DNA of 63,785 nt, filler included, from Reclinomonas americana ATCC 50394 (lineage: Eukaryota), in NCBI GenBank assembly GCA_048213135.1. It is 20 parts of 20 records of this genome, joined end to end, with 100 filler letters (N's around TTAATTAATTAA, not from the genome) between each part and the next. Parts side by side here need not be neighbours in the genome. Positions count along the whole stretch, not along the records: positions 18,081 to 24,100 come from AFZH01017435.1; positions 24,201 to 26,723 come from AFZH01017436.1; 18 more parts are not named here. The stretch is one strand, 5' to 3'. Positions 1-63,785 of this stretch are shown one piece after another. Position 1 is the stretch's first letter. Every line of letters begins with the position of its first letter. The position numbers and the translations under genes were made by a program. Below the pieces are notes generated by a model that was not told where the DNA came from, did no database searches, and was given only the letters and a program-made list of their open reading frames with translations.

Positions 1-711
1 GAAGGGGGAAAAGGGGGAAGGGGGAAAGGGGAAGGTGACAGGGGGAAGTGAAGGGAGAAGGTGGCGGGAGATTGTCTGCTGGGAAGGATTCGCATGAGAG
101 ACGGGAATGGGTGAAACCTCGCTGTCATCGTTTCTGCCTCTGTTATTCTCTTCTTTCCCTTCCATTTTCCTGTTTCTTCTCTCCTATCTCTTCCTCTTTC
201 GTTCTGCCCACCTCTCTCTTTTGTGAGAAGGATGTTTGCGTCACTTCTTTCTGCTTCTGTCATTCTCTTCTGCTCTCCTTCCCACATTTTTCTTTTGATC
301 TCTGCTCCCTTCCTGTTTTTTCTCTCCTATCTCCCCTCTGTCGTTCTGCCCTTCTCTCTCTTTTTGCAGTGAGAAAGGATGTGTGCGTGCGAGTGCATTG
401 GTGAACCCACGCTGTCATTGCTGTTTGCCCTTGTCACTCTCTTCTGCTCTCCTTCTCTTGAAATCTCTGTCTCCTTCCTGTTTCTTCTCTCCTATTTCTT
501 CCTCTTGCTCTGCCCTTCTCCTTGTCCCTCACCACCCTTTCCTTCTTTTCCCTTTCCCACCCCGGCGAATGACCATTTTTGTCGTGTTCGGGATGCCCGG
601 TTTGTCGACGTGTTTGGAAGGTGGCGTTGGGAGGGGGGAACTAAATAGGCGGAGGGTATCTGTTGCGTGAATTTACACTCAGCAGTGAGCGAAGAGAGAA
701 GAGAGAGTGGA

Positions 712-2598
712 ATGAGAGAGTATTATCTTCTCGTCTTGGTTATCGCGGTGGCGATCTCGTGTGTGGCGCACGCCGAGCAGTACACCGAGGCGAATGCCGC
801 GGACGAGAAGCTGTTCATGGAGATGGCTGGTGCGTCGCCGTGCGTGTGTGTTGGAGAGGGGAAGGCGTGTCTCATCAGTCAACCGCAGTGACCGCGACGC
901 TCACCTCGCACTATCTCGTTCGGGTGACGCCGTTTCCGCTGACGCCGCCGGTGCAAATGACGGCGACGACGGTGTGCGGGAGTGAGGATTCGTGGGTGTT
1001 TGCGCAGCCGACGAGGGCGAGGGTGGAGGTAAATAGGAGAAGGGAGATAAGGGGAAGGGAGGGGGAGGGGAAGGGAGATAAGGGGACGGGAGGGGGAGGG
1101 GAACGGGGGGGGGAATGAATGACAGAGAAGAGAGGACGGGCTAGAGAAAGGGGAGAAGAAAAAGTGAGGAAGGGCAAAGTAGAGAAACGCGAGGAAGGGG
1201 CCGAGAGATGAAGAGTTGGGAACAAGAAGGAAGAGGCTGGGAGATAAAATGAAGAGACGGAGAAGGAAGGGAGCTGAAATGGAAGAGACGGAGGGGCGGA
1301 AGTAACACAGCGGCGATGGACGACGCAGGTAGGGATCGAAGAGCGGGAATAATGAATGGAGGGACGAAGAGAACAGAAAGGGGAACGAGCGAGTGAGGAG
1401 GGAGAATTTGAGACTCATACAGAGGGAGACATTGGAAGGGAATGAAAAAGAAGAGGATAACACACACGCGCACACACACAGAGAGAGAGAGGAGGGGGGG
1501 AGAGAGAAGAGAGAACGAGAGAGGCTGGGACAGGAAGGAAAGGGAAAGCGACTCATTCTTTCTTCACAGATGGCACTGGAGGTCGTGAGCAATCCAGCGA
1601 CGCCGGCCGACAGCTATTGGTACTCGTGGAACCGCACTTGCTATGGTCTGTTTATTCGTCTCATCGGGCAAGGAAGTTGAGTGCACTCACCTCCTGCGCA
1701 GTCACCAAGTGCACACCGGCCAACACCGTCAACATCAACGTGCTGCAGTGCGGCTCGTGCGTGACGTTGACGGCGGCCGCGGGGTGCGAGCAGACGCAGT
1801 CGGCCGTGCTGCGGGCGTACCAGTTACGGGAGGGAGAAGGAGAGAGAGGGAGGGAAAGAGACGGAGGGAGTGAGAGGGGAGAGACGGGGGGAAGGAGGGT
1901 GGGAAGGAGAGAGAGACAGACACACAGAAAGACACACAGACAGACACACACAAAGAGAGAGAGAGAGAGTGAATGAAGGAGAGAAACAGAGAGGAGACGG
2001 AGAGCGGGAGAGCAATAGGAACGGGGTGCCTGCGTTCACAGACGGAGAGGCAGCGCGCTCGAGAGCGAGAGAGAGAGAGAGAGAGTGTGAGAGAGAAGAA
2101 AATGAGTTGCTGAAAATGGATACAGGTCCGACGCCGACGCGTACACTTCGCTGGCTGAGGTTGGCGAGCTGCGCTACCAGCTGCGACAGCTCAGCATATC
2201 ACGCACGCAGTTTGCCACGGGGCTGCGCGCAGTGGAAACGTACATCAATACGCTGTCGTCGGACCGCGTCGACCCCGCCATGCTTTCCCTTGATCAGCGT
2301 GCGGCCGTCGACATCACCAATCACATCACCGCGCTGCAGCGAATCGTGGACCTCGTCAATCCCTCCACGCAGACGCTGTCGATTGTGGCGGCCCAGGTGA
2401 CAGGTGCGTGAAAGGGCGAAAGGGGAAGGGAGGAGAGGAGCGAGAGAGAGCGAGATCCAGCAGGAGAAAGAGACAAAGCACAAGAGAATGGGAGACGGGA
2501 AGGGGGTGAAGAAGAATTCACATCAAAGTGACAAGACATTGAGGGAAAACACGGGAACCTGGGATGAGGTTGAATGAGGAAACTGCATGAAAATGGCA

Positions 2599-2632
<34 letters not shown>

Positions 2633-5600
2633 ACTAGAAAAGAGAGGAAGAAGAGAGAGATAGAGAGAGAAAATGCAAGACGAGTGAGTGGAGAGTGAGG
2701 GAGAGAGGGAAAGAGACAAAAAGGAAGAAGAAGAAGAAGGAGAGAAGCAGTGAGCAAGTCTCAATGTGACAAGCAAAAAGCGTAAATCAGAGTGATTGAT
2801 GATGACAATGCACGACACAATGCACGCATGAAAACAAGTTGAAGCTCTCTCTCTCTCTCTCTGTGTGTGAGTGCGAGTGTGTCTCTCTCTCACATATTCT
2901 CTCTCTCTCTCACAGCCCGCCTCTCCACCTACCCCACCCTCTCCACCACCTCCACCACACTCACCACGGCCGCCTCCACCGCCGACCAACTCTTCACCTC
3001 TCTCCGCACTCTCCTCACACTCAACGCACATGCACCACACACACAGAGAGAGAAAAGTAGAAGGGAAGTGAGGAGCAATGCAGTGAGCACGTCTGGCAAC
3101 GTTGTGTACGAGGAGGGGAGAGAATGCAAGAGGAGTGTTGAGAGAGTGAAGGAGACAAAGGAAGAAGAAGAAGAGAGCGGGAGCACGTCTCTATGTAAAG
3201 CAACATTGTGTAAACGGAGGGCAGACAAGTCATAGAGAGAGAGAGAGAATGCAAGAGGAGTGGGTGGGGAGAGCGAGAAAGAGCGAGAGAGACAGAAGAA
3301 GAGGAAGAAGAAGAAGAAGACGAAGAAGAAGAAGGAGAGACAGTGAGCAATTCGCAATGTGACAAGCAAAGAGCGGAAATCAGAGTGATTGATGATGACA
3401 ATGCACGACACAATGCACGCATAAACACAAGTTGAAACTCTCTCTCATTGTGTGCGAGGTGTGTGTCTCTATCACTCACATATTCTCTCTTTCTCTCACA
3501 GCCCGCCTCTCCACCTACCCCACTCTCTCCACCACCTCCACCACACTCACCACGGCCGCCTCCACCGCCGACCAACTCTTCACCTCTCTCCGCACTCTCC
3601 TCACACTCAACGCACAACAACAACAACAACAACAACCGGGTCCGGGCGGAGTCGCCTTGCCGTTTCTCACCGCCTCCGATAAAACAACGCTGTTGGCGCC
3701 ACTTGCAACGGCCGCGGCGAGTGACGTGGTGGCGGAGGTGGTGCGCGCGTGTGGAGAAGTCGTGGAGGGTGTAAAGGCAATTGGGGATGATAACGCCTTT
3801 TCTACAGTCGAAAGGTGAGATTTGGCGGGAGAGAACGTTACGCATGTGCCTCTCTCTTTCTTTCTTCGGCGGGAAACGATGTTGGGAATGCGCATGGGAA
3901 AGGGAAACGACTTGTGAATTATGAAGCTGTCTCTCTCGTTCTTCTTTCCTTTCCTCCTTGCGAGTATGAAGATTACGAGTGCAGTATACTTCTTGCGGCG
4001 AGAAACGAGCTTGCGAATGGGAACGGGAATTGAGAAGCTGTTCTCTTTCTGCTCTCCTTTCGACTTCATCTTTTCTTTGCGCTTGTGGGGGACGACGATG
4101 GGAACGAATGGGAAAGCGTGAAGTCTCTCTTTGTTCTTTGTTCTTTCTTCTTTCTTCTTCTCTCTTCTCTTGTTCTTTCTTTCTGAGTTTCTCTCCGCCA
4201 CCGATAAAACAACGCTGTTGGCGCCACTTGCAACGGCCGCGGCGAGTGACGTGGTGGCGGAGGTGGTGCGCGCGTGTGGAGAAGTCGTGGAGGGCGTGAA
4301 AGCGGTTGGCGATGATAACGCTTTTTCTACAGTGGAAAGGTGAGAATTGGCGGGAGATTAGGGAAGGGTGAGAGAGTGAGAGAGAAGGACGTAAGAGAGC
4401 CACACATGCTTCTCTGTTTCTTTGTACGGTGGGAAACAATGTTGGGAATGCGCATGGGAAAGGGAAATGACTTGTGAATCGAGAAGATCTTGCTCTCATG
4501 CTTCTATTTCCTTTTCTCCGGATCCTTGAGAGTATGAAGATTACGAGTGCAGTATGCTCCGTTCTTTCTTCTTGCGGCGAGAAACGAGCTTGCGAATGGG
4601 AACGGGAATTGAGAAGCTGCTCTCTTTCTGCTCTCCTTTCGACTTTCATCTTTCCTTTGCGTGTGAAGAGGCTAGAAGAGCTGCGTCTCTCTCCTCTTTC
4701 TTCTTTCTTCTTTTTTCTTTCTTCTTCTTCTCTTTCTCTCTCTCTCTCTCTCTTTCTGAGTTTCTCTCCGCCACCGATAAAACAACGCTCTTGGCGCCAC
4801 TTGCAACGGCCGCGGCGAGTGACGTGGTGGCGGAGGTGGTACGCGCGTGTGGAGAAGCGGTGGAGGGTGGAAAAGCCAATCGGAGAGGAGGAGAGAAGGG
4901 CGCCACTTCTCACTCGATTCTTCTCCTCCACATGCAGGTGCACGGCTCTGGTGCATGCGGTGAGCGATCGAATGCTGGTGCTGATGGCGGTGGCGGTGGA
5001 GCGCCTGCTGGTGGAGTGCCAGGGGATGCGGTTCACGCCGACGTGCAGAGGTGAGCGAGTGTGGGAAAGAGGAAAGGGGAGTTGTTGACGTCTCACCCTT
5101 CTCCCCTTCCCACAGCAACGGCCTCGCAGTGCCCCTGCCCCGCCGGCACGCTGCAAGTGAGCCAGCTGGTCACCGACTCGCGCACCCTCGCCACGTCGAT
5201 GAGCACGGCGCTCACGGACTTGCGCACGAAAATGACCACGGTGACGAATGGGGGTGGCGCGCAGACGCAGGCAGTCACCGATGCGCTGGCGATGATCAGA
5301 TGTCTTGGGTGGACGCTGAGCACGAGAATAGATCGGTGAGGCGAATGGGGAAGGATGGAGGGAGAGGGGAAAGGGAAAAGGAGGCGAAGAGAGACGGAGA
5401 GGGAGAGGAGAGGGGGAAGCTTGGGAAAGAGGTGAGGGTTGCGGGGCAAGGGTCGAGGGTCGAGGGTCGAGGGTCGAGGGTTGAGAGTGGAGGGTTGAGG
5501 TTCGAGGGTTGCAGGTCGAGGGTTGAGGGTTGCGGGTCGAAGGTCGAGGGCTGAGGGTTTAGGGTCGAGGGTTGAGGGTTGAGGGCTGAGGGTGGCATGT

Positions 5601-8600
5601 CGAGATTAAGGGTTGCGGGTTGCGGGCTGAGGGTTGCGGCTTGAGGGATGCAGATCGTTTGCTACCTCTGACGCTGTCTCTCTTGTGCAGGCTTGCCTCC
5701 TGGGTGTTCTCTGACGCAGCCACTGCTGTGGATGCTGTGGCGGCGGCCGGAGCCGCCAGCGACACCTACGTGTGCACATTCGCGTGGGACCGAAGGAAGA
5801 CCGAGTTGGTGGACTTTGGAGATGCCACGGCGTGCGTGGACACAACCAATCGGTGAGTGATTGCTTGCCAAGACGGGGAAGGGTGGCGGTGGAAGAGGAG
5901 TTGTCCATTTTTCCGATTCATGTCAAGCGAGCGAGATGGCGACTGAGAAGGATTGACAGAGACAAAGGATTGACAGAGACAAAGCGAACGAGAGCCTTGT
6001 AGACTGGGTAGCAGATGCGCTCATGCGTGTTGTTCCTCTAAGAGAATTCATTCTCCGATTTTGGTGCGAAGTGAGAGAGAAGTTGACTGAGAGGGTGAAC
6101 GAGAACGAGAGGGAAGGCTAGGAATGTGCGAGCAGAGTGAGCAAGCTGTTTTGAGGCAGGGGGACGCGAGCAGGTCGTTCCTCTCTGAGTGTGGCGGAAG
6201 AGAGACGCGTGAGTTTCGGTTTCTCCGATTTGATGCAATGTGAGAGAAAAGGCGACTGAGATGGCTACAGCGTGCGGGAGGAAAGTTTGCGTGCGGGTGA
6301 GCAGAGAGATAAGGACGCTCTGAGACAGATGGCTAGCCTTTATCCGTCCCGCTCTTCAAATGGCAGAGACGAGAGAGTGTGAGTTTCGATTTCTCCGATT
6401 TTGATGCGAATTGGGAGAGAAGGTACTGAGAGGGCGTTAGTGTGCGAGAGGGAAGGTAAAGAGCGTGCGAGCAGAGGGAGTAAGAGGCCTACGTGCGGAT
6501 GTACGCTTGCAATCCACCCCCCTTTCAACGTGGCAGAGGCGAGAGAGCGTGAGTGGCGATTTCTCCGATTTTGATGCGAAGTGGGAGAGAAGGATGCCGT
6601 GACTGAGAACGTCAGCGAGGGGGATGTCTGGGAGAGGGTGCAGTCGTAAAGCTAGTGTGCTGTATACAGACAAACCCTTGCAATCAATTCCCCTTTCAGT
6701 GTGGCAGAGGCGATAGAGTGCGTGCCTGTTTCGCCGACTTTGGTGTGCAGTGAGATGAGAACGTGACCGAGAAGGGGAAAGCGCAAGCAGGAAGCAGGGG
6801 AGACACTAAGGAGTTAGCTCAAGAGGTTTCTATACATCTGCACCCTTGCAAGCCATCCCGCTCTCACAGAGACAGAGGTGAGAGAGTGTGAGTGGTGATT
6901 TCCCGATATTTTTGCTTATCAGAGAAAAAGTGATCAAGAGGGCAAATGAGTGAGCAAGAGAAGGCGCCAAACGAGTGAGCAGGTGTAGAAGGAGGTTGCA
7001 ATGTGGATGCACGCCTGCAAGCCATCCCGCTCTCATAGAGACAGAGGCGAGAGTGTTTGTGCAACTCTTTCTCCAATTTATGTATAATATGAGAGAGCCA
7101 GTGATGTGCAAAGCAAGAGGGAGGGCTGCCAGTCATTGTGCTGAAGTGCTTGATGTGGGTGCGCTCTTACAACCTGTCCCTCTCTGACATGCAGCAAAAC
7201 CTGCACCATCACCGGATCCCTCGCAGCGACAAGCGTATTCGCCGTGGAGCCGACACAGGCCATGGCCGTGGCCTCGTCGTGGACCACATTCAACCCCGAC
7301 AAGAAGGCGCTGCAGTTTGTGGGAGGTCTGCTTCACCTAAGAGATCACCGCCCTTCCCCCCTCCCTCTCACTTCCAGCCTTTCTCCAGGAGTGGGCTACT
7401 TGGCACGCCGGCGACGACACCTGCTGGCGTTGGGCGACGAGGAGGAGGGGGCGGAGGCAAAGTTGGTGCCGGGCGGGCGATTCCGTGTGGGCCGGCGGCT
7501 GCTGGACAAGACGTGCCCGGGAGGGTCGAGCACGTGTGGCGCGGGGTATTACTGCGAGTTGTCGCTGGTGTCGGGGTTCACCGGGAGGTGAGTCGTAGGA
7601 GAAGAAGGAGAGGGGAGGGGGGAAGGGAGGGGACGGAGAGGGGCAACTCTGCGCACTCTGTTGAGCATCTCCTGTGTCTGTGTCTCCAAGCGTCATGTTT
7701 GCCTTGCATCCACGACCCCTTGACTCCTGCCTCCTTTATTTATTCCTGTATGTTCAGCTCTGCGCCTCAAGACTTTCCCTCTCTCATCTTGAACCCCTTG
7801 CATCCACGACCAACCTGTCCCTTGTTGACAGTCTTGCCTCCACCCTCAAGTCTTTCCCATTCTCTGAACGCCTCACTCCTTTCANNNNNNNNNNNNNNNN
7901 NNNNNNNNNNNNNNNNNNNNNNNNNNNNTTAATTAATTAANNNNNNNNNNNNNNNNNNNNNNNNNNNNNNNNNNNNNNNNNNNNAGAGAGAGAGAGAGAG
8001 GGTGAGAGAGAGGGAACAAACAGAGACAGAGTGTGGGATGCTGTGGAGCTGTGAGAAAGAAGAGACAAAGAGAAAAGAGTCAGAAAGAGAGGAACAGAGG
8101 GGGAAAGAGGGAAGGCAAGAAGGAAAAGAGCCGAGAGAAGAGGTACAAGAATCAGGGAGTGAGACAAGTATAGAGAGAGGGAAGGAGAGGGAACTGGCAA
8201 AGACAGAGTGAGAGAGAACACACAGAGAATGAGAATCAGAAAGAGAGGAACAGAGGGGGAAGAAGGAGAGGAGCTGAAAGAGAAGAGAGAGAGTCAGACT
8301 GAGATATTATCGCTTCACTCACTCCTCCCTTCCCCCTTCTCATCAGGAGACATGCGTGGCCGTCGCAATCGGCCAGTACAGCCCGCCGCTGAGCTCGTTT
8401 GTCGGCACGTGCTCGTTTCCGTCGGGGTCGGATGCGCTGTTTTATGATTTTACGTCGAATGGCGCGTCGGAGTTTGGGTGTGCGACGGCGCTGCGGAGGA
8501 AGGTGGTGTTGCAGGCGACGGATGCGGTGGGAACGTGAGTGGGGAGAGGGGAAGGGGTGAGGGGGGAAGGGATAGAAGGGGAAGGAGATGGGAGACAAGG

Positions 8601-11600
8601 GGAGCCAGATAGAGCAGCGAGGGAGTGGTTCAAAGAAAGGCAGAAGTTTAGAAGGAATGAGATGCGACAACTGGAGAGGGACTTCGATGGAGATTGGTGT
8701 TGCAAGCGAGCAACAAGTGAGTGGGTGCTGCCAATGGTGCAATAGAGAGGTACTGTGTGAGAGTGACAAGCTCTTTATTGGTTTCAGGATAGTGGGGTCA
8801 TACTTCCTCTGTTGTCGAAGAGCTCACTCTTTCTCTTTCGTCTCTCGCAGAGTGTCACATCTGCTGGCGGCACTTGATGGGGCGCTTGCGATGCAGTTCC
8901 GCGTTGATGTGAGCGGAGTGACGGCGGCGGCGATGGTGTTGTGGCGGTTCGCGGGGTATTGGAGTGTCGAGGTGCAGAAGGTGGCGAACATGAATGTGTG
9001 GCAGGTGAGTGGGAAAGGGAGAGAGGGGGGAAAGGAGTGGAAGATGGGAAGGGAAGTAAGGAGTAGAGAAGTGGAAGGGCAGAGAATGACACAGTGGACG
9101 GCAGAAGGATTGCGTTTCTCCTGATTCTCGCCGCCGATGGTTGCGTCAGTGAAACTGCGAACATGAGGCGTGTGGACAAGGGATGGCTACGAAAGCGCGC
9201 AGTTTCTTCATCATTGCTGTCTTCTGTTCTCCGTGAGGGTCCATTTCTCTCCTTAACGACGGCTAGCGAGCTATTGCGGTTGCTGTTTCCGACATGGTTT
9301 CGGGTTTTGTAGGTTGCTTTCATCAGTGGTGGTGTCACCAGCACGGCGACGCTGCCGAATGGCGCGGCGACCAAGTTGATTGAACTGCGCGTGAATGGCG
9401 CACAGCTGGAATTCTTTGCAGATTCTGCGAGGTGAGGTTGGGGAAGGGCAAGGGAGAGCGAGAGAAAAGAGATGGCGAGAAAGAGAAAGAAGGGGGCGTT
9501 GGTAAAGCGTTAGATGGCGAGACTGGGATGGAGAGAAACTCAGATTGACTGTGAAAGAGTGGAAAACATCGACAGGTTGATTTCGCGAGAGCGAGAGAGA
9601 TTGCAAACGAGTGAGAAGCAAGAGTCTCACCTTTTGTGGTTCAGGGTGCTTCTGTTGGCCTTCACGAGTGTCGCGGGCGTGACGGATCCAATGTTGCGTG
9701 ACTCCCTATCAGTCAAGTCAGCTCCGTCTCACTCGTGCTCTGCAGTGCCCAACCGATCCAGCTGGTGTCCAACCCGATTGCGCCGTTTGTTCTGGACGTG
9801 CTGCGATTGGAGCAGGCACTGCCTCCGCCGCGGTTGACAGGTGAGTGACTGCTATTGTGCACATTTGTGAGGGAGTATGTTTATTCTCCTTCTGCGACCC
9901 TCAGCACTTCCGCGGCTTGTGCCTGTGCGCACTTGCGATCCGCTGTTGGAGCGGCAGTCGACGAGTTGTGTGTCGCGGTGCCTGGCGCAGCAGACGGTGG
10001 CGAATGGTGGTGATACATGCGCTTGTGTGGATGGTGTGTGCCAACAGCTCGGACAAAGCACTCGAGTGCCTGATGGTAACACATTGTCGCACAGGCACAT
10101 CAGTGTTGCTGGGCCAGCAATGCGCTCCTGCCTGTCCAGCGAGCATGGTTCGCGAGTCGTCGGACCGGTGCATGTGTGGTGAGAACAAGTTTGCTGTGTG
10201 GAGGGCACAGTACGTGACGATTGCAACCAAGTATCAAGTTAACGACGCAAGAAATACGTGGAGTGGAATGTGCGTGATGTGACTTTAAGATCTATCTCTG
10301 CGCCATGTATGTTCTCATGGACTTCGTAGTGGCAATGGTATAACCCTTCTGCAGATGAAGCTGTATGGGACTGACGGGACGCAGCTTTCGATTCAGCGCT
10401 GTCGTGATTCGAATGATCAGTTGTGGGTGTGTGAACATATGGCAAGTGTCTGCTCCACAAGCACGCTAACTGTGAACTGTAGCGAACAGTTTGTGTTCCT
10501 CCTGCGTCAGCATTGGCGACTTCAAGCGATTGGGGCTGGTTTACTGCAGACCTTGGCACCGTCACCGATATTTCGCGGGTCAATTTGTACAATCCAGCCG
10601 CGAGAGGCATTCGAGCGGTTAGTGGCAGCGTGCACGTATTTTGTCATATTGCTGAAACGCACGATTACAGGCACGCCTCTGGGCTGCGACTGTCGACAAC
10701 ACATTTGCATCCTTGCTCGTGGACGATCTTGAGATTCCGCAATTTGCTTTCATCGGCGAGCGTCCCCAGTCCGTCTCCCTCACCGTCTCCTCCCGCTCCC
10801 AATCCACCATCGACAACCCCTACATCTCCTGCGCCTCCTGCCTCCCCACCACCACCGTCACCGGTGTCTCCCTTCCCCCACGCAACGACGCCACCACCTG
10901 CGGCTGCACCCTCGGCACGCGCATCTTTGAGCGCTGCATCAGCACCCTCACCGCCCCCACCTTCTCCATCGCCCCCGGCACCTACGCCTACGGCACCACC
11001 GTGCAGATCGTGTTCCCCGCAGTGACGTGGAGTTGCGTGCTACCCCCACCTCACTTCTCTCCTNNNNNNNNNNNNNNNNNNNNNNNNNNNNNNNNNNNNN
11101 NNNNNNNTTAATTAATTAANNNNNNNNNNNNNNNNNNNNNNNNNNNNNNNNNNNNNNNNNNNNCACCTCCACCACCCTCTCCAGCACCTACCTCGTGCAA
11201 GGCCCGCTGGCCACCGTCAGCTTCACCGGCGTCGCCACCAACTACGCCGGCGTCATCACCCTCGCCTTCCCCAACGAGACCGACGCCACGATTGCGGTGG
11301 TGTGGACGCACACGCGGTGAGTCGGGGGGGCAAAGGAGGGAGGTGGTGGCATGATAGAGAGAGAGAGAGGCAGGGAGAGAGAGGAAGAGAGAGGAAGAGA
11401 GAGAGGGAGAGCCAAGACATGCATGTCGAGGGTCACAGAAGCAGCCACTTCACTGATGACGAATCTCGTCCATGCCTGCGAAGATAGACAAGAAAACATA
11501 GATACCAAAAGTGTTTCCACACAGATATGAGAACGCTGACACCAACAGAGCGGCCAAGCAGATTAAAGAACACTGGCATTAGGATATGCGATCACGCAAA

Positions 11601-14600
11601 AAGGGTGTGAAAGACATACACGTGTGTGAAAAGACTGACAATAGAATGCCGACGCCGACAGTGCTGCCAAGGAGACAAGAGAACACTGGCATATGGAAAT
11701 TCGACCAGGCAGTCAAAGAGCTTTGGCATCAAGAGTGTAAGCAGAAAATAGAACGCCGACACGAGGAAATGACCAGATAGCCACCAAGAGTGCGACCAAC
11801 GAATAGCAGTGAAGGTCGAGTGAGGAATGGGACACCATCACTCATCTTGCTTGCAGTGGCGCAACTGTCACGAGTGCCACGTTTGCAGCACCGCAAACAG
11901 TTGGCGCCTGTGCGGGGCAAGACAAGTTTACAGACACGCTGTGTGCCAAGGTCTGCGCACCGCACCAGTCGTATTTGGTTCTCCGCATTGACTTTCTGTT
12001 TCACAGCACACGAAATCCGGAATGCCAGACTCTGATGTCACGTGCATCACAGGTGCGTTGCGCACTATTCCATTCTTTGTTCTGCGTTCTCATCATCTTG
12101 CAGTGGTTGTCTACTGCGCCCCCAATCCACCGATCATCACGGCGACGCCACCTGCCAACGGCGCCATTCTGCCGTATAACGTGTCGATTGCAGCAGGCGA
12201 TGCCTTTACGTGAGTGCTGGGGAAGAGAGGATGACAGGGCTGGGAAACAAGCTTCTTCAATCTTCTCTCAGTATCTCTCTCTCTCTCTGTCTATTTTCCG
12301 GGACCTTCACTTGCTCGCGTGCAGTCTTTTCTTGTTCAGCTCTGAGTCCACCTCATTTCTCGCTTCGCCCACTCGCCCATGAAGTGAGCCTGTGCCATGT
12401 CTCCACTCTTCTCTCTCCACTTCAACGGTGTACCATTAGTACTCCCTGCGCCTTTCCATCTCATTCGTTCTCGCCATCTCTCAAACCGTATCCTCTCCCC
12501 CTCCCTTCTCTTGCCCTCCGCTCGCTCCGAATCTTCGTATGCTTTCATCCCTTCAATCTTCTTTTTTGCTTTCGCCATCGCTTTGTCACTTGACTTTCTT
12601 TTCTTGACACATTTACTTCGCCATTCCTTTCTCCTTCTGCTTTATCCCCATAGCGATTTCCTCTCCCTTCCCTCCCTTCCCATCTCACCCTCCCTTCCCA
12701 TCTCACCCACCCTTCTCCCTTTACCGCAGCACCTCCATCGACTACGAGCAAGTCACCACCGACGGCAACACCGTCATCACCTCCCAGCAACAATACAGCG
12801 CCCCGTTCGTCGCCACACAATACGCCGGTCAGTCGCTCATCCGCTCCATCGCCCGCCGAGTGGTAAGTGCTCGACAGCAAGGCACTCTTATCCTCCTCTC
12901 TTCCCTCACCCTCCCCCCTCCCAGGTCCCCGGTCTGTTCACCGTCTCCAGCACTCGGGCGCAGCAGGTGGTGGTCTACGTGGCGCCCGTCCCACAGCCGA
13001 CGCTCACCCCCGCGCCGGGAGCGTATGGCACGGCCAAGACGGTGACCATGACGACCGACGATTGCAATGTGGTGGTGTATCAGTTGAACGGCGGGAATAT
13101 CACGGTGCGTTGAGAGGAAAGGGCAGGGCAAGGACAGAGAGGGTGTGAGGGAGAAAGAGGAAAGGGGCGGGGCATCAGCATGCAATAATGCAAGCAGAGG
13201 ACTGAAACGGAGAGGACAACTCTTCAGTATCTGCTCTCTTCTTTCTCAAATGTTCTTCTCTCTCCTATTGAATGCTTGGCTTCTCTATGCGTTCTTGTCA
13301 ATTTCCATTATCGTGGCCGTCATTGTTTCTTTCTTCTCCAATTTTTCCTCTGCAATGTCGTCGCTTAAATCTCGCTCATTTTTCTGCTTCTCTTTTGTCC
13401 TCGGCCGCCACCTCTCATTCGTTACCGTTCTGCAGACGGAGTTCTCCATCACTTCTCCTACACTCCTTTGTCTCGCATATCCATTCTGTCACCTCTCTTT
13501 TTCATTCCTTGTTCTTCGTTTCTTCGTCTCTCTCTTTCTCTTTCTTTTTTCTCATCTCTCATTCTCTGTTCTCTTTTCTCTTCTCTCTTTATCCCTTCTC
13601 TTCTTTCTTTCTCCCTTCTCTCCATTCTTTCACTCTTTCTCTCCTCTCTTTTTCCTTTGTTTTTTGTCTTTCTCTCTTTGTCTCTTCTCTTCCTTTCACA
13701 CTTCTCTCTTCTCTCCATTCATTCTCTCTTTCTCTCCTCTCTCTTTCCTTCTTTGTTCTTTGTTTGTCTTTCTCTCTTTCTCCCCTCTCTTCTTTGCACT
13801 CTTCTCACTTCTCTCCATTCTTTCTCTCTTTCTCTCCTCTGTTTTGCCTGCTTTGTTCTTTGTTTGTCTCTCTCTCTCTCTCTTTGTCCCTTCTCTTCTT
13901 TTCACTCTTCTCATTCTGCTTCCCTTCTTCTCTCTCTTTCTCTCTCTCTCGTCTCTTCTCTATTCTCTCTCTCCTTCTCCACTTCCCTGCTCCTCTCTTT
14001 CTCACCTTCCTTTTCTTTCTTTATCTCCTCTCTTTCTCTTTTTTCTCTTTTCTATCCTTTCTCTCCTTTCTCATTTCTCTCCTATTATTATTCTCTCTTC
14101 TCCTCAATTCTCTCCCCTTTGCTCTCCTTTCTCACATTCCCTCCTCCCTTTCCCCCTCCCTTCCCCCTTTTTTCCCCCTTCCCCTCTTCGCAGTTCTACG
14201 ACCCCGCCGGCTCCGGCGTAACCCTCGCCGCCCCCTCCACCCCCGGCGTGCAAGTCTACACCATGGTCATCTCCGTATACATTGTCGCCGAGCCGTGCGT
14301 CAGCATCTACCTCAACAGCGAGTACACCGTGACCTGTGCGTGGAACACGAGATGCGCTATCTTTACTTGCACTCTCTCACCTGTCCACAGACACCATTGT
14401 CAGCGTCTCCCGACCAACCATCACGCCCAACGGTGGCATGTTCATGGCCGCGCAGGCCACCACAGTGCAATGCCCCGACGCCAATTGCACACTGCTCATG
14501 ACGTCATACGACGGCTCCATGACGTCGACAATGTTGCGCAGCACAGCTGTTGACAATGGGTGTCTGTCGCTCACTGCTTGCTGCAGGTCCGGGCAAGCCT

Positions 14601-17600
14601 CTATCACAGTCCCATGGACTGCCTCCATCAGTGCCAAGTGCAGGAACCAGATGTACAGCGTCGACAGCGTATCCACCACTGCCTCGTTCACCATCATTCA
14701 GTTGCGTGCACACCATGTTTTTTGCTGTTCATGTCGATGTTTGCTTTCAGTGATGCGTTTGACGGTGCATTTTTATTAGTCTGTCTCATCTGTGTTATTA
14801 CTCATCCCGCTTCTTCTCTTCCTTTTTGATCTTTCTTTTCTTCCACTTTCCCACTCGTCAACTTCCCCTCGCCCTCTCTTTTCCTCATTGTCTTTTCTTC
14901 TCTCTTTTTACTCCCTTCCCACTTCCTTCCCTCTTTCCACTCCCTTCCCAGTGTATTGCCGTCCATGATGAATCCCTTCCCTCTTCTCCTTCCCCCTTCT
15001 CCTTCCCCTCTTCTCCTTCCCCCTTCTCCTCCCCCCCCTTCTCCTTCCCCCTTGTCCTTCCCCCCTTCTCCTTCCCCCCTTCTCCTCCCCCCTTCTCCTT
15101 CTCCTCATTCCCCTTTCCCTTTGTCAGGTATCCCTCACCCCCCACCTTCACCCCCGCCTCCTTCTCCGGCACCGGCCCTCTCACCCCCACCATCACCTGC
15201 ACCACCCCACCCACCTGCCGCCTCTACTACACCCTCGACGGCAGCATGCCCAGCGAGGCCACCTCCCCCTCCTTCCCCGCCACCCCCATCAGCCTCACCA
15301 CCTCCGGCACCTTCACCCTCTCCGCCATTGCCGCCGTGGATCACTACTCCGGGCCGTCGACTGTCGCCACCGTCACCTGTGCGTCGCAAGGGGAGGGTGT
15401 TCTGTGAGATCTTCGCTCATTCCTCGTCCTCGCAGACACGGTCATGATCTTGGTGGCGGCGCCGACCATCACCCCAAACGGTGGCATGTTTAATGCCCCA
15501 CAAATGGCCACGGTGCAGTGCCCGGACGCCAATTGCACGCTGTCGCTGACGTCGTACGATGGCAGCACCGCGACGTTCATGTTCGTTCGCGCAAAGCCTG
15601 TCTTGCTCTCCTGCGACTCACTGTTCGGGACAGGTCGGGACAGAAGACCCTCACCGTGGCCTGGACTGGCACGCTCTCCGCCAAGTGTACCAATCGCATG
15701 AACATGATTGAGAGTGCTGTGACGACGGCGATGTTTACGATCACACAGTTGCGTTGAGACCCGAATCTCGTCGGGGTATTCGTTGTTGTTCTGTGTGGAG
15801 ATTGCACTTCTCATTCTCCCTCTCCGCAGATTCCCATCGCCACCCACCTTCACACCCGCCTCTTACGTGGGGATTGGTCCGCTGTCGCCCACCATTGCCT
15901 GCGTGGAGCCCGGCTGCGTCATCTACTACACAACCGATGGCTCGACACCGACAGTGGCGTCCACCGTGTTCCCCACCGTGCCCATCTCGCTGACCACGCT
16001 CGGCATGTATCGACTGTCGGCTATTGTTGCAGTGCCGCATTACACTGGTCCCTCGACGGTGGCCTCAGTCACTTGTTGCGTGGTGGCTGAAGTTGTCCAG
16101 CATGGCAACACTCACTCACCTCATTGGCAGACACACTGGCCATCACGGTGCTGTCGCCGACCATTTCTCCGGCTGGCGGCTCCTTCAGCAAGCCCGTGTC
16201 GGTGACTGTGACGTGCCAGGGCATCAGTGACACCATTCTCCTCACGGCAAATGGATCCACCACCAGCGTCGCGTTGCGTGACAGAGAAGGAAAGGAAGAA
16301 TCACTGGCACTGACGCTGCTTAGCACAGCTCGTCGACCACCGCCATTCTGCTGCTGTCCGCACAGACTGTCAGTGCGAAGTGTGTGAACAATGGATCGCC
16401 GAGCTTGGCCACCAGTGCGGCGTTTGACATTCAGCTGTTGCGTGCACAGAAAAAGAGAGACAAGAACTGTCGTCACACGCAACTGTTCGTTCTCCTTCAT
16501 GTTATTCATGCCACGGTGTGGTCTCTGCGCGTGTTTGCCTCTGACCAAGTTCCCTAATTCTCTTTCTGGATGTCGGTCACAGCATCTGTGACACTCCTCT
16601 TCCTATTTCACGCTGGATTGCTGTCTCAGCGATGCATGACCGCACCAGTGACACTTCTCCTCATCTTTTGTTCTCGATGGATTTCTGTCTCTGCAATACA
16701 TGAAGTCGCAGCACGGTGACACTTCTCCTCATCCTTTCCTCTCGTTGTATATCTGTCTCAGCAGTGCAGCTTCTCACCTCCTGCTATTTCCTCTCGTTGG
16801 CTTTCTGTCTCTGCGATGTGGCGTTTCACCTCCTCCTTTCCTCTCCTTGGATTTCTGTCTCAGATGAGCTGTACTTTCGCAGCACGGGTGGCACTTCTCC
16901 TCATCTTTTTTCTCGTTCGCTTGCTGTCTCAGCAGTGCATGCAGTCGCAGCACCGGTGACACTTCTCATCTTTCCTCTCGTTGGATTGCTGTCTCAGCAA
17001 TAGCCGCAGCACCAGTGACACTTCTCCTCATCCTTTCTTCTCGATGGACTTCTGTCTCTGTGATGCATGAAGTCGCATCACCAGTGACACTTCTCCTCAT
17101 CCTTTCCTCTCGTTGGATTTCTGTCACCGCGATGCGTGAAGTCGCAGCACCAATAACGCTTGCTCCTCATCTTTTCCTCTCGTTGGACTGCTGTCTGAGC
17201 GATGCATGAAGTCGCGGCACTTCGCCTACTGCATTCCTCACGTTCGCTAGCTGTCTCAGCATCGGTGCACTCTCGTCAGTCCGTCATCCGTCTCTGTGTC
17301 TGTAGCTATCTATCCTCAACGAATCCTTGCTACATCACATCACTGCACTCCCTTCCTTCTCCCTTCCCATTTTACCACTCACACCCTTCCCCTCCCTCGC
17401 AGCTCCCCCACTCCACCCACCATCACCCCCACCGACAGCGAGTTCATGCAAGGCCAGCTGCTGGTGGAGATGTCCTGCAGCGACCCCGGCTGCCGCACCT
17501 ACTACGCCGTCGACGGACCCACGGCTGCCGGCACCACAGCACTGGTCGAATACCGCGCCTCCATCCGGCACCCCTCCACCGATATCGGCCGCTTCGTGTA

Positions 17601-20004
17601 CTCGGCGCAGAGTCGCGTGCCCGCGTGGAACAACGCCACGTCGGTGACCACGCAGAGGACGTGTGAGTATGATGAAAAGGGAAAGGGGGGGAGAGGGGGG
17701 GAAGAGGAGAGAGGGAAAGGGTGGAAAGGGAGAAAGGAAACGTAGCAACTCCCAAGATGAGAGGGAAGTCTGTGATTGAAAAGCGAGAAGAAGAGAGACG
17801 ACTGCAGAGACTGGAAAGGAACAGCAGAAGACTGGATGTGCTTTCATTGCTCAGAAAAGAGGCAAGACGCTTTTGACGCAGAAGAGAGATGGTTGCTGTG
17901 ACAGACTGGATGTGGTGAGAAGAAAACTGAATATGCTTTCAGAGCTTATAAAGAGACGAGGCAAACAGTCAAGAAAGAGGNNNNNNNNNNNNNNNNNNNN
18001 NNNNNNNNNNNNNNNNNNNNNNNNTTAATTAATTAANNNNNNNNNNNNNNNNNNNNNNNNNNNNNNNNNNNNNNNNNNNNTGCATGCAATGGAAGAGAGA
18101 GATGGATTCTGAGACTAGAAAGTATCAGCAGAAGACTGAATGTGCTTCCAGAGCTTTGAAAAGAGACGAGACACTTTCGACGCATGCGATGGAAGAGAGG
18201 ATTGCCGAGAAGACTGGATGGGCCGAGGCGAACACTGGCTGTATTTCAGAGCTGCGGAGAGAGACGAGGCACTTTCTGAAAGAGAGAGACGGTTGCCGAG
18301 ACAGACTGGATGTGGTGTGAAGAAGACTGAGTGTGCTTACAGAGCTGGGGTGAGAGACAAGGCGCTGTCGACGCACTCGATGGAAAGAGAAGAAGGCATA
18401 ACTTTCATGCATATGCAGTGAGAAGTAAGACAAAATGTTATTTGCGTAGCATGCCACCTTCTAACTCCCTTCTCCCTCATCCCTCCCTTCTCCCTCATCC
18501 CTCCCTTCTCCCTCATCCCTCCCTTCCCCCCACCCTTCCCCCATTGTGCAGTCGACATCTTCGGCTCCCTCACCGACCTACAGCTCTCACCCGTCAACGG
18601 CACCATCTTCACCAACAACTGCACCCTCACCGTCAACTCGGAACAGTCGGCGCTCATCGAGTACATTGTGCGGCCGCTGAGCGATGCGGACACGAGCTTG
18701 CCGGCCGCCTCGGCTGCCTGGAGCGTGTACTCGGCGCCCATTGTCGTGCAGCAGAGCAGCGTGATATTCACGAGGGTGAGCTGCTATCCACAGACTTGCT
18801 GCTCCCAACATAATTGCATTTGTTTGCTGTCTCTACTGTCCAGCTTAGTTCTTTCTTGTGCTTTGCTTTCGCATCAATCTGTCTCTTTCTATATTGCCGT
18901 TGGTCTCCTGCACTATCATCAATCTGCTGCAATTTTTCATTCTCTCAAGCTCTCATGCTCCCTCTCTCACTCTGTCGTCCTTGATCGATATCTTCTTCAC
19001 TATTGACGCAATTCATCAACAGACTGTTTGCATTGACTGTCGACCCTTATGCTTCTCGCTTGCTGTCTGTATCGCTTTCGTTGCTGCACTCCAGCGCATT
19101 ATCCTGCTTTCATCTCTCTCATCAACTCTCTCTCTCTCTGTACCTTTGTCTCGTTCTCTTGCTCGAGCTTCTCTTTACATGTAGCGATTCACAAGCTTCT
19201 AAGTGTTTCGTTTCTTTCCTCTTTCTTGCTTTCACTCTCTCTCTCTCTGTCGATTTTGCTGCTGCACTCCACACACCTTGTATCCTTCACTTCCATGTTT
19301 CGATCCGTGCTTCTTTCAGTATTTGTAGGTCTCTCTTCCGCTACTTCTCACTCTCCACAGCAAAACAGTAAACATATATTCTTCAATTCCTCTATTGCTG
19401 TGTTGCGACTTGTATCTCAGTCTTTTTTCTTGCTGTGTCGCATTCACAAGCATAACTCTCACTCTTTCTCCTCTGTCTCTCTTTCCTCTCACTTCACCCT
19501 CCCTCTTTTCCTAACTCCTCCCTTTCCTTCTATCCCTTCCCCTCCCCTTCCCTTATATCCCCTTCCCCTTTTCAGGCCTCGAAAGACTTCCACCACCCCA
19601 CCCGCCTCCTCAGCAACCCCCACATCCTCCTCCAACGCTCCACCCTCATCCCCTCCACCGAAATCGACGGCTCGCGCGACCAACCCACCTTTTGGACCGG
19701 CACGCGCGTGGCCTCGATCACCGGCGGCGGCGTGGCCTTTGTCGCCCTCGTCGTCGTCGCCGCCATTCTCATCATCAAGTGCGTGAAGAAAGCCCTCTCC
19801 GCCAAGGGCTACCAGAGACTGATGCGCGACGAGCTGCCGAGCCTCGGCCTGCGCATGGACGACATGCGCGTGGTGGGCGCGGATGGAGAGGGCGAGCAAG
19901 GTGAGGGGGAGGTGGTGGGGGAAATAGGGTTGAGTGGTGAGTCGCTCATCTCTTCCACAGCGCACAGCGCCCAGGGCCTGCCTGCAATGTCGGCTGGCAT
20001 TTGA
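712..20004 (+). CDS. Large multi-exon (roughly 30 or more exons) type-I membrane/surface protein: signal peptide, Cys-rich segments, LamG-like and F5/8-discoidin/F-lectin-like regions, about 10 chitobiase/beta-hexosaminidase C-terminal (Fn3-like) repeats, TM helix, short cytoplasmic tail
   Basis: ATG at 712 gives MREYYLLVLVIAVAISCVAHA (signal peptide). GT-AG exons join in phase, e.g. 889-1028, 1570-1645, 1702-1822, 2127-2404, 3502-3814, 4938-5050, 5116-5335, 5691-5852. WFTADLGTVTDISRVNLYN at ~10535-10590. Repeated PT[IF][TS]PxxGxF...YYTxDG motifs at 10950-18780. Hydrophobic VASITGGGVAFVALVVVAAILII at ~19708-19776, stop at 20004. At least one exon is missing in the 7.9 kb gap, so a single gene is assumed across the gaps. 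Confidence 0.7.
2720..4875 (+). repeat. Local intragenic duplications of exon/intron segments
   Basis: ~2730-3028 is repeated at ~3320-3615; ~3662-4085 is repeated at ~4187-4660; a third partial copy lies at ~4760-4875. Confidence 0.85.
5450..5647 (+). repeat. Intronic 7-bp tandem repeat (GGGTCGA/GGGTTGA/GGGTTGC)
   Basis: Directly visible heptamer array. Confidence 0.85.
6045..7040 (+). repeat. Degenerate intronic minisatellite, unit about 150-180 bp
   Basis: Recurring TTCTCCGATTTTG[GA]TGCGAA..GAGAGAA cores near 6051, 6221, 6391, 6561, 6731 and 6900. Confidence 0.6.
7885..7984. other. Assembly gap with an artificial six-frame-stop linker (first of 19)
   Basis: N44-TTAATTAATTAA-N44 pattern repeated at every gap. 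Confidence 0.95.
16588..17220 (+). repeat. Intronic minisatellite, unit about 60-70 bp
   Basis: Recurring GTGACACTTCTCCTCATC..TTCCTCTCGTTGGAT...GCATGAAGTCGCAGCAC. Confidence 0.8.
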
Positions 20005-20077
20005 AAAATGAACAGATTCCCAGAGAAAAAAGCGAGAGTACAATCACGAATCACAAGAGCCAAGCGCTGTCGCGCGT

Positions 20078-23000
20078 CTAATGCTGCGGGAACTCAAACA
20101 CGGCGGCGGCGCCCATGCCCTGCAGATGGTAGAAGTGAGGGGAGCAGGTGAATGAAGAGGACAAGGGTGGCAAGCACTCACCGAGCCGATGCACATGGAG
20201 ACCACACCGTACTTGGCATGGCGGCGACGAGCTGTGAGAGGGAAAGGGATGAGAACGACACAGAGGAGAGAGACACGGCCTCACTGCACAACGGCTGCTC
20301 TCTCACCCCCTCTCATTCTCTCACTTCTCCTCCTTGCCGACTTGCAAACATATCCATCCACTCTCACACCGCGACCTCGCATTCTCGCATTCCTCCTCAC
20401 TCTCCGTCGCTCTTCCTGATATCAGCAATGTCGTAATCTCACTGCACAACAGCTCTCTCACCCCCTCTCTCCTTTTCTGATTTCACTCTCACAGCACGTC
20501 TCGCATTCTCTCATTCCTCCCCACTCTCCGTCGTTCTTTTCTGATTTCAGCATTATCATAGTCTCACTGCACAACGGCTGCTCTCTCGTCCCCTCTCATT
20601 CTCTGATTTCACTCTCACTTCCCCTCGTTGCAGACTTGCAAACATCTCGCATTCTCTCATTCCTCCTCACTCTCCGTCGCTCTCTTCTGCTTTCAGCGTT
20701 GTAATTGTCTCACTACACAATTGCTGCTCTCTTACCCCTCTCTCATTCTCTGATTTCACCTCTTTGCAGCCTTGCAAACACACCCATCCACTCTCACAGG
20801 ACGACTCGCATTCTCTCATTCCCCATCACTCTCTGTCGCTCTCTTCTGCTTTCAGCGTTGTCAAAGTCTCACAGTACAACGGTTGCTCTCTCACCCCCTC
20901 TCATTCTCTAACTTGCCCTCCTTGCCGACTTGCAAACATATCCATTCACTCTCACAGCACGTCTCGCACTCTCATTCTTCACTCTCCGTCGCTCTTTTCT
21001 GCTTTCAGAATGTCATAGTCTCACTTCCCCTCTTTGCACCTTCCCCTCTCTTCCCGCTCCCCCTTTCCCTCTCTTCCCCTCTCCACCCTTCCCCTACAAA
21101 CCCTCATGAATGATCTGGGTCGTCAGCTTGGCACCGGTGCACCCCAGCGGGTGGCCGAGAGCCATCGCACCACCATTGACGTTGACCTTGTCCATCGGCA
21201 GTCCGAGCTTGTCACCGCAGTACAGGAACTGCGTGGCGAACGCCTCGTTGACCTCCCACAGATCGATCTGGTCCTGCGAGACGCCGGCCATCTCCAGGGC
21301 GCGGGGGATGGCGTAGGCAGGGCCGACGCCCTGTGGATGGGGGAAGGGAGGGAAAGTGAGGATCACAGAGAGGGAGAAGGTGGAGAGGAACGGAGAGGAA
21401 TGGAGAGAGGAATGGAGACGGGAATGGAGAGGGGAATGGAGAGGGGAACGGAGGGAGGAACGAAGAGAGGAACGGAGAGAGGAACGAAGAGAGGAACGGA
21501 GAGAGGAACGAAGAGAGGAACGGAGAGAGGAACGAAGAGAGGAACGGAGAGAGGAACGAAGTGAGGATCACAGAGAGGGAGAAGGTGGAGAGGGAGAGGG
21601 AAGGAGAGAGGGAAGGAGAGGGAGGGAGAGAGGAACACAGAGAGGAATGGAGAGGGGAACGGAGAGAGGAACGGAGAGAGGAACGGAGAGGGGAACGGAG
21701 AGAGGAACGGAGAGAGGAACGGAGAGAGGAACAAAGAGAGGAACAAAGAGAGGAACGCAGTGAGGAACGAAGAGAGAGGAACGTAGTGAGGAACGGAGAG
21801 AGGAACGCAGTGAGGGACGACTGAAGGAGAGAAAGCGACACATCAGGAATCTCAACAAGTCAAATGACGGCCGAAGGCCAGAATCAGAAACATATCGACA
21901 ACGAGAACAAAAGACAGACAGCGAGAGGGATTGACAGATTGCCAAGAGGGCTTTGAACACGAAAGGAGAAAACACACACGCACAACAGTGTCAACTTGAC
22001 GTTCACAGAGAATCACCAGCAACGGAGCCAAGAAAGCATGCACACTGAGATTGAACATAGAAGCCAAATTAGAGCGAGAGACAGGAAATGATCAAACCGG
22101 AATAGCAAGCACTCGACAACAAGCACGAATGACAAGCAGCAACAGATAACACAATGTTCTCTCACTCACACAAGTACAACTTAGCTCTCAAACAAGCAAA
22201 AGGAATAGACAAATATCGTGACTGTCGACTCTCACTTCACAGAAACACACACTCAAGCGAAGAACAGAGAATGCAAAATGCAGAGCAGCGGAAGAGAAAA
22301 GGAATAGATCATATCAGAACGGCAAACACTCAAACGGCAACAAGGAACACAGCGTCCGCAAACACGAATAATAGGCACCAAGATAGATTTATCTCTCACT
22401 CGCACAAGCGCAACTTTGCTCTCTAACAAGCACAGAACGAAAGATCAACGAGACAATACTGCATTGTCGACTCTCACTCCACAGACAGCAAGCACTCAAG
22501 CGAAGAAAGCACTCACTTCTCGTCTCTTCTCCAATCTCTTCCCTTCTTATTTCTCCGCTCTCAACACTCCATTCTTCTCTCACCACCCTGCTCTCTCCAA
22601 CCTTCTCCCTTCACCCAAACTCTTCTCTCTATCTCTCCCTCCCCACCCCCCTCACCCTTCCCCTGCACCCCCTTCCCCTCTCTTCCCCCCTTCCCCTTTC
22701 GCACCATGATCGCCGGGGGCACACCAACCACCGCAAACGAGCGCAGCGTGGCCTGCACCTGGCATCCCAGTCGGCGAGCCGTGGCCCGCGACATCAGCAG
22801 CAGCGCAGAGGCTCCGTCCGACATCTGCGAGCGAGATAAGTGACAGCCAGTGGACAATCACTTCTCTTGTCAAGCACCTGCGACGAGTTGCCGGCCGTCA
22901 CCACGCCAGTCTTCTTGAACACCGGGCGCAGCTTGCCCAGCACCTCCGCCGTGGTGTCACCACGCAGGCCATCGTCGGCCTTGATCACCACCTGCTTCGT

Positions 23001-26000
23001 CTCCTTGGTCTGGTCGTTGATCAGCACCGTGCTCACCGGCGTGATCTCGTCTGTGAAGAGAGAGAAGTGAGGAGGAGAATAAAACGCCTTCTCTGTACAA
23101 ATCAAACTCACCGACAAACTTGCCAGCAGCCTGCGCCGCAGCCGCCTTGCGGTGGCTCTCCGCCGCAGCCTCATCGAGACGCGAGCGAGGCATGTTGAAG
23201 CGCTCGGCGACGTTCTCGGCGGTGATGCCCATGGCGCTGCAGAGATGGTGAGCGACTTCAATCAATCAAGGCGGAGGACAGCTGGCGGGACGCAACAGGT
23301 AGCTGTCCGCCGCGGCGCCCGTGGCCTGCGGGTTCGGCTTGAGCTTGAACTCCATCGGGTCCTGCGGGGAAGGGCAAGGGGGAAGGGATGAGAACCAAGC
23401 AAGTTACAAGGAATTGTGTCCCTCACAATCTCATCGTCCAACTACGTCACTCAACTCATTCTCACTCTCCTTTGTTTCCCATTCGTTCCCCAAGCCCAAC
23501 TCTCCACGGTCTGACATTCTCTGCCTCTCTCTCTCAGTCACTTTCCTTGCCACTCTCCTTAAATTTGCCACAGCGCGCTCTTTCTCTCCCCCTTCCCCTC
23601 CCGATCTTCCTTCCTCACTCTTCCTACCTTGCTCGGAAGTCTCCTTCTCGCATTGAGAGCATTATCGTATCACCCGCCACTTCTCTCTCCAACTTTATCG
23701 CTCACTCTGCTTCTCCTTCTCTCTTCCCTCTCCTTTTCCGCCCTTCTCTCTCCATCTCTTTTCCCTCACTGTACTTCTCCTTCTCCTCCTCTCTTCTCCT
23801 CTTTCTCCCTTCCCCCTCCCCTTCACTCACCCTGGACATGCTCTCCATTCCCGCGGCAATGCCAATATCATAGTAGCCCGCCTGAATCGCCGACGCCACA
23901 TCGGCAATGGCCTGCAGGCCCGACGAGCAGAAGCGGTTGATGGTGCGCACGGGCACGGTCTCCGGGATGCCCGCCATCAGGCCGGCCACACGGACGTCGA
24001 TCACGCCACCCTACAGAGGGGGAAGGGGGAAGGGTGAGAAGGGGCAGGGGGGGAAAGAGAGGGGTGAGGGGGAGAGCGAGAGGGCAGAGCGAGAGGGGGA
24101 NNNNNNNNNNNNNNNNNNNNNNNNNNNNNNNNNNNNNNNNNNNNTTAATTAATTAANNNNNNNNNNNNNNNNNNNNNNNNNNNNNNNNNNNNNNNNNNNN
24201 GAGCGAGAGGGGAGAGCGAGAAGGGAGAGCGAGAGGGGAGCGAGAAGGGGAGCGAGAAGGGGAGCGAGAGGGGAGAGCGAGAGGGGGAGTGTGAGAAGGG
24301 GAGAGTGAGAAGGGGAGAGTGAGAAGACGAGAGCGAGAGGGGGAGAAAGAAAGAGAGAGATGTCCTTTGTGGAAAATTCTCACCTGCGGCGGCAGCACAC
24401 AACCAACAGTAATGTCACCAATGTCAGCCGGCTTCACCTGCGGCGCGCGGCGCAGCAGGTCCTCGAACACGTGACGGAGCATGACGTCCGGCGCGGTGTC
24501 CTGCCAATTCACAATCAACAACCATTCCGAAACGCCCATTAACCCCATCTCCTTCCACAAAACCTTGAATCCACCGCGGAAGGCACGGCACACAGCCGTG
24601 CGGCACGAGGCCACAATTACAACGTCGGAGTCGTCGTCGCCCGGGTGGATGACGCTGAGCGGCACGTTCTTGTCGGCGTGCTGCGCCAGGTAGGGCGATG
24701 GGCGGAAAAGCTCGACGCCGAAGCGGTTGTGCCACTCGTCGAGCTTCTGGCGGATGTAGCGGGCGCCGATGGAGTCGGCGTACTTGATGAGGCCGCCGCT
24801 GCAACAAGGGAAAGGGGGAGTGAGGAGAAGGGAAGGAGAAGAAAGGGAAGGAGAAGAAAGGGAAGGAGAAGAAAGGGAGATAAGAAGGAAAAGAAGGGTA
24901 AGAAATGAGACTCACGAAAAAGAACGGGGACTACTGAACGGAAGGAGTGAGCTACAAGAGAAACAGATAACAGGGTTGAAGTTCCGCGCATTAAGAACTT
25001 GTGATGGAAAACAAGGAAGTGGAGCAACACAGACGTTAAGTGTAGAAAGAATGGAAGGAGGACGACGAATCGGAAGGCAGAGCGCAGAATGACGAGACAT
25101 GAGATGACGACTCTGCGAATGCACAACAATGAAGAGCAATAGAGGACTCGAGCTGCAAACATGGAAAAAGACACTCGCCCACGGCAACGAGAATGCAGCA
25201 AGAAGAACGGTGACATCCAGTTCAAATCACAGATCACACGTACCGCCACGACGGGAAGCCCATGCCCATGACCTGCAGCGTGAAGATAGTGGGAGTGAGC
25301 GCGCAGTACCCAATGCACGAAAATCCATTTTCTCAGTCACTTGTTTCCTTTCCATGCAACGCTCGCTGCTCTGAGGGCAACGCTCTCTCGCATCTCTCGC
25401 CATTTCCTGGTTACTCTACCACTCTACTGTCCATATTATGTCAAGCGTCGTGTGTAGTACCGCTTGTCCGTCACTCGAAACTTCCTCCAAAACGGCACGC
25501 CTACCACCGTCCGGAACATGCCCCCCGCCACTCTCAACCCCATTCGCATCCCCTTCCTGTGCTTCTTGTCATCTTCTTCTTGTTCCATACTTCATCTTGT
25601 CTCTCTTGTCCTCCACTCACATTCTTCATCCTCCCTTTCCCCTTATCCACCAATCCCTTAATCTCCCTTGCCCCCAACGCACCGACGCCACATCAATGTC
25701 ACTGGAGCGCACGCAAATGCCCTCATCCAGCACACGGCAGGCCTCGTTGATGACGCTGAACCACACCATCTCCAGAATGTCCTGGTCGGTGAAATTCACC
25801 GGCTGCAACCAAGGAGAGTGAGATGGAACTCCACTGGCAGCCCTTCTCCCAATAACAAACCTCTGGGTTGCCCGACAGGCGACGAGCCTCCTGCAGGTAG
25901 CGCGCCACGCCCTGCGCATCCGCCGGTGCCTCGCGCACGCCCTTCTCGTGCTTGTAGTAGCCGGCGCCCGACTTTTGGCCTGCGAACGGAGCAGAGTGAG

Positions 26001-29000
26001 GACAAGGGACAAAAAGGACTCGCCTAATTGCATGACAAACCGAGACGGTTGTCCTTGACCATCAGCGCCGACGCGTGAATCGGGTACGCACGAGCACCGT
26101 ACGCCTCAGCCTGTGCAGAGGTGAGCAAAGCAGTCACGCATGCATTCATTGCTTCCCGGCTCACCATCAAGCAGTGAGCGTGGTACAAAATGTCAATGCC
26201 AGCCATGTCGCCCATGCGGTACGGCTGCAGAGCAAGCAAGTCAGCACCGCTCACAACAAATATCTTTACCAAATACGCAACTCCCTGCGGCATGCCGAAA
26301 GCATTCACAATGGCATCGATGCGGTACGGCTCCACTCCGCGGTCGGTGAGGAAGGCGCACGAGCTGCGCACAAAAGTGAGCCACACTCCAGTGAGCAAGT
26401 GAGGAGTCCCTCGACAAACCTGGAGTACGGGAAGAAAATGCGGTTGACGGCGAAACCGGCGCAGTTGCCGACCACCACCGGCGTCTTGCCAATGGTCTTG
26501 GCAAAGGCGATCGAGTCGACGAGCACCTGAGCGGAGGTGTGGTCCGAGCGGACAATCTCCAGCAAGGGCATGACGTGGGCGGGGCTGCGCGAAGAGGGGG
26601 AAGGGGGGGGGGGGGGGGAGGGGGAGGAGGAGGAGAGAGAGAGAGAGATATATATCGTACCACGTACGCTACTACGTAGTAGTCGTACTACTCCTGTCGT
26701 ACGTACGTACTACTCCGTCCGTTNNNNNNNNNNNNNNNNNNNNNNNNNNNNNNNNNNNNNNNNNNNNTTAATTAATTAANNNNNNNNNNNNNNNNNNNNN
26801 NNNNNNNNNNNNNNNNNNNNNNNACTCTCTCCTTCCCTCTCTCTCTCTCCTTTCCTCTCTCTCCTTCCCTCTCTCTTTCTCCTTCCTGACCATTGCGGAC
26901 TCGACGCTGTCGATCTGCCTCACCTCAATGACCATGTCGACCTCGCCAAAGCCCGACCAGTCCTGCTGCGGGATAAAATTGCCAATGGCCTTGTCGAACG
27001 CCTCCTGCGACAGGCGCTTGGACTTCAGGCGACCCTCCAGAATACCTGCGAGATATAAGCAAAGTGTGACGGAAGAGAGCACTCCAATCACGTCACCTCG
27101 CACACGACCAATGGCCGCATCCACGCACTGCTGGTTGATCTCCTTGACGCGCACCTGCATGCCCTTCAGCAAGGCGCAGACGGCAATGCCGGCACCCATG
27201 AGACCACCGCCAACGACGGCGAGCTGAGCGGGACAAGATGTGAGCACAAACCAACTTGAACAGAAGGGCAGGAGAAACACACCTTGCGCACGACGCGCGG
27301 CTTCAGGCCCTGATCGGTGACGCCGGGCACGTTGACGGTGGCGCGCTGGGCAAAGAAGAAGTGCACGAGCGAGCTGGCCGTCTCGGTGTTGACGATGCGG
27401 CAGAAGGCCTCGGTTTCCTGAAATGGGGGAAGGGAGGGCAAGGGAGGAGAAGGGAGGAATGAGTGAAGGAGAGAGAGAGAGAGAGAGAGAGCATGCAAGA
27501 ATGCGCAGCGACACGGAGGGAGGCGCAGCGACACGGAGGGAGGCGCAGCGACACGGAGGGAGGCGCAGCGACACGGAGGGAGGCGGAGCGACACGGAGGG
27601 AGGCGGAGCGACACGGAGGGAGGCGGAGCGACACGCAGGAGGCACAGTGACACGGAGGGAGAGCCAGAAGGACACAATCCCTTGTGCTTTTACGCAACAG
27701 CCTGCAATCCAGCCTTGGATCCGCGCGTGGCACCCGCCTCCGTCACATTGATGCACTCGACCGTGTGCGTCACATTCGGGTTCTCCTTCTCCGCACGACG
27801 ACGAGCTGCAAGCTCACGTCAGCCACCCTTCCTCCCAACCCTCCCTTCCCCCTTTCCCCTTGCTCACCCTCCGTGCAAATCATCGACACCACGCCGGCGG
27901 CCTCCAGCTTGCGCGTGTACGTCAGCGACTCGCGGCGGGCCACACGGCCGGCGGCAATGTCGAGCGCCAGCTTGGCGGCGTCGGCGACCAGGGAGGCCGA
28001 GTCGCGGGTGATGGCGTCGATGAGGCCAATCTTGTGCGCGTCGGCGGCCTTGACGTGCTGCGACAGCAGCATCATCTCCAGCGCTTTTTGCACGCCCACC
28101 AGGCGGGGGAGGCGTTGTGTGCCGCCGAAGCCTTTATAGGGAAAGGGGGAGGTGAGGGGAAGGAGAAGAGGAGGTGAGAATAAGGGGAAGGGGAGGTGCG
28201 GAAAAGGAGAGGTGGATGTGAGAAAGAAGAGAAGCGATGTGAGAAAAAGGAGAAGGGGGTGTCAGGTTTAAAGAATGAGGGAAGAAGAAGTACGGCAGTG
28301 GGGGGAGGAGGAAGAATGAGGAGAAGGGGAGGTGAGAATATGGAGAAGGGGAAGTGAAATAATGAGGAGGGGATGTGAGAATAAGGAGAAGGTGGGTCGA
28401 GAAAAAGGAGAAGGGGAGGTGAGAAGAAGGAGATGGGGAGGCGAGAAGAAGGAACGGGGAGGCGAGAAGAAGGAACGGGGAGGTGAGAAGAAGGAGAAGG
28501 GGAGGTGCGGAAAGGGAGAAGGGGAGGTGAGAATCAGGAAAAGGGGAGGTGAGAAGAAGGAGAAGGGGAGGTGCGGAAAGGGAGAAGGGGAGGTGAGAAA
28601 CAGGGGAACGGGAGGTGAGAAAAAAGAGAAGTGAAGGCGAGAAGAAGAGGAGGGGGTGCGAATGAGTAGAAACAGAAAGGACAAAGAAGGACAGCAGTGG
28701 CGGGAGGAGGAAGAACGAGGAGGCAACGAACCGGGGATCAGGCCCAGCTGCAGCTCCGGCAGGCCGACGTTCGTGTTGGGCGTGGCGATGCGGGCGTGGC
28801 ACGACATGGCGAGCTCGAGGCCACCACCTGTTAGAGGGAAAGGTGAGACTCATGCAGGGGACATGACAGAAAGAGCGAGCACACGTACCGAAGGCCATGG
28901 TCTCCAGAGCGGCGACGGTCGGCTTCGAGGCGCTCTCGATGGCGTTGAGGGCGGCATTCGTCTCGCTGATGAAGGGCTCAAAGTCGGCGCCTGGGATGCG

Positions 29001-29462
29001 AAGGAGGGTGAGTGAGGTAAATGGAGAGGGAGGAGAGAGCGCGAGATAAAGGAGGAACGGAGAGAGAGCGAGAAAAAGAGAAAGAAAGCAAGAGAGAATA
29101 TGAGAAAGAGAGACGGGAACGGAGAGAGTGGAGAGAAACATTCGAGAGCAAGAGAAAGAGAGCGAGAGGGAAGAACAGAGACAACTGACAACAAAGTAAG
29201 GCAAACTGAGATTTAAAACGCACATCAACANNNNNNNNNNNNNNNNNNNNNNNNNNNNNNNNNNNNNNNNNNNNTTAATTAATTAANNNNNNNNNNNNNN
29301 NNNNNNNNNNNNNNNNNNNNNNNNNNNNNNCTCTTCCTCTTCCCCTCCTTCCTCTCTCTCTCTCTCTCTCTCTCTGCCCTTCTTTGTCTTCACCTCGGGG
29401 TTGAGGTGATTAAGAATGACTTCCTGTCGACGCTGAGCTGACGATGATGATGATGAGGCCAT
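20078..29462 (-). CDS. Single-chain peroxisomal trifunctional beta-oxidation enzyme: PTS2 + MFP2/AIM1-like hydratase-dehydrogenase fused to a KAT/ACAA1-like 3-ketoacyl-CoA thiolase
   Basis: Exon 29394-29462 encodes [23 protein letters not shown]. Crotonase motifs [12 protein letters not shown] and [24 protein letters not shown] (28.0-28.8 kb). [21 protein letters not shown] and [12 protein letters not shown] (27.2-27.4 kb). [13 protein letters not shown] and [13 protein letters not shown] (26.4-26.6 kb). Exon 24564-24798 reads GGLIKYAD...RPSPYL...[11 protein letters not shown] without a stop. Thiolase motifs [29 protein letters not shown] and [14 protein letters not shown] follow, with TAG at 20078. 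A few exons are hidden in gaps. Confidence 0.9.
20280..21020. repeat. Intronic minisatellite, unit about 120-160 bp
   Basis: Recurring TCTCACTGCACAACGGCTGCTCTCTCACCCCCTCTCATTCTC...CACTCTCCGTCGCTC. Confidence 0.75.
21356..21820. repeat. 12-bp tandem repeat (GAGGAACG[GA]AGA / GAGGAACGCAGT) in a thiolase-region intron
   Basis: Directly visible. Confidence 0.9.
27503..27660. repeat. 20-bp intronic tandem repeat GCG[CG]AGCGACACGGAGGGAG, about 7-8 copies
   Basis: Directly visible. Confidence 0.9.
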
Positions 29463-29836
29463 GATGTATGCGTTGTCTTCCTCGACGACTGTGGCGAGTG
29501 GAGAGAGAGAGTATGCGCGCGCTCGTGCAGCGGGTCGGATTGTTGCGATAATCTCTGCAGGACGCGGATTGCAAAGTGTGAAGTCGACTGGGTTCTCCTT
29601 TGTCTGGAAGGCGGACGGAGAACAAGAAGAGCGGCGTGAAAAGACATTGTCTTTTTACAACGGCATACATCTCTTTCTTGCAACAAGAGAAGTGCGAAGC
29701 TTTACTCCCAACAGCTCCATGTACACCTTTCTGGTGATGTGACTCAGGTCCACATATCTCTTCCGACAAAGACTCAAGCACACCAACACAGAGACACAAT
29801 TAGTCTACTCCAAGCAGTCATCTTCCCATTCAGGAA

Positions 29837-32800
29837 TCACATTACAGAGCACCTGCGCTGCCGACGACCACTTTCGGGACCGTGACGTCGCTGTTGCTGC
29901 TCAGATTGGTCTCGACGGCGCCGGCACTCTGAAAGCCACTTGACTGCTCGCACCGTCTTCGGATCATCTTCACCAAGCACCGCTCGCATACCATCCACAC
30001 ATTCAACCAACAGTGCCTCCGCCTCGGCCCATCGCTGCAGCTTCAAAAGTAGGTCACCGAAGTTGTACATCGTCAGCAATGTGTTATAATGCCCGTCACC
30101 AAGCATCTCTCGCCGACCCTCCAAACACTGACGGTACAAATCAGCAGCTTCTGCCAGTGATACTGGCGTGTTTTGTAGCTCGAGAGAATAAGCAAGATTA
30201 TTCATCGACATGAGAGTGTCTGGATGTCGGTCTCCCAGCGATGCTCGCTCCAACTGCAAACATTCTCGTTTCAGTCGAATCTCCTCCTCCAGACGACTGC
30301 CACCTTGGATACATGCGGCAACATTGCCCATGGACGCCAACGTGTCTGTATGTTCAGCCCCGAGAACAAGTCGCCGCATCTCCCAACACCGTCGCCAGAG
30401 TGCCTCAGCATCAGCAAATCGCTTCTGATTGTAGTGGTGCATGCCCTGCCAATGCAGCGTCCACAGCGAGTCCGGATGACTCTCCCCCAGAGTCACACAC
30501 TGCCTTTCATGACACTGCACCAGCAGAGGCAAGTTACCTGAACAGTAAGCAAGCCACATTAAGCACCGCAACGCATCAATCGTATCCAGCACAGTCATCT
30601 CGCCACTGCCGCACCTCTCCCACTCCTCGCACAAACGCCACGCCTGCTGCCACGTAGCTTCGCGTTCGTCCCACTGACGATGTAACTCAAACAATCGCGC
30701 TTGAGACTTGGCCACCACCATGGCAAGCCACCGTCGCACAGGACTCCTCTCAACATCACCAACACCTCGTTGTTCCCATTCTGTCATACGTAGAACAAGA
30801 GAAGTGACCATTGCCGCGTCAAATCCTCGCGATGGAAGACCTCCACAACGCTGCTCACCAATCCACTCGACAGCGCCACACTGCACCAGCAGCCCATTCA
30901 CACCAACAGCATCACTCGCCCACATTCCATCATCTTCACCCAACAGGCGCCACACCGTGTGCAGCACACCGAGCAGGTCTCGCGACACCAGCAGCGCACC
31001 GTCACTATCATTTCGATCGATGCCACTCAGCACGCAGCACACCAGTCGCAAAATCAATCGCTGCATTCGTGACACTGCATCTCCACATCGTCGCACAATC
31101 CACCCAGCAATCTCATCGTGTACTCGATACTCCATCGCCACATCGCCACCCCCTCCCACATGCTCGCCACACAACACACGCGCGACACTGTCCATGCTGC
31201 CACTTACACCCACCGTCACCAGATTCGACATGCACAAACCCTCCAGCACATCCTCCACTCGATCGTCACCACCAACCACCAACGCATCACGCCTTGCACG
31301 CACTCTTCGCTCCTCCTCCTCACTCACCTCGTCAAACTGCAGTCGCTCACCCACCACCTCGGGCGCGCGTCGTCGCCTCTCCTGTGCCAGCTCATGCAAT
31401 CGTAATCGACGCACACACTGACCCAACTCCACCAGTCGACTTGCCGTCTCCTCATTTTCTGCTACTGCAGCCTGCCTATCATCACCACCACCCACAGCCA
31501 CCGCCATATCGGGTATCACTCGCAACACACCCAGCGCCACTCGCGCGAGTGCAACTGTCACTGGTAAGCCGAGTTCCTTGCACGCCGTGATCAGCACCAA
31601 TAGTCGACGTGCTGCTGCTGTCTGCGACATCACATTGCGTTCCAGCAGCTGCGACAACGCATCACCACCAATACCACTCAGCACCTCCTCCAGTCGCGCT
31701 CCCACCAGCTGTGCTGGCAATTGTGACAGCAACCAGCTGCATGAAGAAGAAGAAGAGAAGAGAGAAGAGTGAGTCTTCTCATCCACACCACGTACTCACT
31801 CACTCACTCACCCAACACAAGCACTCACTCGCAGTGCACTATTCTCCTGTTGTCCACTCTCCAGCGCCTCCACAATCCGTCTTCGTACATCCACCGACAC
31901 CTTGTGAAGCAGTCGCTCCTCCACCAGCTGCATGATGTCCTCGTTCTCCACGCTCTCCACTCGCTGACACTCCGCCTCCGCCTCGTGCATCATCGAGTCA
32001 CGAATCTCATCCGCCACTTGTCCATATCGACTCGTCACCACCACAATCGGTGCCACCATTCCACCTGCGCACAACCAGACACATGTTGCACATCAAGTCA
32101 GGATCAGAACATCCACGCAAGAATGAGAATTCTCTCTCCTGAAACGAACCCTCATCAGCACATTGAACAACACTCCTCACTTGCTCCGCCGATCCCACAT
32201 TGTCCAGCACCATCACTCCGCTCGATGCATGCATCAGCTGTCGCACCAGACGACGTGCTGGCTCCACCTCGCCACTCGCCAGCAGCGCATCCACCTGACC
32301 GGCCATCCTCCGTCCCTCGACTTCGTCCACTCGCATCTGTGCCGTCACAAAGGCGCGCAGACACTCGCCCAGTGCACTCTCCGCCTGCAACATGTTGCAA
32401 GGAGAGGGAGAGAGTCAGAATGACAGGGTAGGAGATGGTGCATCAAGAAGACATGCATGTTCCTCACACACACACACACACCTTCACATGCTCCCTCGCA
32501 TCACCCACATGACCACGCATCTCCACCGACACGGTTGATCCCTTCCATCGACGAGTCGCCACCAACTCGGTCACCAGCAGCTCGGCCAGGAACGACTTGC
32601 CAGTGCCACCCTCGCCCGTCAGCACCACCATGATTGGTTGATGGGCTGTGCAAGAAATCATCCATCACAGACAACGTGATAAGAGACACACGAATACGGA
32701 GACGGAAGGAAGGGAGAAAGAGAAGGAACACCCAACCATCCACTGCCGCCACAATGCGCATGGCAAGTGAGGCAGCCAGTGCACGCCGACTCGGGAAGCG

Positions 32801-33715
32801 GAATACAGTCACTGGATTCAAGGTGCGGGCGATGAGTGGTGTCTTGGGTGGTCGCCTGCTGTCAGGAGCTGTGCGGTACGAAGAGAGTGAGCACGCACTC
32901 AATGCACATCCAATGCAAGTCCATCATGGAACACACCTACAGCTGAGGGAGAAGAAGGCGACATGCTCAGCGTGTCAAGCCGCTGGTGCACACGCTCCAT
33001 CTCCACCCGCATTGTCGCCTGCACTACCTGGTAATCAAATGCCAGTGAGAAACAATATCTGCAAGCGACCGCATCTGCATGCAGATCCACATAACTTGCT
33101 CCACATTGGCCGCCATCGATGCCTGGTCTGCTTGACTCAGTGCACCTGCATTTACACAATAAAGACAGCATCAGCTTTCACATCAATCAAATCATCCAGA
33201 CACACATGCACCAGCCATCTCTCTCTCGTCACTCACCATCACGAGCCTCGTTCAGCTGCACCACCACCTCCTCCTCCACATCCCTGCCAATCTGCAGCTG
33301 CCGCACAAGCTGGTGCAACTCGCCTTCTCCTCCTCCTCCGGCACCGAGCAGAGGCACAAAGAGTGCACGAGCTCGTGCGGGACTCGCCTGCTCAAACACC
33401 TCCCTCATGCGCTCAATTGCATTGCGCTGTGTACGATGAGAAAGTGAGAGGTACAATCACACAAAGAGAGAGATCACACTTCTCCTCCTCCCCATCTCCT
33501 TCTCACACACACTCACCACATCACCAACTGGAATCAGACGATCCGGCTCTTCTCTCGGGTGCTCTCGATGACCCGCCAGCAGCAAGATCGAGCAGCACAG
33601 CATCGCATCAAATGAACTGCAGTCGTGCAACTGGCCTCGCTGATGCCACTCGCGCACCAACTGACGCTCCCTGTCGTTCAACTGGACACACATGTCCACT
33701 CCGTCTGGCATGGTT
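29837..33715 (-). CDS. NLR-like STAND NTPase-TPR protein, copy 1 (alpha subtype; first two exons hidden in a gap)
   Basis: Walker A GEGGTGKS (~32595-32618), Walker B VMVLDNV, sensor-1 IVVVTSR, MHD-like YRVHDE, kinesin-light-chain-type TPRs (LGxxHxDTL), C-terminus RRQRRCSVM. Confidence 0.8.
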
Positions 33716-34283
33716 CTGCATGTGGGAAAGGCACAAAGAAAGAGAGGATGCTGGTGAGTGAGGGAATGTGTGTGACAAGAAAGTGGAGGTATTCATCAGG
33801 GATAGAATGTGGAGTCGTGTGTGGCNNNNNNNNNNNNNNNNNNNNNNNNNNNNNNNNNNNNNNNNNNNNTTAATTAATTAANNNNNNNNNNNNNNNNNNN
33901 NNNNNNNNNNNNNNNNNNNNNNNNNGTTGACTGTGGCGAGTGGAGAGAGTGTGTGTGTGCGCGCTCGTGCAGCGACGGATTGTTGCGATAATCTCAGCAG
34001 GACGCGGATTGCAAAGTGTGAAGTCGACTGGGTTCTCCTTTGTCTGGAAGGCGGACGGAGAACAAGAAGAGCGGCGTGAAAGGACATTGTTTTTTTACAA
34101 CGGCATACATGTGCCGTTTCTTGCAACAAGAGAAGTGCGAAGCTTCACACCCAACAGCTCCATGCACACCGTTCTGGTAATGTGACTCAGGTCCACATAT
34201 CTCTGACCGACAAAGCAGACCCAAGCACACCAACACACAGACACAATTAGTCTACTCCAAACAGTCATCTTCTTATTCAGGAA

Positions 34284-37200
34284 TCACATTACAGAGCACC
34301 TGCGCTGCCGACGACCATTTTCGGGATCGTGACGTCGCTGCTGCTGCTCAGATTGGTCTAGGCGACGTCGGCACTCCTCCAACCACTCGATGGCATCCAC
34401 AGTCTTCGGATCATCTTCACCAAGCACCGCTCGCCGACCATCCACACACTCTACTAGCAGTGCCTCTGCCTCGGCCCATCGATGCTGCCTCATGAACAGC
34501 CTGCCGCAGTTACAGATCGACTGCAGTGTGTTAACATGCCTGTCACCCAGCACCTCGCGTCGTCCCTCCAAGCACTCACGCAACAAATCAACAGCTTCCG
34601 TGCTCTGTTGATTGAGAGAATAAGCAAGATTATTCATCGACATGAAAGTGTCTGGATGCCGATCTCCGAGACCTGCTCGCCTCAACTGCAAGCATTTTCT
34701 GTTCAGCTGAATCACTTCCTCCAGGCGACTGCCATCTTGGATACATGCGGCAACATTGCCCATGGACATCAACGTGTCTGGATGCTCAGCTCCAAGAACC
34801 AGTCGCCGCATTTCCCAGCACCGTCGGAAGAGTGTCTCAGCATCAGCAAATCGCTTTTGACTGTACTGGTGCCTGCCCTGCCACTGCAGAGTCGATAACG
34901 AGTCTGGATGGCACTCGCCCAACGCCACACACTGCCGCTCATGACATTGCACCAGCAGTGGCAAATTGTCTGAATAGTAAGCAACCCACATCAAGCACCG
35001 CATTGCGTCAATCTTATCTAGCACAGTCATCTCGCCACTGTCATCCCTCTCCCAATCCTCGTACAAATACCACGCCTGTTCCCACGCAGCTCGGCGATCA
35101 TGCCAATCCTGTTGCATATTAAACAACCATGCGTGACACTTTGTCATCACAAAACAAGACCGTCGTCGCACTGGACTCATTACAACACCGCCACCTCCAC
35201 GTGCACGTCTCTCGCACCGTGTCACGAAATGTTCAAGGAAATTGACCACCGCTGTGCCGAATCCAACAGATGGCAGCTTTCCCCACGCACGTTTCTCGCC
35301 AACCCACTCAACCGCTCCACACTGCACCACCAACCCGTTCACACCAACGGCCTCTTTCGCCCACATGCCACCGTCGACCCCACCCAACCGTCGCCACACT
35401 GTGCGAAGCACATCGAGCAGGTCTCGCAACACCAACAGCACACCGTCACTGTCCATCTGTGAATCAATGCCAGTGAGCACACAGCACACCAGTCGCATAA
35501 TCAGTCGCTGCGTTCGCGACACGGCATCTCCACATCGTCTCACAATCCACCCAGCAATCTCATCGTGTACTCGATACTCCATCGCCACGTTACTCTCTCC
35601 CACATGCTCACCACAGAGCACACGCGCAACACTGTCCATGCTGCTACTGACGCCCACCGTCACCAGATTCGACACGCACAGACCCTCCAGCACATCCTCA
35701 ACTCCTTCGTCATCACCCACCAACTCATTGCGCCGTGCACGCACTCGTCGCTCCTCCTCCTCACTCATCTCGTCAAACTGCAGTCTCTCACCCACCACCT
35801 GTGGCGCACGCCGTCGTCTCTCCTGTGCCAGCCGATGCAATCGCAGTCGACGCACACACTGACCCAACTCCACCAGTCGGCCTGCTGCCTCCTCATCTTC
35901 ATCCGTTGCCGCCACGTCGTCTTCATCCACACTCGCAGCCCGCTCATTCTCATCGTCATCCACAGCCATGGTCATATCGGGAATCACTCGCAGCACACCG
36001 AGAGCCACTCGCGCAAGTGCCACTGTCACTGGCAAGCCGAGTTCCTTGCACGCCGTGATCAACACCAACAGTCGACGTGCTGCCGCTGTCTGCGATATCA
36101 CATTGCGTTCCAGTAGCTGTGACAGTGCATCGCCACCAACGCCACTCAGCACCTCCTCCAGTTGCGCGCCCATCAGCTGTGCTGCTGATTGAGACAGCAA
36201 CCAGCTGCATGACGAGAAGAGAAGGAGAGAAGAGTGAGTCTTTTCATCCATAAGCCGCTCACTCACTCATAGCACTCACCCAACACAAGCACTCACACGC
36301 AGTGCACTCTTCTCCTGTTGTCCACTCTCCAGCGCCTCCACGATCCGCCGTCGCACATCCAGCGACACTATGCCGCGAAGTCGCTCCTCCACCAGCTGCT
36401 CAATGTCCTCGTTCTCCACATTCCCCACTCGCACAGACTCCACATCCGCCTCGTGCATCATCGAGTCACAGATCTCATCCGCCACTCGCCCATATCGACT
36501 CGTCACCACCACAATCGGTGCCACTATTCCGCCTGCAGAAGGACACGCACGCATGATGCACATCAAGTCAGGATCAAACATCCAAGCAAGAATGAGAACT
36601 TTCTCATGACACACACACACCCTCGTCAGCACACTGAACACTCCTCACTTGCTCCACCGATCCCACATTGTCCAGCACCATCACTCCACTCGATGCGTGC
36701 ATCAGCTGTCGCAGCAGTCGACGTGCTGGCTCCACCTCGCCACTCGCCAGCAGCGCGTCCACCTGGCCCGCCATCTTGCGTCCCTCTACTTCATCCACTC
36801 GCATCTGTGCCGTCACAAAGGCACGCAGACACTCACCCAGAGCACTCTCCGCCTGCAGCATTTGGCATGGAGAGAGAGAGAGAGTCGGAATGACAGCATC
36901 ATGAAAAACAACATGCATGTTCCTCACACACACCTTCACATGCTCCCTCGCATCACCCACATGACCACGCATCTCCACCGACACGGTGGATCCCTTCCAC
37001 CGACGACTGGCAAGCAATGCGGTCACCAGCAGCTCGGCCAGGAATGACTTGCCAGCGCCACCATCACCCGTGAGCACCACCATGATTGGATGGTGTGCTG
37101 CACAAGAATCATCCACCACAGACAACACGATGAGGCACGCGAATGTAGAGAAGGGAGAGGGAGAATGAGAAGTAACACCCAACCTTCAACAGCATCCACA

Positions 37201-38514
37201 ATGCGCGTGGCGAGTGAAGCTGCCAGTGCACGCCGACTGGGGAAGCGGAATGCAGTCACTGGATTCACGGTGCGGGCGATGAGTGGTGTCATGGGCGGAT
37301 GGCTGCTGTCTGGTGTTGTGTGGCACGGAGAGGAGTGGGTGTGAGCTTAGATATGCACATGCATTGCATGTCCATCATGGAACACACCTACAGCTGAGGG
37401 AGAAGAGGGAAAGATGCTCAATGTGCTCAGCTGCTGTCGCATGAGCTCCATCTGCGCGAGCAGTACGGCCTGACTCTGATCAATCACATCCAGTTAGAAA
37501 CATGGAGCCATCTGCAAGCGACCGCCTCCACATGCAAATCCACTCAACTTGCTCCATATGTGCCAGCAGCAATGACTGGTCTGCTTGACTCAGTGCACCT
37601 GAATTCACACACACAACCAAGACAGCATCAGCTTCCATATTGAACCAAATCATCCAAGCACCGGTCATCTCTCTCTTTCTCTCTCTGTCTCCACTCACCA
37701 TCACGAGCCTCGTTCAGCTGCACCGCCAACTCCTCCTCCACATCCCTGCCAATCTGCAACTGCCGCACAAGCTGGTGCAGTTCGCCCTCTCCTCCTCTTC
37801 CGTCACCGAGCAGAGGCACAAAGAGTGCACGAGCTCGGGCAGGACTCGCTTGCTCAACCACCTCCCTCATTCGCTCAATCGCATTGCGCTGTGGACAATG
37901 AGAGATTGAGAGACATAATCACACAAAGAGAGAGTTCACGCCCTCCTCCTTCCATCTCATTCTCAGACTCACCACATCACCAGCTGGAATCAGACGATCT
38001 GGCTCGTCTCTCGGGTGCTCTCGATGACCCGCCAANNNNNNNNNNNNNNNNNNNNNNNNNNNNNNNNNNNNNNNNNNNNTTAATTAATTAANNNNNNNNN
38101 NNNNNNNNNNNNNNNNNNNNNNNNNNNNNNNNNNNACATCTCCATTCTGCACCTTCCCATCACGTGCTTCTACATTCCTTCCTCACACACTCACCGCACA
38201 TCACGCTCACTTGGTGCCTTGCACCACTCGGCAACATGATTCACACCGGGATATGAATCGAGAAACGCCGGCAGCACTTGCTCAAGCTTGGATTGCAGAG
38301 CGCGGGTGCACGGACGAGACAGACCTTTGACAAGGCGCATCGCACATTCCTCATCACCAGCATCGTGATGATGACTGCACGAGAGGAGAGAGGAGGAGAG
38401 TGACAGGGAATGAATCACACACAATGCGAGAATGGTGATGATGATGACGCATCTGACAAGTAACACAACGAGAGAGACACGCAACTCACGCGACACTCCA
38501 CTCCCACTCGCCAT
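34284..38514 (-). CDS. NLR-like STAND NTPase-TPR protein, copy 2 (beta subtype)
   Basis: ATG at 38514 (MASGSG...), GDGGAGKS, VMVLDNV, VVTSR, YRVHDE, TPRs, C-terminus RRQRRCSVM. One exon is partly in a gap. Confidence 0.8.
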
Positions 38515-39219
38515 GATGATGCGTCACAACAAGAAGAATAACAAGCAGCACAATGACAAGATGCACAGGGGAATGACAATCTCTCTCTCTCTGTAACACA
38601 ATAAGAAGCGGAGAAAATACGACAACTTGCTCTCCTTCTCTCCTTCTCTTGCACACACACACACTCAAGGTGGGGAATGACACTGTCACAGAACAGAACA
38701 GAGAACACACAAGCTCACTTCTGCTCAACACCACACCGAGACTCGCTGTCAGACAGTCGTGGGACATGACTTCGTCGCAGTGCACGCTGGCTCACAAGAC
38801 AGAACAACGCGTCACTGAGCAGAGGCATGTGCTCACATGTACACTGAGACACGAGCGCGTTGAAACATCGGTGAGCAAGATGAAACGTCGAGAGATCGTC
38901 AAGAAGTTCTCAGAGGAGCAGGATCATTGATCGTTCACGACATCACCCTGGCCTCTTTTGCACAGAAAGGCATCACTCTGCTCTGCTCGCGAAGAAACAG
39001 TCTCAGATCATCCCCACCATCAGTGTTGGAAAAGAGAAGAGCTTGTCCATTCATGATTCACCTCACACTGGCCTTTCTTGCACGCCGTAACATGAAAGGA
39101 GCATAACTCTGCTCTGCTTGCAAAGAAACCCTCCCTTCCGCCCTTTTTCCCATTCATCAATGGCAAACAAAACACACCATACATTCACCCTTCTCCTCCC
39201 CCTTCTCCCTTCGCCCCCC

Positions 39220-53620: not shown

Positions 53621-54341
53621 GATGATGCGTCACAACAAGAATAACAACAACAGCACACTGACAGATGCACAGGGGAATGACACACGCGCGCTCTCTCTCT
53701 CTCTCACTCTGGCACAATATCAAAGCAGAGAAATACAACAACTCGCTCTCCTTCTCTCCTTACTCTTGAGCACCCGCACGCAGTGGGGAATGACACTGAC
53801 ACAGAACAGAACAGAGAACACACAAGCTCACTTCTGCTCAACAGCAACAACTCACACTCCTGTCTGTCAGACAAGTCGTGGGACATAACTTCTGGCTCAC
53901 ATAACAAGACAGAACAACGCGTCACTGAGCAGAGGCGTGTGCTCACATGTACACTGAGACACGAGCGTGTTGAAACATTGGCGAACAAGATGAAACGTCG
54001 AGAGACCGTCAAGAAGTTCTCAGAGGAGCAGGATCATTGATCGTTCACGACTTCACACTGGCCTCTCTTGCACAGAAAGGCACCACTCCGCTCTGCTTGC
54101 GAAGAAACGGTCTCAGTCCATCCCCGCCATCAGTGTTGGAGAACAGAAGAGAGCTGGTCCATTCATCATTCACAACATCACACTGGCCTCACTTGCACGA
54201 CACGACATGAATGGGGCATAACTCTGTTCTGCTTGCAAAGAAACCCTCCCTTCCGCCCTTATTCCCCCTCATCAATGGCAAACAAACACACCATACATTC
54301 ACCCTTCTCCTCCGACTCCCCCTTCTCCCTTTCCCTCCCCC

Positions 54342-55510
54342 TCAATCCCCCCACACAGCATCCGCCGCCGCCGCCAACAACATCGCCTCATATGACGACG
54401 ACCCCGACCCCGACATACCCCCACCACCTCCACCCCCACCACCTGCACCACTTCCTCCCTCCCCATCCATCCCCTCCCCCACCTCATCCTCATCGCCCAG
54501 CCGCTGAAACGCCCGCTCCTCATACAACTGCATGTGCAGCGAGATGCACTCGCTCACCAACTCCAGAATCGCCGTCTCGCACTTGCTGCGCAAACTCAAC
54601 TGCTCCCACCACGCTTGTGGCCGCTCGCTGAGCATGCGGAACAAGTGCAACGACACCGACGACGTGCGCTGCATGTCGTTGGTGACGGCGTAGCCGAGCT
54701 CGTCGCACATCGCACTGAATTCCTCCGCCACAAACGTCACGTCGTCCTTGCACTCTTGCACCGCCGCACCGACGCCGTGCTCGGTGGAGCGGCCGCGTTT
54801 GATTTCTTGCACGCAGCGTTCCCGCATGCCCAGGGCGTACCACAGTAGGCGGTCCAGCGGGAGACGCACACGCTCTGTGGATGGCGGCGATTCCACCGCC
54901 TGCCACTCGGCCAGCAGTGATTCGAGCACCTTTTCGGTGGTCGACAGCGACTTGATGGCGTTGTCATCCCCACCATGGAGGAGGAGGGCGGGAGTACCGA
55001 GTACGGCGACGAGGCTTGCATGCTAGTGGTCGAGTGAATCGCGGAGAATGGAGTGAAGCGGGTGACGAGGTCGATGTTGCGAGACTGTTGAGGTTAGAGA
55101 TGGGTGAGACGCTTTTCACAGACCGAAAGCTCTCTGGTATCACAAACCGCATCAGCGTGCATCCACTCGTCCACGCCGGGAGGCCACTTGAGGCCATCCA
55201 TGGCCCACTTGTCACGTCGTTGCAGCAGTCGGAGGTCACAGGTCATGGCGAAGAGCCTGCGAAGGTGGGAAGGGAGAAGGAAATGCATATGAGAATCACT
55301 GCATCACTGTCATTCTTCCATCTTCACTCTCCTTCTCGCTCTCACACACACACACACTCTTACTGCATCAGTCTCTCTGTCTTTCTTGGTTGCTTACCTC
55401 CTCAGCATCCAGTGGAGAGCGCGATGGGCCAGCAGCACTGCCGCTCAACTCCGCAGCGGAACCCTGCATGCAGAGAGTGAGTGAGTGCAACTCCGAGGAA
55501 GAGACATGTT
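54342..55510 (-). pseudogene. Duplicated 3' fragment of gene B with a frameshift
   Basis: Net 7-nt deletion at ~54975 relative to the 39.8, 46.1 and 62.1 kb copies breaks the frame. Confidence 0.65.
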
Positions 55511-55952
55511 CGNNNNNNNNNNNNNNNNNNNNNNNNNNNNNNNNNNNNNNNNNNNNTTAATTAATTAANNNNNNNNNNNNNNNNNNNNNNNNNNNNNNNN
55601 NNNNNNNNNNNNGGAGAGAGAGAGTATGCGCGCGCTCGTGCAGCGAGATTGTTGCGATAGTCTCTGCAGGACGCGGATTGCAAAGTGTGAAGTCGACTGG
55701 GTTCTCCTTTGTCTGGAAGGCGGACGGAGAACGAGAAAAGCAGCGTGAAAGGACATTGTTTTTTTACAACGGCATACATGTGCCGTTTCTTGCAACAAGA
55801 GTAGTGCGAAGCTTTACTCCCAACAGCTCCATCCACACCTTCCTGGTAATGTGACTCAGGTCCACATATCTCTTACCGACAATGCAGACCCAAGCACACC
55901 AACACACAGACACAATTAGTCTATCCCAAACAGTCATCTTCACATTCAGGAA

Positions 55953-58900
55953 TCACATTACAGAGCATCTGCGCTGCCGACGACCATTTTCGGGATCGTG
56001 ACGTCGCTGCTGCTGCTCAGATTGGTCTAGGCGACGTCGGCACTCAGCCAGCCACTTCATGGAATCTTCCGTACGCTCGTCCTCGTCACCAAGCACCGCT
56101 CGCCGACCATCCACACACTCTACTAGCAGTGCCTCTGCCTCGGCCCATCGATGCTGCCTCATGAACAGCCTGCCGCAGTTACAGATCGACTGCAGTGTGT
56201 TAACATGCCTGTCACCCAGCACCTCGCGTCGTCCCTCCAAGCACTCACGCAACAAATCAACAGCTTCCGTGCTCTGTTGATTGAGAGAATTGGCAAGATT
56301 ATTCATCGACATGAAAGTGTCTGGATGCCGATCTCCCAGCGATGCTCGCTTCAGCTGCAAGCATTCTCGTTCCAGTTGAATCACTTCCTCCAGGCGACTG
56401 CCATCTTGGATAGAAAATGCAACATTACTCATGAGTGCCAACGTGTCGGGATGCCAAGCTCCAAGAACCAGTCTTCGCAACTCCCAACAACGTCGATAGA
56501 GTGTCTCAGCATCAGCAAATCGCTTTTGACTGTACTGGTGCCTGCCCTGCCACTGCAGAGTCGATAACGAGTCTGGATGGCACTCGCCCAACGCCACACA
56601 CTGCCGCTCATGACATTGCACCAGCAGTGGCAAGTTGCCTGAATAGTAAGCAACCCACATCAAGCAGCGCATTGCGTCAATCTTATCTAGCACAGTCATC
56701 TCGCCACTGTCATCCCTCTCCCAATCCTCGCACAAATACCACGCCTGTTCCCACGCTGCTCGGCGATCATGCCAATTCTGTCGCATATTAAACAACCATG
56801 CGTGACACTTTGTCATCACAAAACAAGACCGTCGTCGCACTGGACTCATTACAACACCGCCACCTCCACGTGCACGTCTCTCGCACCGTGTCACGAAATG
56901 TTCAAGGAAATTGACCACCGCTGTGCCGAATCCAACAGATGGCAGCTTTCCCCACGCACGTTTCTCGCCAACCCACTCAACCGCCCCACACTGCACCAGC
57001 AGTCCATTCACACCAACACTATCATTCGCCCACATGCCACCGTCGACCCCACCCAACCGTCGCCACACTGTGCGAAGCACATCGAGCAGGTCTCGCAACA
57101 CCAACAGCACACCGTCACTGTCCATCTGTGAATCAATGCCACCCAACACACAACACACCAGTCGCACGATCAGTCGCTGCGTCCGTGACACTGCATCTCC
57201 ACATCGTCTCACAATCCACCCAGCAATCTCATCGTGTACTCGATACTCCATCGCCACGTTACTCTCTCCCACATGCTCACCACAGAGCACACGCGCAACA
57301 CTGTCCATGCTGCCACTGACGCCCACCGTCACCAGATTCGACACGCACAGACCCTCCAGCACATCTACCACTCCGTCGTCACCGCCAGCACCCACCAGCT
57401 CATCACGCCGTTCACGCACTCTCTCCTCCTCCTCCTCACTCATCTCGTCAAACTGCAGTCTCTCACCCACCACCTCGGGTGCACGCCTCCGCCTCTCCTG
57501 TGCCAGCCAATGCAATCGCAGTCGACGCACACACTGACTCAACTCCACCAGTCGGCCTGCTGCCTCCTCATCTTCATCCGTTGCCGCCACGTCGTCTTCA
57601 TCCACACTCGCAGCCCGCTCATTCTCATCGTCATCCACAGCCATGGTCATATCGGGAATCACTCGCAACACACCCATCGCCACTCGTGCGAGTGCAACTG
57701 TCACAGGCAAGCCGAGTTCCTTGCACGCCGTGATCAGCACCAACAGTCGACGTGCTGCCGCTGTCTGCGATATCACATTGCGCTCCAGCAGCTTCGACAG
57801 CGCATCACCACGGATGCCACTCAGAGCCTCCTCCAGTCGTGCACCCACCAGCTGTGCTGGCGACCGTGACAGCAACCAGCTGCATGGCGAAGAAAATGGG
57901 AGAAGAGAGAGAAGAGAGTGAGTTTTCTCATCCACGAGCCACTCACTCACTCAGCACTCACCCAACACAAGCACTTACTCGCAGTGCACTCTTCTCCTGC
58001 TGTCCACTCTCCAGCGCCTCCACGATCCGCCTTCGCACGTCCACTGACACCTTGTGGAGCAGTCGCTCCTCGACCAGCTGCACCATGTCCTACAACAAAC
58101 AAAACACTTCATTCACCACATTCCAGTAATGCGACAAATGTCCACAAATCCCTTGCCGNNNNNNNNNNNNNNNNNNNNNNNNNNNNNNNNNNNNNNNNNN
58201 NNTTAATTAATTAANNNNNNNNNNNNNNNNNNNNNNNNNNNNNNNNNNNNNNNNNNNNTTGACCTACCGACAAGTAACCTTGCGGGCACTGGTTGTACAT
58301 CCTGCTGGCATTGCATTTCTGTGAGTGAGGGTCATTCTCCACATTCTCCACTCGCACACACTCCACCTCCGCCTCGTGCATCATCGAGTCACGAATCTCA
58401 TCCGCCACTCGCCCATATCGACTCGTCAGCACCACTATCGGTGCCACCATGCCACCTGTACACAGACACACATGATGCATATCAAGTCAGGATCCAACAT
58501 CCAAGCAAGAATGACGATTCTCAATCTCGTGACACACTCACCCTCATTAGCACATTGAACAACATTCCTCACTTGCTTCATCGATCCCACATTGTCCAGC
58601 ACCATCACTCCACTCGATGCATGCATCAGCTGTCGCACCAGACGACGAGCTGGCTCCACTTCGCCACTCGCCAACAGCGCATCCACCTGACCGGCCATCC
58701 TTCGTCCCTCCACTTCATCCACTCGCATCTGCGCCGTCACAAAGGCACGCAGACACTCGCCCAGAGCGCTCTCCGCCTGCAGCATTTGGCATGGAGAGAG
58801 AGAGAGAGAGAGTCGGAATGACAGCATCATGAAAGAAAACATGCATGATCCTCCGCACACCATCACATGCTCCCTCGCATCACCCACATGACCGCGCATC

Positions 58901-60664
58901 TCCACTGACACGGCCGATCCTTTCCACCGACGGGTCGACAGCAACTCGGTCACCAGCAGCTCGGCCAGGAACGACTTGCCAGTGCCACCATCGCCCGTCA
59001 GCACCACCATCATTGGCTGGTGTGCTGCGCAGGAATCATCCACCACAGACAACACGATGAGACACATCAATGTGGAGAAGGAAGGAAGCGAGAAGGACCT
59101 CCAAACCTTCAACAGCATCCACAATGCGCGCGGCGAGTGAGGCCGCCAGCGCACGCCGACTTGGGAAGCGGAATGCGGTCACTGGATCGACGGTGCGGGC
59201 GATGAGTGGTATCTTCGGTGGGTGACTGCTGTCTGGTGCTGTGTGGCACGGAGAGGAGTGTGAGCACAGCAGTGCACATTCCACGCAGATCCAGCATGGA
59301 ACACACCTGCAGCTGAGGGAGAGGAGGGAGAGATGCTCAACGTATCAAATCGTTGGTGCACACGCTCCATCTGCATATGCACAGTATGCATTTCCATCCG
59401 TATCTGATCAATCGACACACAAGTGAGAAACAGAGAGGCACCTGCAAGTAACTGCCTTCCCTCATGCAAACTCACTCAACTTGCTCCACATTAGCTGCTA
59501 TCGACGCTTGGTCAGCCTGACTCAGTGCACCTGCATTCACACACAACCAGACAGCATCAGCTTCCACATTCAACCAAATCATCCACACTCAAACACCAGC
59601 CATCTCTCTCCCTTCACTCACCATCACGAGCCTCGTTCAGCTGCACCACCAATTCCTCCTCCACATCCCTGCCGATCTGCAGCCGCCGCACAAGCTGGTG
59701 CAACTCGCCTTCACCTCCTCCTACGTCACCGAGCAGAGGCACAAAGAGTGCACGAGCTCGTGCAGGACTCGCCTGCTCAAACACCTCCCTCATTCGCACA
59801 ATCGCATTGCGCTGTGACAATAAAAGAGTGAGAGAAAGAATCACGAAGAGAGAGAATCACACTCCTCTTCCTTCCATCTCCTTCCCATTCTCACACACTT
59901 ACCACATCGCCCGCAGGAATCAGACGATCCGGCTCGTCCCTCGGGTGCTCTCGCTGACCCGCCAACAGCAAGATTGAGCAGCACAGCATCGCATCAAACG
60001 AACTGCAGTCGTGCAGCTGGCCTCGCTGGCGCCACTCGCACACCGTCTGCTGCTCCTTCTCGTTCAGCTGGACGCACATGTCCACTCCGTCTGGCATGGT
60101 GCTGCATGTGGGGAAAGGCACCAAGAAAGAGAGGATGCTGGTGAGTGAGGGAATGTGTGTGACAAGAACGAGGATGCATTCATCAGAGATAGAATGAGGA
60201 GTTGAGTGGAGAGACGATGAAGAGCGTGAGAATGGGGGAGAAAGAGATGACCAACGCGTCACCATCTGCCACTTGCTTGCGGCAATCTTCTCTTCTCTCA
60301 TCTGCATCTTGCCATCGAGTGCTTCTGCATCCTCCCCCCTCACTCACCGCACATCACGCTCACTCGGCGTCTTGCACCACTCATCGACGTGATTCACACC
60401 GGGATACGAATCGAGAAACGCCGGCAGCACTTGCTCGAGTTTGAATTGCAGAGCGCGGGTGCATGGACGAGAAAGGGCCTTGACAAGGCGCATCGCGCAT
60501 TCCTCGTCACCAGCATCGTGATGATGACTGCACGAGAGAGGAGAGAGAGGAGGAGAGAGCCAAAAGGAACGTCAGACAAAATGCGGGAATGATGATGATG
60601 CATCTGACAACAACACAATGAGAGAGACACGCAACTCACGCGGCACTCCACTCCCACTCGCCAT
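55953..60664 (-). CDS. NLR-like STAND NTPase-TPR protein, copy 6 (beta subtype; most complete, with an insertion at ~58091-58331)
   Basis: About 11 exons join in phase from ATG 60664. Walker A GDGGTGKS at 58972-58995, VMVLDNV, VVLTSR, YRVHDE, TPRs, RRQRRCSVM. Confidence 0.8.
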
Positions 60665-61373
60665 GATGATGCGTCACAACAACAAGAAGAGCAACACACT
60701 GACAGATGCACAGGGGAATAACTATATATAAGAAGCGGAGAAATACACAACTCACTCTCCTTCTCTCCTTCTCTCTTGAGCACACGCACGAACACACAGT
60801 GGGAAATGCCACGGACACCGCCAGAACAGACACAAAAGCTCACTTCTGCTCACAGCAGCAGCAACAGCAAACCAATGATACGTGGGACATGACTTCGTCG
60901 ATATCGCGATGTGCACGCTGGCTCGCAAGACAGAATAACGTGTCGCACGAAGTGAGGCATGTGCTCTCATGTACACTGAGACACGAGCGTGTTGAAACAT
61001 TGGCGAACAAGATGAAACGTCGAGAGACCGTCAAGAAGTTCTCAGAGGAGAAACATCGTTGATCGTTCACGACATCACACTGGCCTCTCTTGCACAGAAA
61101 GGCATCACTCTGCTCTGTTGCGAAGAAACAGTCTCAGTTCACCCCCACCATCAGTGTTGGAGAACAGAAGAGAGCTTGTCCATTTATCATTCAACATCAC
61201 ACTGGCCTCACGTGCACGTTGCAACATGAAAGGGGCATAACTCTGCTCTGCTTGCGAAGAAGCAATCTCTTTTCATCCCCACTGCCTCCGTTCCCCTTCA
61301 TCAATGGCAAACAAAAAACACACCATACATTCACCCTTCTCCCCCTTCTCCCTTCTTCCCCTTTTCTTTTCGA

Positions 61374-63135
61374 TCAATCCCCCCACACCGCATCCGCCGC
61401 CGCCGCCAACAACATCGCCTCATACGACGACCCCGACCCCGACACACCCCCGCCACCACCACCCCCACCACCACCCCCACCACCACCCTCCCCATCCACC
61501 CCCTCCCCCACCTCATCCTCATCGCCCAGCCGCTGAAACGCCCGCTCCTCATACAACTGCATGTGCAGCGAGANNNNNNNNNNNNNNNNNNNNNNNNNNN
61601 NNNNNNNNNNNNNNNNNTTAATTAATTAANNNNNNNNNNNNNNNNNNNNNNNNNNNNNNNNNNNNNNNNNNNNTGCACTCGCTCACCAACTCCAGAATCG
61701 CCGTCTCGCACTTGCTGCGCAGACTCAACTGCTCCCACCACGCTTGTGGCCGCTCGCTGAGCATGCGGAACAAGTGCAACGACACCGACGACGTACGCTG
61801 CATGTCGTTGGTGACGGCGTAGCCGAGCTCGTCGCACATGGCACTGAATTCCTCCGCCACAAACGTCACGTCGTCCTTGCACTCTTGCACCGCCGCGCCG
61901 ACGCCGTGTTCGGTGGAGCGGCCGCGTTTGATTTCTTGCACGCAGCGTTCCCGCATGCCCAGGGCGTACCACAGCAGGCGGTCCAACGGGAGACGCACGC
62001 GCTCTGTGGATGGCGGCGATTCCACCGCCTGCCACTCGGCCAGCAGCGACTCGAGCACCTTTTCGGTGGTCGACAGTGACTTGATGGCGTTGTCATCCCC
62101 ACCGGTAGTGGACGATGAGGAGGGCGGGAGTACCGAGTACGGCGACGAGGCTTGTATGCCAGTGGTCGAGTGAATCGCGGAGAATGGAGTGAAGCGGGTG
62201 ACGAGGTCGATGTTGCGGGACTGTTGTGGAGAGCGAGATGGGTGAGATGCTTATCACAGACCGACAGCTCTCTGGTTTCACGCACCGCATCAGCGTGCAT
62301 CCACTCGTCGACGCCGGGTGGCCACTTGAGGCCATCCATGGCCCACTTGTCACGCCGTTGCAGTCGCCGGAGGTCACAGGTCATGGAGAACAATCTGCGA
62401 AGAGAGCAAGGGAGAAGGAAATGCATATGAGAATCACTGCATCACTGTCATTCTTTCCATCTTCACTCTCCTTCTCGCTCTTGCACAAACACACATATTC
62501 ACGCATCAGTCTCTCTGTCTTTCTTTGTTGCTTACCTCCTCAGCATCCAGTGGAGAGCGCGATGGGCCAGCAGCACTGCCGCTCAACTCCGCAGCGGAAC
62601 CCTGCACGCGCGAATCATGCAAAGAGTGAGTGAGTGAGTGAGAGTGAGTGCAACTCCGAGGAAGAGACATGTCCANNNNNNNNNNNNNNNNNNNNNNNNN
62701 NNNNNNNNNNNNNNNNNNNTTAATTAATTAANNNNNNNNNNNNNNNNNNNNNNNNNNNNNNNNNNNNNNNNNNNNGGGGAAGACAAAGGGGGAAGACAAA
62801 GGGGGAAGACAAAGGGGGAAGACAAAGGGGGAGACAGGGGAGAGAAAGGGAAGAAGGGAAGATCGGAGGAGAGGACGCAACTACGCGCGAATGCAATTCC
62901 ACTTCCTCAGCAGTCAGGTTGCGCAGGAACGGTAATATCGTGGCCATGTCGACTTGTGAGTCACCCTGTGTGATGAAAGCAGTCAGCGATCACGCTTTGG
63001 ACGGGGGAAGCGTGGGTGAAGACGAACCAGCATCTCGAGGAAATCTTGCACACGACACAGCACTTCGTCAGAGCGAAGCAACTGAGTGCAAGCATCGAGG
63101 TACTCGGGACGCTCGGCCTCGGGGACGCATTGTTT
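61374..63135 (-). CDS. 3' part of an uncharacterised helical protein gene ('gene B') that continues beyond the window; probable parental copy
   Basis: Exons KQCVPEAERPEYLDACTQLL..., GDSQVDMATILPFLRNL..., LFSMTCDLRRLQRRDKW... and SRNIDLV...LDRLLWYALGMRERC...AAAADAVWGD* with GT-AG boundaries. Family not recognised. Confidence 0.55.
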
Positions 63136-63389
63136 CTGTGGCATGCATCGGTGAGTGACGAGAGACGAGAAAGATCGATGGGACAGGAGTGCGAGAAATG
63201 CTGATCTCAACAAGCTCGATTTCTGACTCCCATATACTTCTGCTTCCTCTATCTCACTCGAAACGGTCGGTGGCTTGAGGGAACAGGAGAATCACAGAAC
63301 GAGACACATATGGAGAGAGAGCGAGAGAGCGAGAGCGAGAGAGAGCGAGAGCGAGAAAGAGCGACAAAGCGCGCGCGAGAGAGAGAGAG

Positions 63390-63785
63390 AGAGGAACGAC
63401 GAGAGGAACGCAGTGAGGAACAAAGAGAGGAACGAAGAGAGGAACGAAGAGAGGAACGCAGTGAGGAACGGAGAGGGGAACGAAGAGAGGAACGCAGTGA
63501 GGAACGCAGTGAGGAACGAATAGAGCGCGCGAGTGAGAGAGAGGAACGAAGAGAGGAACGAAGAGAGAGGAACGCAGTGAGAATAACGCAGTGAGGAACG
63601 CAGTGAGAGAAACGCAGTGAGGAACGAAGAGAGGAACGCAGTGACGAACGAAGAGAGGAACGCAGTGAGGAACGCAGTGAGGAACGAAGAGAGGAACGAA
63701 GAGAGGAACGCAGTGAGGAACGAAGAGAGGAACGAAGAGAGGAACGCAGTGAGGAACGAAGAGAGGAACGCAGTGAACGAAGAGA
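63390..63785. repeat. 12-bp tandem repeat (GAGGAACGCAGT/GAGGAACGAAGA), same family as at 21.4-21.8 kb
   Basis: Directly visible; runs to the window end. Confidence 0.9.

Follow-up and report, generated by a model that had tools for sequence, protein, structure and literature searches.

Known arrangements of the three activities

In textbook β-oxidation, steps 2 to 4 are divided between two polypeptides, namely a multifunctional protein (MFP) and a 3-ketoacyl-CoA thiolase (KAT), FadB and FadA, or the alpha and beta subunits of mitochondrial TFP. FadBA and mitochondrial TFP (1wdk, 4b3h and 6dv2) hold the same three activities in one particle, but do so non-covalently, as alpha2beta2 or larger assemblies. 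In plants, MFP2/AIM1 and KAT2 (2wtb; 2c7y and 2wu9) are two polypeptides, MFP2 carrying a C-terminal PTS1 and KAT2 a cleavable N-terminal PTS2. A covalent arrangement is also in print: in the sections concerned with this protein, Mori et al. 2016 (PMC4928187) describe a three-domain MFP from the red algae Cyanidioschyzon merolae (CMR380C) and Porphyridium purpureum, in the order ECH_1, 3HCDH_N, 3HCDH, Thiolase_N and Thiolase_C, and call it a ‘feature of red algae’. According to the same sections, the C. merolae fused MFP was not seen in peroxisomes with GFP constructs of its C-terminal peptide. The relevant passages of PMC9512073 use ‘trifunctional’ for hydratase, dehydrogenase and isomerase, with the thiolase separate, and those of PMC9244630 give Guillardia a bifunctional ECH-3HCD only.

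The locus described here lies on the minus strand of a 63,785-nucleotide stretch of the Reclinomonas americana ATCC 50394 assembly (GCA_048213135.1; length with filler), hereafter the window. In the window, short contigs are strung into a pseudo-scaffold through 19 linkers, each of N44 + TTAATTAATTAA + N44. The locus is predicted to encode ECH, 3HCDH and thiolase on a single chain, of the MFP2/AIM1 plus peroxisomal KAT type, in the same domain order as the red-algal protein.

The junction exon

The MFP and thiolase parts were joined within one minus-strand exon (24564–24798), in which an MFP2-type C-terminus, a linker and the first thiolase strand were fused. Translation of 24797–24564 gave GGLIKY...RGGFK, 78 codons with neither a stop nor a Met, which reproduced exactly the gap-free junction peptide quoted in the original prediction. 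Base 24798 completed a split Arg codon begun in the preceding exon, and the edges of the exon were an AG acceptor (24799–24800) and a GT donor (24562–24563). Residues 1–48 (24654–24798) matched residues 669–715 of the 725 of Arabidopsis MFP2 (2wtb; E 4.5e-7). Residues 48–78 matched residues 21–51 of human peroxisomal thiolase ACAA1 (2iik; E 0.01), the last part of the exon (24564–24626) encoding the first β-strand of the thiolase and ending in RGGFK. Both alignments agreed with the earlier reading of an MFP2/AIM1-type C-terminus running into a peroxisomal thiolase strand.

The linker, VIHPGDDDS (24627–24653), followed the MFP2-like ...PLS and preceded the thiolase strand DVVIV, and stood at the site of the PTS1 tail of MFP2 and the PTS2 presequence of KAT. 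A linker had been predicted at this point, but its length is about 9 residues and not the ‘about 15’ first given. It was the shortest, at about 9 residues, in a junction alignment of 19 sequences, and the longest had about 40. The 63-nt GT-AG intron following the exon (24501–24563) was in frame and stop-free, and splicing it out gave RGGFK/DTAPD, in agreement with the family consensus RGGFKDT.

Neither the junction exon nor the open frame upstream of it contained an in-frame Met, and the first downstream Met came after the first thiolase strand. A separate thiolase product is therefore unlikely, as its start would miss that strand. The junction exon was situated inside an N-free contig of 2,523 bases (24201–26723) together with seven upstream exons of the 3HCDH part and the next thiolase exon, so the join is not the product of a scaffold linker.

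A search of the junction ORF against 1.84 billion representative proteins returned 20 matches at E ≤ 0.001, of which three (P0001, P0005 and P0009; best E 1.4e-12) spanned the junction. A word-based search of the ORF against longer proteins only gave 119 candidates and none at E ≤ 0.001, and a search of the ESM Atlas gave no usable match.

Gene structure and catalytic motifs

The gene (approximately 20078–29462, minus strand) was seen as 25 exons encoding ECH, 3HCDH and thiolase. All 24 acceptors were AG and all 24 donors were GT, the reading frame was kept throughout and there was no internal stop. The visible residues numbered 999, of a full chain of roughly 1,100–1,150. Pfam matched eight of 11 ORF pieces, and along the minus strand these fell in the order ECH_1, 3HCDH_N, Thiolase_N and Thiolase_C.

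A candidate exon 1 of 23 codons followed by a GT donor (29394–29462) is considered below with the targeting signals. The ECH domain was encoded at 28889–28990 (ADFEPF...MAFG; spliced model), 28732–28827 (Pfam and motifs), which carried both hydratase glutamates in GGGLELA and GLPE, and 27868–28131 (ECH_1, E 1.5e-9), for which the best PDB match was AtMFP2 (2wtb; E 2.2e-15). An exon with AG and GT edges and its frame kept (27699–27805) covered the helical region that separates ECH from 3HCDH, and the spliced model placed a further exon (ETEAF...HFFFAQRAT...) at 27283–27417. The 3HCDH_N exons were found at 27097–27223 (Pfam, and the Rossmann motif GGGLMG), 26924–27045 (Pfam and the spliced model) and 26420–26584 (Pfam, the spliced model and motifs). 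The spliced model gave four 3HCDH exons (26282–26363, 26165–26224, 26041–26110 and 25861–25979), followed by that of the second C-terminal 3HCDH repeat (25683–25802). A 29-nt exon encoding VMGMGFPSW and the split R (25244–25272; spliced model and junction alignment) led into the junction exon.

Downstream of the junction, Thiolase_N exons were identified at 24384–24500 (Pfam and the spliced model), 23831–24010 (Pfam E 1.4e-18), where NRFCSS held the nucleophile Cys, and 22878–23050 (Pfam and the motif GNSSQ). Thiolase exons of the spliced model were present at 23297–23361, 23112–23236 and 22705–22824. A Thiolase_C exon with NEAF and GHPLG (21102–21330; Pfam E 1.7e-30) had Arabidopsis KAT2 (2c7y; 3.2e-28), yeast peroxisomal thiolase and human ACAA1 as its best PDB matches. 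The second catalytic Cys, in SMCIGS, was encoded by a Thiolase_C exon at 20182–20231 (spliced model and motif). The last exon (20078–20119) was followed by TAG and carried no PTS1 tripeptide, the protein ending in PQH.

The ECH part thus had ECH_1 matches with its two glutamates. In the dehydrogenase part, 3HCDH_N matched two pieces and GGGLMG, LLEIV and FAVNR were present, the His stretch falling in an assembly gap (26724–26823). The thiolase part matched both Thiolase_N and Thiolase_C and had the Cys, His and Cys motifs NRFCSS, GHPLG and CIGSG. With GNSSQ and NEAF also in the spliced model, every catalytic motif that had been listed earlier as intact (NRFCSS, NEAF, GHPLG, CIG and the hydratase glutamates) was recovered. 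A set of 62 full-length fused proteins gave 222 assessable columns with ≥95% conservation; the window's protein had the family residue in 206 of these and a different one in 16.

Plant MFP2/AIM1 and KAT2 share the chemistry and catalytic motifs of this protein. The nearest solved structures were AtMFP2 for the ECH and C-terminal MFP exons and, for the thiolase exon, Arabidopsis KAT2 and the peroxisomal thiolases of yeast and human. MFE-1-type proteins (MFP2, AIM1 and EHHADH) are chains of ~720 residues ending in a PTS1, whereas here the MFP2 alignment ended at residue 715 of 725 and the chain ran on into the thiolase. The thiolase half was nearest to KAT2, Pot1 and ACAA1 and was placed within the eukaryotic KAT clade in the thiolase-half tree. 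Because it begins inside a longer chain, with no PTS2 at that point, it is a KAT-type domain and not a free peroxisomal type-I thiolase of the KAT/ACAA1/Pot1 kind. The chain differs from the plant pair in lacking both signals at the join. Compared with the separate alpha and beta subunits of FadBA and mitochondrial TFP, the locus has one reading frame and a thiolase of a different subfamily, and the likeness is one of function only.

An AlphaFold2 model of the homologue from the jakobid Andalucia godoyi had a mean pLDDT of 90.0 and a pTM of 0.66, with low confidence only at residues 1–7, 20–49 and 757–760, the last being the linker. The alpha subunits of FadBA and TFP matched the MFP module of this model with TM 0.78–0.89 (target-normalised). 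None of the 35 chains listed (ranks 1–50) in a structure search with the model spanned both modules.

Assembly gaps

Two scaffold linkers hid coding sequence. The linker at 29231–29330 was estimated to hide 50–100 codons of the ECH N-terminus, and the N-terminal third of the ECH domain fell in this gap; ten of the 11 homologues examined carried 73–127 residues before the first visible ECH exon (P0030: 193). The linker at 26724–26823 hid about 54–59 codons of 3HCDH_N, the NTS...HFFS segment with the catalytic His, which was 54–59 residues long in 10 of 11 homologues. These missing segments were defined from pairwise HSPs with the homologues. Searching the rest of the window by tblastn revealed no match to the ECH N-terminal segment of the homologues (best E above 0.1) or to the hidden 3HCDH_N segment (best E 0.14). 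Misplacement of the missing ECH and 3HCDH exons elsewhere in the scaffold was rejected, as no tblastn match was better than E 0.14. A further linker (24101–24200) lay within an intron and, by alignment, removed no coding sequence. An inactivating lesion may be present inside the two coding gaps.

The fused MFP-thiolase family

The same junction was crossed in a single alignment by 77 of 154 retrieved proteins, including those of Chondrus, Galdieria, Porphyridium, Pyropia and A. godoyi and a fragment from Acanthamoeba. The fused architecture was annotated in 14 of the 31 matches of one search and in 67 of the 120 matches listed in another. The premise that the three activities occur on separate polypeptides was accordingly incomplete, given the many public proteins annotated as fused and the account in the sections cited from Mori et al. 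2016 (PMC4928187), and the fusion cannot be presented as a novelty, having been in print since 2016. An architecture search had been proposed in the original prediction; its outcome, a fusion widely recorded, lowers the novelty and leaves the structural call standing. As database entries from dozens of red algae and protists already show the fusion, which is also in print, the gene adds a member and not a new family.

The nearest known sequence was the fused protein P0022, to which the spliced model aligned in one HSP of 1038 columns with 51.3% identity; together with the stop-free junction exon, this HSP places MFP and thiolase in one ORF. Relatives carrying the fusion on one ORF under names in the style of transcript assemblies were P0022 (TSA-style), P0055 (Trinity-style) and P0076 (MMETSP). 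A search for sequencing runs containing the stretch itself listed none from RNA, apart from RNA runs included by species label, and just two from DNA, each with a small share.

Red-algal-type relatives in the databases included Chondrus crispus P0030, annotated as ‘Fatty acid beta-oxydation multifunctional protein’, Galdieria phlegrea P0024 and Pyropia yezoensis P0112. The red-algal fused proteins (~1,130 residues) were colinear with the window's protein over their full length, with 40–43% identity and the junction at the same place. They differed in ending PTS1-like, in having longer linkers and in forming their own clade (SH-aLRT 99 in the thiolase-half tree and 100 in the MFP-half tree), outside which the window's protein, with no PTS1-like tripeptide, fell in both half-trees. 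A red-algal origin of the window was rejected on this tree position and on the C-terminus PQH.

In the MFP-half tree, the window's protein formed a clade with P0022, the Andalucia protein and its relative P0005 (SH-aLRT 97). The Andalucia protein, ANDGO_06968 (P0021; 1152 aa), is annotated as ‘Glyoxysomal fatty acid beta-oxidation multifunctional protein MFP-a’, and P0022 is a EukProt transcript protein, truncated at the N-terminus. All three relatives are fused and lack a PTS1, and P0021 and P0005 begin with R-x-E-V-[IL]-L-x-H-L, but their identity to the window's protein was just 42–51%. The branch of the window's protein was long (0.5–0.64 changes per column). In the thiolase-half tree, unfused KATs were found among the fused forms in a grade without resolution, and a single clade of all fused forms was not rejected (AU p 0.243).

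Searches of the literature for Andalucia with peroxisome and thiolase, for the Andalucia locus tag and for the TSA prefix of P0022 found nothing relevant, and no biochemical characterisation of any fused-family member was found in the literature searched. By its sequence, the gene is best described as a divergent member of a widely distributed and biochemically little-studied fused MFP-thiolase family.

Targeting signals

The nonapeptide RQEVILNHL was encoded at 29403–29429, within candidate exon 1 and 11 residues past the ATG immediately upstream of the gene. It conforms to the pattern R-x(2)-[VI]-[LIV]-L-x-H-L, which, placed in the first 20 residues of a chain that lacks a PTS1, characterises a PTS2-type subgroup (Andalucia, P0005 and P0053), but it does so in an exon that is itself separated from the gene body by the gap at 29231–29330 and repeated in an array of TPR genes. 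A strict PTS2 pattern occurred eight times in the 127,566 six-frame residues of the window, two of these being exon 29394–29462 and its copy. The fused homologues P0021, P0005 and P0053 begin with RREVLL[SG]HL or RAQIVLRHL, and six of the nine residues of RQEVILNHL were identical to those of Andalucia RREVLLSHL.

Each of six neighbouring TPR genes is followed by a tandem repeat unit, and candidate exon 1 lies in such a unit. Besides it, an intact copy was present (50909–50977), and another (47004–47072) contained an in-frame TAG and a change of HL to HI. Owing to the intervening gap and to this repetition, we can only infer that the exon belongs to the MFP-thiolase gene; it may be an exon of the repeated TPR genes instead, or be shared with them. 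If co-duplicated with each P-loop/TPR array unit, a PTS2-bearing exon could give those genes a peroxisomal address.

At the other end of the chain, PTS1-like endings were present in 61 of the 77 junction-crossing proteins, mostly red-algal SRL, SKL, AKM and GKL; the PQH of the window's protein is not a PTS1. With the patterns used, 13 of the 77 had neither signal, among them the close relatives P0055, P0054 and P0056, in which no recognisable targeting signal was found at either end.

Discussion

The locus is very probably one intact nuclear gene for a single-chain, three-enzyme protein, a divergent member of the fused family with a probable PTS2. From N- to C-terminus the chain would comprise the probable PTS2, an enoyl-CoA hydratase, then a 3-hydroxyacyl-CoA dehydrogenase (of MFP2/AIM1/MFE-1 type), the ~9-residue linker and a type-I 3-ketoacyl-CoA thiolase of the degradative, peroxisomal KAT-like kind. 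If made from one mRNA as one polypeptide and imported through PTS2 and PEX7, it would be expected to catalyse β-oxidation steps 2, 3 and 4 on enoyl-CoA supplied by an acyl-CoA oxidase or dehydrogenase. Thiolases are a textbook case of dimers, and by analogy it is reasonable to suppose that the thiolase module may mediate dimerisation and that the covalent link may allow substrate channelling.

The assembly might suggest a join created by a chimeric contig or collapsed assembly, or else a pseudogene, given a pseudo-scaffold with 19 linkers, a region rich in microsatellites and two absent coding pieces. We regard this as extremely improbable: the junction is mid-way in an N-free contig, 77 independent proteins share the junction, their sequence being recognisable to either side of it, and the canonical splice sites, the 999 stop-free codons and the 206 conserved columns have all been kept. 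A real fusion could still yield two working enzymes from one precursor, if the linker were cut by a Tysnd1/DEG15-type protease or the thiolase came from an internal start or alternative transcript. Peroxisomal proteases remove the PTS2 presequences of free thiolases just before the point where the linker lies, and also cut some multidomain β-oxidation enzymes. The linker alone is poorly conserved and of low confidence, as seen in its variable length (~9 to ~40 residues) and in the pLDDT dip at 757–760 of the Andalucia model. However, no conserved residue and no Cys is common to the linkers in the 19-sequence alignment, and an independent start would lose the first strand, since Met is absent from the junction exon and from the frame upstream. 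The fusion has moreover been retained across very distant lineages, which is more easily understood if the enzyme makes use of its covalent link. Production of two enzymes is accordingly judged very unlikely.

The fused enzyme could also be real and work in the cytosol or mitochondrion, with the RQEVILNHL exon belonging to the TPR genes. That exon is in a tandem unit with at least three copies, the C-terminus lacks a PTS1, 13 of the 77 junction-crossing proteins, close relatives included, have neither signal, and the C. merolae protein was not seen in peroxisomes in the cited sections of Mori et al. 2016 (PMC4928187). Against this, the nearest fused relatives of full length carry a sequence like the nonapeptide at their N-termini, the copy adjoining the gene is intact whereas one distal copy has a stop and HI in place of HL, and the closest solved structures to both halves are of peroxisomal type. 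A non-peroxisomal enzyme is somewhat unlikely, and a peroxisomal one addressed by an N-terminal PTS2 is preferred.

On the preferred reading, fusion removed both the C-terminal PTS1 of the MFP and the N-terminal PTS2 of the thiolase. The red-algal branch placed a PTS1 at the new C-terminus, and in the branch of the window's gene the new N-terminus seems to bear a PTS2. It is also conceivable, though unlikely, that the fusion arose once, in a common ancestor of the window's lineage, Amoebozoa, jakobids and red algae; plants, fungi and animals would in that case have gained their separate MFP and KAT genes by later fission, and the window's gene would be a PTS2-addressed branch of the ancestral enzyme.

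The existence of the fusion was already known and is not new here. The locus adds a divergent, non-red-algal member to the fused family, whose distribution (red algae, a jakobid, an Acanthamoeba fragment and many eukaryotic sequences) is wider than the ‘feature of red algae’ of the cited sections of PMC4928187. A natural covalent fusion of this kind readily lends itself to testing whether substrates are channelled, and offers pathway engineering a compact part. Taken with the Andalucia protein and P0053, the window's gene indicates two fixes for the lost internal signals, either a new C-terminal PTS1 or a new N-terminal PTS2.

The junction exon

The original prediction, that a multifunctional protein (MFP; hydratase and dehydrogenase) and a thiolase are fused in frame within one exon, was confirmed: minus-strand positions 24797..24564 read as 78 stop-free codons (GGLIKY...RGGFK), with no Met among them, between an AG acceptor (24799-24800) and a GT donor (24562-24563). 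An Arg codon that starts in a 29-nt exon (25244-25272) is finished by base 24798. The exon lies in an N-free contig (24201-26723) that also holds seven upstream exons of the dehydrogenase part and the next thiolase exon, so the join between MFP and thiolase does not come from scaffold joining. Excision of the next intron (24501-24563, 63 nt, minus strand) joins RGGFK to DTAPD, which is the family consensus. This intron is stop-free and its length is divisible by three; its retention would lengthen the protein by 21 residues just behind the first strand of the thiolase, with the frame unbroken.

A search against solved structures aligned junction residues 1-48 with the extreme C-terminus of Arabidopsis MFP2 (2wtb, 669-715 of 725, E 4.5e-7) and residues 48-78 with human peroxisomal thiolase over its first strand (2iik, 21-51, E 0.01). 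The linker put forward earlier is present, but is about 9 residues long and not about 15.

Gene model and assembly

On the minus strand, the fused gene was read as 25 exons running from 29462 to 20078, with AG at 24/24 acceptors, GT at 24/24 donors and the frame kept; the 999 codons of the spliced model are stop-free. Pfam matches were found on eight of 11 ORF pieces, the other three giving none, and follow the order ECH_1, 3HCDH_N, Thiolase_N, Thiolase_C, with the Thiolase_N match of the junction ORF falling under the Pfam curated cut-off. The catalytic motifs are kept as predicted (GGGLELA, GLPE, NRFCSS, NEAF, GHPLG and CIGSG), and GNSSQ, GGGLMG, LLEIV and FAVNR were also found in the spliced model. 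Among solved structures, an ECH exon was closest to AtMFP2 (E 2.2e-15) and a thiolase exon to Arabidopsis KAT2, yeast peroxisomal thiolase and human ACAA1 (E 3.2e-28 to 4.3e-25). Pfam order, motifs and the single frame support the structural reading of ECH, 3HCDH and thiolase in a single chain.

Two coding stretches are absent because both fall in scaffold gaps. The gap at 26724-26823 covers about 54-59 codons of 3HCDH_N, among them the NTS and HFFS(P) motifs (length estimated from 10 of 11 homologues), and that at 29231-29330 hides part of the ECH N-terminus, put at 50-100 codons; no match to either missing segment was found elsewhere in the window (best E 0.14). A third linker (24101-24200) is intronic, and the alignment indicates that no coding sequence was lost there. 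The window's protein matches 206 of the 222 assessable family columns (at least 95% conserved) and differs, mostly conservatively, at 16; a further 16 such columns fall in assembly gaps and lie outside the 222.

The window (~54% G+C, eukaryotic DNA) is a pseudo-scaffold whose 38 N runs, each 44 long, form 19 pairs; inside each pair is a 12-base spacer, which was TTAATTAATTAA at both linkers inspected (24101-24200 and 50743-50842). The gaps inspected (e.g. 24101-24200, 26724-26823, 29231-29330 and 50743-50842) sit in GA/CT microsatellites. The order of the contigs looks real because adjoining contigs hold consecutive parts of one gene; the linkers do not give the true gap sizes. The introns of the fused gene are full of CT-rich micro- and minisatellites (e.g. 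27490-27690, 28150-28700 and 21345-21830, minus strand), one example being a ~20-nt repeat at 27500-27680, and these produce long spurious open frames on both strands. A plus-strand ORF (19456-20004), predicted to contain a membrane-spanning stretch, ends at a distance of ~75 nt from the stop of the fused gene (20078, minus strand); the genes are thus convergent, which suggests tight packing.

Distribution of the fusion

A HMMER search of the junction ORF against 1.84 billion representatives gave 20 matches at E<=0.001, three of which span the junction (database proteins P0001, P0005 and P0009). P0005 (1139 aa) carries six Pfam families (ECH_1, ECH_2, 3HCDH_N, 3HCDH, Thiolase_N and Thiolase_C), and its junction region, used as a query, returned 31 matches, 14 with the full architecture. 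The nearest relative, P0022, returned 904 matches; by precomputed Pfam annotation, ECH_1, 3HCDH_N, 3HCDH, Thiolase_N and Thiolase_C occur together in 67 of the best 120 of these. P0022 was also the best match of the spliced model (one HSP, 1038 columns, 51.3% identity). A single HSP to that model crosses the junction in 77 of 154 fetched proteins, 62 of which run from ECH to the thiolase C-terminus. Named full-length members come from Chondrus crispus, Galdieria phlegrea, Hildenbrandia rubra, Agarophyton chilense, Porphyridium purpureum (annotated AIM1), Pyropia yezoensis and the jakobid Andalucia godoyi, and partial models that still span the junction from Acanthamoeba castellanii, Compsopogon, Timspurckia and Purpureofilum. 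The EukProt entry P0059 is presumably from Cyanophora paradoxa, judging by the style of its identifier.

P0058, a 579-aa protein of A. castellanii str. Neff whose annotation reads acetyl-CoA acetyltransferase subfamily protein, begins within the 3HCDH C-terminal domain and spans the junction; the public gene model probably represents a fused MFP-thiolase in truncated form. Its relative P0057 (1145 aa) is full length.

The architecture had been proposed as new. It is not: the same fusion is present in dozens of database proteins (the 77 of 154 fetched), and a three-domain fused MFP of red algae is already in print (Mori et al. 2016, PMC4928187). A search of the openly accessible literature found no second paper on the fusion and no biochemical characterisation of it.

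Phylogenetic placement

The window's protein is divergent, with 40-51% identity to every fused member. Both trees are indicative, since they were quick, with a simple model and SH-aLRT support only. The MFP-half tree had 44 rows (25 fused and 22 unfused chosen; four fused dropped for lack of a full-length HSP) and placed the window's protein, P0022, A. godoyi and P0005 in one group (SH-aLRT 97), the red algae in a separate clade (SH-aLRT 100) and Planctomycete (Pirellulales) MFPs as sister of all eukaryotic MFP modules sampled (SH-aLRT 100). This last relation hints at an old transfer, in either direction. Unfused Pirellulales MFP-type proteins (P0126, P0129, P0140 and others) share 39-44% identity with the window's MFP half.

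In the thiolase-half tree (44 rows; 29 fused and 19 unfused chosen, of which five without a full-length HSP were dropped) the fused domains fall within the eukaryotic peroxisomal-type thiolase (KAT) group. The red-algal sequences are a clade (SH-aLRT 99), the other fused forms make an unresolved grade with unfused KATs of plants, fungi and Amoebozoa, and the window's row is a long branch with no supported partner. An AU test, with one long bacterial row omitted, did not reject the grouping of 28 fused rows against 15 unfused (p 0.243), nor is one origin thereby shown.

Targeting signals

Because the fusion falls at this point, the C-terminal PTS1 of the MFP is lost and the N-terminal PTS2 of the thiolase is buried. 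By our own patterns, 61 of the 77 junction-spanning proteins end in a PTS1-like tripeptide, three (Andalucia P0021, P0005 and P0053) carry a PTS2-like nonapeptide at the N-terminus instead (RREVLLSHL, RREVLLGHL or RAQIVLRHL), and 13, some of them truncated models, have neither. The C-terminus of the window's protein (...VFEFPQH) has no PTS1. A candidate exon 1 (29394-29462, minus strand; ATG, 23 codons, then a GT donor) starts 380 nt past the stop of the neighbouring gene. It is read as exon 1 because it lies directly upstream of the fused gene on the same strand and its RQEVILNHL fits a strict and rare PTS2 pattern, found eight times in the 127,566 six-frame residues of the window, two of these being this exon and one copy of it. 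From the sequence we regard it, with a substantial caveat, as the first exon of the gene and would expect the protein to be imported by the PTS2 route. The gap at 29231-29330 parts it from the gene body.

The candidate exon belongs to a tandem repeat of six copies of a 4.4-6.6-kb unit (29763-58000, minus strand), 61-98% identical to one another. In each unit, TPR_10/TPR_12 repeats (E 1e-20 to 1e-28) are encoded by a long ORF, at 29837-31795, 34284-36266, 40844-42790, 47442-49283, 51347-53224 and 55953-57950 on the minus strand; unit 1 also has an upstream P-loop-like GEGGTGKS exon. The unit tail is conserved in 6/6 copies and the PTS2-like exon was seen in three; in the other three the contig ends before its position. 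Besides the intact one at 29394-29462, one minus-strand copy (50909-50977) is intact with an identical peptide, and the other (47004-47072) has an in-frame TAG in place of CAG, and HI in place of HL. These two copies each stand in the conserved tail that follows a TPR gene, with a GA microsatellite and then an assembly gap next to them downstream. On the simplest reading, unequal crossing-over in the intron-1 microsatellite would have duplicated the beta-oxidation gene's 5' end together with each TPR unit; alternatively, the exon may serve the TPR genes instead. The fused enzyme may also not be peroxisomal, as the PTS2-like exon has no physical link to the gene body and, in the available text of Mori et al. 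(PMC4928187), the Cyanidioschyzon merolae protein was not seen targeted to peroxisomes; the localisation test described there used C-terminal-peptide constructs.

Proposed working of the enzyme

One reading frame encodes three enzyme modules with their catalytic motifs. The unbroken contig, the canonical splice sites, the conservation and the 77 independent homologous junctions make an assembly artefact or a pseudogene very unlikely. The product may be a precursor cleaved post-translationally, or MFP and thiolase may be made separately; against the latter, the chain offers no internal Met from which a complete thiolase could start, and against cleavage, the linkers share no conserved site.

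For a single chain, established family chemistry would have the ECH module hydrate 2-trans-enoyl-CoA, the 3HCDH module oxidise L-3-hydroxyacyl-CoA with NAD+ and the thiolase module cleave 3-ketoacyl-CoA with CoA via an acyl-Cys intermediate. As thiolases are obligate dimers, a homodimer around the thiolase pair, like alpha2beta2 FadBA or TFP, would be the natural guess, and by the same analogy the ~9-residue linker would keep the MFP C-terminal domain near the thiolase; covalent substrate channelling may be supposed on like grounds. The Andalucia homologue, modelled with AlphaFold2 from a 65-sequence alignment, gave a confident structure (mean pLDDT 90.0, pTM 0.66), in which confidence is low only in the presequence (1-7, 20-49) and at the linker (757-760). 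Its best structural match was AtMFP2 (TM 0.91, target-normalised), with rat MFE-1 and the alpha subunits of bacterial and human trifunctional enzymes among the other best matches; both modules are spanned by no single chain among the 35 listed (ranks 1-50).

The gene is a divergent new member, probably addressed by PTS2, of a known, uncharacterised fused MFP-thiolase family. This family is far more widespread than is stated in the available text of Mori et al. (PMC4928187), the sole paper found to mention it.

Follow-up and report, generated by a model that had tools for sequence, protein, structure and literature searches.

Multi-copy genes for STAND NTPase-TPR proteins with a predicted CaaX-type tail in Reclinomonas americana

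The minus strand of a stretch of DNA from Reclinomonas americana ATCC 50394 (GCA_048213135.1) carries repeated genes with NLR-like motifs, which an initial annotation described as a tandem array of six NB-ARC/STAND-TPR receptor genes. This raises the question of how many genes there are, what they encode and whether they could serve in recognition. We analysed the whole stretch of 63,785 nucleotides, hereafter the window. On balance, we consider it probable that the region contains five to six paralogous genes at the least, all intact and of 10-11 exons each (predicted splicing), that each shares a head-to-tail unit of ~7 kb with another, more highly conserved gene (gene B), and that they specify ~1,100-aa proteins combining a STAND NTPase (NB-ARC-like) with KLC-type TPRs and a polybasic CaaX tail, as a multi-copy family of an intron-rich eukaryote. 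From the N-terminus, such a protein would comprise an orphan helical region of ~240 aa, the STAND NTPase, a divergent helical or winged-helix-like middle part with the MHD-like YRVHDE, four to five 42-residue TPRs and the tail.

Gene copies and their assembly

Six minus-strand ORFs of 593-665 aa, all open and distinct, are the large 3' exons (E11) of the NLR-like copies (Table 1). In copies 1, 2, 3 and 6, the small exons can be spliced onto the big exon without loss of frame through predicted GT-AG introns, 66-103 nt long, whose positions are homologous between copies, and uninterrupted spliced frames of 1029-1102 aa were obtained in all four copies with all exons assembled. This gene structure was demonstrated in silico, and the transcripts are presumably spliced accordingly in vivo. 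The initial annotation ended at 60664, where a small upstream exon (E1) has an ATG whose use as a start codon is doubtful; the copy 6 E1 frame stops inside E2 if the strong donor C|GTGAGT is used. Beyond the earlier models there is a further predicted coding 5' exon, E2, which is in phase with E3 in copy 6 and shows pN/pS values of 0.09-0.19 in the E3-joining frame versus 0.98 to 5.4 when read in either of the remaining frames.

Table 1. Positions of the features in the window.
Feature	Position	Strand	Remark
Walker A, G[DE]GG[TA]GKS	32593, 37045, 43950, 49582, 58972	-	5 sites, six-frame scan
Tail RRxDQSEQQQRRH..GRRQRR-C-S-[VI]-M-stop, copy 1	29837..29914	-	
Same polybasic and CaaX-type tail, other five copies	34284, 40844, 47442, 51347, 55953	-	
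Artificial linker (example)	33826..33925	.	copy 1 upstream exons E1/E2 lost here
Copy 1, E3-E11	29837..33711	-	single contig 29331-33825; spliced ORF 1070 codons incl. stop
Copy 1 E11	29837-31736	-	
Copy 1 E10 (sensor-1)	31812-32064	-	
Copy 1 E9 (Walker B)	32150-32384	-	
Copy 1 E8 (Walker A)	32482-32645	-	
Copy 1 E7 (FRFPSR)	32737-32868	-	
Copy 1 E6	32937-33027	-	
Copy 1 E5	33096-33145	-	
Copy 1 E4	33237-33426	-	
Copy 1 E3	33517-33711	-	
Copy 2, E3 (5'-truncated by contig end) to E11	34284..38035	-	single contig 33926-38035; ORF 1029 codons incl. stop; 3-bp in-frame deletion in E9
Copy 2 upstream exons	38195..38514	-	E1 (ATG 38514), coding E2 (38195-38374)
Gene B, copy-2 unit, last exon ORF	39223..39963	-	247 codons stop to stop
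Copy 3 E9-E11	40844..43378	-	contig 40500-43558
Copy 3 E3-E8	43839..45071	-	contig 43659-45098; linker 43559-43658 inside E8-E9 intron; copy 3 spliced ORF 1065 codons incl. stop
Gene B, copy-3 unit	45466..46419	-	
Copy 4 E11 without first ~56 codons	47442..49229	-	contig 46909-49231
Copy 4 E3-E8 and first 45 nt of E9	49332..50713	-	contig 49332-50742
Copy 5 E11 without first ~56 codons	51347..53170	-	contig 50843-53172
Copy 5 unit, upstream piece	53332..55022	-	E1 (ATG 53620), E2 (53332-53511), gene B (54345-55022)
Copy 6, E3-E11	55953..60097	-	two contigs (55613-58158, 58259-61573); ORF 1102 codons incl. stop
Copy 6 upstream exons	60348..60664	-	E2 (60348-60527), E1 (ATG 60664)
Gene B, copy-6 unit	61377..62250	-	61675-62250 + 61377-61571, split by linker 61574-61673

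Gene B, which encodes a strongly conserved helical protein, was duplicated with the NLR-like units. Its core protein is nearly identical in the four copies seen (dS 0.17-0.30, dN/dS 0.04-0.33), and in the copy-3 unit identical to the others. A first exon possibly lies around 39839-40192 in the copy-2 unit, whose contig is unbroken at the point homologous to the linker that splits gene B in the copy-6 unit.

In the window, 19 artificial 100-bp linkers (N44-TTAATTAATTAA-N44) connect 20 short contigs; 13 of the linkers lie between 29231 and 61673, and the putative array is made up of 13 separate contigs of 1.4-4.5 kb each. All unit-to-unit junctions fall within linkers and none of the contigs reaches from one repeat unit into its neighbour, indicating that the tandem array is supported at the scaffold level only. 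Of the initial annotation, six distinct large exons were confirmed; the side-by-side order of the copies depends on a gap-rich assembly. In copy 4, linker 49232-49331 takes the place of the remainder of E9, the whole of E10 and the first part of E11, a loss of ~700 bp as judged against copy 1. Copy 5 lacks E3-E10, from the FRFPSR and P-loop exons through that for sensor-1, and its E11 jumps directly to the E1/E2 piece beyond the gap, skipping ~2.4 kb of gene.

Such a skip would also fit an array that is in part an assembly product, in which haplotypes or chimeric contig joins have altered the true number, order and 5'/3' pairing of the genes; we regard this as unlikely, if the least unlikely of the alternatives. 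The linker-bound unit junctions point the same way, as do homologously placed contig breaks whose end sequences are identical (40399, 55512 and 62675), a dS of only 0.11-0.16 among copies 2, 5 and 6 in E11, and the mosaic nature of copy 2, whose N-terminal part is nearest to copy 3 and whose E11 is nearest to copies 5 and 6. However, this mosaic is confined to a single contig, and the pieces flanking all five linkers inside gene units are joined in the correct order and orientation. An unrelated ECH / 3HCDH_N / 3HCDH_C gene is likewise colinear across a linker, indicating that the order derives from real linkage or reference information and not from random concatenation. Moreover, six E11 exons, five P-loop parts and four upstream pieces are distinct sequences whatever their order.

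The NTPase and TPR parts

In a six-frame scan, motif sites within 29837-60664 were found on the minus strand only. The Walker A motif and FRFPSR (5 sites) occur in all five copies with those exons assembled, and VMVLDNV and VV[VL]TSR (4 sites each) in all four copies for which this holds. The only other matches to G.{4}GK[ST], at three sites, lie in low-complexity sequence outside the gene region. The full NB-ARC motif order proposed to result from splicing was recovered in copies 1, 2, 3 and 6; it does not extend to copy 4, without Walker B and sensor-1 exons, or to copy 5, the missing parts of both falling in assembly gaps.

Relatedness to NB-ARC was evident at the profile level. An HMM built from 17 NB-ARC-bearing reference proteins with a related TPR part scored 13.3-17.9 bits against the spliced non-TPR parts of copies 1, 2, 3 and 6, and 11.6 bits against the copy-4 N-terminal fragment, the best of 250 shuffles reaching 3.2 bits. 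Likewise, hhalign comparison of the spliced NTPase with the 17 PF00931-bearing TPR proteins returned alignments of 347-373 columns with probabilities of 95.9-96.3% (E 1.4e-9 to 5.8e-9), in which FRFPSR lies opposite FvGR, one P-loop opposite the other, VMVLDNV opposite IvDNaDd and VVVTSR opposite iL-TSR. A reversed query (0.1%) and a kinase template (0.3%) gave clean controls, and removal of the P-loop exon lowered the probability to 61% (E 8e-5). Pfam searches with single exons did not retrieve NB-ARC, either among the best 25 of 29 families matching the P-loop exon or, at E<=0.01, with the big exon alone. The P-loop exon produced generic sub-cut-off matches (AAA_22, 2.5e-4; nSTAND3, 4.4e-4), and with this exon neither NACHT (PF05729; E 0.067, 13.5 bits versus a cut-off of 26.7) nor NPHP3_N (PF24883; E 0.019, 15.6 bits versus 24.8) reached its cut-off. 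The GLPL (GxP) motif of ARC1 is unrecognisable, the position aligned by hhalign reading ...SALRVSACVG... with no GLP; a conserved ELGLPVTVAL further downstream has as its hhalign counterpart the '..IP..lL' segment of the references.

The C-terminal part of the protein is readily classified. TPR_10 (E 5.3e-22 to 4e-28, 77.5-97 bits versus a cut-off of 27.5) and TPR_12 (72-89 bits versus 30.1) match all six copies, so that, for the TPRs, the profile check suggested with the initial annotation gave matches far above the Pfam cut-offs. The pattern LGxxHPDTL marks ~42-aa units, of which copy 1 has five and copy 6 has four, in line with the estimate of about four KLC-type TPRs. Among 5179 candidates scored, 1199 were relatives of the TPR part at E<=1e-5, and at least 17 of these carry NB-ARC (17 of the 120 among the matches listed). 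Together, the motifs, the hhalign probabilities and the Pfam TPR matches indicate a STAND P-loop NTPase followed by KLC-type TPRs, as had been proposed.

The intervening, putatively winged-helix and MHD-like segment has support at the level of motifs: LxxLxxSNLV and YRVHDE (6 sites each) are present in all six copies, and hhalign with this part alone reached a probability of 0.4-0.5%. For the stretch of the big exon that precedes the TPRs, a word-indexed search retrieved no relatives, a search of 1.84 billion representatives likewise gave none, and nothing specific emerged among PDB sequences; the AlphaFold model of this stretch was unusable (pLDDT 37). Pfam searches with single exons and hhalign identified no effector or death domain and no relatives for the N-terminal ~240 aa, where a HET or TIR identity was rejected (Prob 0.1-0.2%); to call this region an 'effector' would be a guess.

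Tail, selection and candidate role

The polybasic tail is conserved in all six copies, with RRQRR preceding C-S-V-M (five copies) or C-S-I-M (one) and a stop codon directly after. It thus has a cysteine at -4, an aliphatic residue at -2 and a farnesyltransferase-type last residue, the defining elements of a CaaX motif; endings of this kind are farnesylated in Ras and lamins. From these four residues we predict a CaaX-type prenylation signal, that is, a putative lipid anchor.

By analogy with NB-ARC/STAND switches, a C-terminal farnesyl group and the basic patch would hold the protein at a membrane, while the TPR end would keep the NTPase off and ADP-bound. Binding of a ligand or a modified partner might release the off state, and nucleotide exchange and oligomerisation could then bring the N-terminal domains together to generate a signal. 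The genes may have an immune or non-self role, and the labels 'innate-immune' and 'protist' given at first should be read as provisional.

The copies are diverged paralogues, as initially suggested, and are under purifying selection: pairwise dS in E11 ranges over 0.11-0.47, and dN/dS is 0.26-0.35 for the whole CDS and 0.20-0.24 for the NTPase part, indicating working genes and not debris. No 30-codon window attained a pN/pS of 1, and the maximum of 0.72 gives no sign of diversifying selection.

Uniform purifying selection is also compatible with a non-immune member of the same family, an NPHP3-type scaffold or regulator associated with a membrane or organelle, whose amplification would serve dosage or stage-specific use. 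Sub-cut-off matches to TPR_NPHP3 (five of the six big exons, 20-28 bits versus 100) and NPHP3_N, an N-terminus without a known death or effector domain and the conserved lipid-anchor signal are consistent with this; NPHP3 is itself lipid-modified. Yet the NPHP3-family matches remain far under their cut-offs, five or six copies differing by 22-25% in protein sequence would be rare for housekeeping scaffolds, and profile comparison ranks NB-ARC-TPR proteins with HET or TIR N-termini, which are NLR-like architectures, as the nearest relatives. We hold this role to be improbable, slightly more so than an assembly product, and retain the candidate receptor family. A set of pseudogenes in decay, derived from a gene that was functional in the past, is very improbable. 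In its favour, the sensor-1 exon of copy 6 (E10) is interrupted by 22 extra in-frame codons and an intron containing linker 58159-58258, copy 2 has lost the E7 acceptor (AG to AA, the model shifting 6 nt downstream to the following in-frame AG), and the Gly-rich tail of gene B is frameshifted in the copy-3 unit. Against it, every assembled exon is open in all copies, the irregularities of copies 2 and 6 in the NLR-like gene preserve the frame, and dN/dS stays at 0.26-0.35 at dS up to 0.47.

Comparison with known systems

The PF00931 archetypes Apaf-1, CED-4 and plant NLRs share with these proteins the motif order pre-P-loop, Walker A, Walker B, sensor-1 Arg and MHD-like LxxLxxxSL...hxHD, with no direct sequence or structure match obtained; they differ in their GLPL, unrecognisable here, and in a WD40 or LRR sensor in place of TPRs. 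Nephrocystin-3 (NPHP3_N plus TPR_NPHP3) also pairs a eukaryotic P-loop NTPase with KLC-like TPRs; the family matches are far sub-cut-off, and animals have a single copy of NPHP3.

In profile comparison the spliced NTPase comes closest to the 17 fungal and bacterial HET- or TIR-NB-ARC-TPR references (hhalign Prob 96%), with which it has the Walker B 'DN' and sensor-1 'TSR' variants in common. Between the TPR_10/TPR_12 arrays of relatives and the TPR part described here, identity is 29-44% (120 matches listed of 1199). In contrast to the references, the R. americana proteins have neither HET nor TIR at the N-terminus, no DUF7779 or NB-ARC Pfam match (single exons submitted) and four to five TPR units versus 7-13 matched TPR stretches, and they bear the CaaX tail as an extra.

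Among free-living protists, Acanthamoeba castellanii has one NB-ARC-TPR homologue, a candidate pattern-recognition receptor (PMC4053784); compared by that description, a single homologue there stands against a multi-copy family here. A close parallel by description is Ectocarpus, a non-plant, non-animal eukaryote in which NB-ARC-type NTPases with C-terminal TPRs form a 24-locus multigene family, half of it in physical clusters, proposed as candidate pathogen receptors (Zambounis et al. 2012, PMC3341825). Each Ectocarpus TPR has its own exon, and exon shuffling and diversifying selection were reported (PMC3341825), whereas here a single 1.9-kb exon encodes all TPRs and pN/pS stays at or below 0.72 in every window. 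The available portion of the Ectocarpus account (PMC3341825) mentions neither a CaaX tail nor a co-duplicated partner gene, the two features seen here. The architecture belongs to the NB-ARC-TPR kind, already known among candidate danger receptors, to which our analysis adds, beyond the initial annotation, the CaaX-type tail, the extra coding 5' exon and the co-duplicated gene B.

Motifs and gene models of the NLR-like copies

In a six-frame scan, the NB-ARC-like motifs described in the initial annotation occurred on the minus strand only and within the region of the six NLR-like copies (see table), indicating that the motif set is real. Six large minus-strand ORFs of 593–665 aa could be aligned end to end, with 75–78% identity to copy 1 and a mean column identity of 82%. 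Gene models were obtained by aligning the upstream DNA of the copies and enumerating, between conserved coding anchors, those GT...AG pairs that preserve the reading frame. Each predicted junction had one homologous solution, with introns of 66–103 nt, except for those containing a linker between contigs and for one 246-nt intron, between exons E2 and E3. All splicing is predicted, from GT-AG sites and open frames. One acceptor AG is lost in copy 2, where an AG 6 nt downstream is usable and keeps the frame. In copy 6, the sensor-1 exon (58089–58455, minus strand) is longer by 22 in-frame codons and is split by an additional GT-AG intron that includes a linker, with the frame kept; both are absent from the other three assembled copies and may reflect either an insertion or an artefact at a contig end.

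E2 appears to be a coding exon: among the three copies having it, pN/pS was 0.09–0.19 when E2 was read in phase with E3 and about 1 or more (0.98 to 5.4) in both alternative frames. Use of the strong donor of E1, whose ATG at 60664 had marked the end of the initially annotated locus, leads to a stop inside E2. The start codon may be a Met inside E2, and the protein would then have about 1,120–1,150 aa. A TATA-like element preceding E1 in copy 6 was dropped, as the other two copies do not conserve it.

Motif sites, exon composition of the copies and other features of the window
Feature	Position	Strand	Description
Walker A G[DE]GG[TA]GKS		minus	5 sites, six-frame scan
FRFPSR		minus	5 sites, six-frame scan
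VMVLDNV		minus	4 sites, six-frame scan
VV[VL]TSR		minus	4 sites, six-frame scan
LxxLxxSNLV		minus	6 sites, six-frame scan
YRVHDE		minus	6 sites, six-frame scan
Copy 1		minus	E3–E11 joined, 1070 codons including stop, uninterrupted
Copy 2		minus	E3–E11 joined, 1029 codons including stop, uninterrupted; 5' end cut by contig end
Copy 3		minus	E3–E11 joined, 1065 codons including stop, uninterrupted
Copy 4		minus	E3–E8 assembled, with the first part of E9 and most of E11
Copy 5		minus	most of E11; past a gap, upstream piece with E1–E2 and gene B
Copy 6		minus	E3–E11 joined, 1102 codons including stop, uninterrupted
N44-TTAATTAATTAA-N44 linkers	within 7885–62775		19 sites, each 100 bp
Beta-oxidation gene	within 24201–29230	minus	multi-exon, two contigs
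ECH domain	28268–28849	minus	beta-oxidation gene
3HCDH_N domain	within 26824–27742	minus	beta-oxidation gene
3HCDH_C domain	within 26024–26668	minus	beta-oxidation gene

TPR end, NTPase and orphan regions

The C-terminal 250 aa matched TPR_10/TPR_12 in all six copies, with E values down to 4e-28. Among 5179 candidates scored, 1199 relatives of the TPR part were found at E ≤ 1e-5; the 120 matches listed were mainly bacterial kinase-TPR, CHAT-TPR and NB-ARC-TPR proteins, with 29–44% identity. The TPR part also matched FxSxx_TPR (PADLOC/NCBIfam; E 8.5e-25), below the cut-off. Pfam searches with single exons gave generic sub-cut-off matches for the P-loop exon (AAA_22, AAA_16, nSTAND3, NPHP3_N and NACHT), and none for the remaining exons, each submitted singly. 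Likewise, single exons E8, E9 and E10 (Walker A, Walker B and sensor-1) yielded generic P-loop matches or none in the PDB, and PADLOC and NCBIfam, besides FxSxx_TPR, returned only generic P-loop matches.

As a substitute NB-ARC test, we used the TPR relatives bearing PF00931, 17 of the 120 listed, and compared an alignment of their NB-ARC regions with the spliced family. A PF00931 rescan confirmed the domain in 17/17 reference proteins (E 4.8e-16 to 9.6e-6). The reference HMM scored 13.3–17.9 bits against the non-TPR parts of copies 1, 2, 3 and 6, and 11.6 bits against the N-terminal fragment of copy 4, the best of 250 shuffled controls reaching 3.2 bits. With hhalign, the spliced family aligned to the NB-ARC references over 347–373 columns (Prob 95.9–96.3%, E 1.4e-9 to 5.8e-9), pairing FRFPSR with FvGR, P-loop with P-loop, VMVLDNV with IvDNaDd and VVVTSR with iL-TSR; a reversed query and a kinase template gave 0.1% and 0.3%, respectively. 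These results indicate that the NLR-like family is distantly related to NB-ARC-type STAND NTPases. The P-loop part alone reached 93.9%, and all but the P-loop part 61% (E 8e-5), so that much of the profile signal, although not all, appears to come from the P-loop neighbourhood. The NB-ARC/STAND-TPR assignment of the initial annotation is thus upheld at the profile level, but without a direct Pfam or fold match, Pfam having been run on single exons.

The stretch LxxLxxSNLV...YRVHDE resembles a winged helix carrying an MHD motif, and in a profile comparison this part alone was not significant (Prob 0.4–0.5%). No GLPL motif was recognisable in the middle part; 'SQLPAQL' was dropped as a candidate, since its Pro is missing from copy 2 and hhalign does not put it at the GLPL position. 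For the part of the big exon (E11) preceding the TPRs, a word-indexed search and a HMMER profile search of 1.84 billion representatives (E ≤ 0.001) each found no relatives, and a PDB profile search gave chance-level matches only. AlphaFold with six paralogues produced an unusable model (pLDDT 37.1). In the ESM Atlas, this part was nearest to TPR-like clusters (0.90–0.95) with a recognition of 2218, under the 2300 mark, so we take the TPR-like placement as a weak lead. The N-terminal ~240 aa had no match, including in HET and TIR alignments (Prob 0.1–0.2%). By these searches, the N-terminal and middle regions would both be orphan.

Contig order and history of the copies

Runs of exactly 44 N occur 38 times in the window, as 19 pairs that each flank the 12-mer TTAATTAATTAA, which places a stop in every one of the six frames. 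The window is therefore composed of 20 contigs of 1.0–7.9 kb joined by artificial 100-bp linkers, 13 of them between 29231 and 61673, and any seeming long-range feature depends on the scaffolder. All five linkers lying inside a gene unit of the NLR-like family join pieces in the correct order and orientation, and the beta-oxidation gene, outside the family, is colinear across the linker at 26724–26823, with ECH and 3HCDH_N on the contig to one side of it and 3HCDH_C on the adjoining contig. The contig order is thus not random, and the linkers act as scaffold gaps of unspecified size. One within-unit gap has zero length (39416/39417 versus 61573/61674), because the contig of another unit passes unbroken through that point; comparison with copy 1 indicates that at least ~0.7 kb was lost in gaps from copy 4 and ~2.4 kb from copy 5.

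None of the 20 contigs spans two repeat units, and contigs end at homologous positions beside AG/CT-rich low-complexity sequence. The initially annotated tandem array of six is thus a scaffold-level statement: it denotes six distinct 3' exons in scaffold order rather than an array read through by sequencing. As a practical warning, seeming tandem arrays in linker-joined contigs must not count as proven arrays.

Elsewhere in the window, positions 1–24000 are mostly CT/AG-rich low-complexity sequence with long spurious ORFs, and the ORF at 10483–11025 has a weak F5_F8_type_C_2 match (E 0.009). The beta-oxidation gene is followed by a Thiolase_N-like stretch in one open frame (24201–24911, minus strand; E 0.031, below cut-off), which could be a fused or closely adjoining thiolase. 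No RNA family exceeded the Rfam threshold anywhere in the window.

Pairwise dN/dS of the spliced coding sequences was 0.26–0.35, lowest in the NTPase (0.20–0.24) and 0.23–0.41 in the middle and TPR parts. Pairwise dS of the big exon was 0.11–0.16 among copies 2, 5 and 6 and 0.39–0.47 otherwise. By these measures, the copies are old paralogues that evolve under purifying selection. The most variable stretch of the big exon lies between YRVHDE and the first TPR, and the six sequences gave no sign of diversifying selection, all 30-codon windows having pN/pS ≤ 0.72. Within one contig, copy 2 is a mosaic: copy 3 is nearest to its N-terminal part (dN 0.035), and copies 5 and 6 are nearest to its big exon, DNA identity being 92–94% to copies 5 and 6 in the big exon and only ~84% to copy 6 in the upstream exons (33942–36409 versus 36409–38035). 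Such a pattern suggests that units have exchanged sequence by gene conversion or unequal crossing-over.

Predicted membrane anchor, gene B and known NB-ARC-TPR proteins

The C-terminus of each of the six copies reads ...RRQRR-C-S-[VI]-M, with the stop directly after. We take the C-S-[VI]-M tail to be a CaaX box of the farnesyltransferase type; similar CaaX C-termini are found in Ras proteins and lamins. Together, the polybasic patch that precedes it and the CaaX box predict a C-terminal membrane anchor adjoining the TPR end.

Gene B, co-duplicated with each NLR-like unit, lies upstream on the same strand in each ~7-kb unit, with four copies assembled. Its core of ~140 aa is identical in protein sequence across copies, while dS is 0.17–0.30 and dN/dS 0.04–0.33. 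In the copy-3 unit (45466–45700, minus strand) the GGT-rich C-terminal tail is frameshifted and the core protein is identical to the other copies. Gene B matched no family, including those of PADLOC and NCBIfam, and nothing at ≥0.8 in the ESM Atlas. One of five models showed a moderate-confidence bundle of long helices (pLDDT 64.6), with no Foldseek match in the PDB at E ≤ 0.001. An amyloid-signalling motif common to gene B and the NLR-like N-terminus was rejected (best local match E 0.53).

The best-supported reading is a STAND switch: what the analysis shows is the set of parts, and we infer the mechanism and any immune role by analogy. The TPRs would keep the NTPase in an off state until a ligand or modified partner frees it; nucleotide exchange and oligomerisation would then gather the N-terminal domains, here at a membrane. 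The proposed protist innate-immune locus is likewise something that we infer. A wider reading, which we consider rather improbable, is a two-gene cassette amplified head-to-tail, in which a farnesyl-anchored STAND-TPR switch, with its anchor next to the sensor end, and a small, highly conserved helical partner would act jointly, as a sensor/executor or guard/guardee module residing at the membrane of a microbial eukaryote.

Outside plants and animals, the leading candidate intracellular receptors are NB-ARC-TPR proteins, and to our knowledge the ligand, location or partner is known for almost none of them. The present family offers three handles: a conserved prenylation signal that predicts protein location, a partner gene copied along every time, and several natural variants, 75–95% identical, suited to swaps. 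If the anchor and the partnership are true, it would serve as a tractable model for studying, in a microbial eukaryote, the wiring of a STAND switch to a membrane; if false, it would be one more lineage-specific NB-ARC-TPR expansion.

NB-ARC-TPR NLRs have been reported in fungi. In the brown alga Ectocarpus, a clustered NB-ARC-TPR family proposed as receptors comprises 24 loci, half of them clustered, in which each exon encodes a single TPR and diversifying selection is reported (PMC3341825), and one homologue is noted for Acanthamoeba (PMC4053784). With clustered or single NB-ARC-TPR proteins known from these organisms, the architecture of the NLR-like family is thus of a known kind. In the main texts of the literature searched, CaaX, farnesylation, NLR and NB-ARC were not found described together, a broader search gave no title of relevance, and the layout of lipid anchor and partner gene appears undescribed for NB-ARC-TPR proteins. 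The family is set apart from known NB-ARC-TPR proteins by its predicted lipid anchor, its co-amplified partner gene, and its orphan N-terminal and middle regions.

What the first reader, a model, noticed from the sequence alone, without database searches (positions are those of the whole stretch)
29837..29870. Every NLR-like copy ends in a polybasic CaaX box (GRRQRR-CSVM/CSIM): prenylated receptors
Seen: all six ORFs stop directly after RRQRRCS[V/I]M (stops at 29837, 34284, 40844, 47442, 51347, 55953), while the adjacent TPR varies a lot. The only change is the conservative V>I. Known: CaaX with X=Met is a farnesyltransferase substrate, and a preceding basic patch targets K-Ras-type proteins to acidic membranes. 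Characterised lipid-anchored NLRs such as plant RPS5 use N-terminal acylation. Inference: the TPR sensor end is tethered to a membrane (plasma membrane or phagosome). I do not know of a described C-terminally prenylated NLR family.
Basis: partly seen in the sequence, partly recalled or inferred. Interest (0 to 1): 0.8.

Follow-up and report, generated by a model that had tools for sequence, protein, structure and literature searches.

The report
Polybasic CaaX tail on NLR-like genes
Six tandem copies of an orphan eukaryotic NLR-like gene (P-loop NTPase plus TPR repeats) all end in an arginine-rich tail and a textbook farnesylation signal, so the proteins are probably lipid-anchored to membranes, but their conservation does not prove it.

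Summary
Exactly six minus-strand terminal exons end in ...GRRQRRCS[V/I]M followed by TGA, five with CSVM and one with CSIM.

The genes are real eukaryotic genes. Copy 1 gives a clean 9-exon GT-AG model of 1069 codons. It carries Walker A, Walker B and a sensor-1-like motif. By profile comparison these align to the nucleotide-binding domain of NB-ARC-TPR proteins (probability 92.6%; the reversed sequence and 20 of 20 shuffles reach 1% or less). TPR_10 and TPR_12 score above Pfam cut-off.

CSVM is the farnesylated CaaX of human Rheb, and CSIM that of prelamin A. The tail is basic, and its last 11 residues are modelled with low confidence.

The tail is no more conserved than the 3' flank (2/30 against 36/182 variable columns, p=0.12). 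Its synonymous divergence is also low. The tail therefore lies in a low-divergence 3' block, and the six copies count as one event.

No relatives, RNA data or genome could be found. Farnesylation is likely (about 0.55) but untested. I rate it a new variant of a known kind, of moderate interest.

The parts
29837..29869 (-). Copy 1 tail: GRRQRRCSVM plus TGA stop
34284..34316 (-). Copy 2 tail: GRRQRRCSVM plus TGA
40844..40876 (-). Copy 3 tail: GRRQRRCSIM plus TGA (the V>I variant)
47442..47474 (-). Copy 4 tail: GRRQRRCSVM plus TGA
51347..51379 (-). Copy 5 tail: GRRQRRCSVM plus TGA
55953..55985 (-). Copy 6 tail: GRRQRRCSVM plus TGA (synonymous AGG>AGA in the last Arg codon)
29837..31736 (-). Copy 1 terminal exon 9 (632 codons plus stop): orphan helical region, TPR_10/TPR_12 repeats, about 30-residue basic tail
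31812..33711 (-). Copy 1 exons 1-8 with eight GT-AG introns of 68-97 nt. ATG at 33711. Walker A is in exon 6 (32482-32645), Walker B in exon 7 (32150-32384), and the VVVTSR sensor-1-like motif in exon 8 (31812-32064)
34284..37888 (-). Copy 2, exons 2-9 (exon 1 partly lost in the gap at 38036-38135)
40844..45071 (-). Copy 3, exons 1-9 (a gap at 43559-43658 lies between exons 6 and 7)
47442..50713 (-). Copy 4, exons 1-6 and exon 9 (exons 7-8 and the start of exon 9 lost in the gap at 49232-49331)
51347..53172 (-). Copy 5, exon 9 only (upstream exons absent behind the gap at 53173-53272)
55953..60097 (-). Copy 6, exons 1-9 (a gap at 58159-58258 lies inside exon 8)
29440..29836 (-). Copy 1 3' flank. 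It is non-coding (indels of 1, 2 and 8 nt among copies) but unusually conserved (90-93.5% identity to the other copies). Together with the last 90 nt of coding sequence it forms a low-divergence block. A TGTAA motif lies about 190 nt after the stop

Best explanation
The window holds a tandem array of six paralogues of an orphan eukaryotic STAND-type gene. Each has an N-terminal region of unknown type, a P-loop NTPase related to the NB-ARC nucleotide-binding domain, an orphan helical region, TPR_10/TPR_12 repeats, and then a hydrophilic arginine-rich tail of about 30 residues ending in CSVM or CSIM.

The most likely working is as follows. Cytosolic farnesyltransferase farnesylates the Cys four residues from the end, as X=Met directs. 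The last three residues are clipped and the Cys is methylated at the ER. The farnesyl group, together with the adjacent RRQRR patch (10 Arg and net charge +6 over the last 30 residues), then holds the C-terminal TPR end on acidic cytosolic membrane leaflets, as in K-Ras4B. Oligomerisation of the NTPase would multiply this weak anchor into a stable membrane platform.

Shown: the motif itself, its identity to proven substrates, its position at the true end of an intact gene model, and a low-confidence (probably flexible) tail in the model. Inferred: the modification, the membrane targeted, and any receptor or immune role.
For: (1) 6 of 6 copies end RRQRRCS[V/I]M followed by TGA, and nowhere else in the window does this pattern occur.
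(2) CSVM is the CaaX of human Rheb, described as its farnesylation signal (PMC7255682, passage). CSIM is the prelamin A CaaX, whose C661S change abolishes farnesylation (PMC5946110, passages).
(3) The gene is intact. The copy 1 model has 9 exons, eight GT-AG introns of 68-97 nt and 1069 codons, and its only stop is the terminal TGA. The terminal exons show purifying selection, with dN/dS 0.23-0.47.
(4) Indels of 1, 2 and 8 nt appear only after the stop. The gaps in the last 660 coding columns (15 columns) keep every copy in frame, so translation ends there.
(5) In the AlphaFold2 model the TPR part (about residues 400-610) has block-mean pLDDT of 79-97, while residues 622-632 are below 50. This fits an exposed flexible tail.
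(6) Composition makes chance unlikely. With this protein's own residue frequencies (C 2.8%, R+K 12%), my arithmetic gives about 2e-3 for an FTase-type CaaX and about 1e-3 for 4 or more basic residues among the 5 before it, so about 2e-6 jointly. In a small control, 0 of 43 TPR-protein hits and 0 of 120 thiolase hits end in CXXX.
(7) Polybasic plus lipid is an established way to put oligomerising innate-immune NTPases on membranes. GBP1 needs its CaaX and a KMRRRK patch (PMC5727416). NLRP3 needs a polybasic region plus S-acylated Cys-130 (PMC11392533).
Against: Conservation gives no independent support.
- The tail is no more conserved than the non-coding flank (p=0.12).
- Synonymous divergence in the tail (pS 0.13, and 0.044 in the last 10 codons) is far below the rest of the exon (0.26-0.32). 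dN/dS in the tail (0.24-0.33) is unremarkable.
- Copies 1 and 4 are 100% identical over 81 nt of tail but only 79-84% identical in the exon body. This points to gene conversion or a younger 3' block.
- All six copies therefore count as a single event.

No relatives exist with which to test deeper retention. The exhaustive search of 1.84 billion representatives gave 0 hits for the non-TPR part. The word-based search gave none for the NTPase ORF. The tail pattern has no match in metagenome contigs.

The mature 3' end of the mRNA is unverified. Whether the organism has farnesyltransferase could not be checked, because no genome is held. The taxon is unresolved.

Arg-rich patches alone can act as nuclear signals. 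The NLRP3 polybasic peptide fused to GFP went to the nucleus (PMC11392533).
Confidence: 0.55

Rival explanations
1. The tail is inherited but functionally idle. A CaaX-like ending arose once in the ancestor of the array. It persists only because the 3' end of the unit is young or homogenised by gene conversion. The protein is not prenylated to any useful extent, or prenylation has no role.
For: The tail lies in a low-divergence block that runs on for 300 nt or more into non-coding DNA. Synonymous sites in the tail are as conserved as the flank. Copies 1 and 4 share an identical 81-nt tail despite 79-84% identity in the exon body. No divergent relatives retain the motif, because none were found.
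Against: The conjunction of an exact Rheb or prelamin A CaaX with 4 of 5 preceding residues basic, at the end of a low-confidence hydrophilic tail, is improbable by chance (about 2e-6 by my arithmetic). 0 of 163 control proteins end in CXXX. From general knowledge, recalled: farnesyltransferase recognises short exposed C-terminal tetrapeptides largely irrespective of the protein body, so such an ending is likely to be modified whether or not it was selected for.
Confidence: 0.2
2. The arginine-rich tail works mainly as something else, such as a nuclear or nucleolar localisation signal or a nucleic-acid or acidic-partner binding patch. The terminal Cys is incidental or used differently, for example for S-acylation.
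For: The tail holds 10 Arg in 30 residues, in RRRR, RR and RRQRR clusters. A polybasic NLRP3 peptide on GFP localised to the nucleus without a second signal (PMC11392533). Prelamin A combines a nuclear signal with the same CSIM box (PMC5946110), so a nuclear-envelope destination is also conceivable.
Against: It does not explain why the ORF stops exactly three residues after the Cys, with a2=V/I and X=M, in 6 of 6 copies. A CaaX box is itself the classical second signal partnered with polybasic patches (Hancock 1990 and Heo 2006, seen only as citations in PMC11392533; their content is recalled).
Confidence: 0.1
3. Gene-model or assembly artefact. The copies are unexpressed or decaying, or the mRNA uses another 3' end. 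One candidate is the donor-like CAG|GTGCTC that overlaps the Cys codon. In that case the CaaX would never be the protein's C-terminus. Some 'copies' may also be alleles or mis-scaffolded contigs.
For: The scaffold is built from short contigs with 19 placeholder gaps, and two copies are truncated. A GT lies at the Arg-Cys codon junction in 5 of 6 copies. There is no transcript evidence.
Against: Copy 1 has a clean 1069-codon model. dN/dS is well below 1 across the exon. There are no frame-breaking indels in the six terminal exons, whereas indels of 1, 2 and 8 nt occur in the flank, so no conserved downstream coding exon lies within about 300 nt. The putative donor GT is destroyed by the synonymous AGG>AGA change in copy 6.
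Confidence: 0.1

Closest known systems
K-Ras4B-, Rheb- and prelamin-A-type C-terminal farnesylation signals
   Same: Cys at position -4, a2 = V/I and X = Met. CSVM is identical to human Rheb and CSIM to prelamin A. A basic patch lies directly upstream, as in K-Ras4B (recalled; Hancock 1990 was seen only as a citation). A hydrophilic linker precedes the box.
   Different: It is carried by a STAND NTPase-TPR protein of about 1070 residues, not a small GTPase or a lamin. The basic residues are all Arg, not Lys. The modification is untested.
Human GBP1 (farnesylated, polybasic, oligomerising innate-immune GTPase)
   Same: An oligomerising nucleotide-switch defence protein whose targeting needs both a C-terminal CaaX box and an adjacent Arg-rich patch (KMRRRK, R584-586) in a flexible C-terminal region (PMC5727416, abstract and passages).
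   Different: GBP1 is a dynamin-like GTPase with no TPR or STAND domain. There is no sequence relationship, and the resemblance is in the targeting device only.
NLRP3 (polybasic region plus S-acylated Cys-130)
   Same: A bona fide NLR that binds membranes through a polybasic patch plus a lipid on a nearby Cys, with oligomer avidity proposed to strengthen binding (PMC11392533, abstract and passages).
   Different: In NLRP3 the lipid is a reversible thioester acyl group, the site is internal (between PYD and NACHT), and the NTPase is a NACHT domain. Here the signal is an irreversible-type prenyl box at the extreme C-terminus, after the repeat domain.
Plant CC-NLRs RPS5 and RPS2 (N-terminal acylation)
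   Same: NLRs tethered to the plasma membrane by a lipid (review PMC3801107, one figure-legend passage).
   Different: Their lipid is N-terminal myristoyl or palmitoyl on the signalling end. Copy 1 here starts MPDG (no Gly2), and its candidate lipid is on the sensor end.
NB-ARC-TPR candidate receptors of brown algae, Acanthamoeba and fungi
   Same: The same overall architecture (P-loop STAND NTPase followed by TPR) and a local tandem expansion. Ectocarpus NB-ARC proteins are all fused to a C-terminal TPR (PMC3341825, passages). Acanthamoeba has one homologue (PMC4053784, passages).
   Different: There is no Pfam NB-ARC match here. Here the whole TPR region lies in one terminal exon; the Ectocarpus paper's title and abstract report exon shuffling in that family. 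The Ectocarpus paper's main text has 0 occurrences of prenyl, farnesyl, CaaX or myristoyl.
Nephrocystin-3 (NPHP3)
   Same: A P-loop NTPase plus TPR_10/12-type repeats. Weak sub-threshold Pfam matches occur here: TPR_NPHP3 at 28.1 bits against a cut-off of 100, and NPHP3_N at 15.6 against 24.8. NPHP3 is lipidated (N-myristoylated) for membrane and ciliary targeting; this is recalled and comes from no call.
   Different: The Pfam scores are far below cut-off, so it is not a member. The NPHP3 lipid is N-terminal.

Membership tests
Farnesyltransferase CaaX substrates | Cys exactly four residues from the C-terminus, followed directly by a stop codon | tested here: met
   6 of 6 copies read TGC-TCT-GTA/ATA-ATG-TGA. 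The only stop in the 1070-codon translation of the copy 1 model is this TGA.
Farnesyltransferase CaaX substrates | a2 aliphatic and X = M/S/Q/A/C (farnesyl rather than geranylgeranyl) | tested here: met
   a2 = V (5 copies) or I (1 copy), and X = M. The tetrapeptides are identical to Rheb (CSVM) and prelamin A (CSIM), described as farnesylated. The X-residue rule itself is recalled.
Farnesyltransferase CaaX substrates | Accessible, flexible stretch upstream of the box | tested here: inconclusive
   The AlphaFold2 model gives pLDDT below 50 for residues 622-632 and 66 for the 611-620 block, after a confident TPR. Low confidence is only indirect evidence of disorder, and the alignment had just 6 near-identical rows.
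Farnesyltransferase CaaX substrates | Actual thioether prenylation, aaX cleavage and methylation; enzyme present in the organism | not testable with these tools
   No genome is held. PrePS and GPS-Lipid are not available.
K-Ras4B-type polybasic second signal | Cluster of basic residues within about 10-20 residues upstream of the CaaX Cys | tested here: met
   RRQRR lies directly before the Cys. The last 30 residues hold 10 K+R against 4 D+E. GRRQRR is invariant in 6 of 6 copies.
STAND / NLR-like NTPases | P-loop NTPase with Walker A, Walker B and sensor-1 in STAND order, homologous to the NB-ARC or NACHT nucleotide-binding domain | tested here: met
   Motifs GEGGTGKS, VMVLDNV and VVVTSR are read in exons 6-8. 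Local hhalign of the computed spliced NTPase region against 6 NB-ARC-TPR proteins gives probability 88.8% (E 2.5e-6), or 92.6% for the first 220 residues, with the three motifs aligned. The reversed sequence and 20 of 20 shuffles reach 1.0% or less. NACHT or other P-loop families were not run as competing templates.
NB-ARC (Pfam PF00931) specifically | Significant match to the NB-ARC model, and recognisable ARC/winged-helix region with GLPL and MHD motifs | tested here: not met
   PF00931 is not listed for any of 41 upstream ORFs at E of 0.05 or better, nor for the terminal exons. Only sub-threshold AAA_16 (24.1 against 32.6 bits), nSTAND3 (20.4 against 27.2) and NACHT (14.1 against 26.7) appear. 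The region after the NTPase shows hhalign probability 0.05-0.1% against NB-ARC-TPR proteins. GLPL-like (ELGLPV) and MHD-like (RVHDE) strings exist but are my own reading, and hhalign did not align them to those positions.
STAND / NLR-like NTPases | C-terminal repeat (sensor) domain | tested here: met
   In the four copies scanned, TPR_10 has E 9.6e-26 to 5.3e-22 (77-89 bits against cut-off 27.5) and TPR_12 scores 72-80 bits against 30.1. This region of the model has high pLDDT.
STAND / NLR-like NTPases | Ligand-triggered oligomerisation and a defence or cell-death output | not testable with these tools
   The N-terminal exons 1-5 have no family match. No 30-codon window reaches dN/dS above 1 (maximum 0.80), so diversifying selection on the sensor is not shown.

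The most novel reading that the evidence does not exclude
This would be the first NLR-like (STAND NTPase-TPR) receptor family whose sensor end carries a K-Ras4B-type farnesyl plus poly-arginine anchor. The receptors would patrol the inner face of acidic membranes (plasma membrane, endosome or phagosome). On nucleotide-driven oligomerisation they would form a multivalent lipid-anchored platform, a convergent counterpart of the farnesylated GBP1 coat and of S-acylated NLRP3. The family would sit in a deeply divergent, unsampled eukaryotic lineage.
Probability: 0.45. Interest if true: 0.6.

Novelty: new variant of a known kind. Interest (0 to 1): 0.42.

Why it matters
Where NLR-type receptors sit in the cell shapes what they can sense. 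Known cases use N-terminal acylation (the plant receptors RPS5 and RPS2) or internal S-acylation plus a polybasic patch (NLRP3). C-terminal CaaX prenylation is known for other innate-immune proteins such as GBP1.

A STAND-TPR family with a CaaX box after its repeat domain would add a third, irreversible anchoring mode. It would orient the sensor end toward the membrane. It would also show that microbial eukaryotes independently combined these modules.

The claim is cheap to test with a GFP-tail fusion, with and without C>S and a farnesyltransferase inhibitor. The family is also notable as a complete orphan at sequence level outside its TPR: 0 hits among 1.84 billion representative proteins.

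Tried and rejected
- Whole genome: none is held for this window. I therefore could not look for farnesyltransferase, RCE1 or ICMT, or for further paralogues.
- Expression and 3' end: no RNA holder was listed for 29400-32000.
- Relatives:
  - The word-based search with a whole terminal exon found 43 proteins, matching the TPR part only (46% identity or less, 39% coverage or less). None of the 43 ends in CXXX.
  - The exhaustive phmmer search with the 411 non-TPR residues gave 0 hits.
  - The word-based search with the read-through NTPase ORF against longer proteins gave none at E of 10 or better.
  - The degenerate tail pattern has 0 matches in metagenome contigs.
- Earlier scan notes: nothing by place, by words or by sequence.
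- NB-ARC membership: Pfam was negative. hhalign of the post-NTPase region gave probability 0.05%. Local phmmer of the spliced NTPase region against the 43 TPR hits had a best E of 0.11.
- Structure: the first 362 residues of the terminal exon are below pLDDT 50 (apart from one isolated residue) and were not used. I ran no fold search, because only the TPR was confident.
- ESM Atlas: the non-TPR part looks TPR-like (score 0.95), which is a lead only.
- Taxon: the thiolase exon gave about 70% identity to unnamed and MAG sequences and 65% to Plasmodiophora and Mycena, which does not resolve it. There is no tRNA and no Rfam match.
- Considered and rejected:
  - An apparent frameshift in copy 1 exon 3 is in fact a 68-nt intron.
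  - I first read ELGLPV as the GLPL motif, but hhalign does not support that placement.
  - PTS1 peroxisomal signal: SVM lacks the basic -2 residue (the rule is recalled).
- One paper look-up (PMC7735620) had no CSIM in its main text and was not used.
Full report
**Observation**

The minus strand at 29837-29870 reads GRRQRRCSVM followed by TGA. Under the standard code, the only six stop-to-stop frames of 400 aa or more between 28 and 60 kb lie on the minus strand. Five end RRQRRCSVM, and the one at 40844 ends RRQRRCSIM. A degenerate 30-nt pattern for this ending finds exactly these six sites, and none in 100 shuffles. In the last ten codons the only differences are V>I in copy 3 and a synonymous AGG>AGA in copy 6.

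Two qualifications apply. The copies are tandem paralogues, so they represent one inherited feature. The window is also a scaffold of short contigs joined by 19 identical N44-TTAATTAATTAA-N44 linkers. Copy number and order are therefore not secure, and copies 4 and 5 are truncated by gaps.

**What the genes are**

The long ORFs are terminal exons. Reading the minus strand upstream of copy 1 and joining exons by coordinates gives a clean model:
- 9 exons, with ATG at 33711 and stop at 29837;
- eight GT-AG introns of 68-97 nt;
- 1069 codons, with no internal stop.

An apparent frameshift in exon 3 turned out to be a 68-nt intron with a CTAAC/CTCAC-like branch site.

Exons 6-8 carry a Walker A (GEGGTGKS), a Walker B (VMVLDNV) and a sensor-1-like VVVTSR motif. 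Pfam gives only sub-threshold generic P-loop or STAND matches for these exons: AAA_16 at 24.1 bits against a cut-off of 32.6, nSTAND3 at 20.4 against 27.2, and NACHT at 14.1 against 26.7. There is no NB-ARC match.

A local profile comparison of the computed spliced NTPase region against six NB-ARC-TPR proteins gives probability 88.8% (E 2.5e-6). For the first 220 residues it gives 92.6%, with the three motifs aligned. The reversed sequence and 20 of 20 shuffles stay at 1.0% or less.

The C-terminal 200 residues or so are TPR_10/TPR_12, well above Pfam cut-offs, and are modelled confidently.

The roughly 400 residues between the NTPase and the TPR are an orphan:
- 0 hits among 1.84 billion representative proteins;
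- hhalign probability 0.05-0.1% against NB-ARC-TPR proteins;
- pLDDT below 50 in the model.

The read-through NTPase ORF also found nothing in the word-based search. 'NLR-like' (STAND NTPase plus TPR) is therefore supported, but 'NB-ARC' membership is not.

The organism is a eukaryote with short GT-AG introns. Its taxon could not be resolved.

**The tail as a prenylation signal**

CSVM is the CaaX of human Rheb, described as its farnesylation signal (PMC7255682, one passage). CSIM is the prelamin A box, where fusions ending in CSIM are farnesylated and C661S (SSIM) is not (PMC5946110, passages).

Four of the five residues before the Cys are Arg. The last 30 residues hold 10 Arg against 4 acidic residues. 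In the model the last TPR-capping helix is followed by residues of low confidence: 622-632 are below pLDDT 50.

With the protein's own composition, my arithmetic puts an FTase-type CaaX at about 2e-3. It puts 4 or more basic residues among the 5 before it at about 1e-3, so about 2e-6 jointly. This is a post hoc calculation under an independence model. As a small control, 0 of 43 TPR-protein hits and 0 of 120 thiolase hits end in CXXX.

Indels of 1, 2 and 8 nt start after the stop, while the six terminal exons keep frame. TGA never occurs in frame within the 1069 codons. The ORF therefore most likely ends where it appears to.

**Does conservation show function?**

It does not. Mean pairwise identity by region is as follows:

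| Region | Mean pairwise identity |
|---|---|
| Last 60 coding nt | 95.6% |
| First 60 nt after the stop | 91.4% |
| Next 240 nt of flank | 86-92% |
| TPR | 72-89% |
| Introns | 80.6% |

Variable columns are:

| Region | Variable columns |
|---|---|
| Last 30 coding nt | 2/30 |
| 3' flank (+4 to +203) | 36/182 |
| TPR | 211/555 |

The tail differs from the TPR (p=0.0003) but not from the flank (p=0.12). The flank itself is more conserved than the TPR (p=4e-6).

The Nei-Gojobori counts tell the same story. Synonymous divergence is 0.13 in the last 30 codons and 0.044 in the last 10, against 0.26-0.32 elsewhere in the exon. Tail dN/dS (0.24-0.33) is like the rest (0.23-0.47).

Copies 1 and 4 share a 100% identical 81-nt tail but are only 79-84% identical in the exon body.

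The tail thus lies in a low-divergence 3' block that spans the stop codon. The block is either homogenised by gene conversion or constrained at the nucleotide level.

No 30-codon window reaches dN/dS above 1 (maximum 0.80). Diversifying selection on the sensor is therefore not shown either.

**Mechanism and rivals**

The best reading has confidence about 0.55. It runs: farnesylation at Cys(-4), aaX processing, and electrostatic help from RRQRR hold the TPR end on acidic cytosolic leaflets. STAND oligomerisation then adds avidity.

The logic is borrowed from established cases. GBP1 needs its CaaX box and an Arg-rich patch in a flexible C-terminal region to reach bacteria and damaged vacuoles (PMC5727416, abstract and passages). 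NLRP3 needs a polybasic region plus S-acylated Cys-130, with oligomer avidity proposed (PMC11392533, abstract and passages).

The rivals are:
- an inherited but idle tail (0.2);
- an Arg-rich tail used mainly as a nuclear or other signal (0.1), noting that the NLRP3 polybasic peptide alone went to the nucleus;
- a gene-model, expression or assembly artefact (0.1).

**Comparison with what is known, and novelty**

Plant NLRs RPS5 and RPS2 use N-terminal acylation (review PMC3801107, one passage).

NB-ARC-TPR candidate receptors are described in Ectocarpus (PMC3341825), Acanthamoeba (PMC4053784) and fungi. The Ectocarpus paper's main text has 0 occurrences of prenyl, farnesyl, CaaX or myristoyl. 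A fungal-immunity review (PMC10197012) has 0 occurrences of prenyl, CaaX, farnesyl, myristoyl, palmitoyl or 'lipid anchor'.

I ran three full-text searches:
- CaaX / NLR / prenylation / NB-ARC;
- farnesylation / NLR / C-terminal CaaX / STAND;
- prenylated / NLR / NACHT / CaaX.

They listed 15 of 106, 12 of 452 and 12 of 88 papers. None of the listed titles or abstracts describes a C-terminally prenylated NLR. These listings are not exhaustive.

CaaX boxes on other innate sensors (OAS1 p46, ZAP-L) and N-myristoylated NPHP3 are recalled, not taken from a call.

I rate this a new variant of a known kind: a known targeting device on a known class of receptor architecture, in a combination not found in print by those searches.

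**Verdict**

The motif is real and is a strong candidate farnesylation signal. The evidence offered for selection on it does not hold. Nothing beyond the sequence itself could be brought to bear, because there were no relatives, no RNA data and no genome. Interest is moderate (0.42).

Noticed in passing
window 7885-62775 (19 sites, e.g. 29231-29330, 33826-33925): Every gap is an identical 100-nt unit, N44-TTAATTAATTAA-N44 (a six-frame stop linker). Gaps are often flanked by AG/CT microsatellites. The window is a scaffold of 1.5-6 kb contigs, so the order and number of the tandem copies are uncertain.
   Followed up: partly
window 38194-40192, 45506-46469, 53331-55292, 60347-62430 (minus strand): A second multi-exon gene ('X') is co-duplicated upstream of four of the six NLR-like copies. 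Its copies are more alike (88-96% identity) than the NLR-like exon bodies. It has no Pfam match. The ESM Atlas gives only weak leads (scores of 0.85 or less) to CATCHR-type tethering subunits (Dor1/COG8, Exo84_C, Vps54). Whether it is a separate gene or an optional 5' part of the NLR-like gene was not resolved.
   Followed up: partly
window 29440-29926 and the equivalent stretch in the other five copies: There is a low-divergence island. The last 90 coding nt plus at least 300 nt of non-coding 3' flank are 90-100% identical among copies, while introns are 80.6% and synonymous sites in the exon differ by 26-32%. This suggests gene conversion or a constrained 3' UTR. A TGTAA motif lies about 190 nt after the stop.
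   Followed up: partly
window 21097-23261 (-) and about 26000-29200 (-): Adjacent fatty-acid beta-oxidation genes lie on the same strand: a thiolase (Thiolase_N, Thiolase_C) and a multifunctional enoyl-CoA hydratase / 3-hydroxyacyl-CoA dehydrogenase (ECH_1, 3HCDH_N, 3HCDH). This resembles a fadA/fadB-like pairing. The thiolase exon is about 70% identical to unnamed and MAG thiolases and 65% to Plasmodiophora and Mycena proteins.
   Followed up: partly
window 14763-16202 (+): ORF pieces here carry Fn3_assoc and CHB_HEX_C_1 domains (E 3e-6 to 7e-10). They belong to a plus-strand gene whose nature was not examined. ORFs open in all three frames at 13088-14550 suggest low-complexity sequence.
   Followed up: no
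window 63252-63785 (-): A tandem low-complexity repeat is open in all three minus-strand frames (SLRSSLRS...-type translation) at the right edge of the window.
   Followed up: no
window 1-63785: GC and AT skew are strong and strand-linked, changing sign near 10-12 kb and 24-30 kb and following the direction of the genes. Pyrimidine-rich (CT)n tracts lie on the coding strand in introns and between genes.
   Followed up: no
window 30400-30999 and equivalents (exon 9 middle part): The most divergent part of the gene is not the TPR but the orphan region just upstream of it. It is 76-79% identical to copy 1 at nucleotide level, with window dN/dS up to 0.80. This region has no relatives and no confident fold.
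   Followed up: partly
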